Below are positions 1 to 64,000 of a DNA stretch of 64,000 nucleotides, piece after piece; within the stretch, counting starts at the first letter, position 1; every line of letters begins with the position of its first letter. The position numbers and the translations under genes are program-made. Source of the stretch: Bacillota bacterium (GTDB taxonomy: Bacteria; Bacillota; Clostridia; Christensenellales; UBA3700); contig JAEWXG010000012.1 of NCBI GenBank assembly GCA_023396095.1, forward strand, positions 253,365-317,364. Direction: 5' to 3'. Under the pieces are notes generated by a model. That model was not told where the DNA came from. It saw only the letters and a program-made list of their open reading frames with translations, and ran no database searches.

Positions 1-513
1 AACATGTCCTCGTGGCAACCAATCATCAGGTAACTCTGTTTGCCATCCTTCTACAATCTTTTGTCTAAAAATACCAAAATCATATTTAATACAAAATCCA
101 CTTGCTGAATAATTCAAATTTGTTAATGACTCTAAGTAGGCAGCAGCCAATCTCCCTAATCCGCCATTACCCAAACCTGCATCTGGCTCTAACTCATAAA
201 TCGCATTAATGTCAGTATGCAACTCTTCCAAAACTTGTGTGAAATTCTTATCTAATCCCAAATTATATAAATGATTTCTTAAAGATCTTCCTAACAAAAA
301 CTCCATCGACATATAATAAACCTTTTTAAGATTTTGCTTTAAAACACGCTTTTTAAAAGCCACTCTCTTCTCGGTTAAAATATCATTTACAACATAACAT
401 ACCACAAAGTATCTATGCTCCAGATCCAAATCAGCAAAAGCTTGTCCAAATTGCACTTGAGCTTTTGTTAATAGCAATTCTTTAATTTCATTTTTTGTTA
501 TATTTGCACTCAT
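1..513 (-). CDS. glgP: glycogen/alpha-glucan phosphorylase, N-terminal part (gene runs off the window start)
   Basis: Not in the ORF track. My reverse-strand translation from the ATG at 513 (an in-frame alternative ATG is at 519) gives MSANITKNEIKELL...YELEPDAGLGNGGLGRLAAAYLESL...KIVEGWQTELPDDWLPRGHV and stays open to position 1. EPDAGLGNGGLGRLAA is the conserved GT35 phosphorylase motif. The gene lies downstream of glgA, as in Firmicute glgBCDAP loci. Confidence 0.85.
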   Translation of the reverse strand, partial: MSANITKNEIKELLLTKAQVQFGQAFADLDLEHRYFVVCYVVNDILTEKRVAFKKRVLKQNLKKVYYMSMEFLLGRSLRNHLYNLGLDKNFTQVLEELHTDINAIYELEPDAGLGNGGLGRLAAAYLESLTNLNYSASGFCIKYDFGIFRQKIVEGWQTELPDDWLPRGHV

Positions 514-714
514 TCGCATTCACATAATACATTATTTTTTTAACTTTATTGAATTTGTTAGATGTATTATTCCTTTATTTACAGTTTAAATTAAAACCTT
601 CACTATATTTATTAATATTTATATTTATATAGCGACACAACACAATTTTATAATAAAAGGTATATGTTGTAAACTTATTTATTTTTAAACAGTTATTATA
701 ATTAACAAAAATAA

Positions 715-736
715 CCCAAACTTTAAGACGTTTGGG
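715..736 (-). terminator. rho-independent terminator after glgA
   Basis: The minus strand reads CCCAAAC-GTCTTAAA-GTTTGGG followed by TTATTTTTGTT. It sits about 23 nt after the glgA stop. Confidence 0.6.
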
Positions 737-758
737 CTATTTATTATCATCCATTTAT

Positions 759-2264
759 TTAGCTAATACTATTGTAAAGATCAATATATTCTTTAGCCGA
801 TTTTTTCCAACTATTATCAACTTTCATATTATTATTAACCAACTGATCCCATTTATCTTTTTGATAATAGATGTCCAAGGCACGATTTATAGCTCCTAAT
901 AGTTCTAGGTGATTATAATCATAGAAAGTAAACCCTAATCCTTCTCCAGTTGTAGGATTATACGAAGGAACTGTATCTTTCAACCCTCCAACTAGCCTTA
1001 CAATTGGTACTGTCCCATATCTCATAGCTATCAACTGGCTCAATCCACAAGGCTCAAATTTAGATGGCATCAAGAAAAGATCGGATGCTGCATATATCTT
1101 GTTAGCCAAATCTCCTGAAAAATTAATGCTTACTCTTAATTTTGATTTATATCTTTCTTGTAATGCTAGTAATGAATTTTCAAACTTCCAATCACCTTGG
1201 CCAAGAATAACAAGCCTTACATCCTTTTGTAAAATAGATTCCATTGCATAAATAACAATATCAACTCCTTTTTGCTCTGTTAATCTCGTTACCATTCCTA
1301 TTAATGGGGCATCATTTGTTGGAGCTAAATCTAACATTTTTAACAAGCTATCTTTGTTCGCCTTTTTGCCTTCTTGGACATCATTTATTGAATATTTTCT
1401 AAACAAACTCTTATCGGTTGTAGGGTTAAATATGTTTTGATCTATTCCATTAACAATCCCTCTTACTTTAAAACTTCTTTCTCTTAATATTTTATCAAGC
1501 CCATATGAAAAGAATGGATCAAAAATCTCTTTCGCATATGTAGGAGACACGGTTGTTACAACATTAGAACACTCAATCGCCCCTTTCATAAAATTCACAC
1601 AATCCTCATATTCAACCAATCTAATCGTATCTTCTGGTAGCCCTAAAACTTCTCTAATGATTTCTTTCCCATATTTACCTTGAAATTGAATATTGTGAAT
1701 AGTGAATACAGTCTTTATATCTCTAAAAAATTCATATCCTCTATACATCGCATCTAAATAAACTGGGACTAAAGCTGTGTGCCAATCATTAGCATGTATA
1801 ATATCCGGTTTAAAATTGACTGTCGCTAACATGTCAATTGTTGCTTTGGAAAAAAATGCATATCTTTCTGCATCATCATAGTAACCATATAATCCACCTC
1901 TATTAAAATAATATTCATTGTCAAGGAAATAATATGTTACTCCATCCAACTCATATTTAAATATCCCACAATACTGGTAACGCCAAGCCAACGAAACATA
2001 GAAGTATCCTTGAAAATTCATAGCGTGTTTTAGGTCACTGCTAATATCTTTATATAATGGCAAAACCACTCGAACATCTATACCATTTGCAGCAAGCTCC
2101 TTTGGTAGTGCTCCAGCAACATCCCCAAGTCCTCCACTGCGAATGAATGGAGACGCCTCCGATGTAACAATTAATACCTTTTTGGTAGTTAATTCCTCTT
2201 TTGCAAGTGCTTTTTTTACTTCTTTCTCCTTAACAGTAGTCTTATTTTCAGTTACTTTTGCCAT
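759..2264 (-). CDS. glgA: glycogen synthase (ADP-glucose type, GT5)
   Basis: 501-aa ORF with the N-terminal motif SEASPFIRSGGLGDVAGALPKEL. Length and position in the glg operon fit. Confidence 0.95.
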   Translation of the reverse strand: MAKVTENKTTVKEKEVKKALAKEELTTKKVLIVTSEASPFIRSGGLGDVAGALPKELAANGIDVRVVLPLYKDISSDLKHAMNFQGYFYVSLAWRYQYCGIFKYELDGVTYYFLDNEYYFNRGGLYGYYDDAERYAFFSKATIDMLATVNFKPDIIHANDWHTALVPVYLDAMYRGYEFFRDIKTVFTIHNIQFQGKYGKEIIREVLGLPEDTIRLVEYEDCVNFMKGAIECSNVVTTVSPTYAKEIFDPFFSYGLDKILRERSFKVRGIVNGIDQNIFNPTTDKSLFRKYSINDVQEGKKANKDSLLKMLDLAPTNDAPLIGMVTRLTEQKGVDIVIYAMESILQKDVRLVILGQGDWKFENSLLALQERYKSKLRVSINFSGDLANKIYAASDLFLMPSKFEPCGLSQLIAMRYGTVPIVRLVGGLKDTVPSYNPTTGEGLGFTFYDYNHLELLGAINRALDIYYQKDKWDQLVNNNMKVDNSWKKSAKEYIDLYNSIS

Positions 2265-2276
2265 TTTAATTACCTC

Positions 2277-3389
2277 CTAAACCTCTTTTCCTTTAGCTAT
2301 AACTACAGGGTATGTCTCATGCCCGGAAATAACTCTATCTTCTTTTACTAAAACATCCTTATCTGTTATTGTACAAGATATCTTGCTTCCCTTTTTAACA
2401 ACAGTATATTCCATAATAATTGAATTTTTAATTTCAACACCTTCTTCAACTACAACATTTCTAAATAGAATAGAATTTTCTACAGAACCATTTATTGTAC
2501 AGCCGTCTGCTATTAATGAATTTTTAACATTACAATTATCACCATAAATAACAGGCACTGAGTCTTTAACTTTTGTAAAAATCTTACCGTTTTTAAAAAA
2601 CAAGTCACTACGATTTTCTTCTTTTAAAAGTTCCATCGATTTATCGTAATATGTTTTTACCGTGTTTATTACAGCAACATATCCTTTTATTTCTTCTTTG
2701 CAAACCTTATATTTATGTATTTCTTTTTGCAAAAGCAATTCTTCTAAATCGCTAAACCCTTTTGAATATGCTCCATTAATAATTGCTACTAACAAATCTT
2801 TCTTAATAATGTATGTGCTTAGTGAAAGTTCTTGTTTTTCTTCAGATATACTATTTGAAAATACAACCTCTTTAATTACTCCCTTTTCACTTTTATTTAT
2901 CACCGCAACTCTATTCCCATTAGTTTTTTCTTTATAAGTCAGTACCGTAATATCCGCATTGTTTTTGATATGTTTTTGATATATCTCTTCAAAGTTAATA
3001 TTAGCTACAATATTCCCATTGGTAATTAGCACATACTCTTCTTTAGCTCTAGATAAGTAATCGATAATGCCTTCCAACGCATCAATTTTACCTTTGTACA
3101 TTGTTTTCGAGTTATTAGAAACATAAGGAGGGAAAACAGCAATCCCACTATTTTTTCTATTTAAATCCCAATCCCTTCCCATTCTTATATGATCCATTAA
3201 TGACAAATAATTACTCTTCGTAATAATCGCAATTTTTGTGATTGAGGAATTAACACAATTTGAAAGAGCAAAGTCTATTAATCTATATCTTCCTGCGACA
3301 GGGATAGCAGCATCAGCTCTATGGAAAATTAACTCATTTAATTTTGCTTCCTGATCATTTGCAAAAATGATACCTAATAAATCATTCAT
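2277..3389 (-). CDS. glgD: glucose-1-phosphate adenylyltransferase regulatory subunit GlgD
   Basis: 370-aa GlgC paralog (IPVAGRYRLIDFALSNCVNS) without the GGxGxRL loop. Its start overlaps the glgC stop (TAATG at 3387-3391). Confidence 0.85.
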   Translation of the reverse strand: MNDLLGIIFANDQEAKLNELIFHRADAAIPVAGRYRLIDFALSNCVNSSITKIAIITKSNYLSLMDHIRMGRDWDLNRKNSGIAVFPPYVSNNSKTMYKGKIDALEGIIDYLSRAKEEYVLITNGNIVANINFEEIYQKHIKNNADITVLTYKEKTNGNRVAVINKSEKGVIKEVVFSNSISEEKQELSLSTYIIKKDLLVAIINGAYSKGFSDLEELLLQKEIHKYKVCKEEIKGYVAVINTVKTYYDKSMELLKEENRSDLFFKNGKIFTKVKDSVPVIYGDNCNVKNSLIADGCTINGSVENSILFRNVVVEEGVEIKNSIIMEYTVVKKGSKISCTITDKDVLVKEDRVISGHETYPVVIAKGKEV

Positions 3390-4606
3390 TATACATCCTC
3401 CCTATCAAACACTTCATTTTGATTAATAACTGTGTTGTTTGGAACAACCGATTTTGGTCCTACTACAGCAATTTTCCATTCACCATCTAAAGGAACATTC
3501 TGCTCTGCTCCAATTTTTACATTGTTGCCAATTTGCGCCTCAGCTCCAATTATTGCATACTCGATAATTGAACCACTCTTTATTACAGCACCAGGCATAA
3601 TAACAGAATTTTTAATAATTGTATCTTTTTCAATTTTTACGGAACTTGAAATAATAGAATTTTCAACAATTCCCTCTATCAAACAACCTTCTGTAATAAT
3701 TGATTTTTTAATTAATGCTTTAGCCCCAACATATTGTGGTGGAAACGCTAAATTTCTTGCGTAAATTTTCCATGTATTATCATTTAAATTAATTGAGTTT
3801 GGATCATCAGCTTTTGCTTCTAGTATGTCCATATTTGCTTGCCATAGACTTGAAATCGTTCCTACATCTTTCCAATACCCTTCAAATTCATACGCAAACA
3901 TTCTTTCGTTATTATTCAACATATTTGGAATAATATTCTTTCCAAAATCGTTTTCAGAATTCTTATTGTTTTCATCATCAATTAAATATGCCTTGAGTTT
4001 ATCCCAGGAAAAAATATATATTCCCATTGAAGCTTTTGTTGACTTAGGTTTTTTAGGCTTTTCTTCAAATTCTACAATTTTCATATTTTTATCAGTATTC
4101 ATAATACCGAATCTTGATGCTTCTTCTAGCGAAACATTAATAACAGCAATTGTACAATCGGACTTATTTTGTATATGATAATTAAGCATTTTATCATAAT
4201 TCATCTTATAAACATGGTCACCTGACAAAATCAACACATATTTAGGAGCAAATCTTTCTATAAATCCTATATTTTGATAAATTGCATTTGCTGTTCCTTT
4301 ATACCATTCACCAGTTTTCCCTCTAACATACGGCGGCAAAACAAAAACTCCACCATTCAATCTATCTAAATCCCAAGGTTGGCCATTCCCTATATATTGA
4401 TTTAATTCAAATGGTTGATACTGTGTCAAAACACCTATTGTATCTATCCCTGAATTAATACAATTTGATAATGGAAAATCGATAATTCTATACTTCCCAC
4501 CAAAAGGTACTGCTGGTTTAGCTACATTTTTGGTCAAAGATAACAACCTGGTACCTTGTCCTCCAGCTAGCAACATTGCCACACAATCTTTACTTGTCAA
4601 ACTCAT
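3389..4606 (-). CDS. glgC: glucose-1-phosphate adenylyltransferase
   Basis: Motif [43 protein letters not shown]. The ORF-track start at 4642 lies inside glgB. The internal ATG at 4606 is preceded by an AGAGGGGGAAT RBS. Confidence 0.93.
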
Positions 4607-4626
4607 ATTCCCCCTCTCTACGATGC

Positions 4627-6510
4627 CTATTTGGCATTGCAATTTATATACATAACACTATTGGCAGGTATATCTATCTCGATGTGATATGGCAAATTAT
4701 GCATTCCACCATCAACAGCATCAAATTTTAGAACTCCCTTTGTAGTTCCACCATATTTAACATCATTTGAATTCAATATTGTTTTATAGGTTTTCTTCTC
4801 TGGAACTCCCATACAATATCCCTCTCTAGTAATTGGTGAAAAATTAATGATGCAAATAATGTAACTCTTATCTTTTGCGTATCTTGCAAACGAAATTATA
4901 TTTTGAGTATTATCATCCACAACAATCCACTTAAACCCATCATAACTATCATCCAACTGCCATAAAGGTTTTTTCTTAACATAGATTTTATTTAAATCTT
5001 TAACAAAATTTTGTATGTTTTTATGTGATGGGTATTTTAATAAAAACCAATCAAGTTCCTTTTTATTATCCCATTCAATAAACTGTCCGAACTCATTACC
5101 CATAAACATTAATTTCTTTCCTGGGTGTCCGTACATATATCCATACAAAGCTTTCAAAGAAGCAAACTTTTCTGAATAATCTCCTTGCATTTTATCAACC
5201 ATTGATTTTTTACCGTGAACAACTTCATCGTGTGAAAATGGTAAAATGTAATTTTCTGAAAATGCATATGTAATTGAAAAAGTTATATTGTTGTGCATAT
5301 CTTTTCTAAAAAATGGATTTGCACTAGCATATGACAAAATATCGTTCATCCAACCCATATTCCATTTATAGTTAAATCCAAGTCCACCATCATAAGCAGG
5401 CTTCGTCACTAACGGAAAAGCTGTTGATTCTTCTGCTATCATGATTGCACCCTTGTGCTTTTTCAAAATAACCGTATTAAGCTGCTTTAAAAAATCTATG
5501 GCATCAAGATCATAATTGCCTCCATCTTTATTTCTTCTCCATTCCCCATCTTTCCTTGCGTAATCTAAATAAAGCATGCTTGCAACCGCATCTATTCTTA
5601 AACCATCGATATGATATTCTTGTATCCAAAAATTAGCTGAAGAAATTAAAAATGATTTAACTTCTTTCCTTGAATAATCAAAAACTCTCGTTCCCCATTC
5701 TTTATGTTCAGACTTTAATGGATCTTCATACTCATATAGTGGTTCACCATCAAATTCGTAGAGACCATGCTCATCTTTTGGAAAATGAGCAAAAACTAAA
5801 TCCAATATAACGCCTATATTGTTTTTATGACATAAATCAACAAAATATTTAAAATCATGCGGAGTTCCATATCTAGAAGTTGGGGCAAAGAATCCTGTTA
5901 CTTGATATCCCCAAGAACCTTCAAAAGGAAATTCTGTTATAGGTAAAACTTCAACATGAGTATAATTCATTTTTTTAGCATATTGAACAAATGCCTCTGC
6001 TGTACTCCTATAGCTAAAGAAATTCCCATCGCGATATCTCTTCCAAGATCCTAAATGCATTTCATATATATTCATTGGTTGCTTTACCGTATTGATTTTT
6101 CTCCTCTTTTTAAGCCATTCATCATCGCCCCATTCATATCCATCAATATCATAGAGTTTTGAAGCATTAGCCGGTGCAGTTTCTGCATGTAAAGCATATG
6201 GATCTGATTTCAAAACGATTTTTCCAGATCTTGACTCTACGCTATACTTGTATATGTCATACACTTTTAACCCAGGAATAAACGCTTCAAATATTCCATT
6301 TGAAACTAACTCCATTGGATTAACTTGTCTATCCCAATTGTTAAAATTTCCAACCACCGAAACTGACTTCGCCCTTGGCGCCCAAAGTCTAAAAAGCCAC
6401 CCTTCAACACCTTCTCTAACATACTTTTTAGGTGAAAATAACTTGTATGATTCATCATTTGTACCTTCATGAAATAAATATGCCGGTAAATCAATTATAC
6501 TGTCTTTCAA
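4627..6510 (-). CDS. glgB: 1,4-alpha-glucan branching enzyme (GH13)
   Basis: 627 aa with motifs [20 protein letters not shown] and SHDEVVHGK. Confidence 0.95.
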
Positions 6511-6543
6511 TGTTTTGTCTCCTATCTAAATAAACTTAACTTG

Positions 6544-6572
6544 ATTATAGCATGCGCGATAATATAGTACAA
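6544..6572 (-). promoter_or_regulatory. candidate sigma-A promoter of the glg operon
   Basis: The minus strand reads TTGTAC-17 nt-TATAAT about 35 nt upstream of the glgB ATG. AT-rich DNA makes such matches cheap. Confidence 0.35.
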
Positions 6573-6984
6573 TATACACGCATTATCAATGCAGCCTTTG
6601 CTCACTTACTTTACGATGAATATTTTCTCAAATTTTGTGGTATTTTTCCATTTTTTATTCTTTTTTTGTTGATAATCTACAAGAATTTTATTTTCTAAAA
6701 TTTTATCATCTGTTTTTTAAAGATTTCTACTTAAACCGTTTTCTCATAAGACATCCGTGATATGAGAAGTTATATGCAAAAACTTATTAAACTTATCATT
6801 AAACTTCTTTTTTGTAGTTGTATTTATTGTTTTCATACAGATAATATCAAACAAATCAATATTTATCCTAAAAGAACTATTGTATCATCGCTGTTAAACT
6901 AAATACGCCAAGCTTTTGTCTTACTCATACAACAAAACATGGCACAATCAAGATAATAAGCGTTTTGGAGTTTTTTATCTTTTT

Positions 6985-7914
6985 CTATTTATTGGCTAAC
7001 AATTTAACCATTACCGCCTTTTGAGCGTGCAATCTATTCTCCGCTTCATCCATAATACAATCTGCAAATTTTTCAAAAACTTCTTCTGTTATTTCTTCGC
7101 CCTTATGTGCTGGCAAACAGTGCAATACTATTGCATCTTTGTTAGCTATTTTTAGTAGCTCCTGGCCTATGGTAAACCCTTTAAAATCTTTCTTTCTTTT
7201 TTCCTGCTCTGCTTCTTGTCCCATTGATGCCCAAACATCAGTAAAAATTACATCTGCATTCTTAACAGCTTCTTTTGGATTATTTGTTATTGAAAATAAC
7301 CCATTATTATTTAATCTCTCAACTAGTCGCATATCTGGCTTATATTCATCCGGGCAGGCAATTGCAATGGAAACATTCAATTTTAAAGCTCCCGCTATAA
7401 TGGAGTTTGCCATATTGTTACCATCCCCAATATAACAAAATTTTAAATTATCAAAACTGCCTTTTTTTTCTCTTATCGTCATAAAATCAGCAAGAACTTG
7501 GCACGGATGTGAATAATCAGTTAACCCATTAATAATTGGAATTGATCCATATTTAGCAAGATCTTCAACGTCGTCTTGCTTGTATGTTCTAATCATTATT
7601 CCATCTAAATATCTTGACAAAACTCGTGCAGTATCTTTTATGCTTTCACCTCTCCCTAACTGGATGTCTCTCTCTGATAAAAATATAGCATTCCCTCCAA
7701 GTTCATACATTCCTACCTCAAATGAAACACGTGTTCTTGTCGAAGACTTACTAAAAATCATCCCTAAAGTTTTCCCGTTCAAGAGATGGTGTTCTATCCC
7801 ATGTTTTTTTTCGTATTTTAATTGGTCCGCTAAATCTAAAATATCTATTATCTCTTGTTTACTTAAATCTTCCATTTTCAATAAATGTTCCATTACTCTT
7901 CTCCTTACCTGCAA
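6985..7914 (-). CDS. argF: ornithine carbamoyltransferase
   Basis: Motifs STRTRVSFE, HPCQVLAD and HCLPAHKGEE. The true start may be a few codons inside the ORF. Confidence 0.93.
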   Translation of the reverse strand: MQVRRRVMEHLLKMEDLSKQEIIDILDLADQLKYEKKHGIEHHLLNGKTLGMIFSKSSTRTRVSFEVGMYELGGNAIFLSERDIQLGRGESIKDTARVLSRYLDGIMIRTYKQDDVEDLAKYGSIPIINGLTDYSHPCQVLADFMTIREKKGSFDNLKFCYIGDGNNMANSIIAGALKLNVSIAIACPDEYKPDMRLVERLNNNGLFSITNNPKEAVKNADVIFTDVWASMGQEAEQEKRKKDFKGFTIGQELLKIANKDAIVLHCLPAHKGEEITEEVFEKFADCIMDEAENRLHAQKAVMVKLLANK

Positions 7915-7949
7915 TACTTACAATTTTCTTCTTATTTTATAATTCTATA

Positions 7950-9107
7950 TTAATTTTCAATAGCTTCCTTTAATATGCTAAGTCCAGCATCTATTTGCTT
8001 TTTTTCAATATTTAACGGCGGCAACAACCTAATTTTTTCCTTAGCAGTTAAAACCAAAAGCCCTTTTTTCATACAGCCTGTCACAACTTCTTGCGCTTTT
8101 TTAGTCTCTAATTGGATCCCTATCATTAGGCCAAGTCCCGTAACAGCCTTAACACCTTTTATTGCCTCTATATTTTCCTTAAGATATTTACCCTTTTCTA
8201 CTACTGCGCTCAAAAACGATGCTTTGTTTATTTCTCCTAAAACAACTTTTGCAGCAGACGATGATATAGGATTACCTCCAAACGTTGAGCCATGCGATGA
8301 ATAAGTAAATGTGTTCTCTGCTTTTTCTCCTATTAAGCAAGCTCCAATGGGCATTCCACCACCTAATCCTTTAGCTAAAGTAACTATATCAGGTTTTATA
8401 TTAAAGTGCTCTAAACATAATACTTTACCTGTTCTTCCTATGCCAGTTTGAACTTCGTCATCTACAATTAACACGTCGTTTTCTTTGGCGAATTTTACAA
8501 GTCTAGCTAAAAAATCTTTATTGATAGGAACAACACCACCTTCCCCTTGCACAAGTTCAATGAATATCCCGCCAACGTTTTTAAAAGTTGAAAAATCAAC
8601 ATCTTCGCCAATATATTCAACTTCTTGCATGAACGGATTAAAATCTTTATGAAATATCTCTTGCCCTGTTAGCGTAAGCGTTGCCATCGTTCTTCCGTGA
8701 AACGAATTTTGCAGCGAAAGTATTTTTGTTTTTCCATCATTTTTATCAGAATGGTATTTGCGCACTAACTTAAAAGCGCATTCGTTTGCTTCAGCTCCAG
8801 AATTTGCCAAGAACACTTTTTTATAATTTGTCGCTTCACATAAATGCTTTGCTAATTCTATTGAAGGCTCATTGTAATATATATTTGAAGTATGTTGCAC
8901 TTTATTGAACTGTTTTACTATAGCGTTTAATATTTGACTAGGGGCATACCCTAAGGAATTAACACCTATTCCGCTAGTAAAGTCTATATACGTCTTCCCT
9001 TTGTCGTCTATCGCGCAGGCACCTTTTCCTTGAACAATCACAACATTTTGTCTTTTATATGTTTGAGCCATATATTCTTTTTCTAACAATATGTAATCCA
9101 TTCCCAC
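7950..9107 (-). CDS. argD: acetylornithine aminotransferase
   Basis: Class III aminotransferase motifs LANSGAEANE, DEVQTGIGRTG and TLAKGLGGGMPIG. Confidence 0.9.
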   Translation of the reverse strand: MGMDYILLEKEYMAQTYKRQNVVIVQGKGACAIDDKGKTYIDFTSGIGVNSLGYAPSQILNAIVKQFNKVQHTSNIYYNEPSIELAKHLCEATNYKKVFLANSGAEANECAFKLVRKYHSDKNDGKTKILSLQNSFHGRTMATLTLTGQEIFHKDFNPFMQEVEYIGEDVDFSTFKNVGGIFIELVQGEGGVVPINKDFLARLVKFAKENDVLIVDDEVQTGIGRTGKVLCLEHFNIKPDIVTLAKGLGGGMPIGACLIGEKAENTFTYSSHGSTFGGNPISSSAAKVVLGEINKASFLSAVVEKGKYLKENIEAIKGVKAVTGLGLMIGIQLETKKAQEVVTGCMKKGLLVLTAKEKIRLLPPLNIEKKQIDAGLSILKEAIEN

Positions 9108-9114
9108 TTCCTCT

Positions 9115-9978
9115 CTATTTTACGAACATAGTCCCTATTCCAGATGATGTTAACATTTCAAGCAAAATTGAATGCTTAATCCTTCCATCTATGATGATAG
9201 CCTGCCCTACTCCGTTGCGTATCGCCTCCACACAACAATCAATTTTAGGAATCATACCTTTTGTTATTGTTCCTTTTTGAGTTAATACCTTAACTTTTGA
9301 AATAGGCAAACTAGGAATTAAAGTGCTTTCATCTTTTGGATCTTCTAATACGCCTGCAACATCCGTTAATAAAAGAAGATTCTCTGCCTTTAAAGCTGTT
9401 GCTATTTTACTTGCCGCTATGTCAGCGTTAATATTTAATATAGTTCCGTCATCGTTATTTGTAACTGTTGAAATTATAGGAATATAACCATTATCTAATA
9501 AATCTTTTAGAACTTTAGAATTTACTTCTTCTATTTCTCCAACAAACCCATATTTGCCATCATCTTTGATTTTTGCCTTAAGTAATTTGCCATCGACGCC
9601 ACTAATTCCAAGCGCATTTCCACCATGAATTTGCACAGCACTTACTAACTCTTTATTAAGTTTCCCAGAAAGCACCATTTGTACAACTTCTGCTGTTATA
9701 CTATCTGTATAACGTAAACCATCAATAAATGTAGATTGATGATTAATTCTTTTTAAAGCAGTCTCTATTTCCGGACCGCCTCCGTGCACTACTACAACCT
9801 TTACACCTACTGTTGTTAACAAAACTATATCTTGCATAACTGCACTTTTTAGTTCTTGATTTGTCATAGCATTGCCGCCATACTTTATAACAACAATCTT
9901 ATTATTGTATTTTTGAATGTATGGCAAGGCGTCCACTAAAATTTTTACACGTTCATGATTATTAATAATTTCTTTCAT
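9115..9978 (-). CDS. argB: acetylglutamate kinase
   Basis: Motifs VVIKYGGNAM and VVVHGGGPEI, with amino-acid kinase fold length. Confidence 0.93.
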   Translation of the reverse strand: MKEIINNHERVKILVDALPYIQKYNNKIVVIKYGGNAMTNQELKSAVMQDIVLLTTVGVKVVVVHGGGPEIETALKRINHQSTFIDGLRYTDSITAEVVQMVLSGKLNKELVSAVQIHGGNALGISGVDGKLLKAKIKDDGKYGFVGEIEEVNSKVLKDLLDNGYIPIISTVTNNDDGTILNINADIAASKIATALKAENLLLLTDVAGVLEDPKDESTLIPSLPISKVKVLTQKGTITKGMIPKIDCCVEAIRNGVGQAIIIDGRIKHSILLEMLTSSGIGTMFVK

Positions 9979-11198
9979 TAGGTTCTATACTCCGCATTAA
10001 TTTTTACATAGTCATAAGTCAAATCGCACCCCCACGCAGTTGCCATATTCTTTCCACTGTTAAGATCAACTATTATACATATTTCTTTTTCCAGTAATAT
10101 CTGTTTTGCTTCATCTTCCGAAAAAGGAATGCCAACTCCTTTTTGACACACTGTAATTTCACCAGCTTTCGATTTAAATGCTACAGACATATTTGCAACG
10201 TCAAAATCCGCTTGAGCGTTACCAACTGCACAAAGAACTCTCCCCCAATTTGCATCGGCGGCAAACATTGCAGCTTTCAATAGATTTGAGGAAACTACTT
10301 CGGAGGCAATTGCTTTTGCAGCTAAAATAGATGGTGCCTGTAAACACTTACACTCAATCAATTTTGTTGCTCCCTCTCCATCGCCAGCTATAAGTTTTGC
10401 GATAGTTGAAAGTACTTCTTTAAACAACCCTGCAACCTCAAAGTATTTATCATCAATTTTGTTTATCTCTTTATTGCCAGCCAAACAAGAACTCATTATA
10501 ACCAACATGTCATTAGTTGATGTGTCGCCATCAATATTAATCATATTTAACGTATCTTCATTTACATCCTTAATTAAATATTTCATGACCTCAGGAGTTA
10601 TATTGATATCAGTTGTAACAAAACATAGAAGTGTTGCCATATTTACATTAATCATTCCACTACCTTTAGCAACGGCCCCTATATGACATTTCACACCATC
10701 TAATTCAAATTCTATAGCCACTTCTTTTTTTATTGTGTCAGTAGTCATAATAGACTGTGCAAATTTATCACTGCCATCTTTTGATAAGCCGTTAACTAAT
10801 TCTGGCATTGCCTTCTCAATTACATCAGTATCAAGATTTTGCCCTATAACTCCAGTTGAAGCCACTATGACGTCCTTCTTATCTATTTTCAATGATTTTG
10901 CTACAAACTCACACATTAAATTTGCCTTTTCTATTCCGTCAACATTGCAAGTATTAGCGTTACCGCTATTAACTATAATTGCTTTTGCCTTATCATCTTG
11001 TAAATTCTCTTTTGTAACTATTAAAGGTGCCCCTTTAACTTTATTTTTTGTATATACCGCAGCAGCCACGCATTCTTTCTCACAATATATTAACCCTACA
11101 TCTAACTTGTTCTTATTTTTGCGAATCCCTGCATGTACTCCGTTACTTTTAAATCCTTTTGATGAAGATATTCCACCTTCTATTTCAATATATTTCAT
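9978..11198 (-). CDS. argJ: bifunctional ornithine acetyltransferase / N-acetylglutamate synthase
   Basis: Self-cleavage site context KGSGMINVNMATLLCFVTTD. The ORF-track start at 11234 overlaps argC. The ATG at 11198 follows an AGAGGTGA RBS. Confidence 0.92.
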   Translation of the reverse strand: MKYIEIEGGISSSKGFKSNGVHAGIRKNKNKLDVGLIYCEKECVAAAVYTKNKVKGAPLIVTKENLQDDKAKAIIVNSGNANTCNVDGIEKANLMCEFVAKSLKIDKKDVIVASTGVIGQNLDTDVIEKAMPELVNGLSKDGSDKFAQSIMTTDTIKKEVAIEFELDGVKCHIGAVAKGSGMINVNMATLLCFVTTDINITPEVMKYLIKDVNEDTLNMINIDGDTSTNDMLVIMSSCLAGNKEINKIDDKYFEVAGLFKEVLSTIAKLIAGDGEGATKLIECKCLQAPSILAAKAIASEVVSSNLLKAAMFAADANWGRVLCAVGNAQADFDVANMSVAFKSKAGEITVCQKGVGIPFSEDEAKQILLEKEICIIVDLNSGKNMATAWGCDLTYDYVKINAEYRT

Positions 11199-11209
11199 TT
11201 TGTCACCTC

Positions 11210-12244
11210 TCATATTGCTTTTGAAATTAAACAATCCAATCCTTCTGTTTCTTTATATCCTAAAACCTTATTCATATTTTGAACCGCTTGCCCAGCAGCC
11301 CCTTTAACCAAGTTATCTATTGCAGTCATTATTATTAGTGTTTTAGTTCTTTCTTCAACATAGAAAGAAATATCACAGTAATTTGTCATTTTTACATAGC
11401 GGATGTTAGGATATACTCCTTCTGGTAAAAGTCTTATAAACGGTTTATCTCTATATTCTTTAAGATATAAGTTTTTTATATCTTCAAACTTTATTAACTC
11501 ATTTAATTTAATATATATTGTTGATTCAATACCACGCGTTACAGGCAATAAATGTGGAGTAAAAGTAACAGTATATTGCTTGCTCGACATTTTATTTATT
11601 TCCTGCTCGATTTCTGGAATATGTCTGTGAGTGCCAACTTTATATGGCTGAAAAGACTCGTTACAAAAAACAAATAAATTATTTTCAACTAGAGATTTTC
11701 CTGCTCCACTTACTCCAGACTTACTATCGACTATGATATGTTCCCCTATGTTATTTAAATTTTTTATGACTGGATACAAACCTAAAATAATACTCGTAGG
11801 ATAGCATCCGGGATTAGCTATTAATTTCTTTTGATAAACATCTGACAACTCAGGAATCGAATATACTTTACCTTTGTGTGTCTCTTTATATTTATATTCA
11901 CTTCCATACCATTTTTGATACATCTCTTCTGAGTCAAGTCTGAAATCTGATCCCAAATCTATAACATATTTGCTGCTAGAAATTTTAGATACAATTTCTT
12001 CTGATTTTAATGCCGGTAATGATATAAAAATAACATCCGCTTTTTCTATTAACTCTTCTTTTGATATCAACACATAATCATTTAAATTGCTAAATGAAGG
12101 ATAGATGTTTTTTATATCTAGCCCCTCATTATGTTCAGAAGATAAATAAATTTTTGAAACTTGTGGATGCTTTAAGAGTATTGAAAATAATTCCACACCA
12201 GCCAGCCCCGTTGCTCCTATTATTCCAACATTAATTTTGCTCAT
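11210..12244 (-). CDS. argC: N-acetyl-gamma-glutamyl-phosphate reductase
   Basis: Active-site motif ANPGCYPTS and N-terminal NAD loop GIIGATGLAG. Confidence 0.93.
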   Translation of the reverse strand: MSKINVGIIGATGLAGVELFSILLKHPQVSKIYLSSEHNEGLDIKNIYPSFSNLNDYVLISKEELIEKADVIFISLPALKSEEIVSKISSSKYVIDLGSDFRLDSEEMYQKWYGSEYKYKETHKGKVYSIPELSDVYQKKLIANPGCYPTSIILGLYPVIKNLNNIGEHIIVDSKSGVSGAGKSLVENNLFVFCNESFQPYKVGTHRHIPEIEQEINKMSSKQYTVTFTPHLLPVTRGIESTIYIKLNELIKFEDIKNLYLKEYRDKPFIRLLPEGVYPNIRYVKMTNYCDISFYVEERTKTLIIMTAIDNLVKGAAGQAVQNMNKVLGYKETEGLDCLISKAI

Positions 12245-13613
12245 TTTTTAACATCTCCTCATTAAATTTAATTTGTTCTTCTACGGATAAATATGATGTG
12301 CTTCCTTTACTCTTTTTATTAGCAATTGATTTTTTGATATCTAAATATTCGAATATATCCGCTTTGATTAACGAAGAAAAGCCCTTATATTCTTCTAAAG
12401 TAATTTCATTTAGTTCTAAAGAATTCTGTATTGCATAATTAACAATTTTCCCTGTTATTTTATGTGCGTCTCTAAAAGGCATTCCTTTTTTAGCAAGATA
12501 ATCTGCAATTTCAGTTGCTAAAATGTAACCACTTTTACAACCCTCATACATGTTGTCCGCTTTAAAAGTTATCGTTTCTAACATTGGGGCTAAAATTCCC
12601 AAACAATCTTTTACTGTATTAATCGATGCAAAAATAATTTCTTTATCTTCTTGCATGTCTTTATTGTATGACAAAGGTAGCCCTTTCATAACAGTCAACA
12701 TAGCTACCAAATTTCCATAAACTTTTCCGCTTTTCCCGCGTATTAGCTCAAACATATCCGGATTCTTTTTCTGTGGCATTATGCTTGACCCTGTAGAAAA
12801 GGCGTCATCAATTTCAATAAAATTAAATTCGCTTGTAGACCACAAAATCATTTCTTCCGACAATCTTGATAGGTGCATCATTATAAGTGACATGTCCGCT
12901 AAAAATTCAATAATATAGTCACGATCCGCTACTGTATCCAGACTGTTTCTGGTTATATCTTTAAAACCTAAAAGATCTGCTACTAAATTTCTATCAATAT
13001 TGTATGAAGTTCCACCCAATGCTGCCGCTCCAAGTGGCATCTCATTTGCTATATTATATGCATTTTGCAAACGTTTCATATCGCGGTTTAACATCTCAAC
13101 ATATGCTAATAAGTGATGGGATAATAAAACAGGTTGAGCGTGTTGTAAATGTGTATAGCCAGGCATTACAATATCCTTATTTGTCTTGGCAATTTTTAAA
13201 AGCACTTCTATATTCTTCTTTAATAGGCTCTTGATGTTTTTCATCTCTTTTAGTATGTACATTTTAACATCCACTTGCACTTGATCATTTCTGCTGCGTG
13301 CTGTGTGCATCTTCTTCCCTACATCACCAACCTTTTCGACTAATTGTTTTTCAATAAAAACGTGTATGTCTTCTTCGTTTTCATCGATAATCATATTCCC
13401 TTTCGAAATATCTAAACAAATAGATTTTAGCCCTTTTATAATTATGTCTGCCTCGCCATCTGTTATTATGTTATTTAAAGCAAGCATCGTAACGTGTGCA
13501 ATACTAGCAGAAATATCTTCGAAATATAATTTAGAATCAATTTTAATAGATGAATTAAATTCATTGGCTATTTTCGCTGTTTCCTTATTAAAACGCCCAT
13601 CCCAAACTTTCAT
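12231..13613 (-). CDS. argH: argininosuccinate lyase
   Basis: Motifs GYTHLQHAQPV and GSSIMPQKKNPD (fumarate-lyase signature). The start could be 13613 (MKVWDGRF) or 13622. Confidence 0.93.
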   Translation of the reverse strand: MKVWDGRFNKETAKIANEFNSSIKIDSKLYFEDISASIAHVTMLALNNIITDGEADIIIKGLKSICLDISKGNMIIDENEEDIHVFIEKQLVEKVGDVGKKMHTARSRNDQVQVDVKMYILKEMKNIKSLLKKNIEVLLKIAKTNKDIVMPGYTHLQHAQPVLLSHHLLAYVEMLNRDMKRLQNAYNIANEMPLGAAALGGTSYNIDRNLVADLLGFKDITRNSLDTVADRDYIIEFLADMSLIMMHLSRLSEEMILWSTSEFNFIEIDDAFSTGSSIMPQKKNPDMFELIRGKSGKVYGNLVAMLTVMKGLPLSYNKDMQEDKEIIFASINTVKDCLGILAPMLETITFKADNMYEGCKSGYILATEIADYLAKKGMPFRDAHKITGKIVNYAIQNSLELNEITLEEYKGFSSLIKADIFEYLDIKKSIANKKSKGSTSYLSVEEQIKFNEEMLKNEQN

Positions 13614-13622
13614 ATTCACCAA

Positions 13623-14831
13623 CTACTTATTCTTTTTATTCAATAAAGCCTCAACTTTTATAGGCAACCCAAATAAATTTATGAATCCTTCTGAATCTTT
13701 TTGATTATAGGAATGATCTTCTCCAAAAGTGGCAATATCTTCACTGTAAAGCGAATATTTTGATTCAAGCCCTGCGGAAATAATATTCCCCTTGTACAAT
13801 TTCATTTTCACTACACCTGTCACTTTCTCTTGTGTTATATCAACAAATTTATCAAGTGCTTTCTTTAAAGTAGTGAACCATTGTCCGTTATATACAATTT
13901 CTGCATATTTTTGCGCAACTAGCGACTTATAGTGCAAAGTTTCTTTGTCTAGACATATCTGTTCTAAAAGTTCATGCGCTTTATATAAAATTGTCCCTCC
14001 TGGAGTTTCATATACACCTCTAGACTTCATTCCAACAAGACGATTTTCTACAATGTCTGTTACGCCTATACCATGCTTGCCGCCAATTTTATTTAATGTC
14101 TCTAACATTTCAACTGGTTTCATTTTCTTGTTGTTAATAGCAATAGGAATACCTTTTAAAAACTCAATAGTTAAATATTCCGCTTCATTTGGAGCTTCTT
14201 CTAATGTAGAAGTAATTTCTAAAATTTTCTTATAATTAGGTTCATTTGCTATATTCTCTAAATCTAGCCCCTCGTGAGACAAATGCCAAATATTTTTATC
14301 TTTTGAATAATTAGTTTCCTTAGTAATAGAAAGCTTTATTCCATGCTTCTCCGCATACTCGATTTCTTCTTCTCTAGATTTAATATTCCAAATACGCCAA
14401 GGCGCAATAATTTTCATCTCTGGAGCTAATGCCTTTATAGTTAATTCAAATCTTACTTGATCATTCCCCTTCCCGGTGCATCCGTGTACAATTGCATCAG
14501 CCTTTTCTTTTTCTGCTATCTCCACAAGCCCTTTTGCTATAATAGGACGAGCAAAACTAGTACCTAGCAAATAATTTTCGTAAATAGCACCAGCTTTCAT
14601 TGTTGGATAAATATAATCTTTAATAAAATCTTCCTTTAAATCTAACTCATAATACTTGCTTGCCCCTGTTTTTAATGCCTTCTCTTTTAATCCTTTTAAT
14701 TCGTCTCCTTGTCCAACATCACCAACTACGGCAACAACTTCACAGTTATATGTCTCCTTTAACCAACTTATAATAATAGATGTATCTAGCCCTCCTGAAT
14801 ATGCTAAAACAACTTTCTTTATGTCACTCAT
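13623..14831 (-). CDS. argG: argininosuccinate synthase
   Basis: Motifs AYSGGLDTS and [13 protein letters not shown]. The ORF-track start at 14885 is an upstream in-frame extension. The ATG at 14831 ([14 protein letters not shown]) follows a GGAGGTAATAGAA RBS. Confidence 0.93.
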
Positions 14832-14856
14832 TTCTATTACCTCCAACGTTGCTACT

Positions 14857-14885
14857 ATTATATGCGTTGTTTTTGTATAAATCAA
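14857..14885 (-). promoter_or_regulatory. candidate sigma-A promoter of the arg operon
   Basis: The minus strand reads TTGATT-17 nt-TATAAT about 25 nt upstream of the argG ATG at 14831. Confidence 0.5.
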
Positions 14886-14946
14886 GTATTTTATGCATAT
14901 TTTTTAAATTTATTCAAAAATATAATGTTTTATGCATTTTATGCAT
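14886..14946 (-). promoter_or_regulatory. candidate ArgR/AhrC operator (ARG-box-like repeats)
   Basis: A perfect inverted repeat TGCAT-TTT-ATGCA lies at 14933-14945. A degenerate copy (GTATTTTATGCAT) lies at 14886-14898 and abuts the -35. ATGCAT occurs three times in 55 nt. The shape is similar to the ARG box TGAAT-W4-ATTCA. Confidence 0.4.
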
Positions 14947-14990
14947 AATTTAATTCATTTATTGTTTATTTTTCTTGATAAATTTTTCAT

Positions 14991-15025
14991 AAAAAAAGGC
15001 TAATTTTGCAATTAGCCTTTTTTTA
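14991..15025. terminator. bidirectional rho-independent terminator after rplQ
   Basis: AAAAAAAGGCTAATT-TTGC-AATTAGCCTTTTTTT: a 9-bp perfect stem flanked by an A-run and a T-run. Confidence 0.85.
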
Positions 15026-15038
15026 CTTTTAAAAATTA

Positions 15039-15539
15039 TTATATCAATTCTATAATAGCCATTTCTGCAGCATCTCCGCGTCTTACACCTAGTCTCATGA
15101 TTCTTGTATAGCCGCCGTTGCTACCTTTTTCTTTTTTCTCATTATATTTAACAGCATATTCAGCATAAAGCTTTTCAATTAAAGGATGTTGTATATTACC
15201 TTTTCTTTTCTTAAATTCACTCTTGCTTTCATCCTTTGCCTTTACTTCTTGTAAATCTCTTAAGTATGACATCATCTTTCTTCTTGCTGCTAACTTCTTA
15301 GGTCCATCGATAGTTACTTGCTCTTGAACCTTTTCACCTTTCTCATTTACTTTTTCTTTTGTTACTACAACTGTATCATTAACAGTATTCATTGCTAAAG
15401 TAATCATTTTTTCAGCAATAGGTCTAACCTCTTTTGCTTTTTCTAATGTTGTTTCCAACTTGCCAAACCACAATAAATCGGAAACTTGATTTCTTAACAA
15501 TGCTACTCTCTCTTTAGCTGGTCTTCCTAACTTTCTCAT
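15039..15539 (-). CDS. rplQ: 50S ribosomal protein L17 (long form with internal insertions)
   Basis: RKLGRPAKERVALLRN...GGYTRIMRLGVRRGDAAEMAIIELI. The protein is 166 aa, versus about 120 in Bacillus. Confidence 0.95.
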   Translation of the reverse strand: MRKLGRPAKERVALLRNQVSDLLWFGKLETTLEKAKEVRPIAEKMITLAMNTVNDTVVVTKEKVNEKGEKVQEQVTIDGPKKLAARRKMMSYLRDLQEVKAKDESKSEFKKRKGNIQHPLIEKLYAEYAVKYNEKKEKGSNGGYTRIMRLGVRRGDAAEMAIIELI

Positions 15540-15542
15540 GCA

Positions 15543-16505
15543 TTAATTCTCCTTTTCCTTGCTACCTTTAAAAGACTTACCCATCTCTTTAAGCTTATTG
15601 TTAATTTCATCAAATGATTTAGCACCCAAATTACGTATATTTTTCATCTCATCTTCAGTTTTGCTTACCAAATCTTGTAAAGTATAAATTTTTGCTCTCA
15701 TTAAGCAATTTTGAGCTCTTTGAGATAATTGCAAATCATCAATACTAATTTCTTCCTTCTTTTCAACTTCTTCTTCCATAACTTCTGTTTGAACAGTCAT
15801 ATCAACATCTGCCTTTAGTTCGTGCAATTTTGATAACTGTTCTGTTAGGAACTTAGCTGAAATAGCAATAACATCTGTTGGCTTATATGTTCCATTAGTT
15901 TTAACTGTTAATCTCAACTCATCATAATTTAAATCTTGTCCAACACGATAAGGTGAAACTTCATAACTTGCTGCTAATACAGGAGTGAATATTGAATCTA
16001 CAGGAATAAAATCTATATCATCTGAAAAGTTTTTATGCTCAGATGCTGGTTCATATCCCCTTCCTACACCTACAGTAATTGTCATTTCTATTTTTCCACC
16101 TTCTGCAAGTGTACAAATTACATGATTAGGATTTAAAACTGATACACTATATGGAAGTTTTAAATCTCCAGCTGTAACAACTCCTGGTTGTGAAACTGCT
16201 AACTTAACTTCTTCTTTAAAATCTGATTGATAGCTATCAACTTTAAAATAAATGCCTTTAATATTTAAAACAATATCGCAAACATCTTCCTTTACGCCAA
16301 CAATTGTTGAAAATTCATTAGTTACACCTTCAATCTTTATACCGACTGCAGCTGCTCCCTCTAATGACCCTAATAGAACTCTTCTTAATGCATTTCCAAT
16401 TGTTATTCCAAATCCTCTATCTAATGGAGCAAATTTTAAAGTCGCTTCTGTATCTGTTGCGCCTTCCATTATAACTGGTTGTAATAACTTTCCTACTTTT
16501 AACAT
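15543..16505 (-). CDS. rpoA: DNA-directed RNA polymerase alpha subunit
   Basis: 320 aa. The N-terminal domain has GFGITIGNALRRVLL and the C-terminal domain has LQLSQRAQNCLMRAKIYTLQDL. Confidence 0.96.
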   Translation of the reverse strand: MLKVGKLLQPVIMEGATDTEATLKFAPLDRGFGITIGNALRRVLLGSLEGAAAVGIKIEGVTNEFSTIVGVKEDVCDIVLNIKGIYFKVDSYQSDFKEEVKLAVSQPGVVTAGDLKLPYSVSVLNPNHVICTLAEGGKIEMTITVGVGRGYEPASEHKNFSDDIDFIPVDSIFTPVLAASYEVSPYRVGQDLNYDELRLTVKTNGTYKPTDVIAISAKFLTEQLSKLHELKADVDMTVQTEVMEEEVEKKEEISIDDLQLSQRAQNCLMRAKIYTLQDLVSKTEDEMKNIRNLGAKSFDEINNKLKEMGKSFKGSKEKEN

Positions 16506-16526
16506 ATCTTATCCTCCTATAGAATC

Positions 16527-17117
16527 TTACTTAGAATACAACTCAACGATTAAGTGCTCTTTTATATCTTCCTTTATATCATCTCTTATAGGTAATTCTA
16601 CAACTTGTCCTGATAAAGTTTGATTATCAAAAGTTAACCATCCTGGTAATCCTAAAGCTGGAACTTCTTTAACAATAGTGAATATTGGTTTATCCTTTTT
16701 GTTTTCTGCAATTGCAATTACATCTCCCTTTTTAACTAAATAGGATGGAATGTTTACTCTTTTCCCATTTACTGTAATTAATCCATGATTAACAATTTGT
16801 CTTGCCATTGGACGAGTTTTAGCAATTTTCATACGGAAAACAACGTTATCCAATCTTCTTTCCAAAAGAATTAACATGTTTTCACCTGTAATTCCTCTCA
16901 TTCTTTCAGCCTTTTCATAATAGTTCAAGAATTGCTTTTCTAAAACGCCATAAATGAATTTTACTTTTTGCTTTTCTCTTAATTGCAAACCGTAACCTTG
17001 AACTTTTCTTCTCTTTTGTTGGCCTTTTTTATTATATTTCTTATTAAAACCTAGCTCAGAAGGATCGATTCCTAATGACCTACATCTCTTTAAAACTGGT
17101 TCTGTGTTTCTTGCCAT
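16527..17117 (-). CDS. rpsD: 30S ribosomal protein S4
   Basis: MARNTEPVLKRCRSLG...RLDNVVFR, 196 aa, located inside the alpha operon. Confidence 0.96.
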   Translation of the reverse strand: MARNTEPVLKRCRSLGIDPSELGFNKKYNKKGQQKRRKVQGYGLQLREKQKVKFIYGVLEKQFLNYYEKAERMRGITGENMLILLERRLDNVVFRMKIAKTRPMARQIVNHGLITVNGKRVNIPSYLVKKGDVIAIAENKKDKPIFTIVKEVPALGLPGWLTFDNQTLSGQVVELPIRDDIKEDIKEHLIVELYSK

Positions 17118-17137
17118 TTTTCAAATCCTCCTTTAAA

Positions 17138-17527
17138 TTACAATCTTCTCTTTTTTGGTGGGCGGCAACCATTGTGCGGAATTGGTGATACGTCTCTAAT
17201 CAAAACTGCAGCGATATCAACCGTTTGAAGAGCTCTAATTGCAGCTTCTCTACCAGCACCAGGTCCTTTAACGTATACTTCTACACTTGTTAACCCATAC
17301 TCTTTTGCCACTTTTGCTGCATCTTCTGCAACTGCTTGTGCGGCAAATGGTGTGCTTTTCTTTGATCCTCTAAGTTTCAATTTTCCAGCACTTGACCAAG
17401 ATAATGTATTTCCTTGTAAATCTGTGAAAGTAACAATTGTGTTATTTGATGAAGCATGAATATGCATACATCCTTTATCAACACGTCTGCTATCTTTCTT
17501 CTTTCTTGTTGTTTTATTAGCAGCCAT
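17138..17527 (-). CDS. rpsK: 30S ribosomal protein S11
   Basis: The segments [14 protein letters not shown] and [11 protein letters not shown] are typical of S11. Confidence 0.96.
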
Positions 17528-17539
17528 TTATGTTACCTC

Positions 17540-17917
17540 CTATCTAACTGTCTTCTTACTGCGACTAACAGTACGCTTTGGACCTTTTCTAGTACGTGCA
17601 TTTTGTTTTGTACTTTGTCCTCTTACAGGAAGTCCTTTTCTATGACGAACTCCCCTATAACAACCTATTTCCATTAAACGTTTAATGTTTAACTTTTCAT
17701 CTCTTTTTAAATCTCCTTCAACTTCGAGATTCTTTTCAATATATTCACGGATTAAACTTACTTGGTTTTCATCCAAATCCTTAACTCTAACATCAGGACT
17801 AATCCCTGTAGCTGCAAGAATTTTATTAGATGTAACTCTTCCTATACCATAAATATAAGTTAATGCAATTTCCACTCTCTTTTCACGTGGTAAATCTACA
17901 CCAGCAATACGAGCCAT
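17540..17917 (-). CDS. rpsM: 30S ribosomal protein S13
   Basis: [26 protein letters not shown]. Confidence 0.96.
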
Positions 17918-18042
17918 TCCAAATCCTCCAAAATTTAATATTTTTTATTCCGCTTTTCGGGTAAATAAGCATATTAATTTGGAATGTTACACTTATTCAG
18001 CCGCCCCTATTTTGCGTTTATCGACATTATTTGCGAATATAT
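17918..18042 (-). promoter_or_regulatory. 5' leader of rpsM-rpsK-rpsD-rpoA-rplQ (possible r-protein autoregulatory leader)
   Basis: About 125 nt lie between the internal promoter and the rpsM ATG. They contain GAATAAG...CTTATT pairing and a GGGGCGGC tract. Confidence 0.3.
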
Positions 18043-18071
18043 ATTATATCAGCACGATATTATATAGTCAA
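18043..18071 (-). promoter_or_regulatory. internal sigma-A promoter upstream of rpsM
   Basis: The minus strand reads TTGACT-17 nt-TATAAT directly after the rpmJ stop. Confidence 0.55.
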
Positions 18072-18074
18072 TTC

Positions 18075-18191
18075 TTAACCTTGTCTTTGCTTGTGATTTT
18101 TGTACTTAGAACAAATAATCATTACTCTTCCATTTCTTTTGATAACTTTACATTTATCACACATTGGTTTTACAGATGGTCTTACTTTCAT
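18075..18191 (-). CDS. rpmJ: 50S ribosomal protein L36 (zinc-binding form)
   Basis: Below the ORF-track cutoff. Manual translation gives [38 protein letters not shown] (38 aa). A GGAGGATATAAATA RBS context lies upstream. Confidence 0.95.
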
Positions 18192-18209
18192 TATTTATAT
18201 CCTCCAAAA

Positions 18210-18431
18210 CTAATTCTTGTTTCTCCACATGATTCTACCTTTTGTTAAATCATATGGACTCATTTCCACTTTAACCACATCCCCTTCTAGTATTTTAATA
18301 TAATTAATTCTTAATTTACCAGACAAATATGCAGTTATGACATGTCCATTTGTTAATTGGACTCTAAATTGAGTATTAGGTAATACTTCAATCACTTTTC
18401 CTTCAGCTTCGATTACATCTTCTTTTGACAA
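18210..18431 (-). CDS. infA: translation initiation factor IF-1
   Basis: [40 protein letters not shown]. The likely start is the TTG at 18431, 6 nt after GGAGGGA. The ORF-track start at 18449 is an extension. Confidence 0.93.
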
Positions 18432-18450
18432 AGTGTATCCCTCCAGCAAC

Positions 18451-18717
18451 TTATTTTTCTTGCAAATATTCGTTAATAACCTTGTTTATTTCCTTATCGA
18501 ATATTTGTTTATTTTCTTTTATTTTATCTGCCAATCCTTGAGCTATAAAATTGTGATCTTTTAGATGCTTAATATTTTTCATTTTCGGATTTGCAATAGT
18601 TCTCAACACGCCATCGACAACTATAACAAACTTTTCATTAACTATCTCTAAAACTATAAAATGTTTGCCTTTATCTCTTCCGGCAACAGATTCTACAATA
18701 GCCCCTTCAACAAACAT
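18451..18717 (-). CDS. KOW-domain RNA-binding protein (conserved between map and infA in Clostridia)
   Basis: 88 aa with the KOW-like segment [21 protein letters not shown]. Position supports the call. Confidence 0.75.
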
Positions 18718-18724
18718 ATTTACC

Positions 18725-19471
18725 TCACACTAAAGATAGTATTTCTACTCCATCATCTTTTATCAAAACAGTATTCTCATAATGTGCTGATGGCTTGCCA
18801 TCCGCAGTTACAATTGTATCGTTTTCTAAAGCTTCAACTTTATATGTCCCAAGATTAATCATAGGCTCAATGGCTAAAGTCATATTAGTAGCAACTCTCA
18901 ATCCTCGACCAGGCTCCCCGTAGTTTAAAACCATTGGATCTTCATGCAATTTTCTTCCAATCCCATGCCCCGTCAACTCTCTTACAACTCCATAGCCAAA
19001 ACTTTCCGCATAGCTTTGTATGGCATGCCCTAAATCTCCAAGTCTTACACCATTTTTTAATATTTTGATTCCCTCAAAAAAGGATTCACGTGTTACTCTA
19101 ATTAGTTGTTCCTTTTCTCTAGAAATTTGGCCCACGGCAAATGTTCTTGCGGCATCACCATTATACCCGTTAAATATTACACCGAAATCAATGGAAACAA
19201 TTTGCCCTTCCTCCAAATATCTTTTTTTAGAAGGAACACCATGCACTACCTCGTCATCTATTGAGACACAAGTATTTGCTGGAAAATCATTAACTCCATA
19301 AAAAGCTCCTTTAACGTTATTTTTAATCAAAAATTCTACAGCTATCTTCTCGATATCATAAGTAGCCATTCCTGGTTTTATTCTTTCTTCAACTAAGTTT
19401 AGAAATTCTCCGACAAGACGGTTAGCTTGTCGCATATATTCAATTTCTTGTTGGTTCTTAATTGTTATCAT
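18725..19471 (-). CDS. map: type I methionine aminopeptidase
   Basis: Metal-ligand context VVHGVP, DFGVIFNGYNGDAA, TGHGIGRKLHE and LAIEPM. Confidence 0.95.
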   Translation of the reverse strand: MITIKNQQEIEYMRQANRLVGEFLNLVEERIKPGMATYDIEKIAVEFLIKNNVKGAFYGVNDFPANTCVSIDDEVVHGVPSKKRYLEEGQIVSIDFGVIFNGYNGDAARTFAVGQISREKEQLIRVTRESFFEGIKILKNGVRLGDLGHAIQSYAESFGYGVVRELTGHGIGRKLHEDPMVLNYGEPGRGLRVATNMTLAIEPMINLGTYKVEALENDTIVTADGKPSAHYENTVLIKDDGVEILSLV

Positions 19472-20093
19472 TTATAACGCCTTTTACTTTTTCCAACACA
19501 ACATCCGGTGTTGTATTTCCGTCTATATTTTTAAAATACGATTTACCTTTATAGTAATCTAATAAAGGTTTTGTTTCTTTATCGTAAACAGCCAACCTGG
19601 TTAGAATTATTTCTTCTTTATCATCATTTCTTACTTTGAAACTACCAGCACATTTAGGGCATACTCCAGCATTACCCCATCTTCTATTGTAAATGGCTCC
19701 ACATTGAGAACATACCAACCTGTTAACAATTCTGTCTACTATTACAGCATTATCAACATCAATATTTATAACATTTGTTATTGTATCAATCTTGTCTAAC
19801 TCTTCCGCTTGTTTTATCGTTCTTGGATATCCATCTAATACATATCCATTTTTACAATCTGTTTCACTTAATCTAATTTTTATTAATTCAACAATTAAAT
19901 CATCTGGCACCAACTGTCCATTGGCAATATATTGCGAGGCCTTTTCTCCAAGTTCCGTCTTATTTTTCATATTGTCACGTAAGATATCACCAACTGAAAT
20001 ATGTTTTAAATGTAAATCTTGACACAATTCCTGCGCAAGCGTTCCTTTTCCAGCTCCTGGAGCCCCCAATAAAACTAATTTAATTATTTTCAT
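19458..20093 (-). CDS. adk: adenylate kinase (zinc-lid form)
   Basis: P-loop GAPGAGKGT. The lid has CSQCGAIY...CPKCAG. Confidence 0.95.
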   Translation of the reverse strand: MKIIKLVLLGAPGAGKGTLAQELCQDLHLKHISVGDILRDNMKNKTELGEKASQYIANGQLVPDDLIVELIKIRLSETDCKNGYVLDGYPRTIKQAEELDKIDTITNVINIDVDNAVIVDRIVNRLVCSQCGAIYNRRWGNAGVCPKCAGSFKVRNDDKEEIILTRLAVYDKETKPLLDYYKGKSYFKNIDGNTTPDVVLEKVKGVINDNN

Positions 20094-20094
20094 T

Positions 20095-21381
20095 TTACTT
20101 TAAAAACCCCTTATAATTTTTCATCATTAACTGAGTTTCTAATTGCGTGTTAAATTCCATTGCTACAGATACTACGATTAACAACCCCGTTGCCGAGAAA
20201 GCATTATTCATGTTAAGTTCTTTCCCCAAATAACGAAGTGATATGGAAACTATTAATGAAATTATTGCCAAAAATAATGCTCCAAATAAAGTTATTCTAT
20301 TGTTAATTTTAGCCAAATAGTCACTTGTTGGTTTTCCTGGTCTTACACCTATAATCATTCCACCATATTGTTGCAAATTCTTAGCAACATCCATAGGATT
20401 AAATTGAATTTGCGCATAGAAGAAAGAAAAGAATAGTATTAATAAACTTAGAAATACCATATATGGCCATTCTCCTACTCCCAAATATTTATTCCACCAA
20501 GCATAAAACTTACTTTGCGGGAAAAAGCTTGCAATCAACATCGGAAACATTAAAAATGATGAAGCGAAAATAATTGGCATTACTCCACTTGCATTAACTT
20601 TAATTGGAATGTATGTAGATTGTCCACCATACATTTTATTTCCCTTAACTTGTTTAGCATATGTTACCTTTATTCTTCTTTCTGATAAATCCACAAATGT
20701 TATAAAGAAAAACAACAATAACACTATTATCAATAAAATTGCTAAAAACCAAGCTTTAGTTGGCTCCTTTCCTATCAACTGGAATGACTTTATCATCTCA
20801 GTTGCAGCAGTAGATAAAATACCTACAAAAATAATTAAAGATGAACCGTTACCGATTCCATGCTCTGTAATTCTCTCGCCAAGCCACATAACAATGGTTG
20901 ATCCTGCTGTTAAAATTATGATTAAAAACAACCCGGTTACAGCTTCATGTCCGAAAGGTTTTAATAGAGCATCTTTCCAGCTAATAACAACACCTATTGA
21001 TTGTACTATTGCTAGTACAATTGCAATATATCTAGTAATTTGCGTTAACTTCCTTCTACCTTCATCACCTTCTCTAGATAACCTTTCTAAGCCAGGTATA
21101 ACTAAAGTTAAAAGTTGCATAATAATGAATGAGTTAATAAAAGGCAAAATTCCAAGAGAAAACAAAGTCGCTTGACTTAATGTACCTCCTGAAATAGTCG
21201 CCATTACTTGAAATAAAGTATTTTGTTGTAATGTTGTTGCCAATCCTTGAAGTTTGATAACATCCAACCCAGGAACTGGAATATATGCTCCGAGTCTAAA
21301 AATTAAAAGAAGACCAAATGTTATAAATAGTTTTCTTCTAGTTTCTTTATCCGCAAAAGCATTTACTATTGTCTTAAGCAT
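20095..21381 (-). CDS. secY: preprotein translocase subunit SecY
   Basis: 428-aa polytopic membrane protein in the canonical position between rplO and adk. Confidence 0.95.
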   Translation of the reverse strand: MLKTIVNAFADKETRRKLFITFGLLLIFRLGAYIPVPGLDVIKLQGLATTLQQNTLFQVMATISGGTLSQATLFSLGILPFINSFIIMQLLTLVIPGLERLSREGDEGRRKLTQITRYIAIVLAIVQSIGVVISWKDALLKPFGHEAVTGLFLIIILTAGSTIVMWLGERITEHGIGNGSSLIIFVGILSTAATEMIKSFQLIGKEPTKAWFLAILLIIVLLLFFFITFVDLSERRIKVTYAKQVKGNKMYGGQSTYIPIKVNASGVMPIIFASSFLMFPMLIASFFPQSKFYAWWNKYLGVGEWPYMVFLSLLILFFSFFYAQIQFNPMDVAKNLQQYGGMIIGVRPGKPTSDYLAKINNRITLFGALFLAIISLIVSISLRYLGKELNMNNAFSATGLLIVVSVAMEFNTQLETQLMMKNYKGFLK

Positions 21382-21827
21382 TATAACACCTCTACAGTTC
21401 CGCCTGCCTTTTCAATTGCTTCTTGTGCTGTCTTAGAAAATTTATGCGCTTTAACAGTAAGCTTTTTAGTCAACTCTCCTGCTCCTAAAATTTTCACTCC
21501 TGCAAATTTTCCTATTCCCTTAACTAATCCTTTTTCTTCTAGTAAAGCCACATCAACAACTGTCCCGTTATCAAACATATCTAATTGTTGAATGTTTATT
21601 ACAAAATATTCTTTTCTAAAAATGTTATTGAACCCTCTTTTAGGAATTCTTCTAATAAGTGGCATTTGACCTCCTTCAAAACCTGGTCTAACTCCACCTC
21701 CACTTCTAGCATTTTGTCCTTTATGTCCTTTTCCTGATGTTTTGCCTAATCCAGAACCAATTCCGCGTCCTAATCTTTTTGATGTAGTTTTTTCGCCTGG
21801 AGCTGGTGATAATTCGTGCATTTTCAT
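21381..21827 (-). CDS. rplO: 50S ribosomal protein L15
   Basis: [26 protein letters not shown]. Confidence 0.95.
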
Positions 21828-21839
21828 TGTATTAATCTC

Positions 21840-22040
21840 CTATATTTCCTCGACACTCACTAAGTGTGCTACAACATTAATCATTCCACGCAAGCAAGCA
21901 TTATCATTAAACACTTTACTCTCGCCAATTTTTTTCAACCCTAATGCTTTAACTGTTAAGATTTGTTTTTTCTTGCATGCAATTGTACTTTTTACTAATG
22001 TGATTTTAACTTGTTTATTACTTTCAGCCTTTTTTGCCAT
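21840..22040 (-). CDS. rpmD: 50S ribosomal protein L30
   Basis: 66 aa with KITLVKSTIACKKKQILTVKALGL. Order supports the call. Confidence 0.9.
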   Translation of the reverse strand: MAKKAESNKQVKITLVKSTIACKKKQILTVKALGLKKIGESKVFNDNACLRGMINVVAHLVSVEEI

Positions 22041-22054
22041 GTTAAAAAACCTCC

Positions 22055-22573
22055 TTAACCTAAAATTTCCTCAACGCTCTTTCCGCGCAATTTTGCGACT
22101 GTTTCAACGTTTCTTAATCTTTTTAAACCATCAATTGTTGCCTTTGCGCTATTAATTGGATTATTAGTTCCAATAGATTTAGTTCTAATATCTTTAATAC
22201 CAGATAACTCAAGAATTAATCTAACTGGACCTCCAGCAATAACTCCCGTACCTTCACCTGCTGGTAACAAGATAACCTTGCCGCTTCCGAACTTTCCTAA
22301 AATTTCATGTGGAATTGTTGTTCCAACAGTAGTAACTGTAATTAATGATTTCTTTGCAGCAGCGGTTGCTTTTTTAATTGCTTCTGGAACTTCAGCAGCT
22401 TTACCTATACCAACACCAACTTGCCCATTGTGATTTCCTACAACAACAAGAGCTGAGAATCTCATCTTTCTTCCACCCTTAACTGCTTTAGTAACACGGT
22501 TAACATTAATTAGAGTACTTTCAAATTCATCTTTTTCTTCAACAACGTTTTTTCTATCTCTATTAATTGCCAT
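22055..22573 (-). CDS. rpsE: 30S ribosomal protein S5
   Basis: [26 protein letters not shown]. Confidence 0.95.
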
Positions 22574-22590
22574 TTGCGAATCCTCCTATA

Positions 22591-22959
22591 TTATAGAACT
22601 AAGCCTGCAGCTCTTGCGCCTTCAGCTACTGCTGCTACACGTCCTGTGTATAGATAACCAGCTCTGTCAAAAACAACTGATGAAATTTTTGCTTTAATTG
22701 CTTTTTTAGCAATTGTTTCACCAACAATTTTTGCTTGCTCTGTTTTATTCTTGCCAGCAATTTTTTCTTTTACTTCTTTATCTAAAGTTGAACAAGAAAC
22801 CAATGTTTTACCATTAACATCATCTATGATTTGAGCATAAATATGGTTTAAACTTCTATAAATATTTAAACGTGGTCTCTCTGGAGTTCCTGAAATTTTA
22901 GATCTTACTCTCTTTTTTCTGCTTAATCTTGCATCGTTTTTATCAATCTTTTTAATCAT
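22591..22959 (-). CDS. rplR: 50S ribosomal protein L18
   Basis: [18 protein letters not shown]...[20 protein letters not shown]. Confidence 0.95.
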
Positions 22960-22972
22960 TTCTATTTACTCC

Positions 22973-23515
22973 TTATTTACCTACTTTCTTTCCTTCTTTT
23001 CTTGCGATTTCTTCGTCTTTATAACGAATACCGTAAGCATGATATGGATCTGGAATTCTTAAGCTCTTAATGTTTGCCGCAAATTGTCCTACGGCAGCCT
23101 TATCAATTCCTTTAACTACAACTTCTGTTGGAGATACTACATCAAAAGAAACTCCTTGTGGTGGATCTTTCTTAATTCTATGAGAATATCCCAATGATAA
23201 AACTAATGTATTACCTTCTTTTGCAGCCTTGTAACCTACTCCATTTAATATTAATGTCTTTTCAAAAGGTTTAACTACACCTTCAACCATATTGAAAATT
23301 AATTTTCTATATAGACCATGCATAGCTCTAACTTCTTTATCTTCACTAGATCTTAAAACATTAATAACATTCCCTTCTATTTTTACTTCTATCTTCTCAT
23401 TAACTTGTTGACTTAATTCACCTAATGGTCCTTTAACTATTACTAAATTCTCTGGTGAAACTGTTACACTTACTCCTGCCGGTATGTTAATAGGAAGTCT
23501 TCCAATTCTTGACAT
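22973..23515 (-). CDS. rplF: 50S ribosomal protein L6
   Basis: MSRIGRLPINIPAGVSVTV. Confidence 0.95.
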   Translation of the reverse strand: MSRIGRLPINIPAGVSVTVSPENLVIVKGPLGELSQQVNEKIEVKIEGNVINVLRSSEDKEVRAMHGLYRKLIFNMVEGVVKPFEKTLILNGVGYKAAKEGNTLVLSLGYSHRIKKDPPQGVSFDVVSPTEVVVKGIDKAAVGQFAANIKSLRIPDPYHAYGIRYKDEEIARKEGKKVGK

Positions 23516-23528
23516 TATCTATTCCTCC

Positions 23529-23927
23529 TTACCATACATAAGCTAGAACTTCGCCACCAATTTTGTTAGTTCTTGCTTCTTTATCAGTCATTAGGCCTTT
23601 TGATGTTGATATTATTGCGATGCCCATACCATTTAAAACCTTAGGCATATTATCAACTCTTGCATATACCTTTAATCCTGGCTTAGAGATCCTCTTTAAC
23701 CCAGTGATTACTCTTTCTCCGTGTGCTCCATACTTTAATGATATAGATAAAGTATCTTGCACTTCTCCTTTAATTACTTGGTAGTTAGAAATGAAGCCTT
23801 CCTTAAGAAGAATTTCAGCAATAGCATTAAGCATCTTTGAAGCTGGCATTACTACCTCTTCGTGTTTTGCTGTTATTCCATTTCTAATACGTGTCAACAT
23901 ATCTGCGATTGGATCTGTTACTATCAT
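23529..23927 (-). CDS. rpsH: 30S ribosomal protein S8
   Basis: [16 protein letters not shown] starts at 23927. The ORF-track start at 23978 would overlap rpsN by 35 nt and adds 17 residues that do not resemble S8. Confidence 0.95.
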
Positions 23928-23943
23928 CCTTAATTCCTCCTTT

Positions 23944-24129
23944 TTACCAACTTGCTTTCTTAACACCAGGGATTTCACCCTTGTATGCTAACTCTCTAAA
24001 GCAAACTCTACAAATTCCATATTTTTGCAATACTGCATGTGGTCTACCGCAAATCTTGCATCTCGTATAAGCACGAGTTGAAAATTTAGGTGCGCGTTGT
24101 TGCTTATTTATCATAGCTTTTTTTGCCAT
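23944..24129 (-). CDS. rpsN: 30S ribosomal protein S14, type Z (zinc form)
   Basis: 61 aa with [20 protein letters not shown]. Confidence 0.95.
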
Positions 24130-24142
24130 CTTACATTTCCTC

Positions 24143-24739
24143 CTACTTGTTAGCGAAAGGCATTCCTAGCATTTTTAATAACTCTTTTGCCTCTTCGTCA
24201 GTCTTTGCAGTTGTTACAATGCAAATATCTAAACCTCTAATTTTTTCAACTTTTTCATATGAAATTTCTGTAAAAATTAGTTGTTCTTTAACTCCTAGAG
24301 CGTAATTTCCTCTTCCATCAAATGAGTCATTTGGTACACCTCTAAAGTCTCTTACGCGTGGAAGAGCAATTGAAATGAACTTATCTAAAAATTCATACAT
24401 TCTCTTTCCTCTTAGAGTAACCTTCGCTCCAATTGTCATGCCTTCTCTAACCTTAAAGTTCGCAACACTCTTCTTTGCAACTGTAGCAACTGGTGTTTGT
24501 CCTGCAATTTGCTTTAACTCTTCAATCGCTAATAAAACGCTTTTAGAGTTATCTTTAACATCACCTAGACCAGTGTTTAAAACAATCTTTTCTAATTTAG
24601 GTATTTCGTTTACATTTTTATAACCGAAAGTTTTTTGTAGAGCTGGAACAACATTTTCTTTATAATGTTTGTGCAATCTATTTAATTCCTTCTTATCGGT
24701 TGACTCTACCTTAGTAACCTGATTTTCTTTCTTTGCCAC
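24143..24739 (-). CDS. rplE: 50S ribosomal protein L5 (about 19-aa N-terminal extension)
   Basis: The L5 core starts at [15 protein letters not shown]. No internal start codon precedes the core. Confidence 0.93.
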
Positions 24740-24761
24740 TTTTCATTCCTCCTCTAACAAA

Positions 24762-25187
24762 TTATTCTTCAGTTTTTGCAGCTTTCTTTACTGCTTTTTT
24801 CTTTGTTTCTGTAGCTGGTGCAACTTTCTTTGCGGCAACTTTTTTCTTAGCAGCGTTAGCTTCTAATTCAGCGCCACAGTGCTTACACACACGAACTCTT
24901 ACCATTTTTCCATCTTTTTCAACTTCTTTTGTAGCTACTCTCGTAACTTTAGAACAAGCTGGGCATACTGGCAAAACATTAGAAATATCAAACGGAGCTG
25001 ACTGCTTAACAATCCCGCTTTTTTCTTGTGCAGTTCTTGCTTTTACACATTTTGAAACAACATTCAAACCTTCTACTACAACTTTGCCTGCTTTAGAATC
25101 AACGAATGTCACTTCTCCGGTCTTTCCTTTATCTTTTCCAGCGATAACCATTACTAAATCGCCTTTCTTTATATTTCTACTTGTCAT
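24762..25187 (-). CDS. rplX: 50S ribosomal protein L24 with Cys4 knuckle and Lys/Ala-rich tail
   Basis: KOW motif KKGDLVMVIAGKDKGKTG, then CPAC...CKHC and the tail KKKVAAKKVAPATETKKKAVKKAAKTEE. Confidence 0.93.
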   Translation of the reverse strand: MTSRNIKKGDLVMVIAGKDKGKTGEVTFVDSKAGKVVVEGLNVVSKCVKARTAQEKSGIVKQSAPFDISNVLPVCPACSKVTRVATKEVEKDGKMVRVRVCKHCGAELEANAAKKKVAAKKVAPATETKKKAVKKAAKTEE

Positions 25188-25199
25188 CTTCGCATCCTC

Positions 25200-25568
25200 C
25201 TATATAACTTCTGGAGCAAGAGATATTATCTTCATAAAATCTTTTTCTCTTAACTCTCTAGCAATAGGCCCAAATATACGTGTTCCTCTTGGCTGTTTTT
25301 GGTTATCAATAATAACTGCAGCATTTTCATCAAATCTGATATATGTCCCGTCATTTCTACCTATACCTTTCTTTGTTCTAACGATAACTGCTTTTACTAC
25401 ATCGCCCTTTTTAACTGTTCCTCCTGGAATTGCACTTTGAACAGAAGCAACAATAATATCACCGATATTAGCACTTCTTCTAAATGATCCGCCTAATACT
25501 CTAATACACTTAATTTCTTTAGCTCCTGTGTTATCAGCAACTACTAATCTAGATTCTGGTATTATCAT
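25200..25568 (-). CDS. rplN: 50S ribosomal protein L14
   Basis: [27 protein letters not shown]. Confidence 0.96.
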
Positions 25569-25580
25569 TTTCTGTTCCTC

Positions 25581-25835
25581 CTACTTAGCCTTCTCAATAA
25601 TTTCAACTAAACGCCAATGTTTATTTTTGCTTAATGGACGTGTTTCTTGAATCAATACTTTATCGCCAATTCCACACTCATTATTCTCATCGTGCGCAAC
25701 AAACTTTGTTGTTCTCTTGATATACTTCTTATATAAAGGATGTTTAACTTTAGTATCTATAGCAACAACGATTGTTTTATCCATTTTATTGCTTATTACT
25801 AAACCTACTCTTTCTTTTCTAAGACTTCTTTCCAT
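25581..25835 (-). CDS. rpsQ: 30S ribosomal protein S17
   Basis: [23 protein letters not shown]. Confidence 0.95.
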
Positions 25836-25853
25836 CTTCTATCTCCTCCAGCC

Positions 25854-26108
25854 CTATGCCTTGCTAGCAGCTTTTTTTGCTGCTTTTTTAGGTTTTTCAA
25901 CAACTGGTGTTGCAACAATACCTAACTCACGAGCACGAATTATAGTTTTTACTCTTGCTATATCTTTCTTTACTAATGCTAACTGATTAGGATTATCTAA
26001 TTGTCCAGTTGCATGCTTAAAGCGAAGATTAAATAATTCTTCTTTTAATGAAGTAAGTTTTGCCGTTAACTCTTCATTTGATAATTCTACAAATACATTA
26101 TTCTTCAT
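25854..26108 (-). CDS. rpmC: 50S ribosomal protein L29 (Lys/Ala-rich C-terminal tail)
   Basis: [20 protein letters not shown], with the tail [14 protein letters not shown]. Confidence 0.93.
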
Positions 26109-26529
26109 TTGAAATCACCTCATCTTCTCTCTTTATAAATTTGCATCTCACTGGTAATTTATGTGATGCAAGTCTTAACGCCTCTCTTGCTTGATCTTCA
26201 GTAATACCTTTCATTTCAAACATTACTCTGCCTGGTTTAACTACTGCTACCCAATATTCGACAGCACCTTTACCGCTACCCATACGAGTTTCTGCAGGTT
26301 TTTTAGTTACTGGCTTATGTGGGAATATATTTACCCAAACTTGTCCACCTCTCTTGATATAACGTGTCATAGCTATACGGGCAGCTTCAATTTGATTAGA
26401 TGTTATCCAACTAGGATCTAATGAAACTAAACCATAATCACCATATGCTAGCTTATTACCTTTGTTAGCAGGACCTGTCATTCTTCCACGATGAACACGT
26501 CTTCTTTTAACTCTTTTTGGCATTAACAT
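26098..26529 (-). CDS. rplP: 50S ribosomal protein L16
   Basis: [17 protein letters not shown]. Confidence 0.96.
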
Positions 26530-27197
26530 TACGCTTTACCTCCTTCATCTGCTAAAGGATTTTTAGAAAGTACTTCACCATTGTATATCCAAACCTTTAC
26601 ACCTAAGATACCAAATGTTGTATGTGCTTCTGCAAAACCATAATCAATATCTGCTCTTAATGTTTGTAGAGGAATAGATCCTTCACGGTAAGATTCAGAT
26701 CTTGCAATTTCTGCACCGTCCAATCTTCCAGAAACCATTACCTTTACCCCCTTAACTCCTGCTTTTTTAGTTGTTGAAAGAGCACTTTTCATAGCACGAC
26801 GGAATCCCACCCTCTTCTCTAAATCAAAAGCGATTTTTTCCGCTACTAGTTGAGCATTTGCATCTGGTTTCTTAACATCAATAATACTTATATTAACTGT
26901 TTTACCTTTAGTTATTTTTTCTACTTCTTTTTTAATCTCATTGTATCCTGCCCTATCTTTACCAGCTAAAGCTCCTGCTCTACCAGAATAGATTGAAACT
27001 GTAACAAGATCTTGATTAACTCTCTTAATTGCTATCTTTGATATAGCTTTGTTGTAATATTTTTCTTTGATAAACTCTCTAATTTTATTATCTTCTACTA
27101 AATTGACTGAGAAATCTTTTTTATTAGCGTACCATTGTGTACTCCAAGGCTTAATGATACCAACTCTTAGTCCGTGTGGATTAACTTTTTGACCCAT
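26529..27197 (-). CDS. rpsC: 30S ribosomal protein S3
   Basis: [18 protein letters not shown]. Confidence 0.96.
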
Positions 27198-27209
27198 TTC
27201 TCTTACCTC

Positions 27210-27602
27210 CTACTTATTAGCTATATCATCTAAGATGATCGTTATATGACTGGTACGCTTATTAATTCTAAAAGCTCTACCTTGTGCTCTAGCTCTTACT
27301 CTCTTTTGAGTTGGCCCTTCATTAGCAAAAGCTTCAGCTACATATAAATCACTCTTTGACATATTCAAATTGTTTTCAGCATTTGCAGCTGCAGAATTAA
27401 TTAACTTAACCAATACTTCGGATGCTGCTTTTGGAGTTGTTTTTAAAATTGCAACAGCTGTTGTATAATCCTTACCACGGATCAAATCTAAAACTATTCT
27501 AACTTTATCAGCTGAAAGTCTTATATACTTAACAGTTGCCTGTGGTCTCTTATCTGCCGTCTCTTGACGAAGAGCAGCTTTTTCTCTTATTCTTGTTGCC
27601 AT
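27210..27602 (-). CDS. rplV: 50S ribosomal protein L22
   Basis: [19 protein letters not shown]...[13 protein letters not shown]. Confidence 0.95.
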
Positions 27603-27607
27603 TTAGA

Positions 27608-27886
27608 TTACCTCCCACCTGTTGTTTTTTCACCAGCGTGTCCTTTGAATGTACGAGTTGGAGCAAATTCACCTAATTTGCACCCTACCATATCTTCTGT
27701 TATATATACTGGTACATGTTTTCTTCCATCATGAACTGCTATTGTATGACCTACCATTTGAGGGAAAATAGTTGAAGATCTTGACCAAGTCTTTACAACT
27801 TTCTTCTCATTCTTTTCATTCATAGCAATGATTCTTTTTATTAGTCTTTCTTCAACGAAAGGTCCTTTTTTAACTGATCTACTCAT
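27608..27886 (-). CDS. rpsS: 30S ribosomal protein S19
   Basis: [15 protein letters not shown]...[17 protein letters not shown]. Confidence 0.96.
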
Positions 27887-27902
27887 TTACACATACCTCC
27901 GA

Positions 27903-28733
27903 TTAGTTAACACGCTTAATAATAAATTTGTTAGATTTATTCTTTTTCTTTCTAGTTTTCTTACCCATTGTAGGAATACCCCAAGGTGTAACTGGACTAG
28001 GCATACCAATAGGCGACTTACCTTCACCACCACCGTGAGGGTGATCGCAAGGGTTCATTACAACACCTCTTACAGTTGGTCTTACGCCCATGTGACGCTT
28101 TCTACCAGCTTTTCCTAAAGACACAATTTCATTTTCAACATTTCCAACTTGGCCAATTGTTGCTCTGCATTGAATCAAAACATATCTCATTTCACCACTA
28201 GGCATTCTTAATGTTGCATATTTACCTTCTTTTGCCATTAATTGTGCAACTATACCTGCAGATCTTGCGATTTGTCCACCTTTGCCAGGATGCATTTCAA
28301 TATTATGGACCATTGTACCATCTGGAATGTTTGCAAGTGGTAATGTATTTCCTACTTTGATATCAACGTCTGAACCACTAACTACAGTTGCCCCAACTGA
28401 TAATCCAAGAGGAGCAAGAATGTATCTCTTCTCTCCATCAGCATAACTCAATAGAGCAATGTTTGCTGTTCTATTTGGATCATATTCAATTGATACTACT
28501 TTAGCTGGAATATTATCTTTATCTCTTTTGAAATCAATAATACGATATTTCTTTCTATTTCCACCACCAATGTGTCTAACTGTTATTCTTCCGAAACTAT
28601 TACGTCCGCCAGTTTTATTCTTTGTTACTGTAAGTGATTTTTCAGGAGCATTCTTTTTAGATACTTCTGGATTATCAATATACATTGTATAACGAGCTGA
28701 AGGTGATGTTGGTTTTGTTCTTTTAACTGCCAT
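27903..28733 (-). CDS. rplB: 50S ribosomal protein L2
   Basis: [15 protein letters not shown] and [15 protein letters not shown]. Confidence 0.97.
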
Positions 28734-28746
28734 TTCGTTCTCCTCC

Positions 28747-29037
28747 CTATGCTAAACTCTCGAAGAACTCAATAGCCTTACTATCTTCTGTCAATTGTAC
28801 AATTGCCTTCTTGTATGCAGGTCTTCTTCCTTCCGTTCTTCCCATTCTCTTTATTTTTCCATCATAATTAGAAATATTTACGCTCTCTACTTTAACGCCA
28901 AATATTTCTTGTACTGCTGCTTTTATATCAGTCTTAGTAGCTCTAACATCAACTTTAAAAGTATACTTTTTGTTAGCGATGCCATCGTAACTTTTTTCTG
29001 ATAGTATTGGTTTCTTTATAATGTCATATGCGTTCAT
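28747..29037 (-). CDS. rplW: 50S ribosomal protein L23
   Basis: 96 aa with [11 protein letters not shown]...YTFKVD. Confidence 0.95.
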
Positions 29038-29657
29038 TATGCATTAACCTCCTCTATTAGTTTTACCGCATCCTTAGTTACAAAAACTTTAGCATTCGCA
29101 ACTACATCGTAAACATTTAACAAATTAGCGTTAATAGCATCAACATTAGGAATATTCTTTGCTGCTCTTACAACCATTGCGTCAGCATCAGTTAATACAA
29201 ATAATACTTTTTCATCAAATTTAAAGTTCTTTAAAATCTTTGCGATTTCCTTTGTTTTATTTTCTTTCAATGCGATTTTGTCTAAAACTATGAAATTTCC
29301 ATCACTTACTTTTGCAGATAAAGCGCTCTTCAAAGCAGCTTTCTTCATTTGCTTGTTAATCTTTTGAGAGAAATCTCTAGGCTTTGGAGCAAATACAACA
29401 CCACCCTTAATCCATTGTGGTGATCTAATAGAACCTTGTCTTGCTCTACCTGTACCTTTTTGTCTCCAAGGTTTAGCTCCGCCTCCTCTTACTTCACTTC
29501 TTGTTAAAGTTGATTTGGTTCCTTGTCTCTTATTAGCTAATTGAGCAACTACAACTTGATGGATTAATGATTCTCTATATTGTTCTGCAAATATAGCTTC
29601 GTTTAATTCAACTTTCCCAACTTCTTTTGCGCTTGTGTTAAAAACTTTAATTTCCAT
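29037..29657 (-). CDS. rplD: 50S ribosomal protein L4
   Basis: [30 protein letters not shown]. Confidence 0.96.
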
Positions 29658-29671
29658 AAATCATCACTCCT

Positions 29672-30301
29672 TTAGCGCTTGCAAGTGTCCTTAATGACTA
29701 CAAGACTACCTTTTGCTCCTGGAACAGATCCTTTAACTAAAATTAAATTATGTTCCTTTATAACTTTCACTACTTCAAGATTTTGAACAGTAACAGTCTC
29801 GTTACCATATTGTCCAGGCATCTTCTTATTCTTGATAACTCTAGATGGAGTTGAGTTTGCACCTAATGAACCAACCCCCCTATGATATCCGGAACCGTGC
29901 GCCATTGGCCCAGTATGGAAATTCCAACGTTTAATTGTTCCTGTAAAACCATGTCCTTTAGAAGTTCCTTGAATGTCTACTCTGTTGCCAGCCTCAAAAA
30001 CATCACAAGTAATAACACTTCCAACTTCCATAGAACTTGAATTAGTTAGTTTCAATTCCTTTAAATACCTTTTTACCTCTACATTTGCCTTAGCAAAATG
30101 ACCTTGTACTGGCTTATTAACAACTGATTTGTTAATTGTACCAAAAGCAACTTGTACTGCTTCATAGCCATCTTTCTCCAAGGTTTTCTTTTGTACAACT
30201 GGACATGGTCCCGCTTCAATAACTGTTACAGGTATTGCGATTCCATCCGCTGTAAATACTTGGCTCATGCCAACCTTTTTACCGATGATTGCTTTATTCA
30301 T
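29672..30301 (-). CDS. rplC: 50S ribosomal protein L3
   Basis: MNKAIIGKKVGMSQVF begins at the ATG at 30301. The track start at 30313 is a GTG 1 nt after the AAGGAGA RBS. Confidence 0.95.
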   Translation of the reverse strand: MNKAIIGKKVGMSQVFTADGIAIPVTVIEAGPCPVVQKKTLEKDGYEAVQVAFGTINKSVVNKPVQGHFAKANVEVKRYLKELKLTNSSSMEVGSVITCDVFEAGNRVDIQGTSKGHGFTGTIKRWNFHTGPMAHGSGYHRGVGSLGANSTPSRVIKNKKMPGQYGNETVTVQNLEVVKVIKEHNLILVKGSVPGAKGSLVVIKDTCKR

Positions 30302-30336
30302 AATAAAGTTCACTCTCCTTAAAATTTTTATTAAAT

Positions 30337-30645
30337 TTATAATTTTATCTTTATATCAACACCAGCTGGTAATTCCAACTTCATTAATGATTCAACAGCC
30401 TTTGATGTTGGTGTATAAACATCTATTAAACGCTTATGTGTTCTCAATTCAAATTGTTCTCTACTATCCTTGTCCTTATGTGGTGAACGTAAAATTGTAA
30501 TTATTTCCTTTTCTGTTGGTAGAGGAATAGGTCCTGCAACTTTAGTTCCATTCATTTTCAAAGTCTCAACAATAGTTTCTGCCGCTTTGTCGATCAAATT
30601 ATGATCATACGCTCTTAATCTGATTCTAATCTTCTGTCCTGCCAT
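30337..30645 (-). CDS. rpsJ: 30S ribosomal protein S10
   Basis: [16 protein letters not shown]...LPAGVDIKI. Confidence 0.96.
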
Positions 30646-30816
30646 AATTAATACTCCTTTTTCTAATTAATGCTATTCACTATTCCGTGTGTGCCATTTT
30701 GCTGTTTTTATAAAAGCACCTGAGTGCTTAGCATAATTAGTCGCTTGATTTTCAAACTTAGTCCGTGTAAACTATCCGCATTTTTTGGTAACCTTACACA
30801 TCATCCCTTTTAACAG
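30646..30816 (-). promoter_or_regulatory. structured 5' leader of the S10 operon with terminator-like hairpin
   Basis: An approximately 170-nt leader. In minus-strand RNA, AAGCAC-UCAG-GUGCUU is followed by UUAUAAAAAC (30714-29), and a GUGUAA...UUACAC helix lies upstream. Confidence 0.35.
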
Positions 30817-30823
30817 CCCTATC

Positions 30824-30852
30824 ATTTTAAAGCAGCAAAAATTATATGTCAA
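30824..30852 (-). promoter_or_regulatory. sigma-A promoter of the S10 operon
   Basis: The minus strand reads TTGACA-17 nt-TAAAAT. Confidence 0.55.
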
Positions 30853-30901
30853 CAAAAAAATGCTATTAACGCAAAAAAGCTAGGTAAATGAGTGAGGTGA
30901 G

Positions 30902-30923
30902 CCCAAAAAGTTGGACAACTTCT
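30902..30923 (-). terminator. weak candidate terminator after the ATPase gene
   Basis: The minus strand reads AAGTT-GTCC-AACTT followed by TTTGGG. The stem is only 5 bp. Confidence 0.3.
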
Positions 30924-30992
30924 AATTAACATAACAACTCATCATACTTTTACGCTAAATTATATATTAAAATATAGACAACTGCCATGAAT

Positions 30993-32183
30993 TTATATTA
31001 ACCCAATAGGGCAATACCAAATATTCTTATTAATAGGAAATAATTCATCTGCCATACAAATTACTAACCCAGGTTTAATAGTCATATCAAACTTGCTCAA
31101 AACATTAAAGTTCTTATTTGAGGAAGATGGATTTTTACCCTTTTTTACTTCAATAGGATAAATACAATCAGGACCAATCATTAATAAATCAATTTCTTTT
31201 TTATCTAAATCGCGATAAAAGTATAAATTAGCATTTTTCCCGCAGTTAGTATAACCTTTTAATATTTCCCCAACAACATAAGTTTCAAAAAAAGCACCAG
31301 ATGCATTTCCATTTTTAAGAGTTTCTGCGTTGGGCCAAGATGTCAAATAGGCAGCAAGTCCTGTATCTAAAAAATAGCATTTTGGCGTTTTGGCAAGTCT
31401 TTTTGTAATATTAGATAAATAAGGTTTCATAATATAAATGATTCCCGATCTTTCTAGTATTGAAACCCATTCTTTTATAGTGGGCACTGAAACACCTACC
31501 ATTTTTGAGATAGAATCATATTTTAATTCCTGAGCTGTATTAGCAGCCATACAAGTAACAAAGGATCGAAATTCTTCCAGTTTCCCAACTTGCTCTAAAG
31601 AACTTATGTTCCTTTCAATATAAGTGTTAATATATGATGAATAGTAAACATCCCTATCCATATCTTTATTCAAAGCGAATTGAGGCAATCCTCCCCTAAA
31701 TATATCCGCGAAAACTTCATCTAATGTTCTTTTTGTATTTTCCTTCTTCTTTAATAAATCTATTTCCGGCAAAAATGGCTCTTTTATATTCGAACAAATC
31801 TCATTATGCGACAAAGGTAACATATTAAAAATTGCAACCCTCCCCGCAAGTGACTCCGAGACGTTTTTCATCATAACAAATTTTTGCGAACCACTTAACC
31901 AAAACAAACCATTTTCTTTTTTCTCATCTACAATTTTTTTTATCTCTAGAAGAAATGATGGCACTCTTTGAAATTCATCAATAAATACTTTATATCCGTA
32001 TGTTTCAAAAAATAATTCCGGATCATTTTTTGCAAGCGCCCTTATTTTAGCATCATCAAATGAAACATATTTTCTGTCACTCTCTTTTAAATGTTGCAAC
32101 ATAGTCGACTTACCGGTTTGCCTTTGCCCGCAAACCATAACAACAGGGAAAGTTTTCGATGCCTTCAGTATTGATTCTTCCAT
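30993..32183 (-). CDS. AAA_14 + DUF4143 (COG1373-type) ATPase with PD-(D/E)xK-like C-terminal domain
   Basis: Walker A VCGQRQTGKST, Walker B KVFIDEFQ, and a C-terminal EIDLLMIGPDCIYPIEVKKG (D...ExK pattern). 396 aa. Confidence 0.75.
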   Translation of the reverse strand: MEESILKASKTFPVVMVCGQRQTGKSTMLQHLKESDRKYVSFDDAKIRALAKNDPELFFETYGYKVFIDEFQRVPSFLLEIKKIVDEKKENGLFWLSGSQKFVMMKNVSESLAGRVAIFNMLPLSHNEICSNIKEPFLPEIDLLKKKENTKRTLDEVFADIFRGGLPQFALNKDMDRDVYYSSYINTYIERNISSLEQVGKLEEFRSFVTCMAANTAQELKYDSISKMVGVSVPTIKEWVSILERSGIIYIMKPYLSNITKRLAKTPKCYFLDTGLAAYLTSWPNAETLKNGNASGAFFETYVVGEILKGYTNCGKNANLYFYRDLDKKEIDLLMIGPDCIYPIEVKKGKNPSSSNKNFNVLSKFDMTIKPGLVICMADELFPINKNIWYCPIGLI

Positions 32184-32374
32184 TTGTCTTTTTAGATAGT
32201 ACGTTCCCTTCCTCCTATTTTTCTAAAGCCTACTTTATTTTACTATATTTTACTGTATTAATTAGTATTTACCAACTTTTTCCCGTATTTTCTAAAGTGT
32301 ACTTTATTTTTTACGGTTTTTTGAGCGCATTTACTACTTCTCGCTATAAATTTTTAGAAATCTTTTTTAAGTCC

Positions 32375-32407
32375 AAATAAAAAACTACCTAGATTTTATC
32401 TAAATAG
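32375..32407 (-). terminator. candidate rho-independent terminator after the DUF1858 gene
   Basis: Minus-strand RNA reads CUAUUUAG-AUAAAAU-CUAGGUAG (8 bp including two G-U pairs) followed by UUUUUUAUUU. Confidence 0.45.
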
Positions 32408-32478
32408 CCTTTTTTAAACATTGTCCTTTTCAAATATGATTGCGACTCTAATTCTCACCTGTTTCTAAATAAGTTTTC

Positions 32479-32688
32479 TTATTTTTTCCCAGCCGCTTCA
32501 TTTAAGGCTGCAACCATTACTTCTGGATCAACACCATGCACCATAGCGGCTTCTTCTACTGTTTCTCCATGTGCTAATGCACATCCCAAACAATGCATTC
32601 CAAACGAAAATAAAGTATTAGCAATTTCTTCTTGATTACCTTGCCTTAAAGCATCCGCCAACAACATTTCTTTTGTTATTTTTCCCAT
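32479..32688 (-). CDS. DUF1858-type small redox-disulfide protein (hybrid-cluster-protein-associated family)
   Basis: 69 aa with FGMHCLGCALAHGETVEEAAMVHGVDPE. The gene starts 2 nt after the lipoprotein stop. Confidence 0.7.
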   Translation of the reverse strand: MGKITKEMLLADALRQGNQEEIANTLFSFGMHCLGCALAHGETVEEAAMVHGVDPEVMVAALNEAAGKK

Positions 32689-32690
32689 CT

Positions 32691-34004
32691 TTATTTACTC
32701 TCCTTTTTTTCAATTGCTTCTCCAATCAATAATCCTTCCTTGTCAACATCTTCAATGTCATTCCTATATAATTGCTTATCTGAATCAGCGATATAATATA
32801 CTTTACCTTCCAAGAATTCTGGTTGATACCATGTTAAGAATACTTTTATATTAGAAATTTTTTGAGGTAATGTCGTTGCCCCATCAGAAATATCTAGCTT
32901 ATATAAATAGCCGTCACTGGTATAAACCATGTATCTCCCCTCTTTTGCAATTAAAGTAGCACTTGTAGGAAAATCTATAGCGTAAATTTTTTCAACATTA
33001 TCTTGAACCCCAATTAATTGTTGATTTCTTATGAAAAATACCTCATTGTTCATAACTACTAAAGAATCTGAAACAATGCCATTAACAACTTTCTTTACTG
33101 ATTGCTGATTAATACTTCCATCATTATTTAAAGATACTCTAAAAAGCCCAACATTATTCACTGCGTTTCCATCAAATATTGATTTTGTAAAATATATAAA
33201 ATGATTTTCACCCTCATCAAACCATGTCTTTAAACTATATTCTGCCTTATCTAATTTAACTTCTTCATTTTTTCCGTTTATATCTATCTTTATAACTTTG
33301 GCTCCCTCTAAATAGTCTTCCGTTTTGGTTGTATAAAAAGCATATTTGCTAATTACATTGTTACTGGTATCACTCGAATAAGGAAAAACTATTGTTTCTA
33401 TGCCACTAGCTATTTCTTTCTCTTTTTTCTCAACTAATTTTTCATTGTATTTTTTTACATATAGACTACCTTCTTTAAAATACATAAGCCCATCTTTTGT
33501 AAACTTATGTTTTACATCATTCCCCTTAATAGTACTAACCAATTGAGTATTTTTACCATCCAATGATGTTCTCATATAATTTAAAAAAGATGTTTGTATT
33601 GCCCCTGTAGTTTTATGCAAATCAGTACTTGGTGTTGTGTAATATATCCAATTTCCGTAAATAACTAAGCCGGAACCCTTTGCGTTGCTATATACTACTG
33701 TTGGAACAACTAATTCCGCTTTTGCGCCATCAACATTTTTCATTCTATAAATGGCTCCTTTTTTCATCTTTCCAAATTCATTGTCCGATGGTTCTTTTAT
33801 ATCGGTCGCAGGAACATACCCGTTTATAAAGTACTTATAATCTCCATGGTTTAAAACAAGCCCAGAGTTTGATATTGTTTTTGCACTCTGTGTATCACCA
33901 GTTAAAGTAATGCCTGTCTTAAATTTGGCACAAGATGTAAGCAATATCATTGCTATAAGAGTTAATATTATAAAATTCACTACTAAAATTTTTTTACTTT
34001 TCAT
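32691..34004 (-). CDS. DUF5050-like beta-propeller lipoprotein
   Basis: Signal peptide plus lipobox LLTSC. Recurring blades are marked by aromatic pairs (GNWIYYTTPS, HFIYFTKS, GYLYKLD, GKVYYIADSDKQLYR). 437 aa. Confidence 0.65.
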   Translation of the reverse strand: MKSKKILVVNFIILTLIAMILLTSCAKFKTGITLTGDTQSAKTISNSGLVLNHGDYKYFINGYVPATDIKEPSDNEFGKMKKGAIYRMKNVDGAKAELVVPTVVYSNAKGSGLVIYGNWIYYTTPSTDLHKTTGAIQTSFLNYMRTSLDGKNTQLVSTIKGNDVKHKFTKDGLMYFKEGSLYVKKYNEKLVEKKEKEIASGIETIVFPYSSDTSNNVISKYAFYTTKTEDYLEGAKVIKIDINGKNEEVKLDKAEYSLKTWFDEGENHFIYFTKSIFDGNAVNNVGLFRVSLNNDGSINQQSVKKVVNGIVSDSLVVMNNEVFFIRNQQLIGVQDNVEKIYAIDFPTSATLIAKEGRYMVYTSDGYLYKLDISDGATTLPQKISNIKVFLTWYQPEFLEGKVYYIADSDKQLYRNDIEDVDKEGLLIGEAIEKKESK

Positions 34005-34911
34005 CGTTATATCCTTTCTCTATATATTTTTCATATATTTTTTTTGCAAAATATACATCTTGAATTGAAATTCCTATATTGTAAACTAATATACGTTCCT
34101 TTTGGCTTTTTCTTCCTTCAACATTTTTATTTACAACATCACAAACTTCATTCACAACTTTCATTCTATCAAAATTTTTAAATCCTCTAACATGCTCTAT
34201 ATCATCAACAAAAACTTTATCAAAACTCAAATCGCAATTTGAAAAGCCACGAGTATGAATAGGAATAACTGTGACACCATTTTCAAAATTTTCCTCTTGA
34301 AAAAAATCCTTTTCCGCATATGTAACAGCAGAAATTATCACTTGACTCCCTTTCAATAAAGTATCATCATCGCAATATTCAAAAATAAAATTTTTATGAT
34401 CGATAAAACTAGTAGCCATTTTAACATGTTGATCTTTATATTTTTTCAATTTAATAATAAATCTCCTATGTGGTAATATATCCCTTAATACACTTAAAAA
34501 TGAAAAAGCAATATTGCCCAATCCTATCATGGTTATAGTATCATAATCGTTAACAGCAAATGTCTCCATAGAATGAACCGCTACAACAGCTGTTCTCACA
34601 TTAGTAATCCATGTCCCATCCATTAAAGCAAGAAGCTCTCCTGATTTTAATTCATATAATAAAATATCACCCATAATACTAACTTCTCTGTCGGGATAAC
34701 GTGTTACAACCTTAACTCCAAAAACATTTTCTGTCCCCATCAATGATGGCATTATATTAAAAAAAAATCCCTTCACCTCATCTGTTTTTATGCTAATTTT
34801 GGGCGGTAAAATTGCATTTTTTTTACTTTTTATTACTTCTTTACCCCATTGGTAGCAGGTCACATAATCTATATCTAACTTTTGTATATCATCTCTTGTA
34901 ATTATCTTCAT
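33994..34911 (-). CDS. ornithine cyclodeaminase / mu-crystallin family NAD(P)-dependent enzyme
   Basis: Colinear with the OCD family: WITNVRTAVVAVHSMETFA, Rossmann loop MIGLGNIAFSF, VIISAVT, and LVYNIGISIQDVYFAKKIY. Confidence 0.75.
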   Translation of the reverse strand: MKIITRDDIQKLDIDYVTCYQWGKEVIKSKKNAILPPKISIKTDEVKGFFFNIMPSLMGTENVFGVKVVTRYPDREVSIMGDILLYELKSGELLALMDGTWITNVRTAVVAVHSMETFAVNDYDTITMIGLGNIAFSFLSVLRDILPHRRFIIKLKKYKDQHVKMATSFIDHKNFIFEYCDDDTLLKGSQVIISAVTYAEKDFFQEENFENGVTVIPIHTRGFSNCDLSFDKVFVDDIEHVRGFKNFDRMKVVNEVCDVVNKNVEGRKSQKERILVYNIGISIQDVYFAKKIYEKYIEKGYNDEK

Positions 34912-36747
34912 TTATTCTCCATTATCGTTAAAATACCTAGTTATACTATCTAATAGTAAATTATTATCATCCACATCTCTTATCGCTATTCTAACAAAAT
35001 TCTTTTTCCCTATACCATCTTTTCCTTTTAAGTTTTTAATTAAAATATTATATTTTTCCAACATAGTATAACAAAATTTATTGGAATCATGCTCTTTTAG
35101 ATCAAACATAATATAATTTGCGTTTGATTGATACAATTTAATATTTTTATTCTTGCTCAATGTTTTCTCTACTCTTTCCCTTTCATTAACTATTTTTATG
35201 CATGCGCTCTCATATGTCTTTTTAAAAATATTATAATTTTGCAAATAATATTCCGCAAAACTATTAATATTCCAAACTGGCAACATTCCCTGCATTTCTT
35301 TTATTAATTTTTTATCTCCACTAGCCATAACACCTAGTCTTAGCCCTGGAACACCATAAGATTTTGAAATACTTTTAATAACTATTAAATTTGTATAGTT
35401 TAAAAGGATTCCATTCTTTAATAAAGTAAAGTATGAATCTCTTGCTGCAAAATCAATAAATGACTCATCTATAATTATTTTGCAGTTATAGTCTGCACCT
35501 TTCTTTATAATAGCCATAATATCTTCTTCTTTTATCATTGCTCCTGATGGATTATCTGGAGAAATTATCACCATATACTCAACGCTTTCTATCAACAGTA
35601 ATATTTGCTCAATATTATACTCATAATTATTCTTGGAATTATCAATAATCATCATTTTATCTATATTAAAGCATCTTATATATTCATTAAATGTTGGTAC
35701 AAATGCTACTCCTTGCAAATTGTTAAATTTTTCCCCTAAAATTTTTATTAATTCAGCCGCTCCATTACCAACCAATAACATATCCCCATCTACAGCAAAA
35801 ATCCTCTCTGCGTTCAATTTTTGTATTTGCATCCCTGATGGATACATCTCTAGTAAATTCTTAAACTCATATTTCATCTTTTCAATCAACTGCGCTGGTG
35901 GAAAATAAGGGTTTACAAGATATAAAAAGTCCTTTACTCTACTATATCTCCAGAACCCTCCATATGTCGAAGTTAACAATCTATATTTTTCTTCACCTTT
36001 TGAAAAAATAACATTTGCAATCGCCAAGTCCTGCTTATCATCAATCTCATACCATTCAAGTTCCTTAATGTTATAAGCTTGTATTTCCACATATGGTATT
36101 GTCAATATCGTTTTTAAAACCGACTCGTAATATGAGTTACACCCGCATACATCGATATATGTTTTCAAAAATGGGATATATGTTTTCTGTGAAAATTCTT
36201 TAGATAATTTGTAAATGTTAACAGTTTTATAATATCTGTGCGAATGTTCATAATCTAACTCATCTTTTGAATAAAAATTATCAATTATTCCATTAGAGCA
36301 TGTAATAATGGTACCATCCATCCATGTTTGATAGTCTGCAACTGCCGCAGAATTAGCGTATTTAGTCTCAACCATTTGCTGAACAATTTTTTCATCATAT
36401 ACTAAATCTGACTCAAGTAAAATTGTATCTTCCGCACTTAAATAATCTTTTGCTAAGTATAAAGAATATATATTATTCGTTACTTCAAAAATTTTATTTT
36501 TAACAAAGATAAAATCAATTTTGCTGTTTTTATATTTATCATTTATATACCGCTTAAGATTGTCACCTTTATACCCAACAACAATAATGATTTTTTTAAT
36601 CCCTGCTTTCGTAATAGCCGAAACTGCTCTATCTATCAATTTCACGCCTGCTACTGAAACCATGCACTTTGTGTTATTTTCAGTTAAATCACCCAATCTT
36701 GTTCCTTTCCCAGCTGCCAATATAATTGCTTGCACCATACCCTCCAT
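34912..36747 (-). CDS. fusion protein: LicC-like nucleotidyltransferase (N-terminal) + CobD/HisC-like class I/II PLP enzyme (C-terminal)
   Basis: N-terminal motifs: AIILAAGKGTRLGDLTENNTKCMV, IIIVVGY, TNNIYSLYL, WYEIDDKQDL. C-terminal motifs: LLVGNGAAELI, SPDNPSG, IIDESFIDF, KSISKSYGVPGLRLG, PVWNINSFA, VRIAIRD. The true start is possibly the GTG at 36735, 5 nt after GGAGG. Confidence 0.8.
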   Translation of the reverse strand: MEGMVQAIILAAGKGTRLGDLTENNTKCMVSVAGVKLIDRAVSAITKAGIKKIIIVVGYKGDNLKRYINDKYKNSKIDFIFVKNKIFEVTNNIYSLYLAKDYLSAEDTILLESDLVYDEKIVQQMVETKYANSAAVADYQTWMDGTIITCSNGIIDNFYSKDELDYEHSHRYYKTVNIYKLSKEFSQKTYIPFLKTYIDVCGCNSYYESVLKTILTIPYVEIQAYNIKELEWYEIDDKQDLAIANVIFSKGEEKYRLLTSTYGGFWRYSRVKDFLYLVNPYFPPAQLIEKMKYEFKNLLEMYPSGMQIQKLNAERIFAVDGDMLLVGNGAAELIKILGEKFNNLQGVAFVPTFNEYIRCFNIDKMMIIDNSKNNYEYNIEQILLLIESVEYMVIISPDNPSGAMIKEEDIMAIIKKGADYNCKIIIDESFIDFAARDSYFTLLKNGILLNYTNLIVIKSISKSYGVPGLRLGVMASGDKKLIKEMQGMLPVWNINSFAEYYLQNYNIFKKTYESACIKIVNERERVEKTLSKNKNIKLYQSNANYIMFDLKEHDSNKFCYTMLEKYNILIKNLKGKDGIGKKNFVRIAIRDVDDNNLLLDSITRYFNDNGE

Positions 36748-36918
36748 GAAAAAGCAATCCTATGCTATTCAAATGTATATTTTATACTATATCATTTTTA
36801 ATATAATATTTCATATTTTCCCGATAAATATTATTAGGCATGGTTGGTAAAGCTAGGTAAAAGTGAAGTTAGGAGTTAGAGCATCTTAAAAAAGCGGATT
36901 CATTTTTTTTTCGCATAT

Positions 36919-37665
36919 TTAACATTCGTTAATTAAATGTGTCGGTTTTCTATCTTTTCCAACAGGTAATTTCATATAATCTCCATATTCTTTTTTTAAA
37001 TGCTGATCATATTTTGCAACTATTTTTATATTTATTCCATCAAATGGAACCTCTAACATCTCATCAAAAAAATCAACATCCTCAAAAACTGGTTTGGCAA
37101 AACCATAATAATAACGAAGCTTTTTTCCCTCCTTTCTCTCAATGACGCAACTATACAGTTTTGCTACCACATATGACTTTTTAATAGGGATAAGTAAAAA
37201 ATTAAAAATCCGTGCAAGAAGTTTTTTGAAAACTTTTTGCATTGTACCTATTTGCTCTTTTTGCTTCAAAAGCAATATAGTTTTATAAAATTTTATTCTT
37301 TTTTTACATTTTTTCGTGTCGATTGTTGTTTTGATAAAAGGAAAAATATCTATAAAAGCATCAAACTTCTTGCCATTTACAACGACTTCTTTTTTTATTT
37401 TTGTAAACGCTACATTAAAATAATTCTTTTTTTGAAAATTAAAAATCTCACAATCACCCTTATAATCATTAATGAATAATAAATAGTCTTCCTCAGGCAT
37501 CATCACATCTATATCATCATCCCACGGTATAAACCCTTTATGCCTAATAGCCCCCAAAAGCGATCCGTAGGCTAAACTATAAGTTAAATTATTCTCTTTG
37601 CAAAAATCTGCAAATTCTTTTAACATCTTGAGTTCCTCTTCTTGTATTATTTTTAAATCTTTCAT
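36919..37665 (-). CDS. licD: LicD-family phosphotransferase (CDP-alcohol-phosphate to glycan)
   Basis: YSLAYGSLLGAIRHKGFIPWDDDIDVMMPEEDY. 248 aa. Confidence 0.85.
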   Translation of the reverse strand: MKDLKIIQEEELKMLKEFADFCKENNLTYSLAYGSLLGAIRHKGFIPWDDDIDVMMPEEDYLLFINDYKGDCEIFNFQKKNYFNVAFTKIKKEVVVNGKKFDAFIDIFPFIKTTIDTKKCKKRIKFYKTILLLKQKEQIGTMQKVFKKLLARIFNFLLIPIKKSYVVAKLYSCVIERKEGKKLRYYYGFAKPVFEDVDFFDEMLEVPFDGINIKIVAKYDQHLKKEYGDYMKLPVGKDRKPTHLINEC

Positions 37666-39080
37666 TTTTCTCCCTTTTTAATTATTCCCTTAAAAATTAA
37701 AAATAAAAATTTCAAATCTTTAAGATACAGAAGTGTAATGAGAATAACAGAACACGCCTGTACCGCATAAACAATCCATTCTCCAGCTACATATAAATAA
37801 ATATTTGAAAAAGCAGAACATAATAATAAAATATGTGTAACGATATTTTTGACATATGGAATCTCTATATTACTATATTTTTTTGTGTCAAAACATCTAT
37901 AAACACTTAAAAATGCATAGGCAATTACCCCTGAATATAGTGCCCCTTGAATGCCAAATTTAGGTATTAAACTTATTGAAAAAATTGCCGACACAATAGC
38001 ACTAATGAATGTTGATAAAAAATTTTTCAAACTTTTCATCTCTACTCCATAAAAAACCCCGTAAAAAGCAGCATAGCATGCATAAGAAGCCATTATTATA
38101 GAAAAAGATGAATATCTCCAAACTTCAAAAAATTCTCCTCGCAATAAAAACTTCGCAATCGGAAATAAAGCTATTAAAAGTAAACTTGTTCCAATTTTAA
38201 TAAATGCATTAAATGCTCCATACACCATTGTGTTAAATACACTTCGATCTTCGTCTTTTTTCGCTTCCACTGCAGAAATTGTCCAGGCTTGCATAAAAAC
38301 CACAGAAAAGGCTGTTATGATTGCCCCTATTTTTAATGTCGAAATATATAGGCCATTGCTTGCATCTCCGTGATAATATGTAACTATATATCGGTTCAAT
38401 GTTTGTATAATCCACCAACTTAACATGTTAGGAATTAATGGTAGAGAGTACTTAACCATTCTTTTAAATAAGTTGACATTAATTTCTTTAAACTTTAATT
38501 CTTTATATAGTTTTCCAAATACTACCCAAAATAAAATAGAAAAATAATTAGATATAACAATTGCAAGCAGATAACTATATTTTGTATATCGCACTCGATA
38601 AAACAATATCCAAAGAACTAATGCTAAACCTAAAACTTTTAATATCCCTCCTGAAATATAAATTTTTAATCGCTTTATTGCTCTCAAATATTGCGAGAAA
38701 AAATTGTTCAAAACTATACTAAAGTATAAAAAGATAATTAATAGATAATACTGCAAGTTTCTATTAATAAAGTAGATCAAAACCCCTAAAACAAAAAAAG
38801 CACTTGTCGTAATAAAAATAAATATTCCTGTAGAAAATGCCGCTTTCGCCTTGCTGTTATCTTTACCTATAGAAAATCTAAAAATCGAATCAGATATACC
38901 TAAAGTTAATATTGGAAAAAGCAGCTCTATCAAGGCCATCCAATTTTCACTTTCCCCAAAATCATTTAATGCAATCTTTCTTGTTATTAACGGCAATAAT
39001 AAAAATTGTATTATCTTAATAGTAACTTCACCAACTGCAAATATTGCAGTGTTTTTAAACAACTCCTTTCCGCGCCCCAT
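37662..39080 (-). CDS. wzx: Wzx-type oligosaccharide flippase (MOP superfamily)
   Basis: 472-aa polytopic protein with an estimated 12-14 TM segments. Context is a glycan cluster. Confidence 0.75.
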   Translation of the reverse strand: MGRGKELFKNTAIFAVGEVTIKIIQFLLLPLITRKIALNDFGESENWMALIELLFPILTLGISDSIFRFSIGKDNSKAKAAFSTGIFIFITTSAFFVLGVLIYFINRNLQYYLLIIFLYFSIVLNNFFSQYLRAIKRLKIYISGGILKVLGLALVLWILFYRVRYTKYSYLLAIVISNYFSILFWVVFGKLYKELKFKEINVNLFKRMVKYSLPLIPNMLSWWIIQTLNRYIVTYYHGDASNGLYISTLKIGAIITAFSVVFMQAWTISAVEAKKDEDRSVFNTMVYGAFNAFIKIGTSLLLIALFPIAKFLLRGEFFEVWRYSSFSIIMASYACYAAFYGVFYGVEMKSLKNFLSTFISAIVSAIFSISLIPKFGIQGALYSGVIAYAFLSVYRCFDTKKYSNIEIPYVKNIVTHILLLCSAFSNIYLYVAGEWIVYAVQACSVILITLLYLKDLKFLFLIFKGIIKKGEK

Positions 39081-39081
39081 C

Positions 39082-39837
39082 TTATTTTTTTCCTATTTCT
39101 ATAATGTTATGCCCACTTATTCTCTTTTCTTGTGGTGGAAATTCCATATAATCATCATAGTAATTTTTCAAAATTAAATCAAAATTAACACAAGTAGATA
39201 TTTCCTCTCCCTCGAATAATAACTTTCCTGTCAATTTAATATCGTTCCATTTTAATAATTCTGGTTTATATTTACTAATCACTTTAATGTTGTCATAATC
39301 ATTCAATTCCAACATATTTAATTTATATATTTTATATTGTAACTTTTTTATATTAAATAATCTTGAAATCAACTTCAAAACTTTAATATAAAATCTCTTT
39401 TGTTTAGGCATAAATCTTACTGCTACGATTTTACAATATAAGCTCTCTTTTAATAAATTATATTTCTTTTTTTGAAAACCACTAACAAAAAATAAATCAA
39501 TATAATATGTTATCTTATAATCAACATGCTCAAACTCTTTTTCTTTAATTAACGTTCCCTCTTTTAATCCTACTTTAGGAAAAACATATGGATAATTTTT
39601 AACAGTAAGACAATCATATAATTCCAATTTATTATTGGACAAAACTAAAGATTTTATTTTAGAATAATCTTCTCCTTTAATCCAAATATCTATATCATCA
39701 TCCCACGGAATAAACCCTTTATGTCTCACCGCTCCAAGCAAACTGCCATAGCTTAAAGAATACCAAATATCATTTCTTTCAAATACTTTTACAATTTCCA
39801 ATAATACTTGTAAAAGTTCTTGTTTTGATTTATTCAT
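39082..39837 (-). CDS. licD: LicD-family phosphotransferase, second paralog
   Basis: YSLSYGSLLGAVRHKGFIPWDDDIDIWIKGEDY. 251 aa. Confidence 0.85.
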   Translation of the reverse strand: MNKSKQELLQVLLEIVKVFERNDIWYSLSYGSLLGAVRHKGFIPWDDDIDIWIKGEDYSKIKSLVLSNNKLELYDCLTVKNYPYVFPKVGLKEGTLIKEKEFEHVDYKITYYIDLFFVSGFQKKKYNLLKESLYCKIVAVRFMPKQKRFYIKVLKLISRLFNIKKLQYKIYKLNMLELNDYDNIKVISKYKPELLKWNDIKLTGKLLFEGEEISTCVNFDLILKNYYDDYMEFPPQEKRISGHNIIEIGKK

Positions 39838-39885
39838 TAATCTTACCTCGCAAAAAACAATCTCAATAATACTTTAAAATTTGAT

Positions 39886-40992
39886 TTAAATCATACTATT
39901 TAATATTTCACAAAACTTCTTTTGCATCGAAGATAAATCATATTGATTTATCCAAGAATCATCATATAATTCTCTATTATGATACACATCTACAGATAAA
40001 ATCTCTTTTCGCCAAGAGTTTATGTCGTTAAATAGAGCAATTTTTGCTCTTTCATTTGCAACATGCAACTTGCTTAGGTTATCACCTATAACTACAGGCA
40101 AATTGCACGCCTGTGCTTCAATTGCCGCTAGTCCCAACCCCTCGTGCAAAGAAGATAAACAATATATATCCATAGCAGAGAAATAATCGCTAACATTATC
40201 TTTTCTTCCTAACAATTTAACTCTCTCCTGTAAATTTAAGTTTATGATTTTTTGTTCGATTGTTATTTTATCATCTCCTTCTCCTATAAGAATTAGCTTA
40301 TAATTTAATGGCAATTTTGTTAAAACATTTAACAAAAATATATAATTCTTAATTTTACATAATGCTCCTACTGCGCCTAAAACTATATCTCCCTCTTTAG
40401 CATCTATCTCTCGTCTCATTTGTTGTCTTTTTTCTTTATTAAATTTAAATTTTTCAATATCAACAGAATTTCTGAGCAAAAAAAATCTTTTTCCTTTTAA
40501 TAATTTAGGATTTATCATTTTTTCACGTATCTCATCTACACATCCTATAAAAACGTCATTGTATTTATAATATCTTTTCTCTATATAAGGTTTCAAAACC
40601 TTAATTAACATTTTCTTAAAACGATTATAGTAATCATCTTCCAAAAATAGCCCATGGATATGTGTAATAACTTGTGCCCCAGAATTTTTAGCAGCTTTTA
40701 ATATTTTATAGTCCAATAATTCCCCTGTGTTATACCAAAAAAAATCATATTTATCTTGAAATATCCTTTTAACATCACTATAATGACCTATCAAGCTGTT
40801 AGAAATGCTTCTCAACATAATTAATTTATATCCTCTATTTTCTATTTCTTTCATATAATTCGTTTGCAAGTTATCTAATGTTATTAATGTTATTTCAAAA
40901 TCTTTAAAATATTCGCATTTTAACAAATTAAATACAACCTCGGACACACCTCCTTTTGTATGCCCTATATGATAAACCAGCAATTTTTTCAT
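39886..40992 (-). CDS. GT4-family (GT-B) glycosyltransferase
   Basis: C-terminal E-x7-E region SSLHEGLGLAAIEAQACNLPVV. 368 aa. Confidence 0.85.
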   Translation of the reverse strand: MKKLLVYHIGHTKGGVSEVVFNLLKCEYFKDFEITLITLDNLQTNYMKEIENRGYKLIMLRSISNSLIGHYSDVKRIFQDKYDFFWYNTGELLDYKILKAAKNSGAQVITHIHGLFLEDDYYNRFKKMLIKVLKPYIEKRYYKYNDVFIGCVDEIREKMINPKLLKGKRFFLLRNSVDIEKFKFNKEKRQQMRREIDAKEGDIVLGAVGALCKIKNYIFLLNVLTKLPLNYKLILIGEGDDKITIEQKIINLNLQERVKLLGRKDNVSDYFSAMDIYCLSSLHEGLGLAAIEAQACNLPVVIGDNLSKLHVANERAKIALFNDINSWRKEILSVDVYHNRELYDDSWINQYDLSSMQKKFCEILNSMI

Positions 40993-42374
40993 TTTCTCCT
41001 CCTAAAAAGTTTTTGCATATATTTAATCAAATATATTATTGTAAAAATCATTAAACAATTTTCAAAACTGCCAAATATAGAATTTCTTGGAAGCATGATT
41101 ATTATATATATAACATAATTAAACATTGGTCCCCAAAAACCAAACTGATTACTATTTTTTATTATTAATAACACTCTTCCTAATAGCATATTTATAATAA
41201 TTATTCCTGGAAAACCACACAACAAAAATGCCTCTGCTATATACGATGTCCCCATACCGTGTCCACTTAAATAGAGCTCCTTATTTGTTAAATATGAAAT
41301 AAGATTAGAAAATGGAACCCCTTCTCCAATTAATTCTGTATTTTGAGTAAAATTTTTAAAAACTGACCCTGTAAATCTATAATATAGTGGGTATAAAACA
41401 TTCTTCCACCCTGAATCTAGTTGCCCCATCTTGTCTATAGTATTTGCAATAACTGAGTCGGACCCTCCATTACTAGAAAATAATCCCAATATCTTTTTTA
41501 TAAGTCCACCAGTTAAGTCACCTGTCGTTCTATTATTTTGGGTTGCAACAAAAAGCAATAACATGAAAATTGCCCCGGAAACAACAATTAAAAAGATCCT
41601 TTTTGTTATCATCATATTTTTAACATTAAATATTGCATATGCTGATAAAAAAACAAAGAGAGCCCCAATCGCGGAACGATTCCCCAATATAATGTTGAGC
41701 CCGCCCAATGTAAAAATAATTAGAGCCGCCAAAACAAATTTTTCTTTTTTATTGTTCGTATAAGAAAATAAAACAAAAAATATTAAGATATATAATCGAT
41801 TAAATATCTTTACAAACGCGCTAACTTCTATATTGTGCAAAAAACTCCCATAATACCCAAACTGTTTATAAATTGTTATTTTTTTTAAAAAAACATAAAC
41901 AGAGCATATCAACGAAATAATAAATAACACGCGCAACAAATTGAGCATCCATTGTGAACAATTCTCTGATTCACTCTTGGACTCATTTATGTAATAGCAA
42001 TGATACCCGTAATAAATCATTATAAGAGATATTATTATCATATTTGCATACAAACAATACTGCTCTTTATCCAATAATAACTTTTGAAAAGTATTAAACT
42101 GATTGAATGGATATCCTTCTCTTAAGTACAAAATTGGCTTTTGTCCTAATAAGAAAAAATAAAATGTCAAAAAGAATATGATAATATAAATATTTTGCTT
42201 AATTCCTTGCCCGACAATTCGTGATAATATAAGAAAATAAAAAAAATAGATAGCAAAAGGCAATATGATAATTTCTTCCCCTAAAAAGTAAAAAATATCA
42301 AGCACAAATAATAAAATTAAATTCTTTATTACAAATTTTTTATTCTTATTTATTTGTTCATATCCAAAATTCAC
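40989..42374 (-). CDS. wzy: Wzy-like repeat-unit polymerase (polytopic membrane protein)
   Basis: 461 aa with more than 10 predicted TM segments and low conservation, in the expected position in a Wzx/Wzy cluster. No diagnostic motif was found. Confidence 0.55.
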   Translation of the reverse strand: MNFGYEQINKNKKFVIKNLILLFVLDIFYFLGEEIIILPFAIYFFYFLILSRIVGQGIKQNIYIIIFFLTFYFFLLGQKPILYLREGYPFNQFNTFQKLLLDKEQYCLYANMIIISLIMIYYGYHCYYINESKSESENCSQWMLNLLRVLFIISLICSVYVFLKKITIYKQFGYYGSFLHNIEVSAFVKIFNRLYILIFFVLFSYTNNKKEKFVLAALIIFTLGGLNIILGNRSAIGALFVFLSAYAIFNVKNMMITKRIFLIVVSGAIFMLLLFVATQNNRTTGDLTGGLIKKILGLFSSNGGSDSVIANTIDKMGQLDSGWKNVLYPLYYRFTGSVFKNFTQNTELIGEGVPFSNLISYLTNKELYLSGHGMGTSYIAEAFLLCGFPGIIIINMLLGRVLLIIKNSNQFGFWGPMFNYVIYIIIMLPRNSIFGSFENCLMIFTIIYLIKYMQKLFRRRK

Positions 42375-43264
42375 TATATTTTCCCTCTTAATACCAATAT
42401 CAGCAACCCTATCTTATATTTCAACGGAGTATCAATTGAAAAGATAAATTGAAATTTTTCAGATTTCGTTAAAATGCCTTTCATATCGCCCCCTTTTAAT
42501 GCTAATGCTATAACCCCTTTCATATAGTGTATACTAGCAATTTTTTTGTTCTCACTTTTCTCATCTAAAATAAAATACTTTCTTATTTCCAACTCTTTTT
42601 TGTTTTTTTCAATGCTTTTTAAATTAGATAAACTAGTACTTGATTCGTGTTGAAAGTATAAATATAATTTATTTTTAAGAAATTTTATTTTTTCCACCTT
42701 TTTAAAAATCTCATAATTAAATTTCTGATCTTCGGCATTTATGCAATCTGTTGGAAATAACGTATCTCCTATAATTTTCTTAGAATAAACATATCTACAA
42801 GTGCTATATAAATTATTGTTTTTAAATTTCCACTTCTGCAATGAATCATTATTTATATTTTGAGAATTAATTTTTTTTATGTATGAACTAGGTTTAAATT
42901 TATCATTCACTTCGTCATATAAAAATCCAAGCACATCAATATCATAAGAAAGATTTTTTACAATTATTTCGAAATAATTGTCATACAAGGCATCATCTGC
43001 ATCCAAAAACGAAATATATTCCCCAGTAGCCAAATTAATACCTACATTACGGGCTTCTGAAGGCCCCTTATTTTCCTGACTAAAAATTTTATACTTATTA
43101 TTTTTTTTTGTATATTCTTGCGCTATACTCAAAGTCTTATCTGTTGATCCATCATTTATTAAAATAATTTCCAAATTTTTATATGTTTGATTATTTATAG
43201 AAATAAGGCATCTCTCTAAGTATTTTTCAACGTTATACATAGGAATTATTATACTAATCTTCAT
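42374..43264 (-). CDS. GT2-family glycosyltransferase
   Basis: ISIIIPMYNVEKYLERCLISINNQTYKNLEIILINDGSTD and FLDADD. Confidence 0.88.
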   Translation of the reverse strand: MKISIIIPMYNVEKYLERCLISINNQTYKNLEIILINDGSTDKTLSIAQEYTKKNNKYKIFSQENKGPSEARNVGINLATGEYISFLDADDALYDNYFEIIVKNLSYDIDVLGFLYDEVNDKFKPSSYIKKINSQNINNDSLQKWKFKNNNLYSTCRYVYSKKIIGDTLFPTDCINAEDQKFNYEIFKKVEKIKFLKNKLYLYFQHESSTSLSNLKSIEKNKKELEIRKYFILDEKSENKKIASIHYMKGVIALALKGGDMKGILTKSEKFQFIFSIDTPLKYKIGLLILVLRGKI

Positions 43265-44297
43265 TTTGTCCCCTTATGAAAAAACCATAAAAACTGCCAA
43301 TCCCATAACAGATATGCATTAACGGAAAAATAAAAAATACCAATGCCATACTAAATTTTTTTTCATTTATGATACTTTTCAAAGTAATTACAGCATCCAA
43401 AAATCCATATAATACAAATATTAAAAATAAGGGAATTAAAGCAATCAAAAAAAGTGGGTTTTTCCACATCAAACTAAGTCCCATAACCCCGAGTGCGATT
43501 GAAGCACATAGCGACAAAAAAAACAAAAGTGGGATAAAGTGATATAATGAGAACATTTTAATATTAGATTTTGCAGCAATCGTAATCCATTTCCCATTGT
43601 TGAATTTTTGTTTTAACATTCCTTTTATGTCATCTCTCACAAAATAAAAACTTTTAACATCAGAAAACATTATGATTTTGAATCCATTACTTCTTATTCT
43701 AAACGAATAATCATTGTCTTCTGCTCTTAAATATTTTTCATTATATACGCCTATTGTTTCATAAACTTGACGTGTTAATATTAACTGATTTGTAGTATCA
43801 ACCTCTAATGGCACACTTATCTCTGTCTTTTTGTGAGCCCCCACACTGCTACCAAAAACTGCATTTTCAGCATCTAATATTAGCCTACTTTTTAATGTCT
43901 GATTTAGAGAAACCCTTTCACAAATTGATCCTACAATACTATATCCTTCCTCAACATGCCTAATAGCATTTTCAACAAAATCTTTTGTCAAAAATGAATG
44001 TGCATCAACGTGAAAAAATATGTCCCCTTTTGCAGCTTTCATCCCAAGATTTCTCCCCGCTGCTTGTATTTTTTTATCATTCTGCAATATTTGGATATCC
44101 ATGTACTCTTTAATATTGTTTTTCTTAAATTGAAAAAATTTTTCTTGCGTTAAATCTGTTGACCCTCCATCAACAAAAACAATTTCTGTTAATTTTTTTG
44201 CATATGATTGTTGCTTAATACTCTCTAACAATTTATCTAAATATTTTTCTTCATTTAATGCAATTACTATAATGCTCGCAATTTTGTCTCTTCCCAT
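43254..44297 (-). CDS. GT2-family glycosyltransferase with C-terminal TM helices
   Basis: ASIIVIALNEEKYLDKLLESIKQQSY...VFVDGGSTD, HVDAHS and AEDNDY. Three to four C-terminal hydrophobic helices. Confidence 0.85.
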   Translation of the reverse strand: MGRDKIASIIVIALNEEKYLDKLLESIKQQSYAKKLTEIVFVDGGSTDLTQEKFFQFKKNNIKEYMDIQILQNDKKIQAAGRNLGMKAAKGDIFFHVDAHSFLTKDFVENAIRHVEEGYSIVGSICERVSLNQTLKSRLILDAENAVFGSSVGAHKKTEISVPLEVDTTNQLILTRQVYETIGVYNEKYLRAEDNDYSFRIRSNGFKIIMFSDVKSFYFVRDDIKGMLKQKFNNGKWITIAAKSNIKMFSLYHFIPLLFFLSLCASIALGVMGLSLMWKNPLFLIALIPLFLIFVLYGFLDAVITLKSIINEKKFSMALVFFIFPLMHICYGIGSFYGFFIRGQNED

Positions 44298-44942
44298 CTA
44301 TTTCTTCCCTTTTATTTTTAGCACTGTGCATAAAATTATTTTAACATCCATACCTATTGTAAAATTTTCAATATACTCTAGCCCATAATTTATTTTGATG
44401 GGCATAATATCTGTAATGTATTTATCCCTAGGATTATCAGTTTTACTCAAAATTTCATTTTCATCTCGAAATTTTATTGACGCAATTTCAGTTATCCCTG
44501 GCTTAACTAATAGCACATTTTTTTGCTCTTCGTTATACAAATCAACATACTCTCTTACTTCTGGACGCGGGCCAACAAAACTCATATTTCCGATTAAAAC
44601 ATTAAATAACTGTGGCAACTCATCAATTTTAGTTTTTCTTAACATCTTTCCTGCTTTTGTTATTCTTGCGTCCTCTGAAGTAGAAATTTGCAGCCCTTTT
44701 CGATCGGCATCTTTTACCATAGTCCTAAATTTATATATTTTAAAATCCATATTGTTTTTTCCAACTCTTACTTGTTTATAAATGCCACCACCCTTGCTAG
44801 TACAAGCAACTAATAGATATACAATAATGAATAATGGTAATAGTAGAAGAATCCCAAAGAACGAAAATAGAATATCAAAACATCTTTTACAAAATAAGGT
44901 AAATTTTTTCTTCTTTAATATTTCTTTATACTTGTTTTCCAT
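44298..44942 (-). CDS. small monotopic undecaprenyl-phosphate sugar-phosphate transferase (PglC/WcfS-like initiating enzyme)
   Basis: YKFRTMVKDAD and KIDELPQLFNVLIGNMSFVGPRPE. 214 aa with a single N-terminal hydrophobic hairpin. Confidence 0.88.
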   Translation of the reverse strand: MENKYKEILKKKKFTLFCKRCFDILFSFFGILLLLPLFIIVYLLVACTSKGGGIYKQVRVGKNNMDFKIYKFRTMVKDADRKGLQISTSEDARITKAGKMLRKTKIDELPQLFNVLIGNMSFVGPRPEVREYVDLYNEEQKNVLLVKPGITEIASIKFRDENEILSKTDNPRDKYITDIMPIKINYGLEYIENFTIGMDVKIILCTVLKIKGKK

Positions 44943-46131
44943 TTATTATTTCTCCAACTTTTTCGATTATATATGAAATTTCATTATCTTTTAATAATGT
45001 GTGCAATGGCAATGTAATCTCATTTTTATATTGTTGATATGCATTTGGATAATTTTTTATATCAAATCCCAACTCTTTATAAGCAGTATGCATTGGTAAT
45101 GGCTTATAATGAACATTAGTAGCTATTCCTCTTTGTGCCAATTTTTCAACGACTCTATTACGACTTTCCTCGCTATCAATATTATAAAAACGTGTTAAAT
45201 ATAGGTGCCCACTTGATACAGCATAACTTGTTTTGTGTCGCAATAAATCTGCATGTTCAATAAATGCTTGATCATACTTTCCTATTATTTCATGCCTTCT
45301 TCTCAACATATTCTCATATCGTTCCAATTGTGCCAGTCCTAATGATGCCAATATATCTGTCATGTTGCATTTATATCCCAAAAGTTTAATGTCGTATTCC
45401 CAAGCTCCAATTTTTGTTTTTGCTAAAGCATCTTTACTTTGTCCATGCAAAGACCATAACATAAAATCAGAATATAACCACTCACTAATATCATTAAATT
45501 TATGATTCCATACAACTGCTCCGCCCTCTGCTGTTGTTAAATTTTTTACTGCATGAAAACTAAATGATGTAAAGTCAGCATGTAATCCACTCTTTATTCC
45601 ATTTTTCATCGCTCCAAAACTATGTGCAGCATCAGCAATTATAAAAATTTGCCCATTTTTCTTTTGCAAATCATTACTAGGCTTAAATATACTTTTTTTG
45701 TCATCAACAATCTTATAAATTCTCTCATAGTTACATATAATTCCTGCAATGTCTACTGCTATGATTGCTTTTGTTTTATTGGTAACTAATTTTGCAAGTT
45801 GATCATAATCCATCTCATAAGAATTTTGCGCTGTATCACAAAGTACTATTTGTGCTCCTACATGACAAATAACGCTAGCACTAGCCGTATAAGTATATGC
45901 GGAAGTTATAACTTCATCCCCAGGACCTACTCCTAAAATTCTCAAGATTAATTCCAACCCCGCTGTTGCAGAGTTCAAGGCCACTGCTTTATTACAACCA
46001 ACATACTCTGCAATTTTCCTTTCAAACTCTTTCGTTTTTGGCCCAGTCGTAATCCACCCCGATTTTAATGCATCAACAACTAACCCTACTTCCTTTTCTG
46101 TAATATCAGGTGGTGAAAACTTTATATTCAT
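44926..46131 (-). CDS. DegT/DnrJ/EryC1-family sugar aminotransferase (nucleotide-4-keto-6-deoxyhexose aminotransferase type)
   Basis: ALNSATAGLELILR and the PLP lysine context FSFHAVKNLTTAEGGAV. 401 aa. Confidence 0.88.
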   Translation of the reverse strand: MNIKFSPPDITEKEVGLVVDALKSGWITTGPKTKEFERKIAEYVGCNKAVALNSATAGLELILRILGVGPGDEVITSAYTYTASASVICHVGAQIVLCDTAQNSYEMDYDQLAKLVTNKTKAIIAVDIAGIICNYERIYKIVDDKKSIFKPSNDLQKKNGQIFIIADAAHSFGAMKNGIKSGLHADFTSFSFHAVKNLTTAEGGAVVWNHKFNDISEWLYSDFMLWSLHGQSKDALAKTKIGAWEYDIKLLGYKCNMTDILASLGLAQLERYENMLRRRHEIIGKYDQAFIEHADLLRHKTSYAVSSGHLYLTRFYNIDSEESRNRVVEKLAQRGIATNVHYKPLPMHTAYKELGFDIKNYPNAYQQYKNEITLPLHTLLKDNEISYIIEKVGEIINGKQV

Positions 46132-46144
46132 TTTTTCTCCTATT

Positions 46145-47923
46145 CTATTCCAATACTGCCTTTATTCTTCTTACGCCTGCCGAACTACTTTGTTCTTTAA
46201 CTATTTTAAATTTTCCAAGTTCTCCAGTCTTTTGTGCGTGTGGTCCCCCACAAATTTCTTTGGAATATCCGTCTACTGTATAAACCTTTACTTTTTCTTC
46301 ATATTTATTATCAAATATTCCAAGAGCTCCACTTTCCCTTGCTTCATCAAGAGACATTTCTTTGCATGTTACTGGAATATCTTTGCTTATCACTTCATTC
46401 ACATAATCCTCCACTTGCAATATTTCCTCTTTACTCATTGGATGGTCTAAATTAAAATCAAATCTTAACCTTTCTTCAGTAATGTTGCTTCCTTTTTGAA
46501 AAATATGATCTCCATAAATTTTTCTTAAGGCTGCCAACATTAAATGTGTTGCCGTATGTAATCTTGCTGTGAGCTCACTGCTATTTGCCAATCCCCCCTT
46601 AAATTTTTGCTCAGAACCTTGTTGTGACTTTTTCTTGTGTTCTTCAAATGCTAGATTAAACCCTTCAATATCTACATTATAACCTTTCTCTTTAGCAATC
46701 TCTATTGTCATCTCGAGAGGGAATCCATAAGTATCATATAATCTAAAAACTGTTTTCCCATTAAGCACATTGCCTTCTATATATTTCAAGACTTTATCAA
46801 TTTCTTTTAATCCGTTCTCGATTGTATTTTCAAATTTCTCTATTTCTGCCCCCATTGAACTTATAACAATATTTTCATTTGTTTTTAATTCAGGATAGAT
46901 ATCAGCATATTGATTAATAAAAATTCTTGAGATTTCAAGCAAATTTTTCACATCTATTTTTAAAATCCTTGCAAATCTAACTGCTCTTCGTATTAACCTT
47001 CTTATAACATAGCCTTGATCCATATTGGAAGGCATAATACCATTCTCATCTCCCATAATAAATGTGGCAGTTCTAATATGATCAGCAATAATTCTTGTCG
47101 CTCTTGTCATCTCTTCATCTTCACCATATTTTATGTTTGCAAGTGATGAAATTTTTAAAATTACATCCCTAAATAAATCAGTTTCATAAACAGATTCAAC
47201 TCCTTGTAAAATACATAGTGTTCTTTCAAGTCCCATGCCAGTATCTACATTTTTTTGCTTTAAATTAGTATATTTACCATTCTCATCTCTAAAAAATTCC
47301 ATGAAGACGTTGTTCCAAATTTCAATATATTTTCCGGCATCAGATGCTGGTGTGTCATCATCCTTATTAACTTGCTTGTCTGTCACAAAAAAAATTTCTG
47401 TGTCCGGTCCACAAGGCCCTTGTTGACCAGCCCACCACCAATTATTTTCTTTAGGTAAGTAAAAAATTTGATTAGTTTCAAGTCCATTTTCGACCCAAAA
47501 TTTAGCAGACTCTGTATCTTTTGGCGCATCCTCATCACCCGCAAAAACAGTAACGGCAATTTGTCTCTTCTCAATTCCTAAAACTTTTGTTAAAAATTCA
47601 TAAGAAAATGCAATTGACTCTTTTTTAAAATAATCTCCTAATGACCAGTTTCCCAACATTTCAAAAAATGTGCAGTGCGTTGCATCTCCAACAGAATCAA
47701 TATCTCCTGTTCTCACACATTTTTGCACGTCACAAAGCCTTTTCCCAGCTGGATGTTGCTCCCCCAACAAATATGGGACAAGCGGATGCATACCTGCTGT
47801 TGTAAACAATACAGATGGATCGTTTTCTGGGATTAAAGAAGCCGATTTAATAATAGTATGACCTTTTTCTTCAAAAAACTTTAAAAATTTATTTCTCAAT
47901 TCTCTCGATGTCAATTTGTTCAT
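46145..47923 (-). CDS. alaS: alanine--tRNA ligase, short form lacking the C-Ala domain
   Basis: FTTAGMHPLVPY, THCTFFEMLGNWSLGDYFK and DTGMGLERT. Editing-domain motifs are HTATHLMLAALRK and EICGGPHAQKTGELG. The protein ends at 592 aa, right after the editing domain. Confidence 0.85.
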   Translation of the reverse strand: MNKLTSRELRNKFLKFFEEKGHTIIKSASLIPENDPSVLFTTAGMHPLVPYLLGEQHPAGKRLCDVQKCVRTGDIDSVGDATHCTFFEMLGNWSLGDYFKKESIAFSYEFLTKVLGIEKRQIAVTVFAGDEDAPKDTESAKFWVENGLETNQIFYLPKENNWWWAGQQGPCGPDTEIFFVTDKQVNKDDDTPASDAGKYIEIWNNVFMEFFRDENGKYTNLKQKNVDTGMGLERTLCILQGVESVYETDLFRDVILKISSLANIKYGEDEEMTRATRIIADHIRTATFIMGDENGIMPSNMDQGYVIRRLIRRAVRFARILKIDVKNLLEISRIFINQYADIYPELKTNENIVISSMGAEIEKFENTIENGLKEIDKVLKYIEGNVLNGKTVFRLYDTYGFPLEMTIEIAKEKGYNVDIEGFNLAFEEHKKKSQQGSEQKFKGGLANSSELTARLHTATHLMLAALRKIYGDHIFQKGSNITEERLRFDFNLDHPMSKEEILQVEDYVNEVISKDIPVTCKEMSLDEARESGALGIFDNKYEEKVKVYTVDGYSKEICGGPHAQKTGELGKFKIVKEQSSSAGVRRIKAVLE

Positions 47924-47925
47924 TT

Positions 47926-50058
47926 TTAATCCTCACAATACAACAAATCTGCATATGTAGGAATAGGCCACTTGTTAACTGGCATTTCCTTTTCAATGGA
48001 ATCCACAAGATCCCTCAAATCATCCATCCCCTTAACTAATATTTTGCGACATTTTGCAGCTTTAGAGTGTAAATTTTTTTCTTTCATAATAGTCTCTATA
48101 TTCTTTTCAAATGTGTCCGAAAGATTGGTTACATCAAAAGAAAGTGTGTTAATTTGCTTAATTTGATTAACCATATTAATATTAACAACCCCAATAGCCT
48201 CTCTTATTCTAGATACGTCTTTTGAAAGTTCCCCTATATAAGAATATACTGCTGGTAAAATCTGATTATTAATTATAAAGACCATTGTTTTTGCTTCTAA
48301 TAAGATTGTATTAGCATAGTTCTCTAAATAGATTTCACGTCTACTAGATAACTCTTTTCTATTCATAACTTTATGCTTCTCAAACAATGCAATATTTTTT
48401 TCTTTCAATAAAACATCATATGCTTCGACGCAACTATTAATTATTGGCAGCCCACGTTTCTTCGCCTCTTTTGCCCATTCAGTGGAATAATTATTTCCCT
48501 TGAAAATAATTCTTTTATGTTCTTTGTAATACTTCTTAACAATAGTATAAACAGCTTTCTTTAGGTCTATACCTTTATCTAAATTTTCTTTTAATTCAAT
48601 TGCTATTTTTTCCACATATTCTGCTGTAATTGTATTTAATGTTGTATTAGGATTTGCAAGCGTTGCAGACGATCCAACCATTCTAAATTCAAATTTGTTA
48701 CCAGTAAAAGCAAATGGAGAGGTTCTATTTCTATCACTATTATCTTTCGATAATTCTGCCAAATAATTAACTCCCGTATTAATATATTTCTTTTCAACAG
48801 AGGCAACTGTTTGCCCTTCTTCAATTGCGTTCAATATAGATTCCAAATCATCACCAATAAAAATTGAAATAATGCTTGGGGGAGCCTCAGACCCTCCCAG
48901 TCTTCTTTCATTCCCAACATTTGCTGCACTCATTCGCACTAAATCAGCATACTCATCAACAGCCGATATAACGGCAATAATCATAAGTAAAAATGGCAAG
49001 TTTTCCAAAGGAGTTTTTCCTGGTTTAAACAAATTAATTCCAGTATCAGTATTTATTGACCAGTTATTATGTTTCCCACTCCCATTCATGTGTGCAAAAG
49101 GTTTTTCGTGAAGCAAACATGTCAAACCATTTTCATTAGCCACTTTTTTCATTGACTCCATGATTAATTGGTTTTGATCAGTTGCGATATTTACTTTTGA
49201 AAAAATAGGAACTAGTTCATGCTGACTTGGTGCAACTTCGTTGTGTTGCGTTTTAGCAGTAATACCTAGCTCCCACAACTCTTTATTTAATCCAGACATA
49301 AAATCGGACACTCTTTTTCTAATATTGCCATAGTACTGATTAAATGCTTCTTGCGATTTTGGTGGCATTACCCCAAATAATGTTCTACCACAATACTTCA
49401 AGTCATATCTCTTTTGATATTTATCTGTTGGGACAAGAAAATATTCTTGCTCTGCCCCTACATATGAATGTACTCTTTTTGCATCAACACCCAATAAAGG
49501 CAACAATTTCAAACATGCTCTATTTAAAGCTTCCATCGATCTCAATAAAGGTGTTTTCTTATCTAAGGCTTCTCCATTATATGAACAAAATGCAGTTGGA
49601 ATATATAAAATTGGATTTGCACTTCCTCCATTCCCTTTTATGAATGCCGGCGATGAGCAATCCCACAAAGTATATCCTCTTGCCTCAAAAGTTGCTCTTA
49701 TTCCACCTGTTGGAAAGCTAGATGCATCAGTCTCACCTTTAGAAAGATTTTTACCTGTAAATTCAAGCGTTGAATTCCCCTCTTTATCTATAGAAATAAA
49801 TGCCTCATGTTTTTCTGCTGTTTCCCCTGTTAATGGCTGAAACCAATGCGTGTAATGTGTTACTCCATTACTTAATGCCCAATCCTTTAAAGCTACTGCA
49901 ACCACGTTAGCCAACTCAATGTTAAGTGGTTTATCATGTTCGATAACTTCTTGCAATTCTTCATAAGCCTCTTTAGGCAAATATTTTTTCATGTTTTCAT
50001 TACTAAACAAATTTTTACCAAAAATTTCTGTAATTACATTCTTTGTTTCTCTACTCAT
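47926..50058 (-). CDS. glnN: type III glutamine synthetase
   Basis: 710 aa (GSIII size class), with QHNEVAPSQHELVPIF and HEKPFAHMNGSGKHNNWS. Confidence 0.85.
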   Translation of the reverse strand: MSRETKNVITEIFGKNLFSNENMKKYLPKEAYEELQEVIEHDKPLNIELANVVAVALKDWALSNGVTHYTHWFQPLTGETAEKHEAFISIDKEGNSTLEFTGKNLSKGETDASSFPTGGIRATFEARGYTLWDCSSPAFIKGNGGSANPILYIPTAFCSYNGEALDKKTPLLRSMEALNRACLKLLPLLGVDAKRVHSYVGAEQEYFLVPTDKYQKRYDLKYCGRTLFGVMPPKSQEAFNQYYGNIRKRVSDFMSGLNKELWELGITAKTQHNEVAPSQHELVPIFSKVNIATDQNQLIMESMKKVANENGLTCLLHEKPFAHMNGSGKHNNWSINTDTGINLFKPGKTPLENLPFLLMIIAVISAVDEYADLVRMSAANVGNERRLGGSEAPPSIISIFIGDDLESILNAIEEGQTVASVEKKYINTGVNYLAELSKDNSDRNRTSPFAFTGNKFEFRMVGSSATLANPNTTLNTITAEYVEKIAIELKENLDKGIDLKKAVYTIVKKYYKEHKRIIFKGNNYSTEWAKEAKKRGLPIINSCVEAYDVLLKEKNIALFEKHKVMNRKELSSRREIYLENYANTILLEAKTMVFIINNQILPAVYSYIGELSKDVSRIREAIGVVNINMVNQIKQINTLSFDVTNLSDTFEKNIETIMKEKNLHSKAAKCRKILVKGMDDLRDLVDSIEKEMPVNKWPIPTYADLLYCED

Positions 50059-50951
50059 ACATCTTTTCTCCTAGAAACTAACTCTATAAATTTGCTTGTG
50101 TATTCATCATATGAAGAATTTAAAAGCGTTACTATATTAATTGTTCTTTTCGACGTTTTTTCTTTTGTCTTTATCTCTATCATCTCGCCATTCTTAATAT
50201 ATTCCTCTGCCATAAAATATGGCAATATCCCTATTCCCAAACTTGCTTTAACGCTTTCTAAAACTAAATCATAACTTCCTAAATCTAAATAAGTTCTAAA
50301 TGATATTCCTAATTCATTAAAATCTTTTTCTATTTCTTTTCTAGAGTAAGATGCGCTATCAATAGCAATAATTTTATTAGAACAAAGTTCACTAAAAGAA
50401 AATTCTTTATCTTTATCTATGTGATAATTTTTTGAAACAACAAAAATATCGTCATATTCGCAATAAACTTTTGAATGAAAAGCAGGATCTCTTAAATCTC
50501 CTTTAATAAAAATTAAATCCACTTTTCTATTTTGCAAAAGATTAATACTTTCCTCGCTCGTCCTATTTGAAATTTTAAATACAGCATCTTTATAAATCAA
50601 AGAAAAATTCTTTATTGCCTTAATTAAATAATATTTAACTATCGTATCCGACGCACTTATTACTATCTGCCTTGATGATGTCTTTTGTAATTCTTTAAAT
50701 TTATCTTCGGCAGTATCTAATAAGATGTTTGCTTCCTTTACGTATTGATATACTATCTTCCCTTCATAAGTGAGCTGAATTCCCTTACTACTTCTTGTAA
50801 AAAGTTTCCCGCCGATCTGCCTCTCAAGTTGCTTTATAGATTGCGATACTGCAGGTTGAGAAATATACAACTCTTGAGCGGCCTTTGTTATCGAATTAGA
50901 ATTGGCCACACAATAAAACACTTTATAAAGTTCGAAATTAATATTTCCCAT
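50055..50951 (-). CDS. LysR-family transcriptional regulator
   Basis: HTH region SITKAAQELYISQPAVSQSIKQLE. 298 aa. The stop overlaps the glnN start by 4 nt. Confidence 0.9.
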   Translation of the reverse strand: MGNINFELYKVFYCVANSNSITKAAQELYISQPAVSQSIKQLERQIGGKLFTRSSKGIQLTYEGKIVYQYVKEANILLDTAEDKFKELQKTSSRQIVISASDTIVKYYLIKAIKNFSLIYKDAVFKISNRTSEESINLLQNRKVDLIFIKGDLRDPAFHSKVYCEYDDIFVVSKNYHIDKDKEFSFSELCSNKIIAIDSASYSRKEIEKDFNELGISFRTYLDLGSYDLVLESVKASLGIGILPYFMAEEYIKNGEMIEIKTKEKTSKRTINIVTLLNSSYDEYTSKFIELVSRRKDV

Positions 50952-51169
50952 TGCCTCAGCTCCTGTAATTTTTACATTTAATATTATAATACATACGCCA
51001 CTAAATTAAAATCAAAAAATTTGCTGTTCGTCTTCCTATGCAAACAAGCATAAAAAAATAAATAATTAGGACTTTTCCGGCATTTGCAATAAAAAAATTC
51101 TTATTCTATAATCACTAAAGTTTTATAAGTTTTTTTTATTCGATTATAAAATTTAACTATTACTAATTT

Positions 51170-51198
51170 TTAAAAATTTTACCTTTTCAATGTATAAT
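51170..51198 (+). promoter_or_regulatory. candidate promoter of the cofE-like gene
   Basis: TG-TATAAT at 51191-98 with TTAAAA 17 nt upstream. An AAAGGAGG RBS at 51211-18 precedes the ATG at 51227. Confidence 0.4.
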
Positions 51199-51226
51199 AT
51201 GACGTGTAGAAAGGAGGTATCTGACA

Positions 51227-52405
51227 ATGAAAACTATCGGTACTATCTCAAGAGGTATAAAGGCCCCTATTATAAGAAAAGGTGATAACTTAGTAAATAT
51301 TGTTGTAGACAGTGTCCTTGCTGCTTCAAAAGAAGGGAATTTCTCTTTCCAAGACAGAGATATCGTTGCTGTAACAGAAGCTGTTCTTGCTAAAAGTCAA
51401 GGGAATTTCGCAACAATAGAGCAAATTGCAAAAGATGTCCGCCAAAAAACGGGCGGAGAAAGTGTGGGTTTAATCTTTCCTATTCTATCAAGAAATCGTT
51501 TTTCTCTATTATTAAAAGCTATTTCTATGGGTTGTAAAAAATTGTATTTGCAACTTTCATATCCATCAGATGAAGTAGGTAACCCTCTTATCCCAATCTC
51601 TATGTTAGAGGAGAAGAAAATCAACCCTTATACAGACTCTTTTACAGAAAAAGAATACTATAAAACTTTTGGGAAAATATTGCATCCTTTTACCGGCATC
51701 GATTATATAGAGCTGTATAAAAATTATGCAGGAAATAATTGCGAGATAATTTTGGCTAACAATCCTTGCGAGATATTAAAATATACTGATGTTGTCATTA
51801 ATGCAGATATACATACAAGGGATCTAACTAAAAATAAACTTTTGCAAGCTGGCGCTAAAAAAGTTTTCTCGCTAAGTGATTTATTAACATCCAGTGTAGA
51901 TGGAAGCGGATATAATGAAACTTACGGCCTTTATGGATCAAACATCTCAACTGACACTTCTGTAAAACTTTTTCCAAGAGACGCTCAGTCTTTTGTCGAC
52001 GCTCTACAAAAATCTTTAATTGAAAAAACAGGCAAACAAATCGAGGTTATGGTGTACGGAGATGGCGCATTTAAAGACCCTGTTGGCGGTATTTGGGAGC
52101 TTGCAGATCCGGTTGTTTCCCCCGCTTATACCAGTGGATTAGAAGGCAAACCAAATGAATTAAAACTTAAATATATTGCAGATAATGATATTGCTAATTT
52201 AAATGGTGATGAAGCCGTTAATGCAATCAAAAATCTGATTTCAAATAAGAATAAGAACCTAGGATCTTCGATGAGTTCACAAGGAACAACTCCAAGAAGA
52301 TTAACAGATCTTTTAGGAAGTTTGTGTGATTTAACTAGTGGAAGCGGAGATAAAGGCACTCCTATAATATTAATACAAAATTACTTTAATACATATGCTG
52401 ATTAA
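51227..52405 (+). CDS. CofE-like (F420-0:gamma-glutamyl ligase family) protein, long form
   Basis: KAPIIRKGDNLVNIV...FQDRDIVAVTEAVLAKSQGN and the C-terminal LCDLTSGSGDKGTPIILIQ are colinear with archaeal CofE (LIKEGDDL..DGDVLVV.S.V.SKAEGR; LLMGEGGDGIPAVVVR). 392 aa. This is the only plus-strand gene. Confidence 0.65.
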   Translation: MKTIGTISRGIKAPIIRKGDNLVNIVVDSVLAASKEGNFSFQDRDIVAVTEAVLAKSQGNFATIEQIAKDVRQKTGGESVGLIFPILSRNRFSLLLKAISMGCKKLYLQLSYPSDEVGNPLIPISMLEEKKINPYTDSFTEKEYYKTFGKILHPFTGIDYIELYKNYAGNNCEIILANNPCEILKYTDVVINADIHTRDLTKNKLLQAGAKKVFSLSDLLTSSVDGSGYNETYGLYGSNISTDTSVKLFPRDAQSFVDALQKSLIEKTGKQIEVMVYGDGAFKDPVGGIWELADPVVSPAYTSGLEGKPNELKLKYIADNDIANLNGDEAVNAIKNLISNKNKNLGSSMSSQGTTPRRLTDLLGSLCDLTSGSGDKGTPIILIQNYFNTYAD

Positions 52406-52420
52406 TGAATTAAAAGTATA

Positions 52421-52455
52421 AAAAAAAAGGGTTCTCCGGAACCCCCTTTTTTTTT
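52421..52455. terminator. bidirectional rho-independent terminator
   Basis: AAAAAAAAAGGGTTC-TCCG-GAACCCCCTTTTTTTTT between the convergent genes. Confidence 0.85.
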
Positions 52456-52464
52456 ATACTTTAT

Positions 52465-53139
52465 TTATTTGTTTAATATCTTTTTTATCAATCTGACTTT
52501 CTCCCCAGTATTAACATTAACAACCGCATCATACATATTTATTTTCTCCACACCATCTAACACAATCAAATATGTCTTTACTTCTTCGTTAAAATTTATT
52601 AAATACATTTTTTCTATTTTATAGATTTTGTTTTTGTATATTAATTGAAATTTTTCTTGACTATTAAGATACTTCCAACTATTTTTTTTCACTTCTATAA
52701 GACCTATATTCTTGTCATCACTTTGTAAATTTACAGAGAGTATGTGCTCTCCTTTTTTGAATTGTGTCCCTTTTTGAATACTTCTAGGATTATATTGCAC
52801 AATTCCTTTAAATTGTTCTTGAAAATCATTTTCATAATTTACTGTAGCCTCTCCGACTGGAGGATCTCCTGCTTTAGAAAGAACATTATATTTAAAGCTA
52901 TAAAGTTCCTCTCCCACATTTACTACTTCTCCATTTGCCGCCCCAATATTTAAAATAACACCATCATTAATAGCATAATAGTTTATTGTTGCATTATTTA
53001 CATCAAAAACTACTTCGTTAGAAACTTTCCCAAAAAACAATGTTGCTATAACTATCAAAACAACAAGGGTTATTAAACTAATAGCTGTTTTTTTACACAA
53101 CCCTTTATTATCTGAAAACCACTCTTTAATGTTTTTCAT
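52465..53139 (-). CDS. membrane-anchored hypothetical protein (possible barrel-sandwich/HlyD-like fold)
   Basis: 224 aa with the N-terminal TM AISLITLVVLIVIATLFFG. The segments GVILNIGAANGEVVNVGEELYSF and KGTQFKKGEHILSV resemble lipoyl-like hybrid motifs. The fold call is weak. Confidence 0.4.
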   Translation of the reverse strand: MKNIKEWFSDNKGLCKKTAISLITLVVLIVIATLFFGKVSNEVVFDVNNATINYYAINDGVILNIGAANGEVVNVGEELYSFKYNVLSKAGDPPVGEATVNYENDFQEQFKGIVQYNPRSIQKGTQFKKGEHILSVNLQSDDKNIGLIEVKKNSWKYLNSQEKFQLIYKNKIYKIEKMYLINFNEEVKTYLIVLDGVEKINMYDAVVNVNTGEKVRLIKKILNK

Positions 53140-53148
53140 ATAATCCTC

Positions 53149-54147
53149 CTATAAATACTTATTTTGATTACAATAACCGCCCTTTAACTCCATCAATTTT
53201 ATCTGACTAATATCGAATTCCCCGTTCTTGTCAATATCAATTATTGTACCTCCTCTTTGACTTGAATATTTAAGAATATTTTTATACGCCAAAAAGTCTA
53301 TACTCATACCATATGTAAGTGTAACACCTTTATATCTAAATGCGCTAGTGTTTAAATGATCATGACCACAAAAAATCCCTTTAGTCGAACCTAATGCTAA
53401 AACTCTATCAAATATTTTACTCTTAAATTTAGGTGTTCCAAAATATTCATTAATTTCTCCTATTTCTCCAAACAAATATTCGACATTATTATCTTTATTA
53501 CTGCTTGTATACTCTCTCCAGGCTGTTTTATACTCAGTACAAGGAATATGAAAGAACATTAGAGTTGGAACATTTTCTCTCTCTTCTTTCAGTTTTAAAA
53601 TTTCTTGCTCATACCAATCTATTTGATTATCATGAATATGATCAAATCCTGAAAAAAATCCTTTTTGGCAGTACATATTTGAATCCAAAAGTACTAGCCC
53701 TAGTGCCAATGTATTTTTATGATATAATTTTATAATTTGATTGCCTTGTCCATCAATATCTTTTGGCCCTCTTCTAAAAACAGAATTCTTAAAAGTTATT
53801 AAAAAATCTGAAATCCTTGATTTGTTGTATAAAGCAAAAGGTTCTACATCGTGATTTCCATAACAAATCGTCCACGGTATATTATATGAATCGATTACTC
53901 CACCAATCTTTTTAAACTCTTTCTTGTTATTTATTGATCCTGAAAAAATAGGAATAGGATAAACTAAATCTCCAGTACATATAATAAGGTCCGGCTTTGC
54001 TTCCTCGATAATTAGCCTAACAGCTTTTTCTGCTAATTTATCTGACTTGTGCGACAAAAAACCTGCCCCATAATGTATGTCTGTTAATTGTAAAATTCTA
54101 AATTTTTTATCATCTTCAATTTGAAACTTTACTATTTCATCTTGCAT
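53149..54147 (-). CDS. calcineurin-like metallophosphoesterase
   Basis: LQLTDIHYG, CTGDLVY, YGNHD, MFFHIP and CGHDHLN. No signal peptide. Confidence 0.85.
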   Translation of the reverse strand: MQDEIVKFQIEDDKKFRILQLTDIHYGAGFLSHKSDKLAEKAVRLIIEEAKPDLIICTGDLVYPIPIFSGSINNKKEFKKIGGVIDSYNIPWTICYGNHDVEPFALYNKSRISDFLITFKNSVFRRGPKDIDGQGNQIIKLYHKNTLALGLVLLDSNMYCQKGFFSGFDHIHDNQIDWYEQEILKLKEERENVPTLMFFHIPCTEYKTAWREYTSSNKDNNVEYLFGEIGEINEYFGTPKFKSKIFDRVLALGSTKGIFCGHDHLNTSAFRYKGVTLTYGMSIDFLAYKNILKYSSQRGGTIIDIDKNGEFDISQIKLMELKGGYCNQNKYL

Positions 54148-55658
54148 TATACTAGCTCCTTTATTAACTCTTGCTTTTCTTTTATTTCTTCCTCAGTAAG
54201 AACATTCTCGTCATTACCTTCACGTGCTTTATCAAGATAATATCTTATCCTACTAAGCTTTTTACTCGTCACTTTATATCTTATAGATGCTATAAATCCT
54301 ATAGACATAAAGACTATAATTACACTTGCCATTAAAATTCGTATTGCTTTAGGTGTAACTGACGTCCAAGTCATAGCGTTATCTTTCTCTTTAAGTCCAC
54401 AAGCCTGCAATACAACTCCAACTAAAAATATGGCAATAGCTTGTGTTAATTTTCTTGAAAATGTCATCAATCCACTAAATGTTCCTGTTTGCCTCTCCCC
54501 AGTTTTTAGCTCAGCTACATCAACTGTGTCCGGAAAAACAATCCAAGGCATACTTTGTGCTCCACCTAACCCTAACCCCATAATAGCTGCAAACAATGGA
54601 ATAATCCAAGCTGGCCAAGATGGCTGATATGAACATATAATAACGCCACCTAAAATATATAGAGGCAATCCTATTCTATAGGCAAATTGTTTTGATTTCT
54701 TTCTAGATAAATATATGCTTAATGGGATAATTAAAGCTGCAGCAACCATCATTGGAGCAACTATAGTTGTAGTTCCTAATTCTAAATTCCCAAACAATTT
54801 AGTCCCTTTAGGTATAACGATTTTTGCGTAATATGTAACTAATGCGGAAATAATATCCATACATAAAAATGCACTTATATACATGATTAAATGCCATTTA
54901 TAACTCTTGATTTTGAATGGATCTATATAACTTTTAAAACTGAATTTATTTTTTATGTTTTTATCATAAGGCGCTCTCTCTTTAGAAAAAACGCCTGATG
55001 CAATCAATGGAACCGCAAATAATATTGCAAATAAAATTCCAAAGAAATAAAACATTGTCATCTGAACTTGGTTCGGATTAGTATCAAGCAAATCTCTCTG
55101 TTTATCTATTATGATTGTAGGTATTAGGAAACATATCGCCGCTCCTAGCATTGAAAAAACCAATTTTATTGTGTTTGCCTTATTTCGTTGCTCGGCCGAT
55201 GAAGAAATATCCGATGCAAGCGAGCAAAATGGCACTTGTGATATAGTATTCGCCGTACAGAAAAATATATATCCTACGGTTGCAATTGCTATTTTTAAAC
55301 CACTTCGCAAATTTCTAATTGGTGCGAACAACCACAACATGGCAAAAAAAGTTAAAATTCCTCCTGCCACCATGTATGGTTTCCTTCTTCCCCATTTTGA
55401 ACGTGTATTATCAGAAATTACACCCATTAAAGGATCGGAAATAGCATCCCACGCCTTTGATACCATTATAATGGCTCCGGCAACAGCAGGAGCTATCCCT
55501 AAAACCATATTTAAATAAAACAATAAAACTAGCGATATTAATGTTGCACTACCGCCCCCATAAATTTCCGCACTTCCATATAAGATTGCTTCTTTTAGAG
55601 GAATATAATCTTTCTTTTCTTGTTCCGTTAACTCTCTTTTTTGCTTATTTCCCTTCAT
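54147..55658 (-). CDS. MFS transporter, glycoside-pentoside-hexuronide (GPH) family
   Basis: SKAWDAISDPLMGVISDNTRSKWGRRKPYM (GPH loop 2-3 signature). 503 aa with about 12 TM segments. Confidence 0.85.
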   Translation of the reverse strand: MKGNKQKRELTEQEKKDYIPLKEAILYGSAEIYGGGSATLISLVLLFYLNMVLGIAPAVAGAIIMVSKAWDAISDPLMGVISDNTRSKWGRRKPYMVAGGILTFFAMLWLFAPIRNLRSGLKIAIATVGYIFFCTANTISQVPFCSLASDISSSAEQRNKANTIKLVFSMLGAAICFLIPTIIIDKQRDLLDTNPNQVQMTMFYFFGILFAILFAVPLIASGVFSKERAPYDKNIKNKFSFKSYIDPFKIKSYKWHLIMYISAFLCMDIISALVTYYAKIVIPKGTKLFGNLELGTTTIVAPMMVAAALIIPLSIYLSRKKSKQFAYRIGLPLYILGGVIICSYQPSWPAWIIPLFAAIMGLGLGGAQSMPWIVFPDTVDVAELKTGERQTGTFSGLMTFSRKLTQAIAIFLVGVVLQACGLKEKDNAMTWTSVTPKAIRILMASVIIVFMSIGFIASIRYKVTSKKLSRIRYYLDKAREGNDENVLTEEEIKEKQELIKELV

Positions 55659-55678
55659 TTTTTCTCCCTTTAACCTTA

Positions 55679-58255
55679 TCAGTGTATTCCTTGATTAACA
55701 TTACAAGCACCATAACTTTCATGTTCTACTTTCTTCTGAACAATGCTTATTAAATCTTGGTCCAAATATTTGTTACTTGGTAAAGAAGAATCGATTTTGC
55801 TTAGTGGATCATTCGCTTTTAATAATAATGCATCGCTTAAAGAAATAAAAACTTCTTGATCCTCTCCACCAATGTTAAATGCTAACTTAATATTTTTATC
55901 GGTATATGCCGTATTTATTTCGTCTATAAAATTATTATAGTCAAGCGTATCTGAAGTCCCAAGTTTTGCGTTTATTTTTCCAAATGCATCTTGTTCTTCT
56001 TGTGAAAAGTCATTAATTAAAATTATTTTATTATTTGGATCTCTAAAATCTGAAATAACCGTAATATATATTTTTTCCGGCACCTCTGCCGTTTTAGTAT
56101 TACTTATATACGCTGTAACTGAACTTTGAATTTTTAATACTAAAATATCCTTATTAAGAAACTTGAGCTCTAATCCTTGCGAAGGATATAAATTCTGGAG
56201 TTCAATGAATTTTGGATCATTTTTTGGAATTAATTGACTCATAACCAGTGTATTATTAGAAACAAACTCTTCATAATTATTAAGCTTATTATTAATAAGT
56301 CTCCCTAAATTATAATCTGTTATTTCATCTTGAAATAAACCTGCATCATTTTTATAATCTATAGCAGCATACTCACTTTCAAAAGAATTAGGATTATATA
56401 TTTTAACCAATGTTGTTCTCAACACTTCCTTTGTAATATCGCTTAAATTTAACACATCTAAAACCGTTGAATATATATTGGGAAAACATATCTTGCCATT
56501 TTCTAGGCTTAGCGTTGCATTATTAGATAATCCAGCGCTATTAATACCATCTTTAAAAGACGTATCTATGTATTTGCAAACATCATTATATGATAATGAA
56601 ATAGTTGCATTTTTCTTTATTTTTTTAACCAAATCAACTATTTTATCGATTCTTTCCTGAGCCAATTCATCATCTTTATTATATTTAAATGTCGTTGAAA
56701 CCTCGTACTCTCCTAGAGCATTTTTTGTTGTCTTTGATAATCCAAGACTATCAACTAAAACAACTTCTATTTTCAACATAGAATCTTCATAAAACACCCC
56801 ATTAATAAATTTCTTTAAAAATTTATTTTGTGCCGTTTCTTCAACCATATTAAGTTTATTTAAAATAATGCTACCAAAATCTATTTTACTATATAGTACA
56901 AAATATTCTTTATTCCCTTCTTTTTTGGCCTCAAGTGACTCTATATTCAATTCTATATTTTGAGCATGTTTTTTCGTATAATCGCTAATAACCTTCGCAA
57001 AAACCTTATCAGCAATTTCAAACTTATCATCAGTGTTTGGATAATTATTAAGAACCTTGTTTAAATTTATCTTACTTGTATTATCCTTGATTGAACTAAA
57101 AAGCTTATTAGAATCTATATTTTCTTTTGGAATTCCTATTTTCCCCACTAACTCATTTTGAATAAAATTGTCCAAATCTACTTGAGTATATTCGTTTGTA
57201 GGAACTAATTCATTTTTTATAGAAATACTTCTAATCGCATCTTTAAGATCGTTTTCCAAATCTTGATAAGTTTTTCCTTCTTCTAAAGGCATACCAATTG
57301 ATTTAAATAATGTTTGCACAGTATAAATATTAAATGTCAATTTATTATCATTGTCTTGAAATTGAGCAATAACATTTTTCTTCAAATGATCAAATGCCTG
57401 GTATAAAGCATCTCCTATTTGCAGTCTTATATTCGTTCCTGTTTTTTTAGCAATGGTATCTAACATTTTATTCAAATTTTCTTGTTTGGCTTTATCTCCA
57501 TATATTTTGTTAAATGATATTTCTGCCTCACTACTTTCTTCAGGCGAAAATATTAAAGAAAAATAATTATTTCTAGGAATTTTTTTCAAAGCAAAATTTT
57601 TTAGAAAATTAGGAAGATTTTTTAAATTTTCTTTTTCAAAATTTTTATTTAATACACTCCTTAAATTTAAAGAACAAGCTAACTGAATTTTCACCTTTCC
57701 ATTTTGACTAAAAATTTTTCCCTTTAAAAATTCAACATCTTCTTTAATGTCTACCCCCATTTTAGATAATTGCTCAATATTGGTATTGTTTAAAATTTTG
57801 ATAATAAGAACTGGAAGATTAATATCATCTAAAGAAAATACTATCGGCTGAACTGAATTTTTGATTTTGTCAAAATCAAAATTCATTTTTCCTATTAACT
57901 CTTCCTTTGTTAATCCTTCGTTTTCATTTGAAGAATTTATCAATAATTTTAAAATTTCATCAGAATTTGTTGTATCAGCGTTTAACATCATTGCTTCAAT
58001 AAACTTATTGTTAAACTCTTCTTCTTGTTCTTCTGTTATTTTGTTTTCAAACAGTTGAGCATCTGGTTCACTTTTTATACCTTTGTATAGTCCTAATGCT
58101 TGCGTAAAGGAAACCCCAGTATATGGCATTGCTTTTTTGTCATAAACAACTTTTAAAGAAATAAACATAATACCCACTAGTATAATTGCTATAACAAATA
58201 AAATTATTAATGCCTTTAAAAATCTACCTAATATTTTATTTTTTCCCTCTTTCAT
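55679..58255 (-). CDS. large membrane-anchored extracytoplasmic protein of unknown function
   Basis: 858 aa with one N-terminal TM (FLKALIILFVIAIILVGIMFISL). The rest is Asn/Lys/Ile/Glu-rich with no motif I recognise. Its start overlaps the SGNH gene stop (ATGA). Confidence 0.6.
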   Translation of the reverse strand: MKEGKNKILGRFLKALIILFVIAIILVGIMFISLKVVYDKKAMPYTGVSFTQALGLYKGIKSEPDAQLFENKITEEQEEEFNNKFIEAMMLNADTTNSDEILKLLINSSNENEGLTKEELIGKMNFDFDKIKNSVQPIVFSLDDINLPVLIIKILNNTNIEQLSKMGVDIKEDVEFLKGKIFSQNGKVKIQLACSLNLRSVLNKNFEKENLKNLPNFLKNFALKKIPRNNYFSLIFSPEESSEAEISFNKIYGDKAKQENLNKMLDTIAKKTGTNIRLQIGDALYQAFDHLKKNVIAQFQDNDNKLTFNIYTVQTLFKSIGMPLEEGKTYQDLENDLKDAIRSISIKNELVPTNEYTQVDLDNFIQNELVGKIGIPKENIDSNKLFSSIKDNTSKINLNKVLNNYPNTDDKFEIADKVFAKVISDYTKKHAQNIELNIESLEAKKEGNKEYFVLYSKIDFGSIILNKLNMVEETAQNKFLKKFINGVFYEDSMLKIEVVLVDSLGLSKTTKNALGEYEVSTTFKYNKDDELAQERIDKIVDLVKKIKKNATISLSYNDVCKYIDTSFKDGINSAGLSNNATLSLENGKICFPNIYSTVLDVLNLSDITKEVLRTTLVKIYNPNSFESEYAAIDYKNDAGLFQDEITDYNLGRLINNKLNNYEEFVSNNTLVMSQLIPKNDPKFIELQNLYPSQGLELKFLNKDILVLKIQSSVTAYISNTKTAEVPEKIYITVISDFRDPNNKIILINDFSQEEQDAFGKINAKLGTSDTLDYNNFIDEINTAYTDKNIKLAFNIGGEDQEVFISLSDALLLKANDPLSKIDSSLPSNKYLDQDLISIVQKKVEHESYGACNVNQGIH

Positions 58256-58962
58256 TTCGTCTTCCTCTTATTCAATCTAACTATCAACTTTTCTAGTATC
58301 ATTTTATATGCCTTAACATTAACATGTAATCCGTCTACTGATAATTCTTCTCGAAGATTACCTTTTGAATCAACAATTAGACTATTAATATCTATATATT
58401 CTATTCCTGTCCCTTCTAATTTTTGTCTTACTGATTCATTTATTTCGTTAATTCTCTCATTTGTTCTATTTTTTACAAAAAATTTGCTTACTTTTTTAGC
58501 TTCCTTATTTATCGGATATAATGATTCCACATAAACTTTAGCTTTTGTTTTGTTTTGTGCTTCTTTTGCAATTTTTACAATTCGCCCAGCAATTACTTCA
58601 TTATCTTTTTCTACAGGAATGTCATTTGTCCCCACTAAAATGACTATACTATCAACTTGCTTATTAGTTAACAACGAATCAATGTTATTAAGTAATTCAT
58701 CACTTCTCAACCCCGCAATACCTCTATTGATAAAATTGTCAGTTCCATCATATCGGCTAAAGTTGCAATATTCTACTAATGAATCACCTATAAATAAAAC
58801 ACCATTCTTATCGCTCATTGCCTTCCCGTAATATTGCGCTTTTAAATTTCTTCCACCTGTCGATAGGTAAAAAAATAAACCTACAAAGAATGGGATAAAT
58901 ATAAGCACGATTGTTGTTATTAATATCTTTTCACCTTTTGTTAAAACTGTTTTATTATTCAT
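58252..58962 (-). CDS. membrane-anchored SGNH/GDSL hydrolase
   Basis: Block I VLFIGDSLVEY, block II GIAGLRS, block III LVGTNDI, block V SVDGLHVN. An N-terminal TM is present. Confidence 0.85.
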   Translation of the reverse strand: MNNKTVLTKGEKILITTIVLIFIPFFVGLFFYLSTGGRNLKAQYYGKAMSDKNGVLFIGDSLVEYCNFSRYDGTDNFINRGIAGLRSDELLNNIDSLLTNKQVDSIVILVGTNDIPVEKDNEVIAGRIVKIAKEAQNKTKAKVYVESLYPINKEAKKVSKFFVKNRTNERINEINESVRQKLEGTGIEYIDINSLIVDSKGNLREELSVDGLHVNVKAYKMILEKLIVRLNKRKTK

Positions 58963-58995
58963 TTACCTATTTTATATTTCTTCTACTCATAAACA

Positions 58996-59022
58996 ACAAA
59001 AACGAGTAACCACTCGTTTTTG
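58996..59022 (-). terminator. rho-independent terminator after gpmI
   Basis: The minus strand reads AAAAACGAGT-GGTT-ACTCGTTTTTGTTGTT. Confidence 0.75.
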
Positions 59023-59029
59023 AAAATCA

Positions 59030-60583
59030 TTAAATTCTATCTAGCAATATTTTACCTGTCATTTCCTTAGGAACATCTAATCCCATTAAATACAACATAG
59101 TCGGCGCAATATCAGAAAGTTTCCCTACTGAATTAAACCTATAATCAATATCACTGCCGGCTAAAATTAAAGGAACTGGGTTTGTTGTATGAGCTGTGAA
59201 CGGCTCCTTTGTTTCTAAATCAAACATAACATCACAATTCCCATGGTCTGCTGTTATTAACACATTCCCATTTATTTCTTTTATAGCAGCAACCAATTTT
59301 TTCACACAACTATCCGTGATAGAAACTGCTGTTTGCGCTGCTTTAAAAACTCCAGTATGTCCAACCATATCACAATTGGCAAAATTTAAAATCATACATC
59401 CATATTTGCCAGTTTTGATTTCTTCTATGGCCCTATCGCAAACTTCTTGCGCCTTCATCTCTGGCTCCAAATCAAATGTTGCAACTTTAGAAGAAGGTAT
59501 TAAAACTCTTTCCTCCCCGGCATTAGGTTTCTCCACGCCGCCATTAAAGAAAAATGTTACATGCGCATATTTTTGTGTTTCTGCTATCCTCAATTGATTA
59601 ATACCAAGACTTGACAAATATTCTCCTAATGTATTTATATATGTTTCTGGAGAATATGCTACTTTTAACATTGAGTTGTAATTAACATCATATTGTGTAA
59701 AAGATACAAAAGTTAATCCTAAAAATCCTTTCTTTCTCTCAAACGAATTAAACTTTTCATCAATAAACGCTTTTGTTATTTGTCTGGCTCTATCCGGTCT
59801 AAAATTAAAGAAAATAAATGAATCCCCTTTCTCTATTATTCCTATAGGTCTATCATTCTTGTCCGAAATAACTGTCGGCAAAACAAATTCATCTGTTATA
59901 TTTTTGTTATATGAATTCTGAATTGCTTCAATAGGATCGTGCTCAATAACTCCGACCCCATCAACCATAGCTTGATAACCTTTTTCAACTCTGTCCCAGA
60001 TATTATCACGATCCATAGTATAATATCTACCAGCAATAGTTGCGATTTTTCCAACTCCAACTTTTTTAATATATTGCTCTAACTTTTCAATATATCCTTT
60101 CCCGCTAGTCGGAGGAACATCTCTTCCATCTAATAAACAATGAATATAAACTTTTTCAAGCCCTTCCTTTTTTACAAGATCTAAAAGTGCATATAAATGT
60201 TGAATATCAGAATGAACTCCTCCATCTGATAATAGCCCCATTAAATGTAGCGCCTTATTGTTTGCTTTTGCATTTTTAACAGCTTCTAATAACGCTTTAT
60301 TCTCAAAAAAATCACCATCTTGAATTGATTTAGTTATTCTCGTTAATTCTTGATAAATTATACGGCCTGCACCAATATTTAAATGTCCCACTTCACTGTT
60401 ACCCATTTGCCCTTCTGGAAGTCCAACCGCTAAACCGGAAGCCTCTAAAGAAGTGTTAGGGTTTGTCTTTAGCAATGAATAGTAATATGGGGCTGTCTGG
60501 TGAGATATGGCATTGTTCTCAGCTTCAGGAGCAATCCCGAATCCGTCCATTATTATCAACCCTACAAATTTATGTTTTTTCAT
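59030..60583 (-). CDS. gpmI: 2,3-bisphosphoglycerate-independent phosphoglycerate mutase
   Basis: GQMGNSEVGHLNIGAGR and ITADHGNCD. 517 aa. Confidence 0.95.
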   Translation of the reverse strand: MKKHKFVGLIIMDGFGIAPEAENNAISHQTAPYYYSLLKTNPNTSLEASGLAVGLPEGQMGNSEVGHLNIGAGRIIYQELTRITKSIQDGDFFENKALLEAVKNAKANNKALHLMGLLSDGGVHSDIQHLYALLDLVKKEGLEKVYIHCLLDGRDVPPTSGKGYIEKLEQYIKKVGVGKIATIAGRYYTMDRDNIWDRVEKGYQAMVDGVGVIEHDPIEAIQNSYNKNITDEFVLPTVISDKNDRPIGIIEKGDSFIFFNFRPDRARQITKAFIDEKFNSFERKKGFLGLTFVSFTQYDVNYNSMLKVAYSPETYINTLGEYLSSLGINQLRIAETQKYAHVTFFFNGGVEKPNAGEERVLIPSSKVATFDLEPEMKAQEVCDRAIEEIKTGKYGCMILNFANCDMVGHTGVFKAAQTAVSITDSCVKKLVAAIKEINGNVLITADHGNCDVMFDLETKEPFTAHTTNPVPLILAGSDIDYRFNSVGKLSDIAPTMLYLMGLDVPKEMTGKILLDRI

Positions 60584-60584
60584 A

Positions 60585-61334
60585 TTAATATTTAACCACT
60601 TGTGAAAAATCGACTGCCTTCAAGCTTGCCCCACCAATTAAGCCGCCGTCTATTTCTGGCATTGCCATTAATTCAGCAGCATTTTTAGGATTCATACTTC
60701 CACCATATTGTATTCTTAAACTATTTTCAGCAATTTCTTTTCCATACAATTTGGAAACTGTATCTCTTACAATCTTAATTGTGTCATTTGCTTCTTGAGA
60801 CGTTGCTGTTTTTCCTGTCCCTATAGCCCAAATTGGCTCATATGCTATCACGATTTTTTCAATATCTTCTTTAGCAATATTTACTAAAGCCTTAGTTGTC
60901 TGTCTAACAATAACTTCTTCAACCTTGTTAGACTCTCTCTCTTCCAAACTTTCTCCAACGCAAATTATTGGCTTCAAGCCTTTTGCTAGTGCTTGAATTG
61001 TTCTTTTATTTACTGTTTCATCAGTTTCACCAAAATATTGTCTTCTTTCACTGTGCCCAATAATTACATATTCTACATTAAGTTCTTTTAACATATCTGC
61101 AGAAATTTCTCCGGTAAAAGCACCTTTATCTGCCCAATGAACATTTTCAGCACCTAGCTTAATGTTTGTATTTTTAATTAATTCTCCTGCCGTTTGTATA
61201 TTTGTATATGGCACACATACAACAACTTCCGCTTTAGCGTCACTAACTAAAGGGATTAAATCCGTTAACAATTGTCTTGTATCAGCAATTGTATTATTCA
61301 TTTTCCAGTTTCCTGCTATAATTGGTTTTCTCAT
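60585..61334 (-). CDS. tpiA: triosephosphate isomerase
   Basis: IIAGNWKMN, IIGHSERR and AYEPIWAIGTGKTAT. Confidence 0.96.
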   Translation of the reverse strand: MRKPIIAGNWKMNNTIADTRQLLTDLIPLVSDAKAEVVVCVPYTNIQTAGELIKNTNIKLGAENVHWADKGAFTGEISADMLKELNVEYVIIGHSERRQYFGETDETVNKRTIQALAKGLKPIICVGESLEERESNKVEEVIVRQTTKALVNIAKEDIEKIVIAYEPIWAIGTGKTATSQEANDTIKIVRDTVSKLYGKEIAENSLRIQYGGSMNPKNAAELMAMPEIDGGLIGGASLKAVDFSQVVKY

Positions 61335-61348
61335 TTTTTCTTCTCCTT

Positions 61349-62539
61349 TTACTTACTATTTAAACAATCTACCCCTGGCAAAACTTTACCTTCAAGTAAT
61401 TCTAAGCTTGCTCCACCGCCAGTTGAAACATGTGAAACTTTGTCAGCAAAACCCAATTGAGTAATTGCCGCAACGCTATCTCCTCCTCCAACAATTGTTG
61501 TTGCCCCTTTTGCCAAAGTTAAACTCTCTGCTATATATTCTGTCCCAACTGCAAAGTTTGGCATTTCAAAAACTCCCATTGGTCCATTCCATACAATAGT
61601 TTTTGCATCAACAATAATTTTTCTAAACAACTCTCTTGATTTTGGGCCAATATCTAACCCCATCCAACCATCAGGAATTCCACCTTCAAAAACTTGTATA
61701 TTTGCATCATTAGAAAACTCATCAGCCGCAACTTGATCAATAGGTAATATTAGTTTAACTTTCCTTTCTTCGGCCTTTTTTAACAAGCTTTTTGCCAAAT
61801 CAATTTTATCTTCTTCGCACAAAGATTTTCCGATATTTTTCCCTTGAGCTTTCATAAATGTATATGCCATTCCACCACCGATAATAACAGCATCACATTT
61901 ATTTAACAAATTTTCAATAACTCCTATTTTATCTGAAACTTTTGCTCCTCCTAAAATTGCAACCAGTGGTCTTACCGGTGCATCAATAGCGTTACCGAGC
62001 ATTTGTATTTCTTTCTCTAATAAAAATCCGCTCACTGCGTCTTTAATAAAACCATATTGAACTACTCCAGCAGTTGAGGCATGTGCTCTATGCGCAGTTC
62101 CAAAAGCATCATTTACATATATTTCTCCAAATTGAGCTAAGGCCTTACAGAAATCTTTATCATTTCCTTCTTCTTCGTTATGAAATCTCAAATTCTCTAA
62201 TAGAACAACTTCACCATTTTTACAATTTTCAACAGCCTTTTTTGCACTATCCCCTATAACATCTTCTGCAAATACAACTTTTGTATCCAACAATTGTTGC
62301 AACCTTTCAGCTACAGGTCTTAAAGTATATTTCATATTAAATTCACCCTTTGGTCTTCCCAAGTGTGAACACAAAATAACTTTTGCATTTTTACTGATTA
62401 AATACTTGATAGTTGGTAGCGCGCCTAATATTCTTGTTTCATCTGTTATAACCCCATCCTTTAAAGGAACATTAAAATCAACTCTAACTAAACATTTCTT
62501 CCCGCTAACATTAATATCAGCAATAGTTTTCTTTTCCAT
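61349..62539 (-). CDS. pgk: phosphoglycerate kinase
   Basis: [20 protein letters not shown] and [10 protein letters not shown]. Confidence 0.96.
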
Positions 62540-62591
62540 TTTTCACCTCGCTCATTTATATATATAAATTATACGTTTTTATTTATTTTAA

Positions 62592-63077
62592 TCAATTAAA
62601 GCGCGTCAATTTCCCAAAGTTTTCAAGCCCGGAAAAATTTTTTTGTCTCTCATATTCATACGCTATTATCGCAACTGAATTAGACAAATTTAAAGACCTA
62701 ATTTCTTCACCCATTGGAATTCTTATGCACTGTTCATAATTTGCATATAAAAGATCTTCAGGCAAACCCTTTGTCTCCTTACCGAAAACAATATAACAAT
62801 CATCCGGATAGTCAACTTCGGAATATATTTTCTTCGATTTAGTGCTTGCAAAAAATTTTACTCCTTCATTTTTAGCAACAAAATCTTCCCAATCTTTATA
62901 TATTTTTATCTCAACAAATCCCCAGTAATCCAGCCCAGCTCTTTTTAAATATTTATCACTAATCGAAAAACCTAACGGTTCAATTAAATGAAGTATTGCC
63001 CCTATTGCCGCGCAAGTTCTAGCTATATTCCCTGTATTTTGTGGAATTTCCGGCTCGTGTAATACAATGTTTAACAT
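62592..63077 (-). CDS. trmL: tRNA (cytidine/uridine-2'-O-)-methyltransferase TrmL (SpoU family)
   Basis: 161 aa with LHEPEIPQNTGNIARTCAA, VFGKETKGLP and RSLNLSNSVAI. Confidence 0.88.
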   Translation of the reverse strand: MLNIVLHEPEIPQNTGNIARTCAAIGAILHLIEPLGFSISDKYLKRAGLDYWGFVEIKIYKDWEDFVAKNEGVKFFASTKSKKIYSEVDYPDDCYIVFGKETKGLPEDLLYANYEQCIRIPMGEEIRSLNLSNSVAIIAYEYERQKNFSGLENFGKLTRFN

Positions 63078-63247
63078 TATTTAAATCTCCTTTCGTTTTC
63101 ATCGTAAAAGAAGCCAGCTTCATTAAGAATTTCATTTACCTCTATGGCTGATATCTGTTCCTCTTTGCAAATTTCCTCTAACGAAAATCCAGTATTTCTC
63201 ATTTTTGTGTTTAAAAATGAAAACAAAATATACGGATCTTTAATCAT
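63077..63247 (-). CDS. DUF4250-family small protein
   Basis: Below the ORF-track cutoff. Manual translation gives MIKDPYILFSFLNTKMRNTGFSLEEICKEEQISAIEVNEILNEAGFFYDENERRFK (56 aa). The start overlaps the upstream stop (ATGATTAA), and the stop overlaps the trmL start (TAATG). Confidence 0.75.
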   Translation of the reverse strand: MIKDPYILFSFLNTKMRNTGFSLEEICKEEQISAIEVNEILNEAGFFYDENERRFK

Positions 63248-64000
63248 TTAACATCTCCTTTCGAAACGATTCTCTTTTTTCTGTTGAAAAATCCTCTTCT
63301 ATTTGTTTTAAAACAAGCCGAGATTCTTTTACCCCAAACATCACGAAATCGTGAATCATTTTATTAAAGGTATATAAATGCACATATGCCTCATCCTTTT
63401 TAACATTGTAGAAATTTATAGCTTGCTCATGTAAAATGTCATAGCTTCCAGTATAAATATCTATCTCTATCTCCCGACTATAGACATATTTTGTGGGATT
63501 CAAAATAGGATCATTTGCATCTAATGAACCTTTAATCTTCTCGAATATCACTCCGCCGCTTTGGACAGACAGTATTGGGTCATTTTTATCAACTTCAGCA
63601 TCAATCTGAACTTCAAGATTAATATCTAAACAAGGAGAAAGTAGTATTAATTTATGTGGCTTATTGCAATTTTCATTCTTCAATAATTCATACAAAAGCA
63701 CACTATTATATCCGCCAGCAGAATCCCCCATAAGTATAATTTTGTCATCTTTGTGATTTTTTTCAATCGCCAAATAATTTTTTAACAATTCTCGTCTTAA
63801 ATCGTCCCCATTATACTTTGGAATTAACGGGTATTTTGATACATAGATTGTAGTTTTTATCAATGATGATAATTTTTTCAACATCTTCCAATGACCACAA
63901 TTAATGGTTCCGGCCCAAGCTCCGCCATTAGAGAAAATAATAATTTTCCCAGGAATACTATCTTTAGGTGTAAGTTTTACAATTGATTCACTCACCAACT
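63240..64000 (-). CDS. alpha/beta-hydrolase fold-3 (HSL-type) esterase, N-terminus outside the window
   Basis: Oxyanion region IIFSNGGAWAG, nucleophile elbow MGDSAGGYNS, and a late D/H (GSYDIL, MIHDF). The reading frame stays open to the window edge. Confidence 0.75.
   Translation of the reverse strand, partial: LVSESIVKLTPKDSIPGKIIIFSNGGAWAGTINCGHWKMLKKLSSLIKTTIYVSKYPLIPKYNGDDLRRELLKNYLAIEKNHKDDKIILMGDSAGGYNSVLLYELLKNENCNKPHKLILLSPCLDINLEVQIDAEVDKNDPILSVQSGGVIFEKIKGSLDANDPILNPTKYVYSREIEIDIYTGSYDILHEQAINFYNVKKDEAYVHLYTFNKMIHDFVMFGVKESRLVLKQIEEDFSTEKRESFRKEMLND

Follow-up and report, generated by a model that had tools for sequence, protein, structure and literature searches.

The locus described here raises the question of why a gene that joins a LicC-type cytidylyltransferase to a PLP enzyme should lie among polysaccharide genes, with a gene for an NAD(P)H enzyme of the OCD/mu-crystallin family directly behind it. 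We put at about one-half the probability that the fusion and the OCD enzyme together are a self-contained module that prepares a head group for a Wzx/Wzy surface polysaccharide, CDP-activated and with its amine made opine-like. Such a module would probably supply its own CDP-activated aminoethyl phosphate, the amine of which would then become part of an opine-like N-carboxyalkyl group. Below, "the window" is the whole stretch of DNA analyzed, 64,000 nucleotides (nt) in length.

The fusion gene and its surroundings

The initial annotation described a single 611-aa ORF with a LicC-like and a CobD-type PLP domain, followed without a gap by a 305-aa OCD homolog. The coordinates agree with this (Table 1), and the domain calls for both halves of the fusion and for the OCD enzyme held up when analyzed with Pfam, AF2 models, and Foldseek. 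Residues 7 to 134 of the fusion match NTP_transferase (55 bits versus a cutoff of 21), and residues 323 to 597 match Aminotran_1_2 (90 bits versus a cutoff of 20). Among PDB sequences, the N-terminal domain matches LicC (1jyk, E = 5e-13) and PntC (6pd1, E = 1.5e-11), and the PLP domain matches SMUL_1544 (6oux, E = 9e-40) and CobD (1lc5, E = 2e-19). The AF2 model of the fusion has a pLDDT of 87, and its top Foldseek matches are PntC-AEPT (6pd1/6pd2) and 6oux.

The motifs originally quoted for the two domains were all found, including the catalytic lysine and the LicC signature. Alignment of the N-terminal domain gives a GxGxRL loop (aa 10 to 18), K27, NNIYS (91 to 95), and WYEIDD (232 to 237). 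Alignment of the PLP domain to 6oux, 3ftb, and 1lc5 gives N279, N399, D427, K462, K571, and R586, of which K462 (nt 35362 to 35364) is the Schiff-base lysine and K571 and R586 align with the phosphate-binding arginines of CobD. G13, G15, R17, K27, NNIYS 91 to 95, WYEID 232 to 236, and all six of the PLP-domain residues are invariant in 22 homologs of the fusion. Because of the N termini of homologs, translation may start at Met4 (36738), giving 608 aa. The OCD enzyme keeps the GxGxxA motif (GLGNIA, 130 to 135) and the carboxylate-binding Lys and Arg of its family (K67 and R106); its AF2 model has a pLDDT of 91 and a TM score of ∼0.84 to OCD-family structures.

Table 1. Features of the locus, with positions in the window
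Feature	Position	Strand	Evidence and remarks
DUF1858/redox-disulfide (CxxC) small protein, 69 aa	32479..32688	-	2 nt after lipoprotein gene; Pfam 55 bits, TIGR03980 74 bits
Predicted lipoprotein, 437 aa	32691..34004	-	Lipobox LTSC; 11-nt overlap with OCD gene
OCD/mu-crystallin-family NAD(P)H enzyme, 305 aa	33994..34911	-	Pfam OCD_Mu_crystall 92 bits
Bifunctional fusion, LicC/PntC-type cytidylyltransferase and CobD/SMUL_1544-type PLP enzyme, 611 aa	34912..36747	-	Pfam, PDB matches, AF2, Foldseek
C-terminal fold-type-I PLP domain, ∼aa 265-611	34915..35955	-	Alignments to 6oux, 3ftb, 1lc5
N-terminal nucleotidyltransferase domain, ∼aa 1-250	35998..36747	-	Alignment to LicC 1jyk and PntC 6pd1
LicD-family phosphotransferase 1	36919..37665	-	Pfam LicD 121 bits; presumed user of CDP-linked donor
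Wzx-type flippase (Polysacc_synt)	37662..39080	-	Pfam
LicD-family phosphotransferase 2	39082..39837	-	Pfam LicD 92 bits
Rest of Wzx/Wzy heteropolysaccharide locus	39886..46131	-	Pfam
GT4	39886-40992	-	Pfam
Wzy polymerase	40989-42374	-	Pfam
GT2, two genes	42374-43264 and 43254-44297	-	Pfam
Initiating Bac_transf sugar-phosphate transferase	44298-44942	-	Pfam
DegT-type sugar aminotransferase	44926-46131	-	Pfam

The fusion and OCD genes lie inside a Wzx/Wzy surface-polysaccharide locus of a gut-type Firmicute, and across this locus the GC content drops to 26 to 29%. The same polysaccharide gene order stands beside the fusion-OCD pair in other loci (L003 to L005). Two LicD genes had been placed directly upstream of the fusion; this is true of the first, but the second is set apart by the Wzx flippase gene. 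As had been claimed, the window contains no PEP mutase (tblastn), and no member of the choline kinase, LicB, or TagD families is found among its annotated ORFs of ≥180 aa, which, the ribosomal-protein region apart, cover most of the window. Nor did tblastn find a phosphonopyruvate decarboxylase, an AEP transaminase, or an opine dehydrogenase in the window.

The lipoprotein and DUF1858 genes had also been listed along with the fusion and OCD genes. Their spacing and the CxxC protein (motif HCLGC) are as described, and the lipoprotein does have a lipobox; however, it is not DUF5050-like, giving no match to DUF5050 even at E ≤ 1 and none to any Pfam or NCBIfam family. Homologs of the two proteins are absent from the 85 fusion-centered loci that we surveyed, and the gene calls for the OCD- and opine dehydrogenase-centered loci inspected include neither. 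Both genes are thus probably not part of the pathway, despite the translational overlap of the lipoprotein gene with the OCD gene here.

Distribution of the fusion and of the genes beside it

The fusion is a large family and not a rarity. More than 120 protein clusters have the same two-domain architecture at 49 to 62% identity. It is encoded by ≥595 species-representative genomes, whose phyla number at least five (Bacillota, Bacteroidota, Spirochaetota, Verrucomicrobiota, and Campylobacterota). An identical protein is encoded on 4 contigs from 3 sources. Because the architecture recurs in so many genomes, a fusion made by the assembly is excluded, and the gene is genuine. The two-gene module is likewise widespread, and it is uncharacterized; relatives carry general labels in public annotation ("ornithine cyclodeaminase" and "aminotransferase class I/II").

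We surveyed the gene slot directly downstream of the fusion in 85 fusion-centered loci, including the window's own. An OCD gene occupies it in 24 loci and a gene for an Octopine_DH-family protein (ODH) in 13 others; no locus has both, and the 48 with neither indicate that the OCD enzyme is accessory. Within four genes of the fusion, to one side or the other, a LicD homolog is encoded in 24 of the 84 other loci.

The ODH in the slot matches scallop octopine dehydrogenase over its full length (E = 2e-34). Two syntenic loci with flanking genes 52 to 75% identical differ in having ODH (L040) or OCD (L042) in the same slot; all three of the ODH relatives sampled are encoded directly downstream of a fusion, and two ODH clusters consist of ODH-LicD fusion proteins. 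Outside this survey, intact OCD and ODH genes stand in tandem in L098/L099 and L165, so the two are not strictly exclusive and may differ in the step that they catalyze or in the oxo acid that they use. Other amine-tailoring genes also adjoin the fusion: a SAM methyltransferase gene in 3 loci, and a GNAT-like gene with an AMP-ligase gene.

In the reverse direction, we counted OCD-centered metagenome loci flanked on both sides by 1.5 kb or more (n = 42). A LicC/PntC-type nucleotidyltransferase is encoded within 3 kb of the OCD gene in 35 of these: in 19 it is part of the fusion, in 7 it belongs to a PEP-mutase/AEP cluster, and in 9 it stands alone. The same OCD subfamily occurs in 2-aminoethylphosphonate (PEP mutase) clusters with PntC and LicD. 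The AEP-linked OCDs do not form a group apart from the fusion-linked ones (mean identity, 50.6%, compared with 49.5% among the latter), and therefore the two groups probably recognize a common substrate feature, H2N-CH2-CH2-(O)-P.

Predicted reactions of the PLP domain and the OCD enzyme

The best PDB match of the PLP domain is SMUL_1544 (6oux, annotated "decarboxylase"; 140 bits, 30% identity), a phosphoserine decarboxylase with which it shares a YLxNPY motif; the scores for CobD and HisC are 73 and 71 bits. Which of ethanolamine phosphate, aminopropanol phosphate, or serinol phosphate is made, we infer from sequence and gene context. Two close CobD-like paralogs of C. jejuni differ in reaction type, Cj1436 being a decarboxylase and Cj1437 a DHAP transaminase; consequently, homology alone cannot fix the reaction of the PLP domain. 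The same module might then work on another amine, with the PLP domain acting as an L-threonine-O-3-phosphate decarboxylase that gives 1-aminopropan-2-yl phosphate, or as a Cj1437-like DHAP aminotransferase that gives serinol phosphate, either product being cytidylylated and N-tailored. Besides the switch in reaction type, the profiles for CobD (TIGR01140, 153 bits; cutoff, 291) and HisC (TIGR01141, 152 bits; cutoff, 277) tie, both far under their equivalog cutoffs, and the structural likeness to CobD (TMt 0.85 to 1lc5) is as good as that to 6oux (0.76 to 0.81). We nevertheless consider another amine rather unlikely: SMUL_1544 is the nearest solved sequence by a factor of almost two in bits, the sharing of the OCD subfamily with aminoethylphosphonate clusters favors an unbranched 2-aminoethyl group, and the window encodes no PduX-type threonine kinase. 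It also encodes no serine kinase or other phosphoserine source.

For the OCD enzyme, no characterized equivalog was reached (best score, 101 bits versus a cutoff of 417). Its resemblance to the archaeal alanine dehydrogenase AF1665 (TIGR02371, 73 bits; 1omo, TM 0.83) and its retention of K67 and R106 are what would be seen if it were an amino acid dehydrogenase that regenerates an amino donor or makes the PLP substrate (e.g., phosphoserine from 3-phosphohydroxypyruvate and NH3), leaving the head group untailored. In the PEP-mutase clusters, moreover, OCD adjoins transaminases for AEP, and these draw on the Ala/pyruvate couple, in favor of this reading. We judge it less probable still than a change of amine. 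Elsewhere the slot is held by Octopine_DH-family enzymes, some fused to LicD, which couple an amine and not ammonia to oxo acids; in several loci, L091 and L101 among them, OCD accompanies a lone cytidylyltransferase and the neighborhood lacks a PLP enzyme; and a dedicated recycler would be unusual because alanine and glutamate are abundant.

Opine-type tailoring of the amine by OCD, suggested at the outset, gains from the same observations: displacement by opine dehydrogenases and the AEP clusters sharpen that idea. Opine dehydrogenases use NAD(P)H to condense a primary amine reductively with pyruvate or glyoxylate. Alkylamination of 2-oxo acids is a reaction of the OCD family, and the tauropine and strombine dehydrogenases of sponges are OCD homologs (PMC8446579).

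That the two genes are adjacent by accident, OCD serving ordinary proline, ornithine, or lysine metabolism and the fusion being an ordinary HisC or cobamide CobD with a nucleotidyltransferase attached, is disfavored as highly improbable despite the generic annotation of relatives: the neighborhood is conserved across phyla in both search directions, neither protein reaches an equivalog cutoff, and the fusion has no histidine or cobamide genes nearby, its relatives sitting in glycan loci that also encode transferases of the LicD or TagF-like kind.

Proposed pathway and related systems

In the pathway that we propose for the fusion-OCD module, the PLP domain would produce 2-aminoethyl phosphate by decarboxylating a phospho-amino acid, for which O-phospho-L-serine is the likeliest candidate, as the closest solved relative of the domain and the gene context suggest. 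The LicC/PntC-type domain would then convert 2-aminoethyl phosphate and CTP to CDP-ethanolamine. With NAD(P)H, the OCD enzyme would reduce the imine of the head-group amine with a 2-oxo acid (pyruvate, glyoxylate, or 2-oxoglutarate), giving an opine-like N-(1-carboxyalkyl)aminoethyl phosphate; this step is predicted from family chemistry and from the displacement by true opine dehydrogenases. Finally, the LicD enzymes would move the phospho-head group onto the lipid-linked repeat unit ahead of flipping. The order decarboxylation, cytidylylation, N-alkylation, and transfer is speculative and is suggested by the two kinds of fusion, PLP enzyme with nucleotidyltransferase and opine dehydrogenase with LicD. 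The substrate and the oxo acid, like the order, are predictions from homology and context.

The original proposal that the fusion both produces a phospho-amine and activates it with CTP for use by LicD is supported by the SMUL_1544 match and by PntC-AEPT of Treponema denticola, a phosphonate-specific cytidylyltransferase and 2-aminoethylphosphonate transaminase. PntC-AEPT, the best whole-protein Foldseek match, also joins an N-terminal LicC-like cytidylyltransferase to a C-terminal PLP enzyme that produces the amine substrate, and its product feeds LicD-type surface-glycan decoration. However, the PLP domain of PntC-AEPT belongs to the class V transaminases (Aminotran_5) and is not class I/II CobD-like, and the substrate, a C-P phosphonate, depends on PEP mutase. 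The overall TM is only 0.36 because domain types and arrangement differ.

The S. pneumoniae LicC/LicD phosphocholine pathway similarly pairs a CTP:phospho-base cytidylyltransferase with LicD acting on a wall glycan, and the N-terminal 100 residues of the fusion are ∼45% identical to LicC. The C-terminal half of the nucleotidyltransferase domain departs from the LicC choline pocket, and in place of licB/licA choline uptake and kinase, the fused PLP domain would provide the phospho-base. SMUL_1544 and CobD, (nor)cobamide phospho-amino-acid decarboxylases of fold type I, share with the PLP domain the Schiff-base Lys, the Asp, the Asn, and the basic phosphate-site residues, but they stand alone in cobamide loci, whereas the fusion carries a cytidylyltransferase, lies in a glycan locus, and scores under the CobD cutoff.

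Both families of opine dehydrogenase, the OCD-family sponge enzymes and scallop octopine dehydrogenase (3c7a), are represented in the slot adjoining the fusion. Taurine (2-aminoethanesulfonate), one of their substrates, is isosteric with aminoethyl phosphate and aminoethylphosphonate. These are, however, animal enzymes of anaerobic metabolism that act on free amino acids or taurine, and the literature searched describes no opine dehydrogenase role in a nucleotide-activated glycan head group. SbnA/SbnB, of staphyloferrin B precursor synthesis, also combine a PLP enzyme using O-phospho-L-serine with an NAD enzyme of the OCD family whose substrate is an opine-like secondary amine, and SbnB (4m54) is the second-best profile match of the OCD enzyme in the PDB (98 bits). 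Unlike the fusion, SbnA is a fold-type-II β-replacement enzyme with which the phosphate is lost; SbnB is oxidative, releasing L-Dap; and the system has neither cytidylyltransferase nor LicD.

Our literature search found no characterized equivalent of the fusion-OCD-LicD set, as the initial annotation had anticipated, and no published genes for a related structure from a Gram-negative O antigen, which is known only as a structure. This is N-[(R)-1-carboxyethyl]ethanolamine phosphate, a substituent of a Proteus mirabilis O-polysaccharide (PMC9630907), and it is exactly the product predicted for the module if the oxo acid is pyruvate.

The fusion gene and the polysaccharide locus around it

The initial annotation had proposed that a 611-aa protein (the fusion), in which a cytidylyltransferase (NT) domain is joined to a PLP domain, makes its own phospho-amine and activates it as a CDP-linked donor for LicD. 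Its coordinates agreed with ours for the fusion, for the 305-aa OCD/mu-crystallin gene (OCD) whose start abuts the fusion's stop, for the 437-aa lipoprotein gene that overlaps the OCD by 11 nt, and for the 69-aa gene that follows after a 2-nt gap. All the genes of this region are on the minus strand, and the genome is low in GC (~26 to 36%). Farther upstream than the LicD genes, Pfam identified a GT4, a Wzy polymerase, two GT2 genes, a Bac_transf initiating transferase, and a DegT aminotransferase; the segment from about 33994 to 46131 is a Wzx/Wzy heteropolysaccharide locus. Between 34001 and 44000 the GC content is 26 to 29%, versus 31 to 36% in the flanks, as is usual for glycan loci that vary or are exchanged horizontally.

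Features of the window and their family assignments
Feature	Position	Strand	Assignment or placement
AAA_14 + DUF4143 ATPase	30993-32183	-	just downstream of the glycan locus
69-aa ORF	32479-32688	-	Pfam DUF1858
437-aa lipoprotein ORF	32691-34004	-	no Pfam assignment
305-aa ORF (OCD)	33994-34911	-	Pfam OCD_Mu_crystall
611-aa ORF (fusion)	34912-36747	-	Pfam NTP_transferase (residues 7-134) + Aminotran_1_2 (323-597)
LicD	36919-37665	-	upstream of fusion
Second LicD	39082-39837	-	Wzx flippase between the two LicD genes
592-aa alanyl-tRNA-synthetase-like ORF	46145-47923	-	tRNA-synt_2c + SAD domain; directly upstream of the glycan locus
224-aa ORF	52465-53139	-	no Pfam family at E≤1e-5
858-aa ORF	55679-58255	-	no Pfam family at E≤1e-5

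The other annotated genes of the window belong to glycogen, arginine, and glycolytic functions or encode the alanyl-tRNA-synthetase-like protein, which is shorter than canonical bacterial AlaRS, and a type III glutamine synthetase. Small ORFs at about 24 to 31 kb, which the ATPase gene adjoins, look from their sizes like a ribosomal-protein operon. An ATPase of the same type is encoded near the 2-aminoethylphosphonate (AEP) cluster of comparison locus L087 (13068-14354), possibly by coincidence. Genes for a GDSL lipase, an MFS_2 transporter, and a metallophosphoesterase adjoin the 858-aa and 224-aa ORFs.

Among the annotated ORFs of ≥180 aa in the window, there were no choline kinase, LicB, TagD, or PEP mutase family members, in agreement with the initial annotation. 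An Rfam search of the window found no riboswitch and no RNA, and no minus-strand terminator was found between 32100 and 37100. A candidate extended -10 promoter lies 5' of the fusion. At the start of the fusion gene (36738-36747), the listed ATG is followed by a second Met codon (M4), and a start there (MVQAIILAAG) is the better fit to the N termini of homologs; a GGAGG lies just upstream of the start region at a very short spacing.

Domains of the fusion and of the OCD protein

That the fusion was produced by the assembly was ruled out: the same architecture occurs in hundreds of genomes, and the identical protein is present on four contigs from three sources. More than 120 protein-database clusters of ~600 aa share the two domains at 49 to 62% identity; the public names of relatives are generic ("aminotransferase class I/II"). 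When one genome per species was scanned, at least 595 fusion loci came up, in at least five phyla (Bacillota, Bacteroidota, Spirochaetota, Verrucomicrobiota, and Campylobacterota). The fusion module is widespread.

The NT domain scored 55 bits against PF00483, NTP_transferase (cutoff, 21), and matched LicC (1jyk; E=4.7e-13) and the PntC domain of 6pd1 (E=1.5e-11). Its nucleotide loop aligns to AAGLGTRL of LicC and its WYEID motif aligns, weakly, to YEIDS; the LicC signature residues are present, and none of G13, G15, R17, L18, K27, or W232-Y-E-I-D236 varies among 22 homologs. By fold, nearest structures, and motifs, this is a LicC-type CTP:phospho-base cytidylyltransferase, with the specificity for CTP and phospho-base being predicted. 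For the AF2 model of the fusion (pLDDT, 87), the best whole-chain PDB match was PntC-AEPT, a phosphonate-specific cytidylyltransferase fused to an AEP transaminase, so there is direct precedent for an amine-making enzyme fused to the enzyme that activates its product with a nucleotide. The PLP half matched CobD and 6oux ([quoted passage not shown]).

In sequence, the PLP domain could be aligned from end to end with 6oux (140 bits), 3ftb (98 bits), CobD 1lc5 (73 bits), and HisC 8bj1 (71 bits). The catalytic lysine is present (K462, at the Schiff-base position), and N399, D427, K571, and R586 occupy PLP- and phosphate-binding positions, with K571 and R586 aligning with R323 and R337 of CobD; all five are invariant in 22 homologs. 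The residue roles are those of the CobD structures. The scores against the CobD equivalog (TIGR01140; 153 bits versus a cutoff of 290.55) and the HisC equivalog (TIGR01141; 151.7 bits versus 276.55) were both below threshold, and no histidine-biosynthesis family occurs among the annotated window ORFs of ≥180 aa, so that an ordinary HisC identity found no support. The domain is, by its sequence, CobD/SMUL_1544-like and is not CobD itself.

The tie between the CobD and HisC profile scores means that sequence does not separate decarboxylation from transamination. Cj1436 and Cj1437 are close paralogs with different reaction types. Because homology does not distinguish decarboxylases from transaminases in this family, the amine could be aminopropanol-P or serinol-P, which we consider unlikely. 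Ethanolamine-P is preferred because SMUL_1544, reportedly a phosphoserine decarboxylase, is the nearest solved relative and because the OCD subfamily is common to the fusion and the AEP pathway (see below).

The AEP phosphonate pathway of PntC-AEPT needs a PEP mutase, a phosphonopyruvate decarboxylase, and a class V AEP transaminase. A tblastn search of the window with these three proteins of a complete AEP cluster (L086) found none of them, and an opine dehydrogenase query also gave no match there; Pfam places the PLP domain in Aminotran_1_2 and not in Aminotran_5. The fusion module would work like the PntC-AEPT and LicC/LicD pathways and is a member of neither: here the substrate-forming enzyme is of another class, and the pathway probably has one more step, in which a dedicated enzyme tailors the amine by imine reduction.

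The enzyme assigned to that step, the OCD, scored 91.7 bits against PF02423 (cutoff, 24), and its AF2 model (pLDDT, 91) showed the two-domain Rossmann fold of the family, with TM scores of 0.79 to 0.85 to 6t3e, 1omo, 6rqa, 4mp6, and 1x7d, with no single closest function. It has a GxGxxA dinucleotide motif (GLGNIA, residues 130 to 135) and an invariant carboxylate-binding pair, K67 and R106, that aligns to the Lys and Arg of 6t3e, SbnB, and AlaDH. A further set of basic residues (R71, K154, K159, H219, K232, H240, and R267) is invariant specifically in the subfamily of this OCD and may line a phosphate pocket. None of the cutoffs for characterized equivalogs of the family (OCD, AlaDH, SbnB, BhcD, Pyr2C reductase, and EutC) was reached; the best was PRK08618 (101 bits versus 417), and ala_DH_arch and SbnB gave 73 versus 409 and 56 versus 327. 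Judged by its sequence, the window OCD is of a distinct subfamily. Its second-best profile match was SbnB, whose substrate is an opine-like amine that originates in phosphoserine. The subfamily has two length classes: a C-terminal tail of ~15 residues ("...P-x-EKFWV") is nearly invariant in members of 313 to 321 aa and is absent from the window OCD and the other fusion-linked OCDs of 296 to 305 aa.

Gene neighborhoods of the fusion, OCD, and opine dehydrogenases

We compared 85 loci carrying the fusion, which bears on the co-occurrence of fusion, OCD, and LicD that the initial annotation had suggested checking. An OCD homolog was directly downstream and codirectional in 24 of the 85. LicD homologs directly adjoined the fusion in 15 loci and were within four genes on either side in 24 of the 84 loci other than the window; other loci have TagF-like transferases. 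The lipoprotein and DUF1858 genes, tightly packed and co-oriented with the fusion and OCD in the window, had no homolog in any of the 85 loci, and the lipoprotein gave no DUF5050 match, so these two genes fall out of the proposed pathway; their placement is specific to this genome.

In 13 loci without an OCD, the same slot was occupied by a different cluster, of the Octopine_DH family (PF02317; 100 to 110 bits), that matched scallop octopine dehydrogenase (3c7a; E=2e-34) from end to end. The exchange can be seen in two syntenic loci (c32-c113-TagF-like-[X]-fusion-...-GT2-Bac_transf) with flanking proteins 52 to 75% identical and fusions 70% identical: X is an opine dehydrogenase (ODH) in L040 and an OCD in L042. 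In a third related locus, L050, the slot holds a weakly GNAT-like gene and an AMP-dependent ligase, and in L031, L038, and L046, from different phyla, a class I SAM methyltransferase of ~185 to 230 aa adjoins the fusion. The position beside the fusion is thus a variable amine-tailoring slot. Since 48 of the 85 loci had neither OCD nor ODH (~40% of sampled loci add one or the other), the OCD would be an accessory enzyme of amine tailoring. With the methyltransferase, N-methylated ethanolamine-P or phosphocholine donors could be made de novo.

Among database proteins, the nearest homologs of the OCD (50 to 54% identical) adjoin the fusion in L088 (Anaerotaenia torta) and L089, close complete AEP clusters in L086, L087, and L093, and adjoin a lone LicC/PntC-type NT in L091. 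Scanning metagenomes with the OCD profile added 80 loci. In 42 of them the OCD had 1.5 kb or more of sequence on each side, and 35 of these 42 had a LicC/PntC-type NT within 3 kb of it: as the fusion in 19, in AEP clusters in 7, and as a stand-alone gene in 9. The AEP clusters of L086, L087, and L093 run in the order LicD, PntC-like NT, CTP-transferase-PEP mutase fusion, phosphonopyruvate decarboxylase, class V transaminase, and OCD. Complete clusters closed by the OCD subfamily, often with LicD, are those of L086/L087 (2668-7948), L093, L096, L098/L099, L118, L138, L148, L150, and L168. AEP-linked and fusion-linked OCDs have a mean identity of 50.6%, and fusion-linked OCDs are 49.5% identical among themselves; by these identities, one subfamily is found to serve both contexts. 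Where it closes AEP clusters, the expected head group is an N-tailored phosphonate, which is not known to have been described.

A search with the opine dehydrogenase gave 454 relatives, of which two clusters (P0334 and P0357) are single Octopine_DH-LicD polypeptides. In all three sampled ODH contexts, the ODH was directly downstream of a fusion in a LicD locus, and Ancylomarina euxinus is a cultured carrier of the ODH type; the gene for P0334 (L174, 2323-4110), an ODH-LicD protein, lies directly downstream of an NT-PLP fusion. Read from sequence, such proteins are a "Rosetta stone" tie of the tailoring step to the transfer step. Strict mutual exclusivity of OCD and ODH was rejected: it held in the 85 fusion-centered loci and was broken by six OCD-centered co-occurrences (L098/L099 and L165 intact, L122 and L166 apparently truncated, and L162 cut by a contig end). 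The two enzymes may differ in oxo acid or stereochemistry and not be strictly interchangeable.

An alternative role for the OCD, as an alanine-type dehydrogenase that supplies the PLP step, is improbable: true opine dehydrogenases take its slot, ODH-LicD fusion proteins exist, and OCD-NT pairs occur without a PLP gene. The folds of the OCD and Octopine_DH families are unrelated; what they share is the NAD(P)H-dependent reduction of the imine that an amine forms with a 2-oxo acid. Taurine, a sulfonate, is isosteric with aminoethyl-phosphate and aminoethyl-phosphonate. OCD-family enzymes alkylaminate pyruvate, and the tauropine and strombine dehydrogenases of sponges are OCD homologs (PMC8446579 and references therein). 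The displacement by ODH, the ODH-LicD fusions, and this family precedent lend indirect support to a candidate role for the OCD as, probably, an opine-forming dehydrogenase. The retained GxGxxA motif and K67/R106 pair, the OCD fold, and the SbnB match agree with this role.

A proposed route to opine-type head groups

In the proposed pathway, phosphoserine would be decarboxylated to ethanolamine-P, which would be activated to CDP-ethanolamine and converted to CDP-N-(1-carboxyalkyl)ethanolamine; LicD would then transfer the N-carboxyalkylated head group. PLP chemistry requires a primary amine, so N-substitution would have to follow the PLP step; for the order as a whole, only the choice of steps that occur fused suggests it. 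If the oxo acid is pyruvate, the predicted product is N-(1-carboxyethyl)ethanolamine phosphate (Cet-EtnP), a known substituent of the Proteus mirabilis O-polysaccharide (PMC9630907). In agreement with the initial annotation, full-text literature searches turned up no characterized pathway in which LicC/LicD or PntC is combined with an OCD or an opine dehydrogenase.

We put at roughly 40% the probability of the full reading, namely, that opine-phosphodiesters, N-(1-carboxyalkyl)aminoethyl phosphate and the corresponding phosphonate, are an unrecognized class of glycan head groups in many anaerobes, mostly host associated; that they are made by a choline-independent route through the phosphoserine decarboxylase/NT fusion; that a glycan-dedicated opine synthase evolved twice, in the OCD and the Octopine_DH families, and is followed by LicD; and that genes of this kind account for Cet-EtnP in Proteus.

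On bacterial glycans, phosphocholine, phosphoethanolamine, and AEP head groups govern the charge of the surface, whether CRP and natural antibodies recognize it, how well it resists antimicrobial peptides, and its interactions with phage and the immune system. If the reading is true, bacteria have a widespread, choline-free, self-sufficient route to CDP-ethanolamine-type donors, the gut and rumen microbiota carry a new chemical class of surface epitopes, and a dedicated enzyme makes a zwitterionic opine from the cationic amine. The reading would also give functions to two large families named "aminotransferase class I/II" and "ornithine cyclodeaminase"/"octopine dehydrogenase family," candidate genes for Cet-EtnP, an orphan structure for 25 years, and new imine-reducing biocatalysts for phosphorylated amines.

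In at least seven loci (3944-5170 in L175/L176, 3945-5171 in L177/L178, and 3914-5140 in L089; also L095 and L111), the gene immediately upstream of the fusion encodes a 408-aa DUF1015 (PF06245) protein; the window has no such gene. The protein has no PDB or NCBIfam relative; it carries an "ADGHHRAAS" motif with a faint ParB hint (E=0.077) and, speculatively, may be the absent serine kinase.
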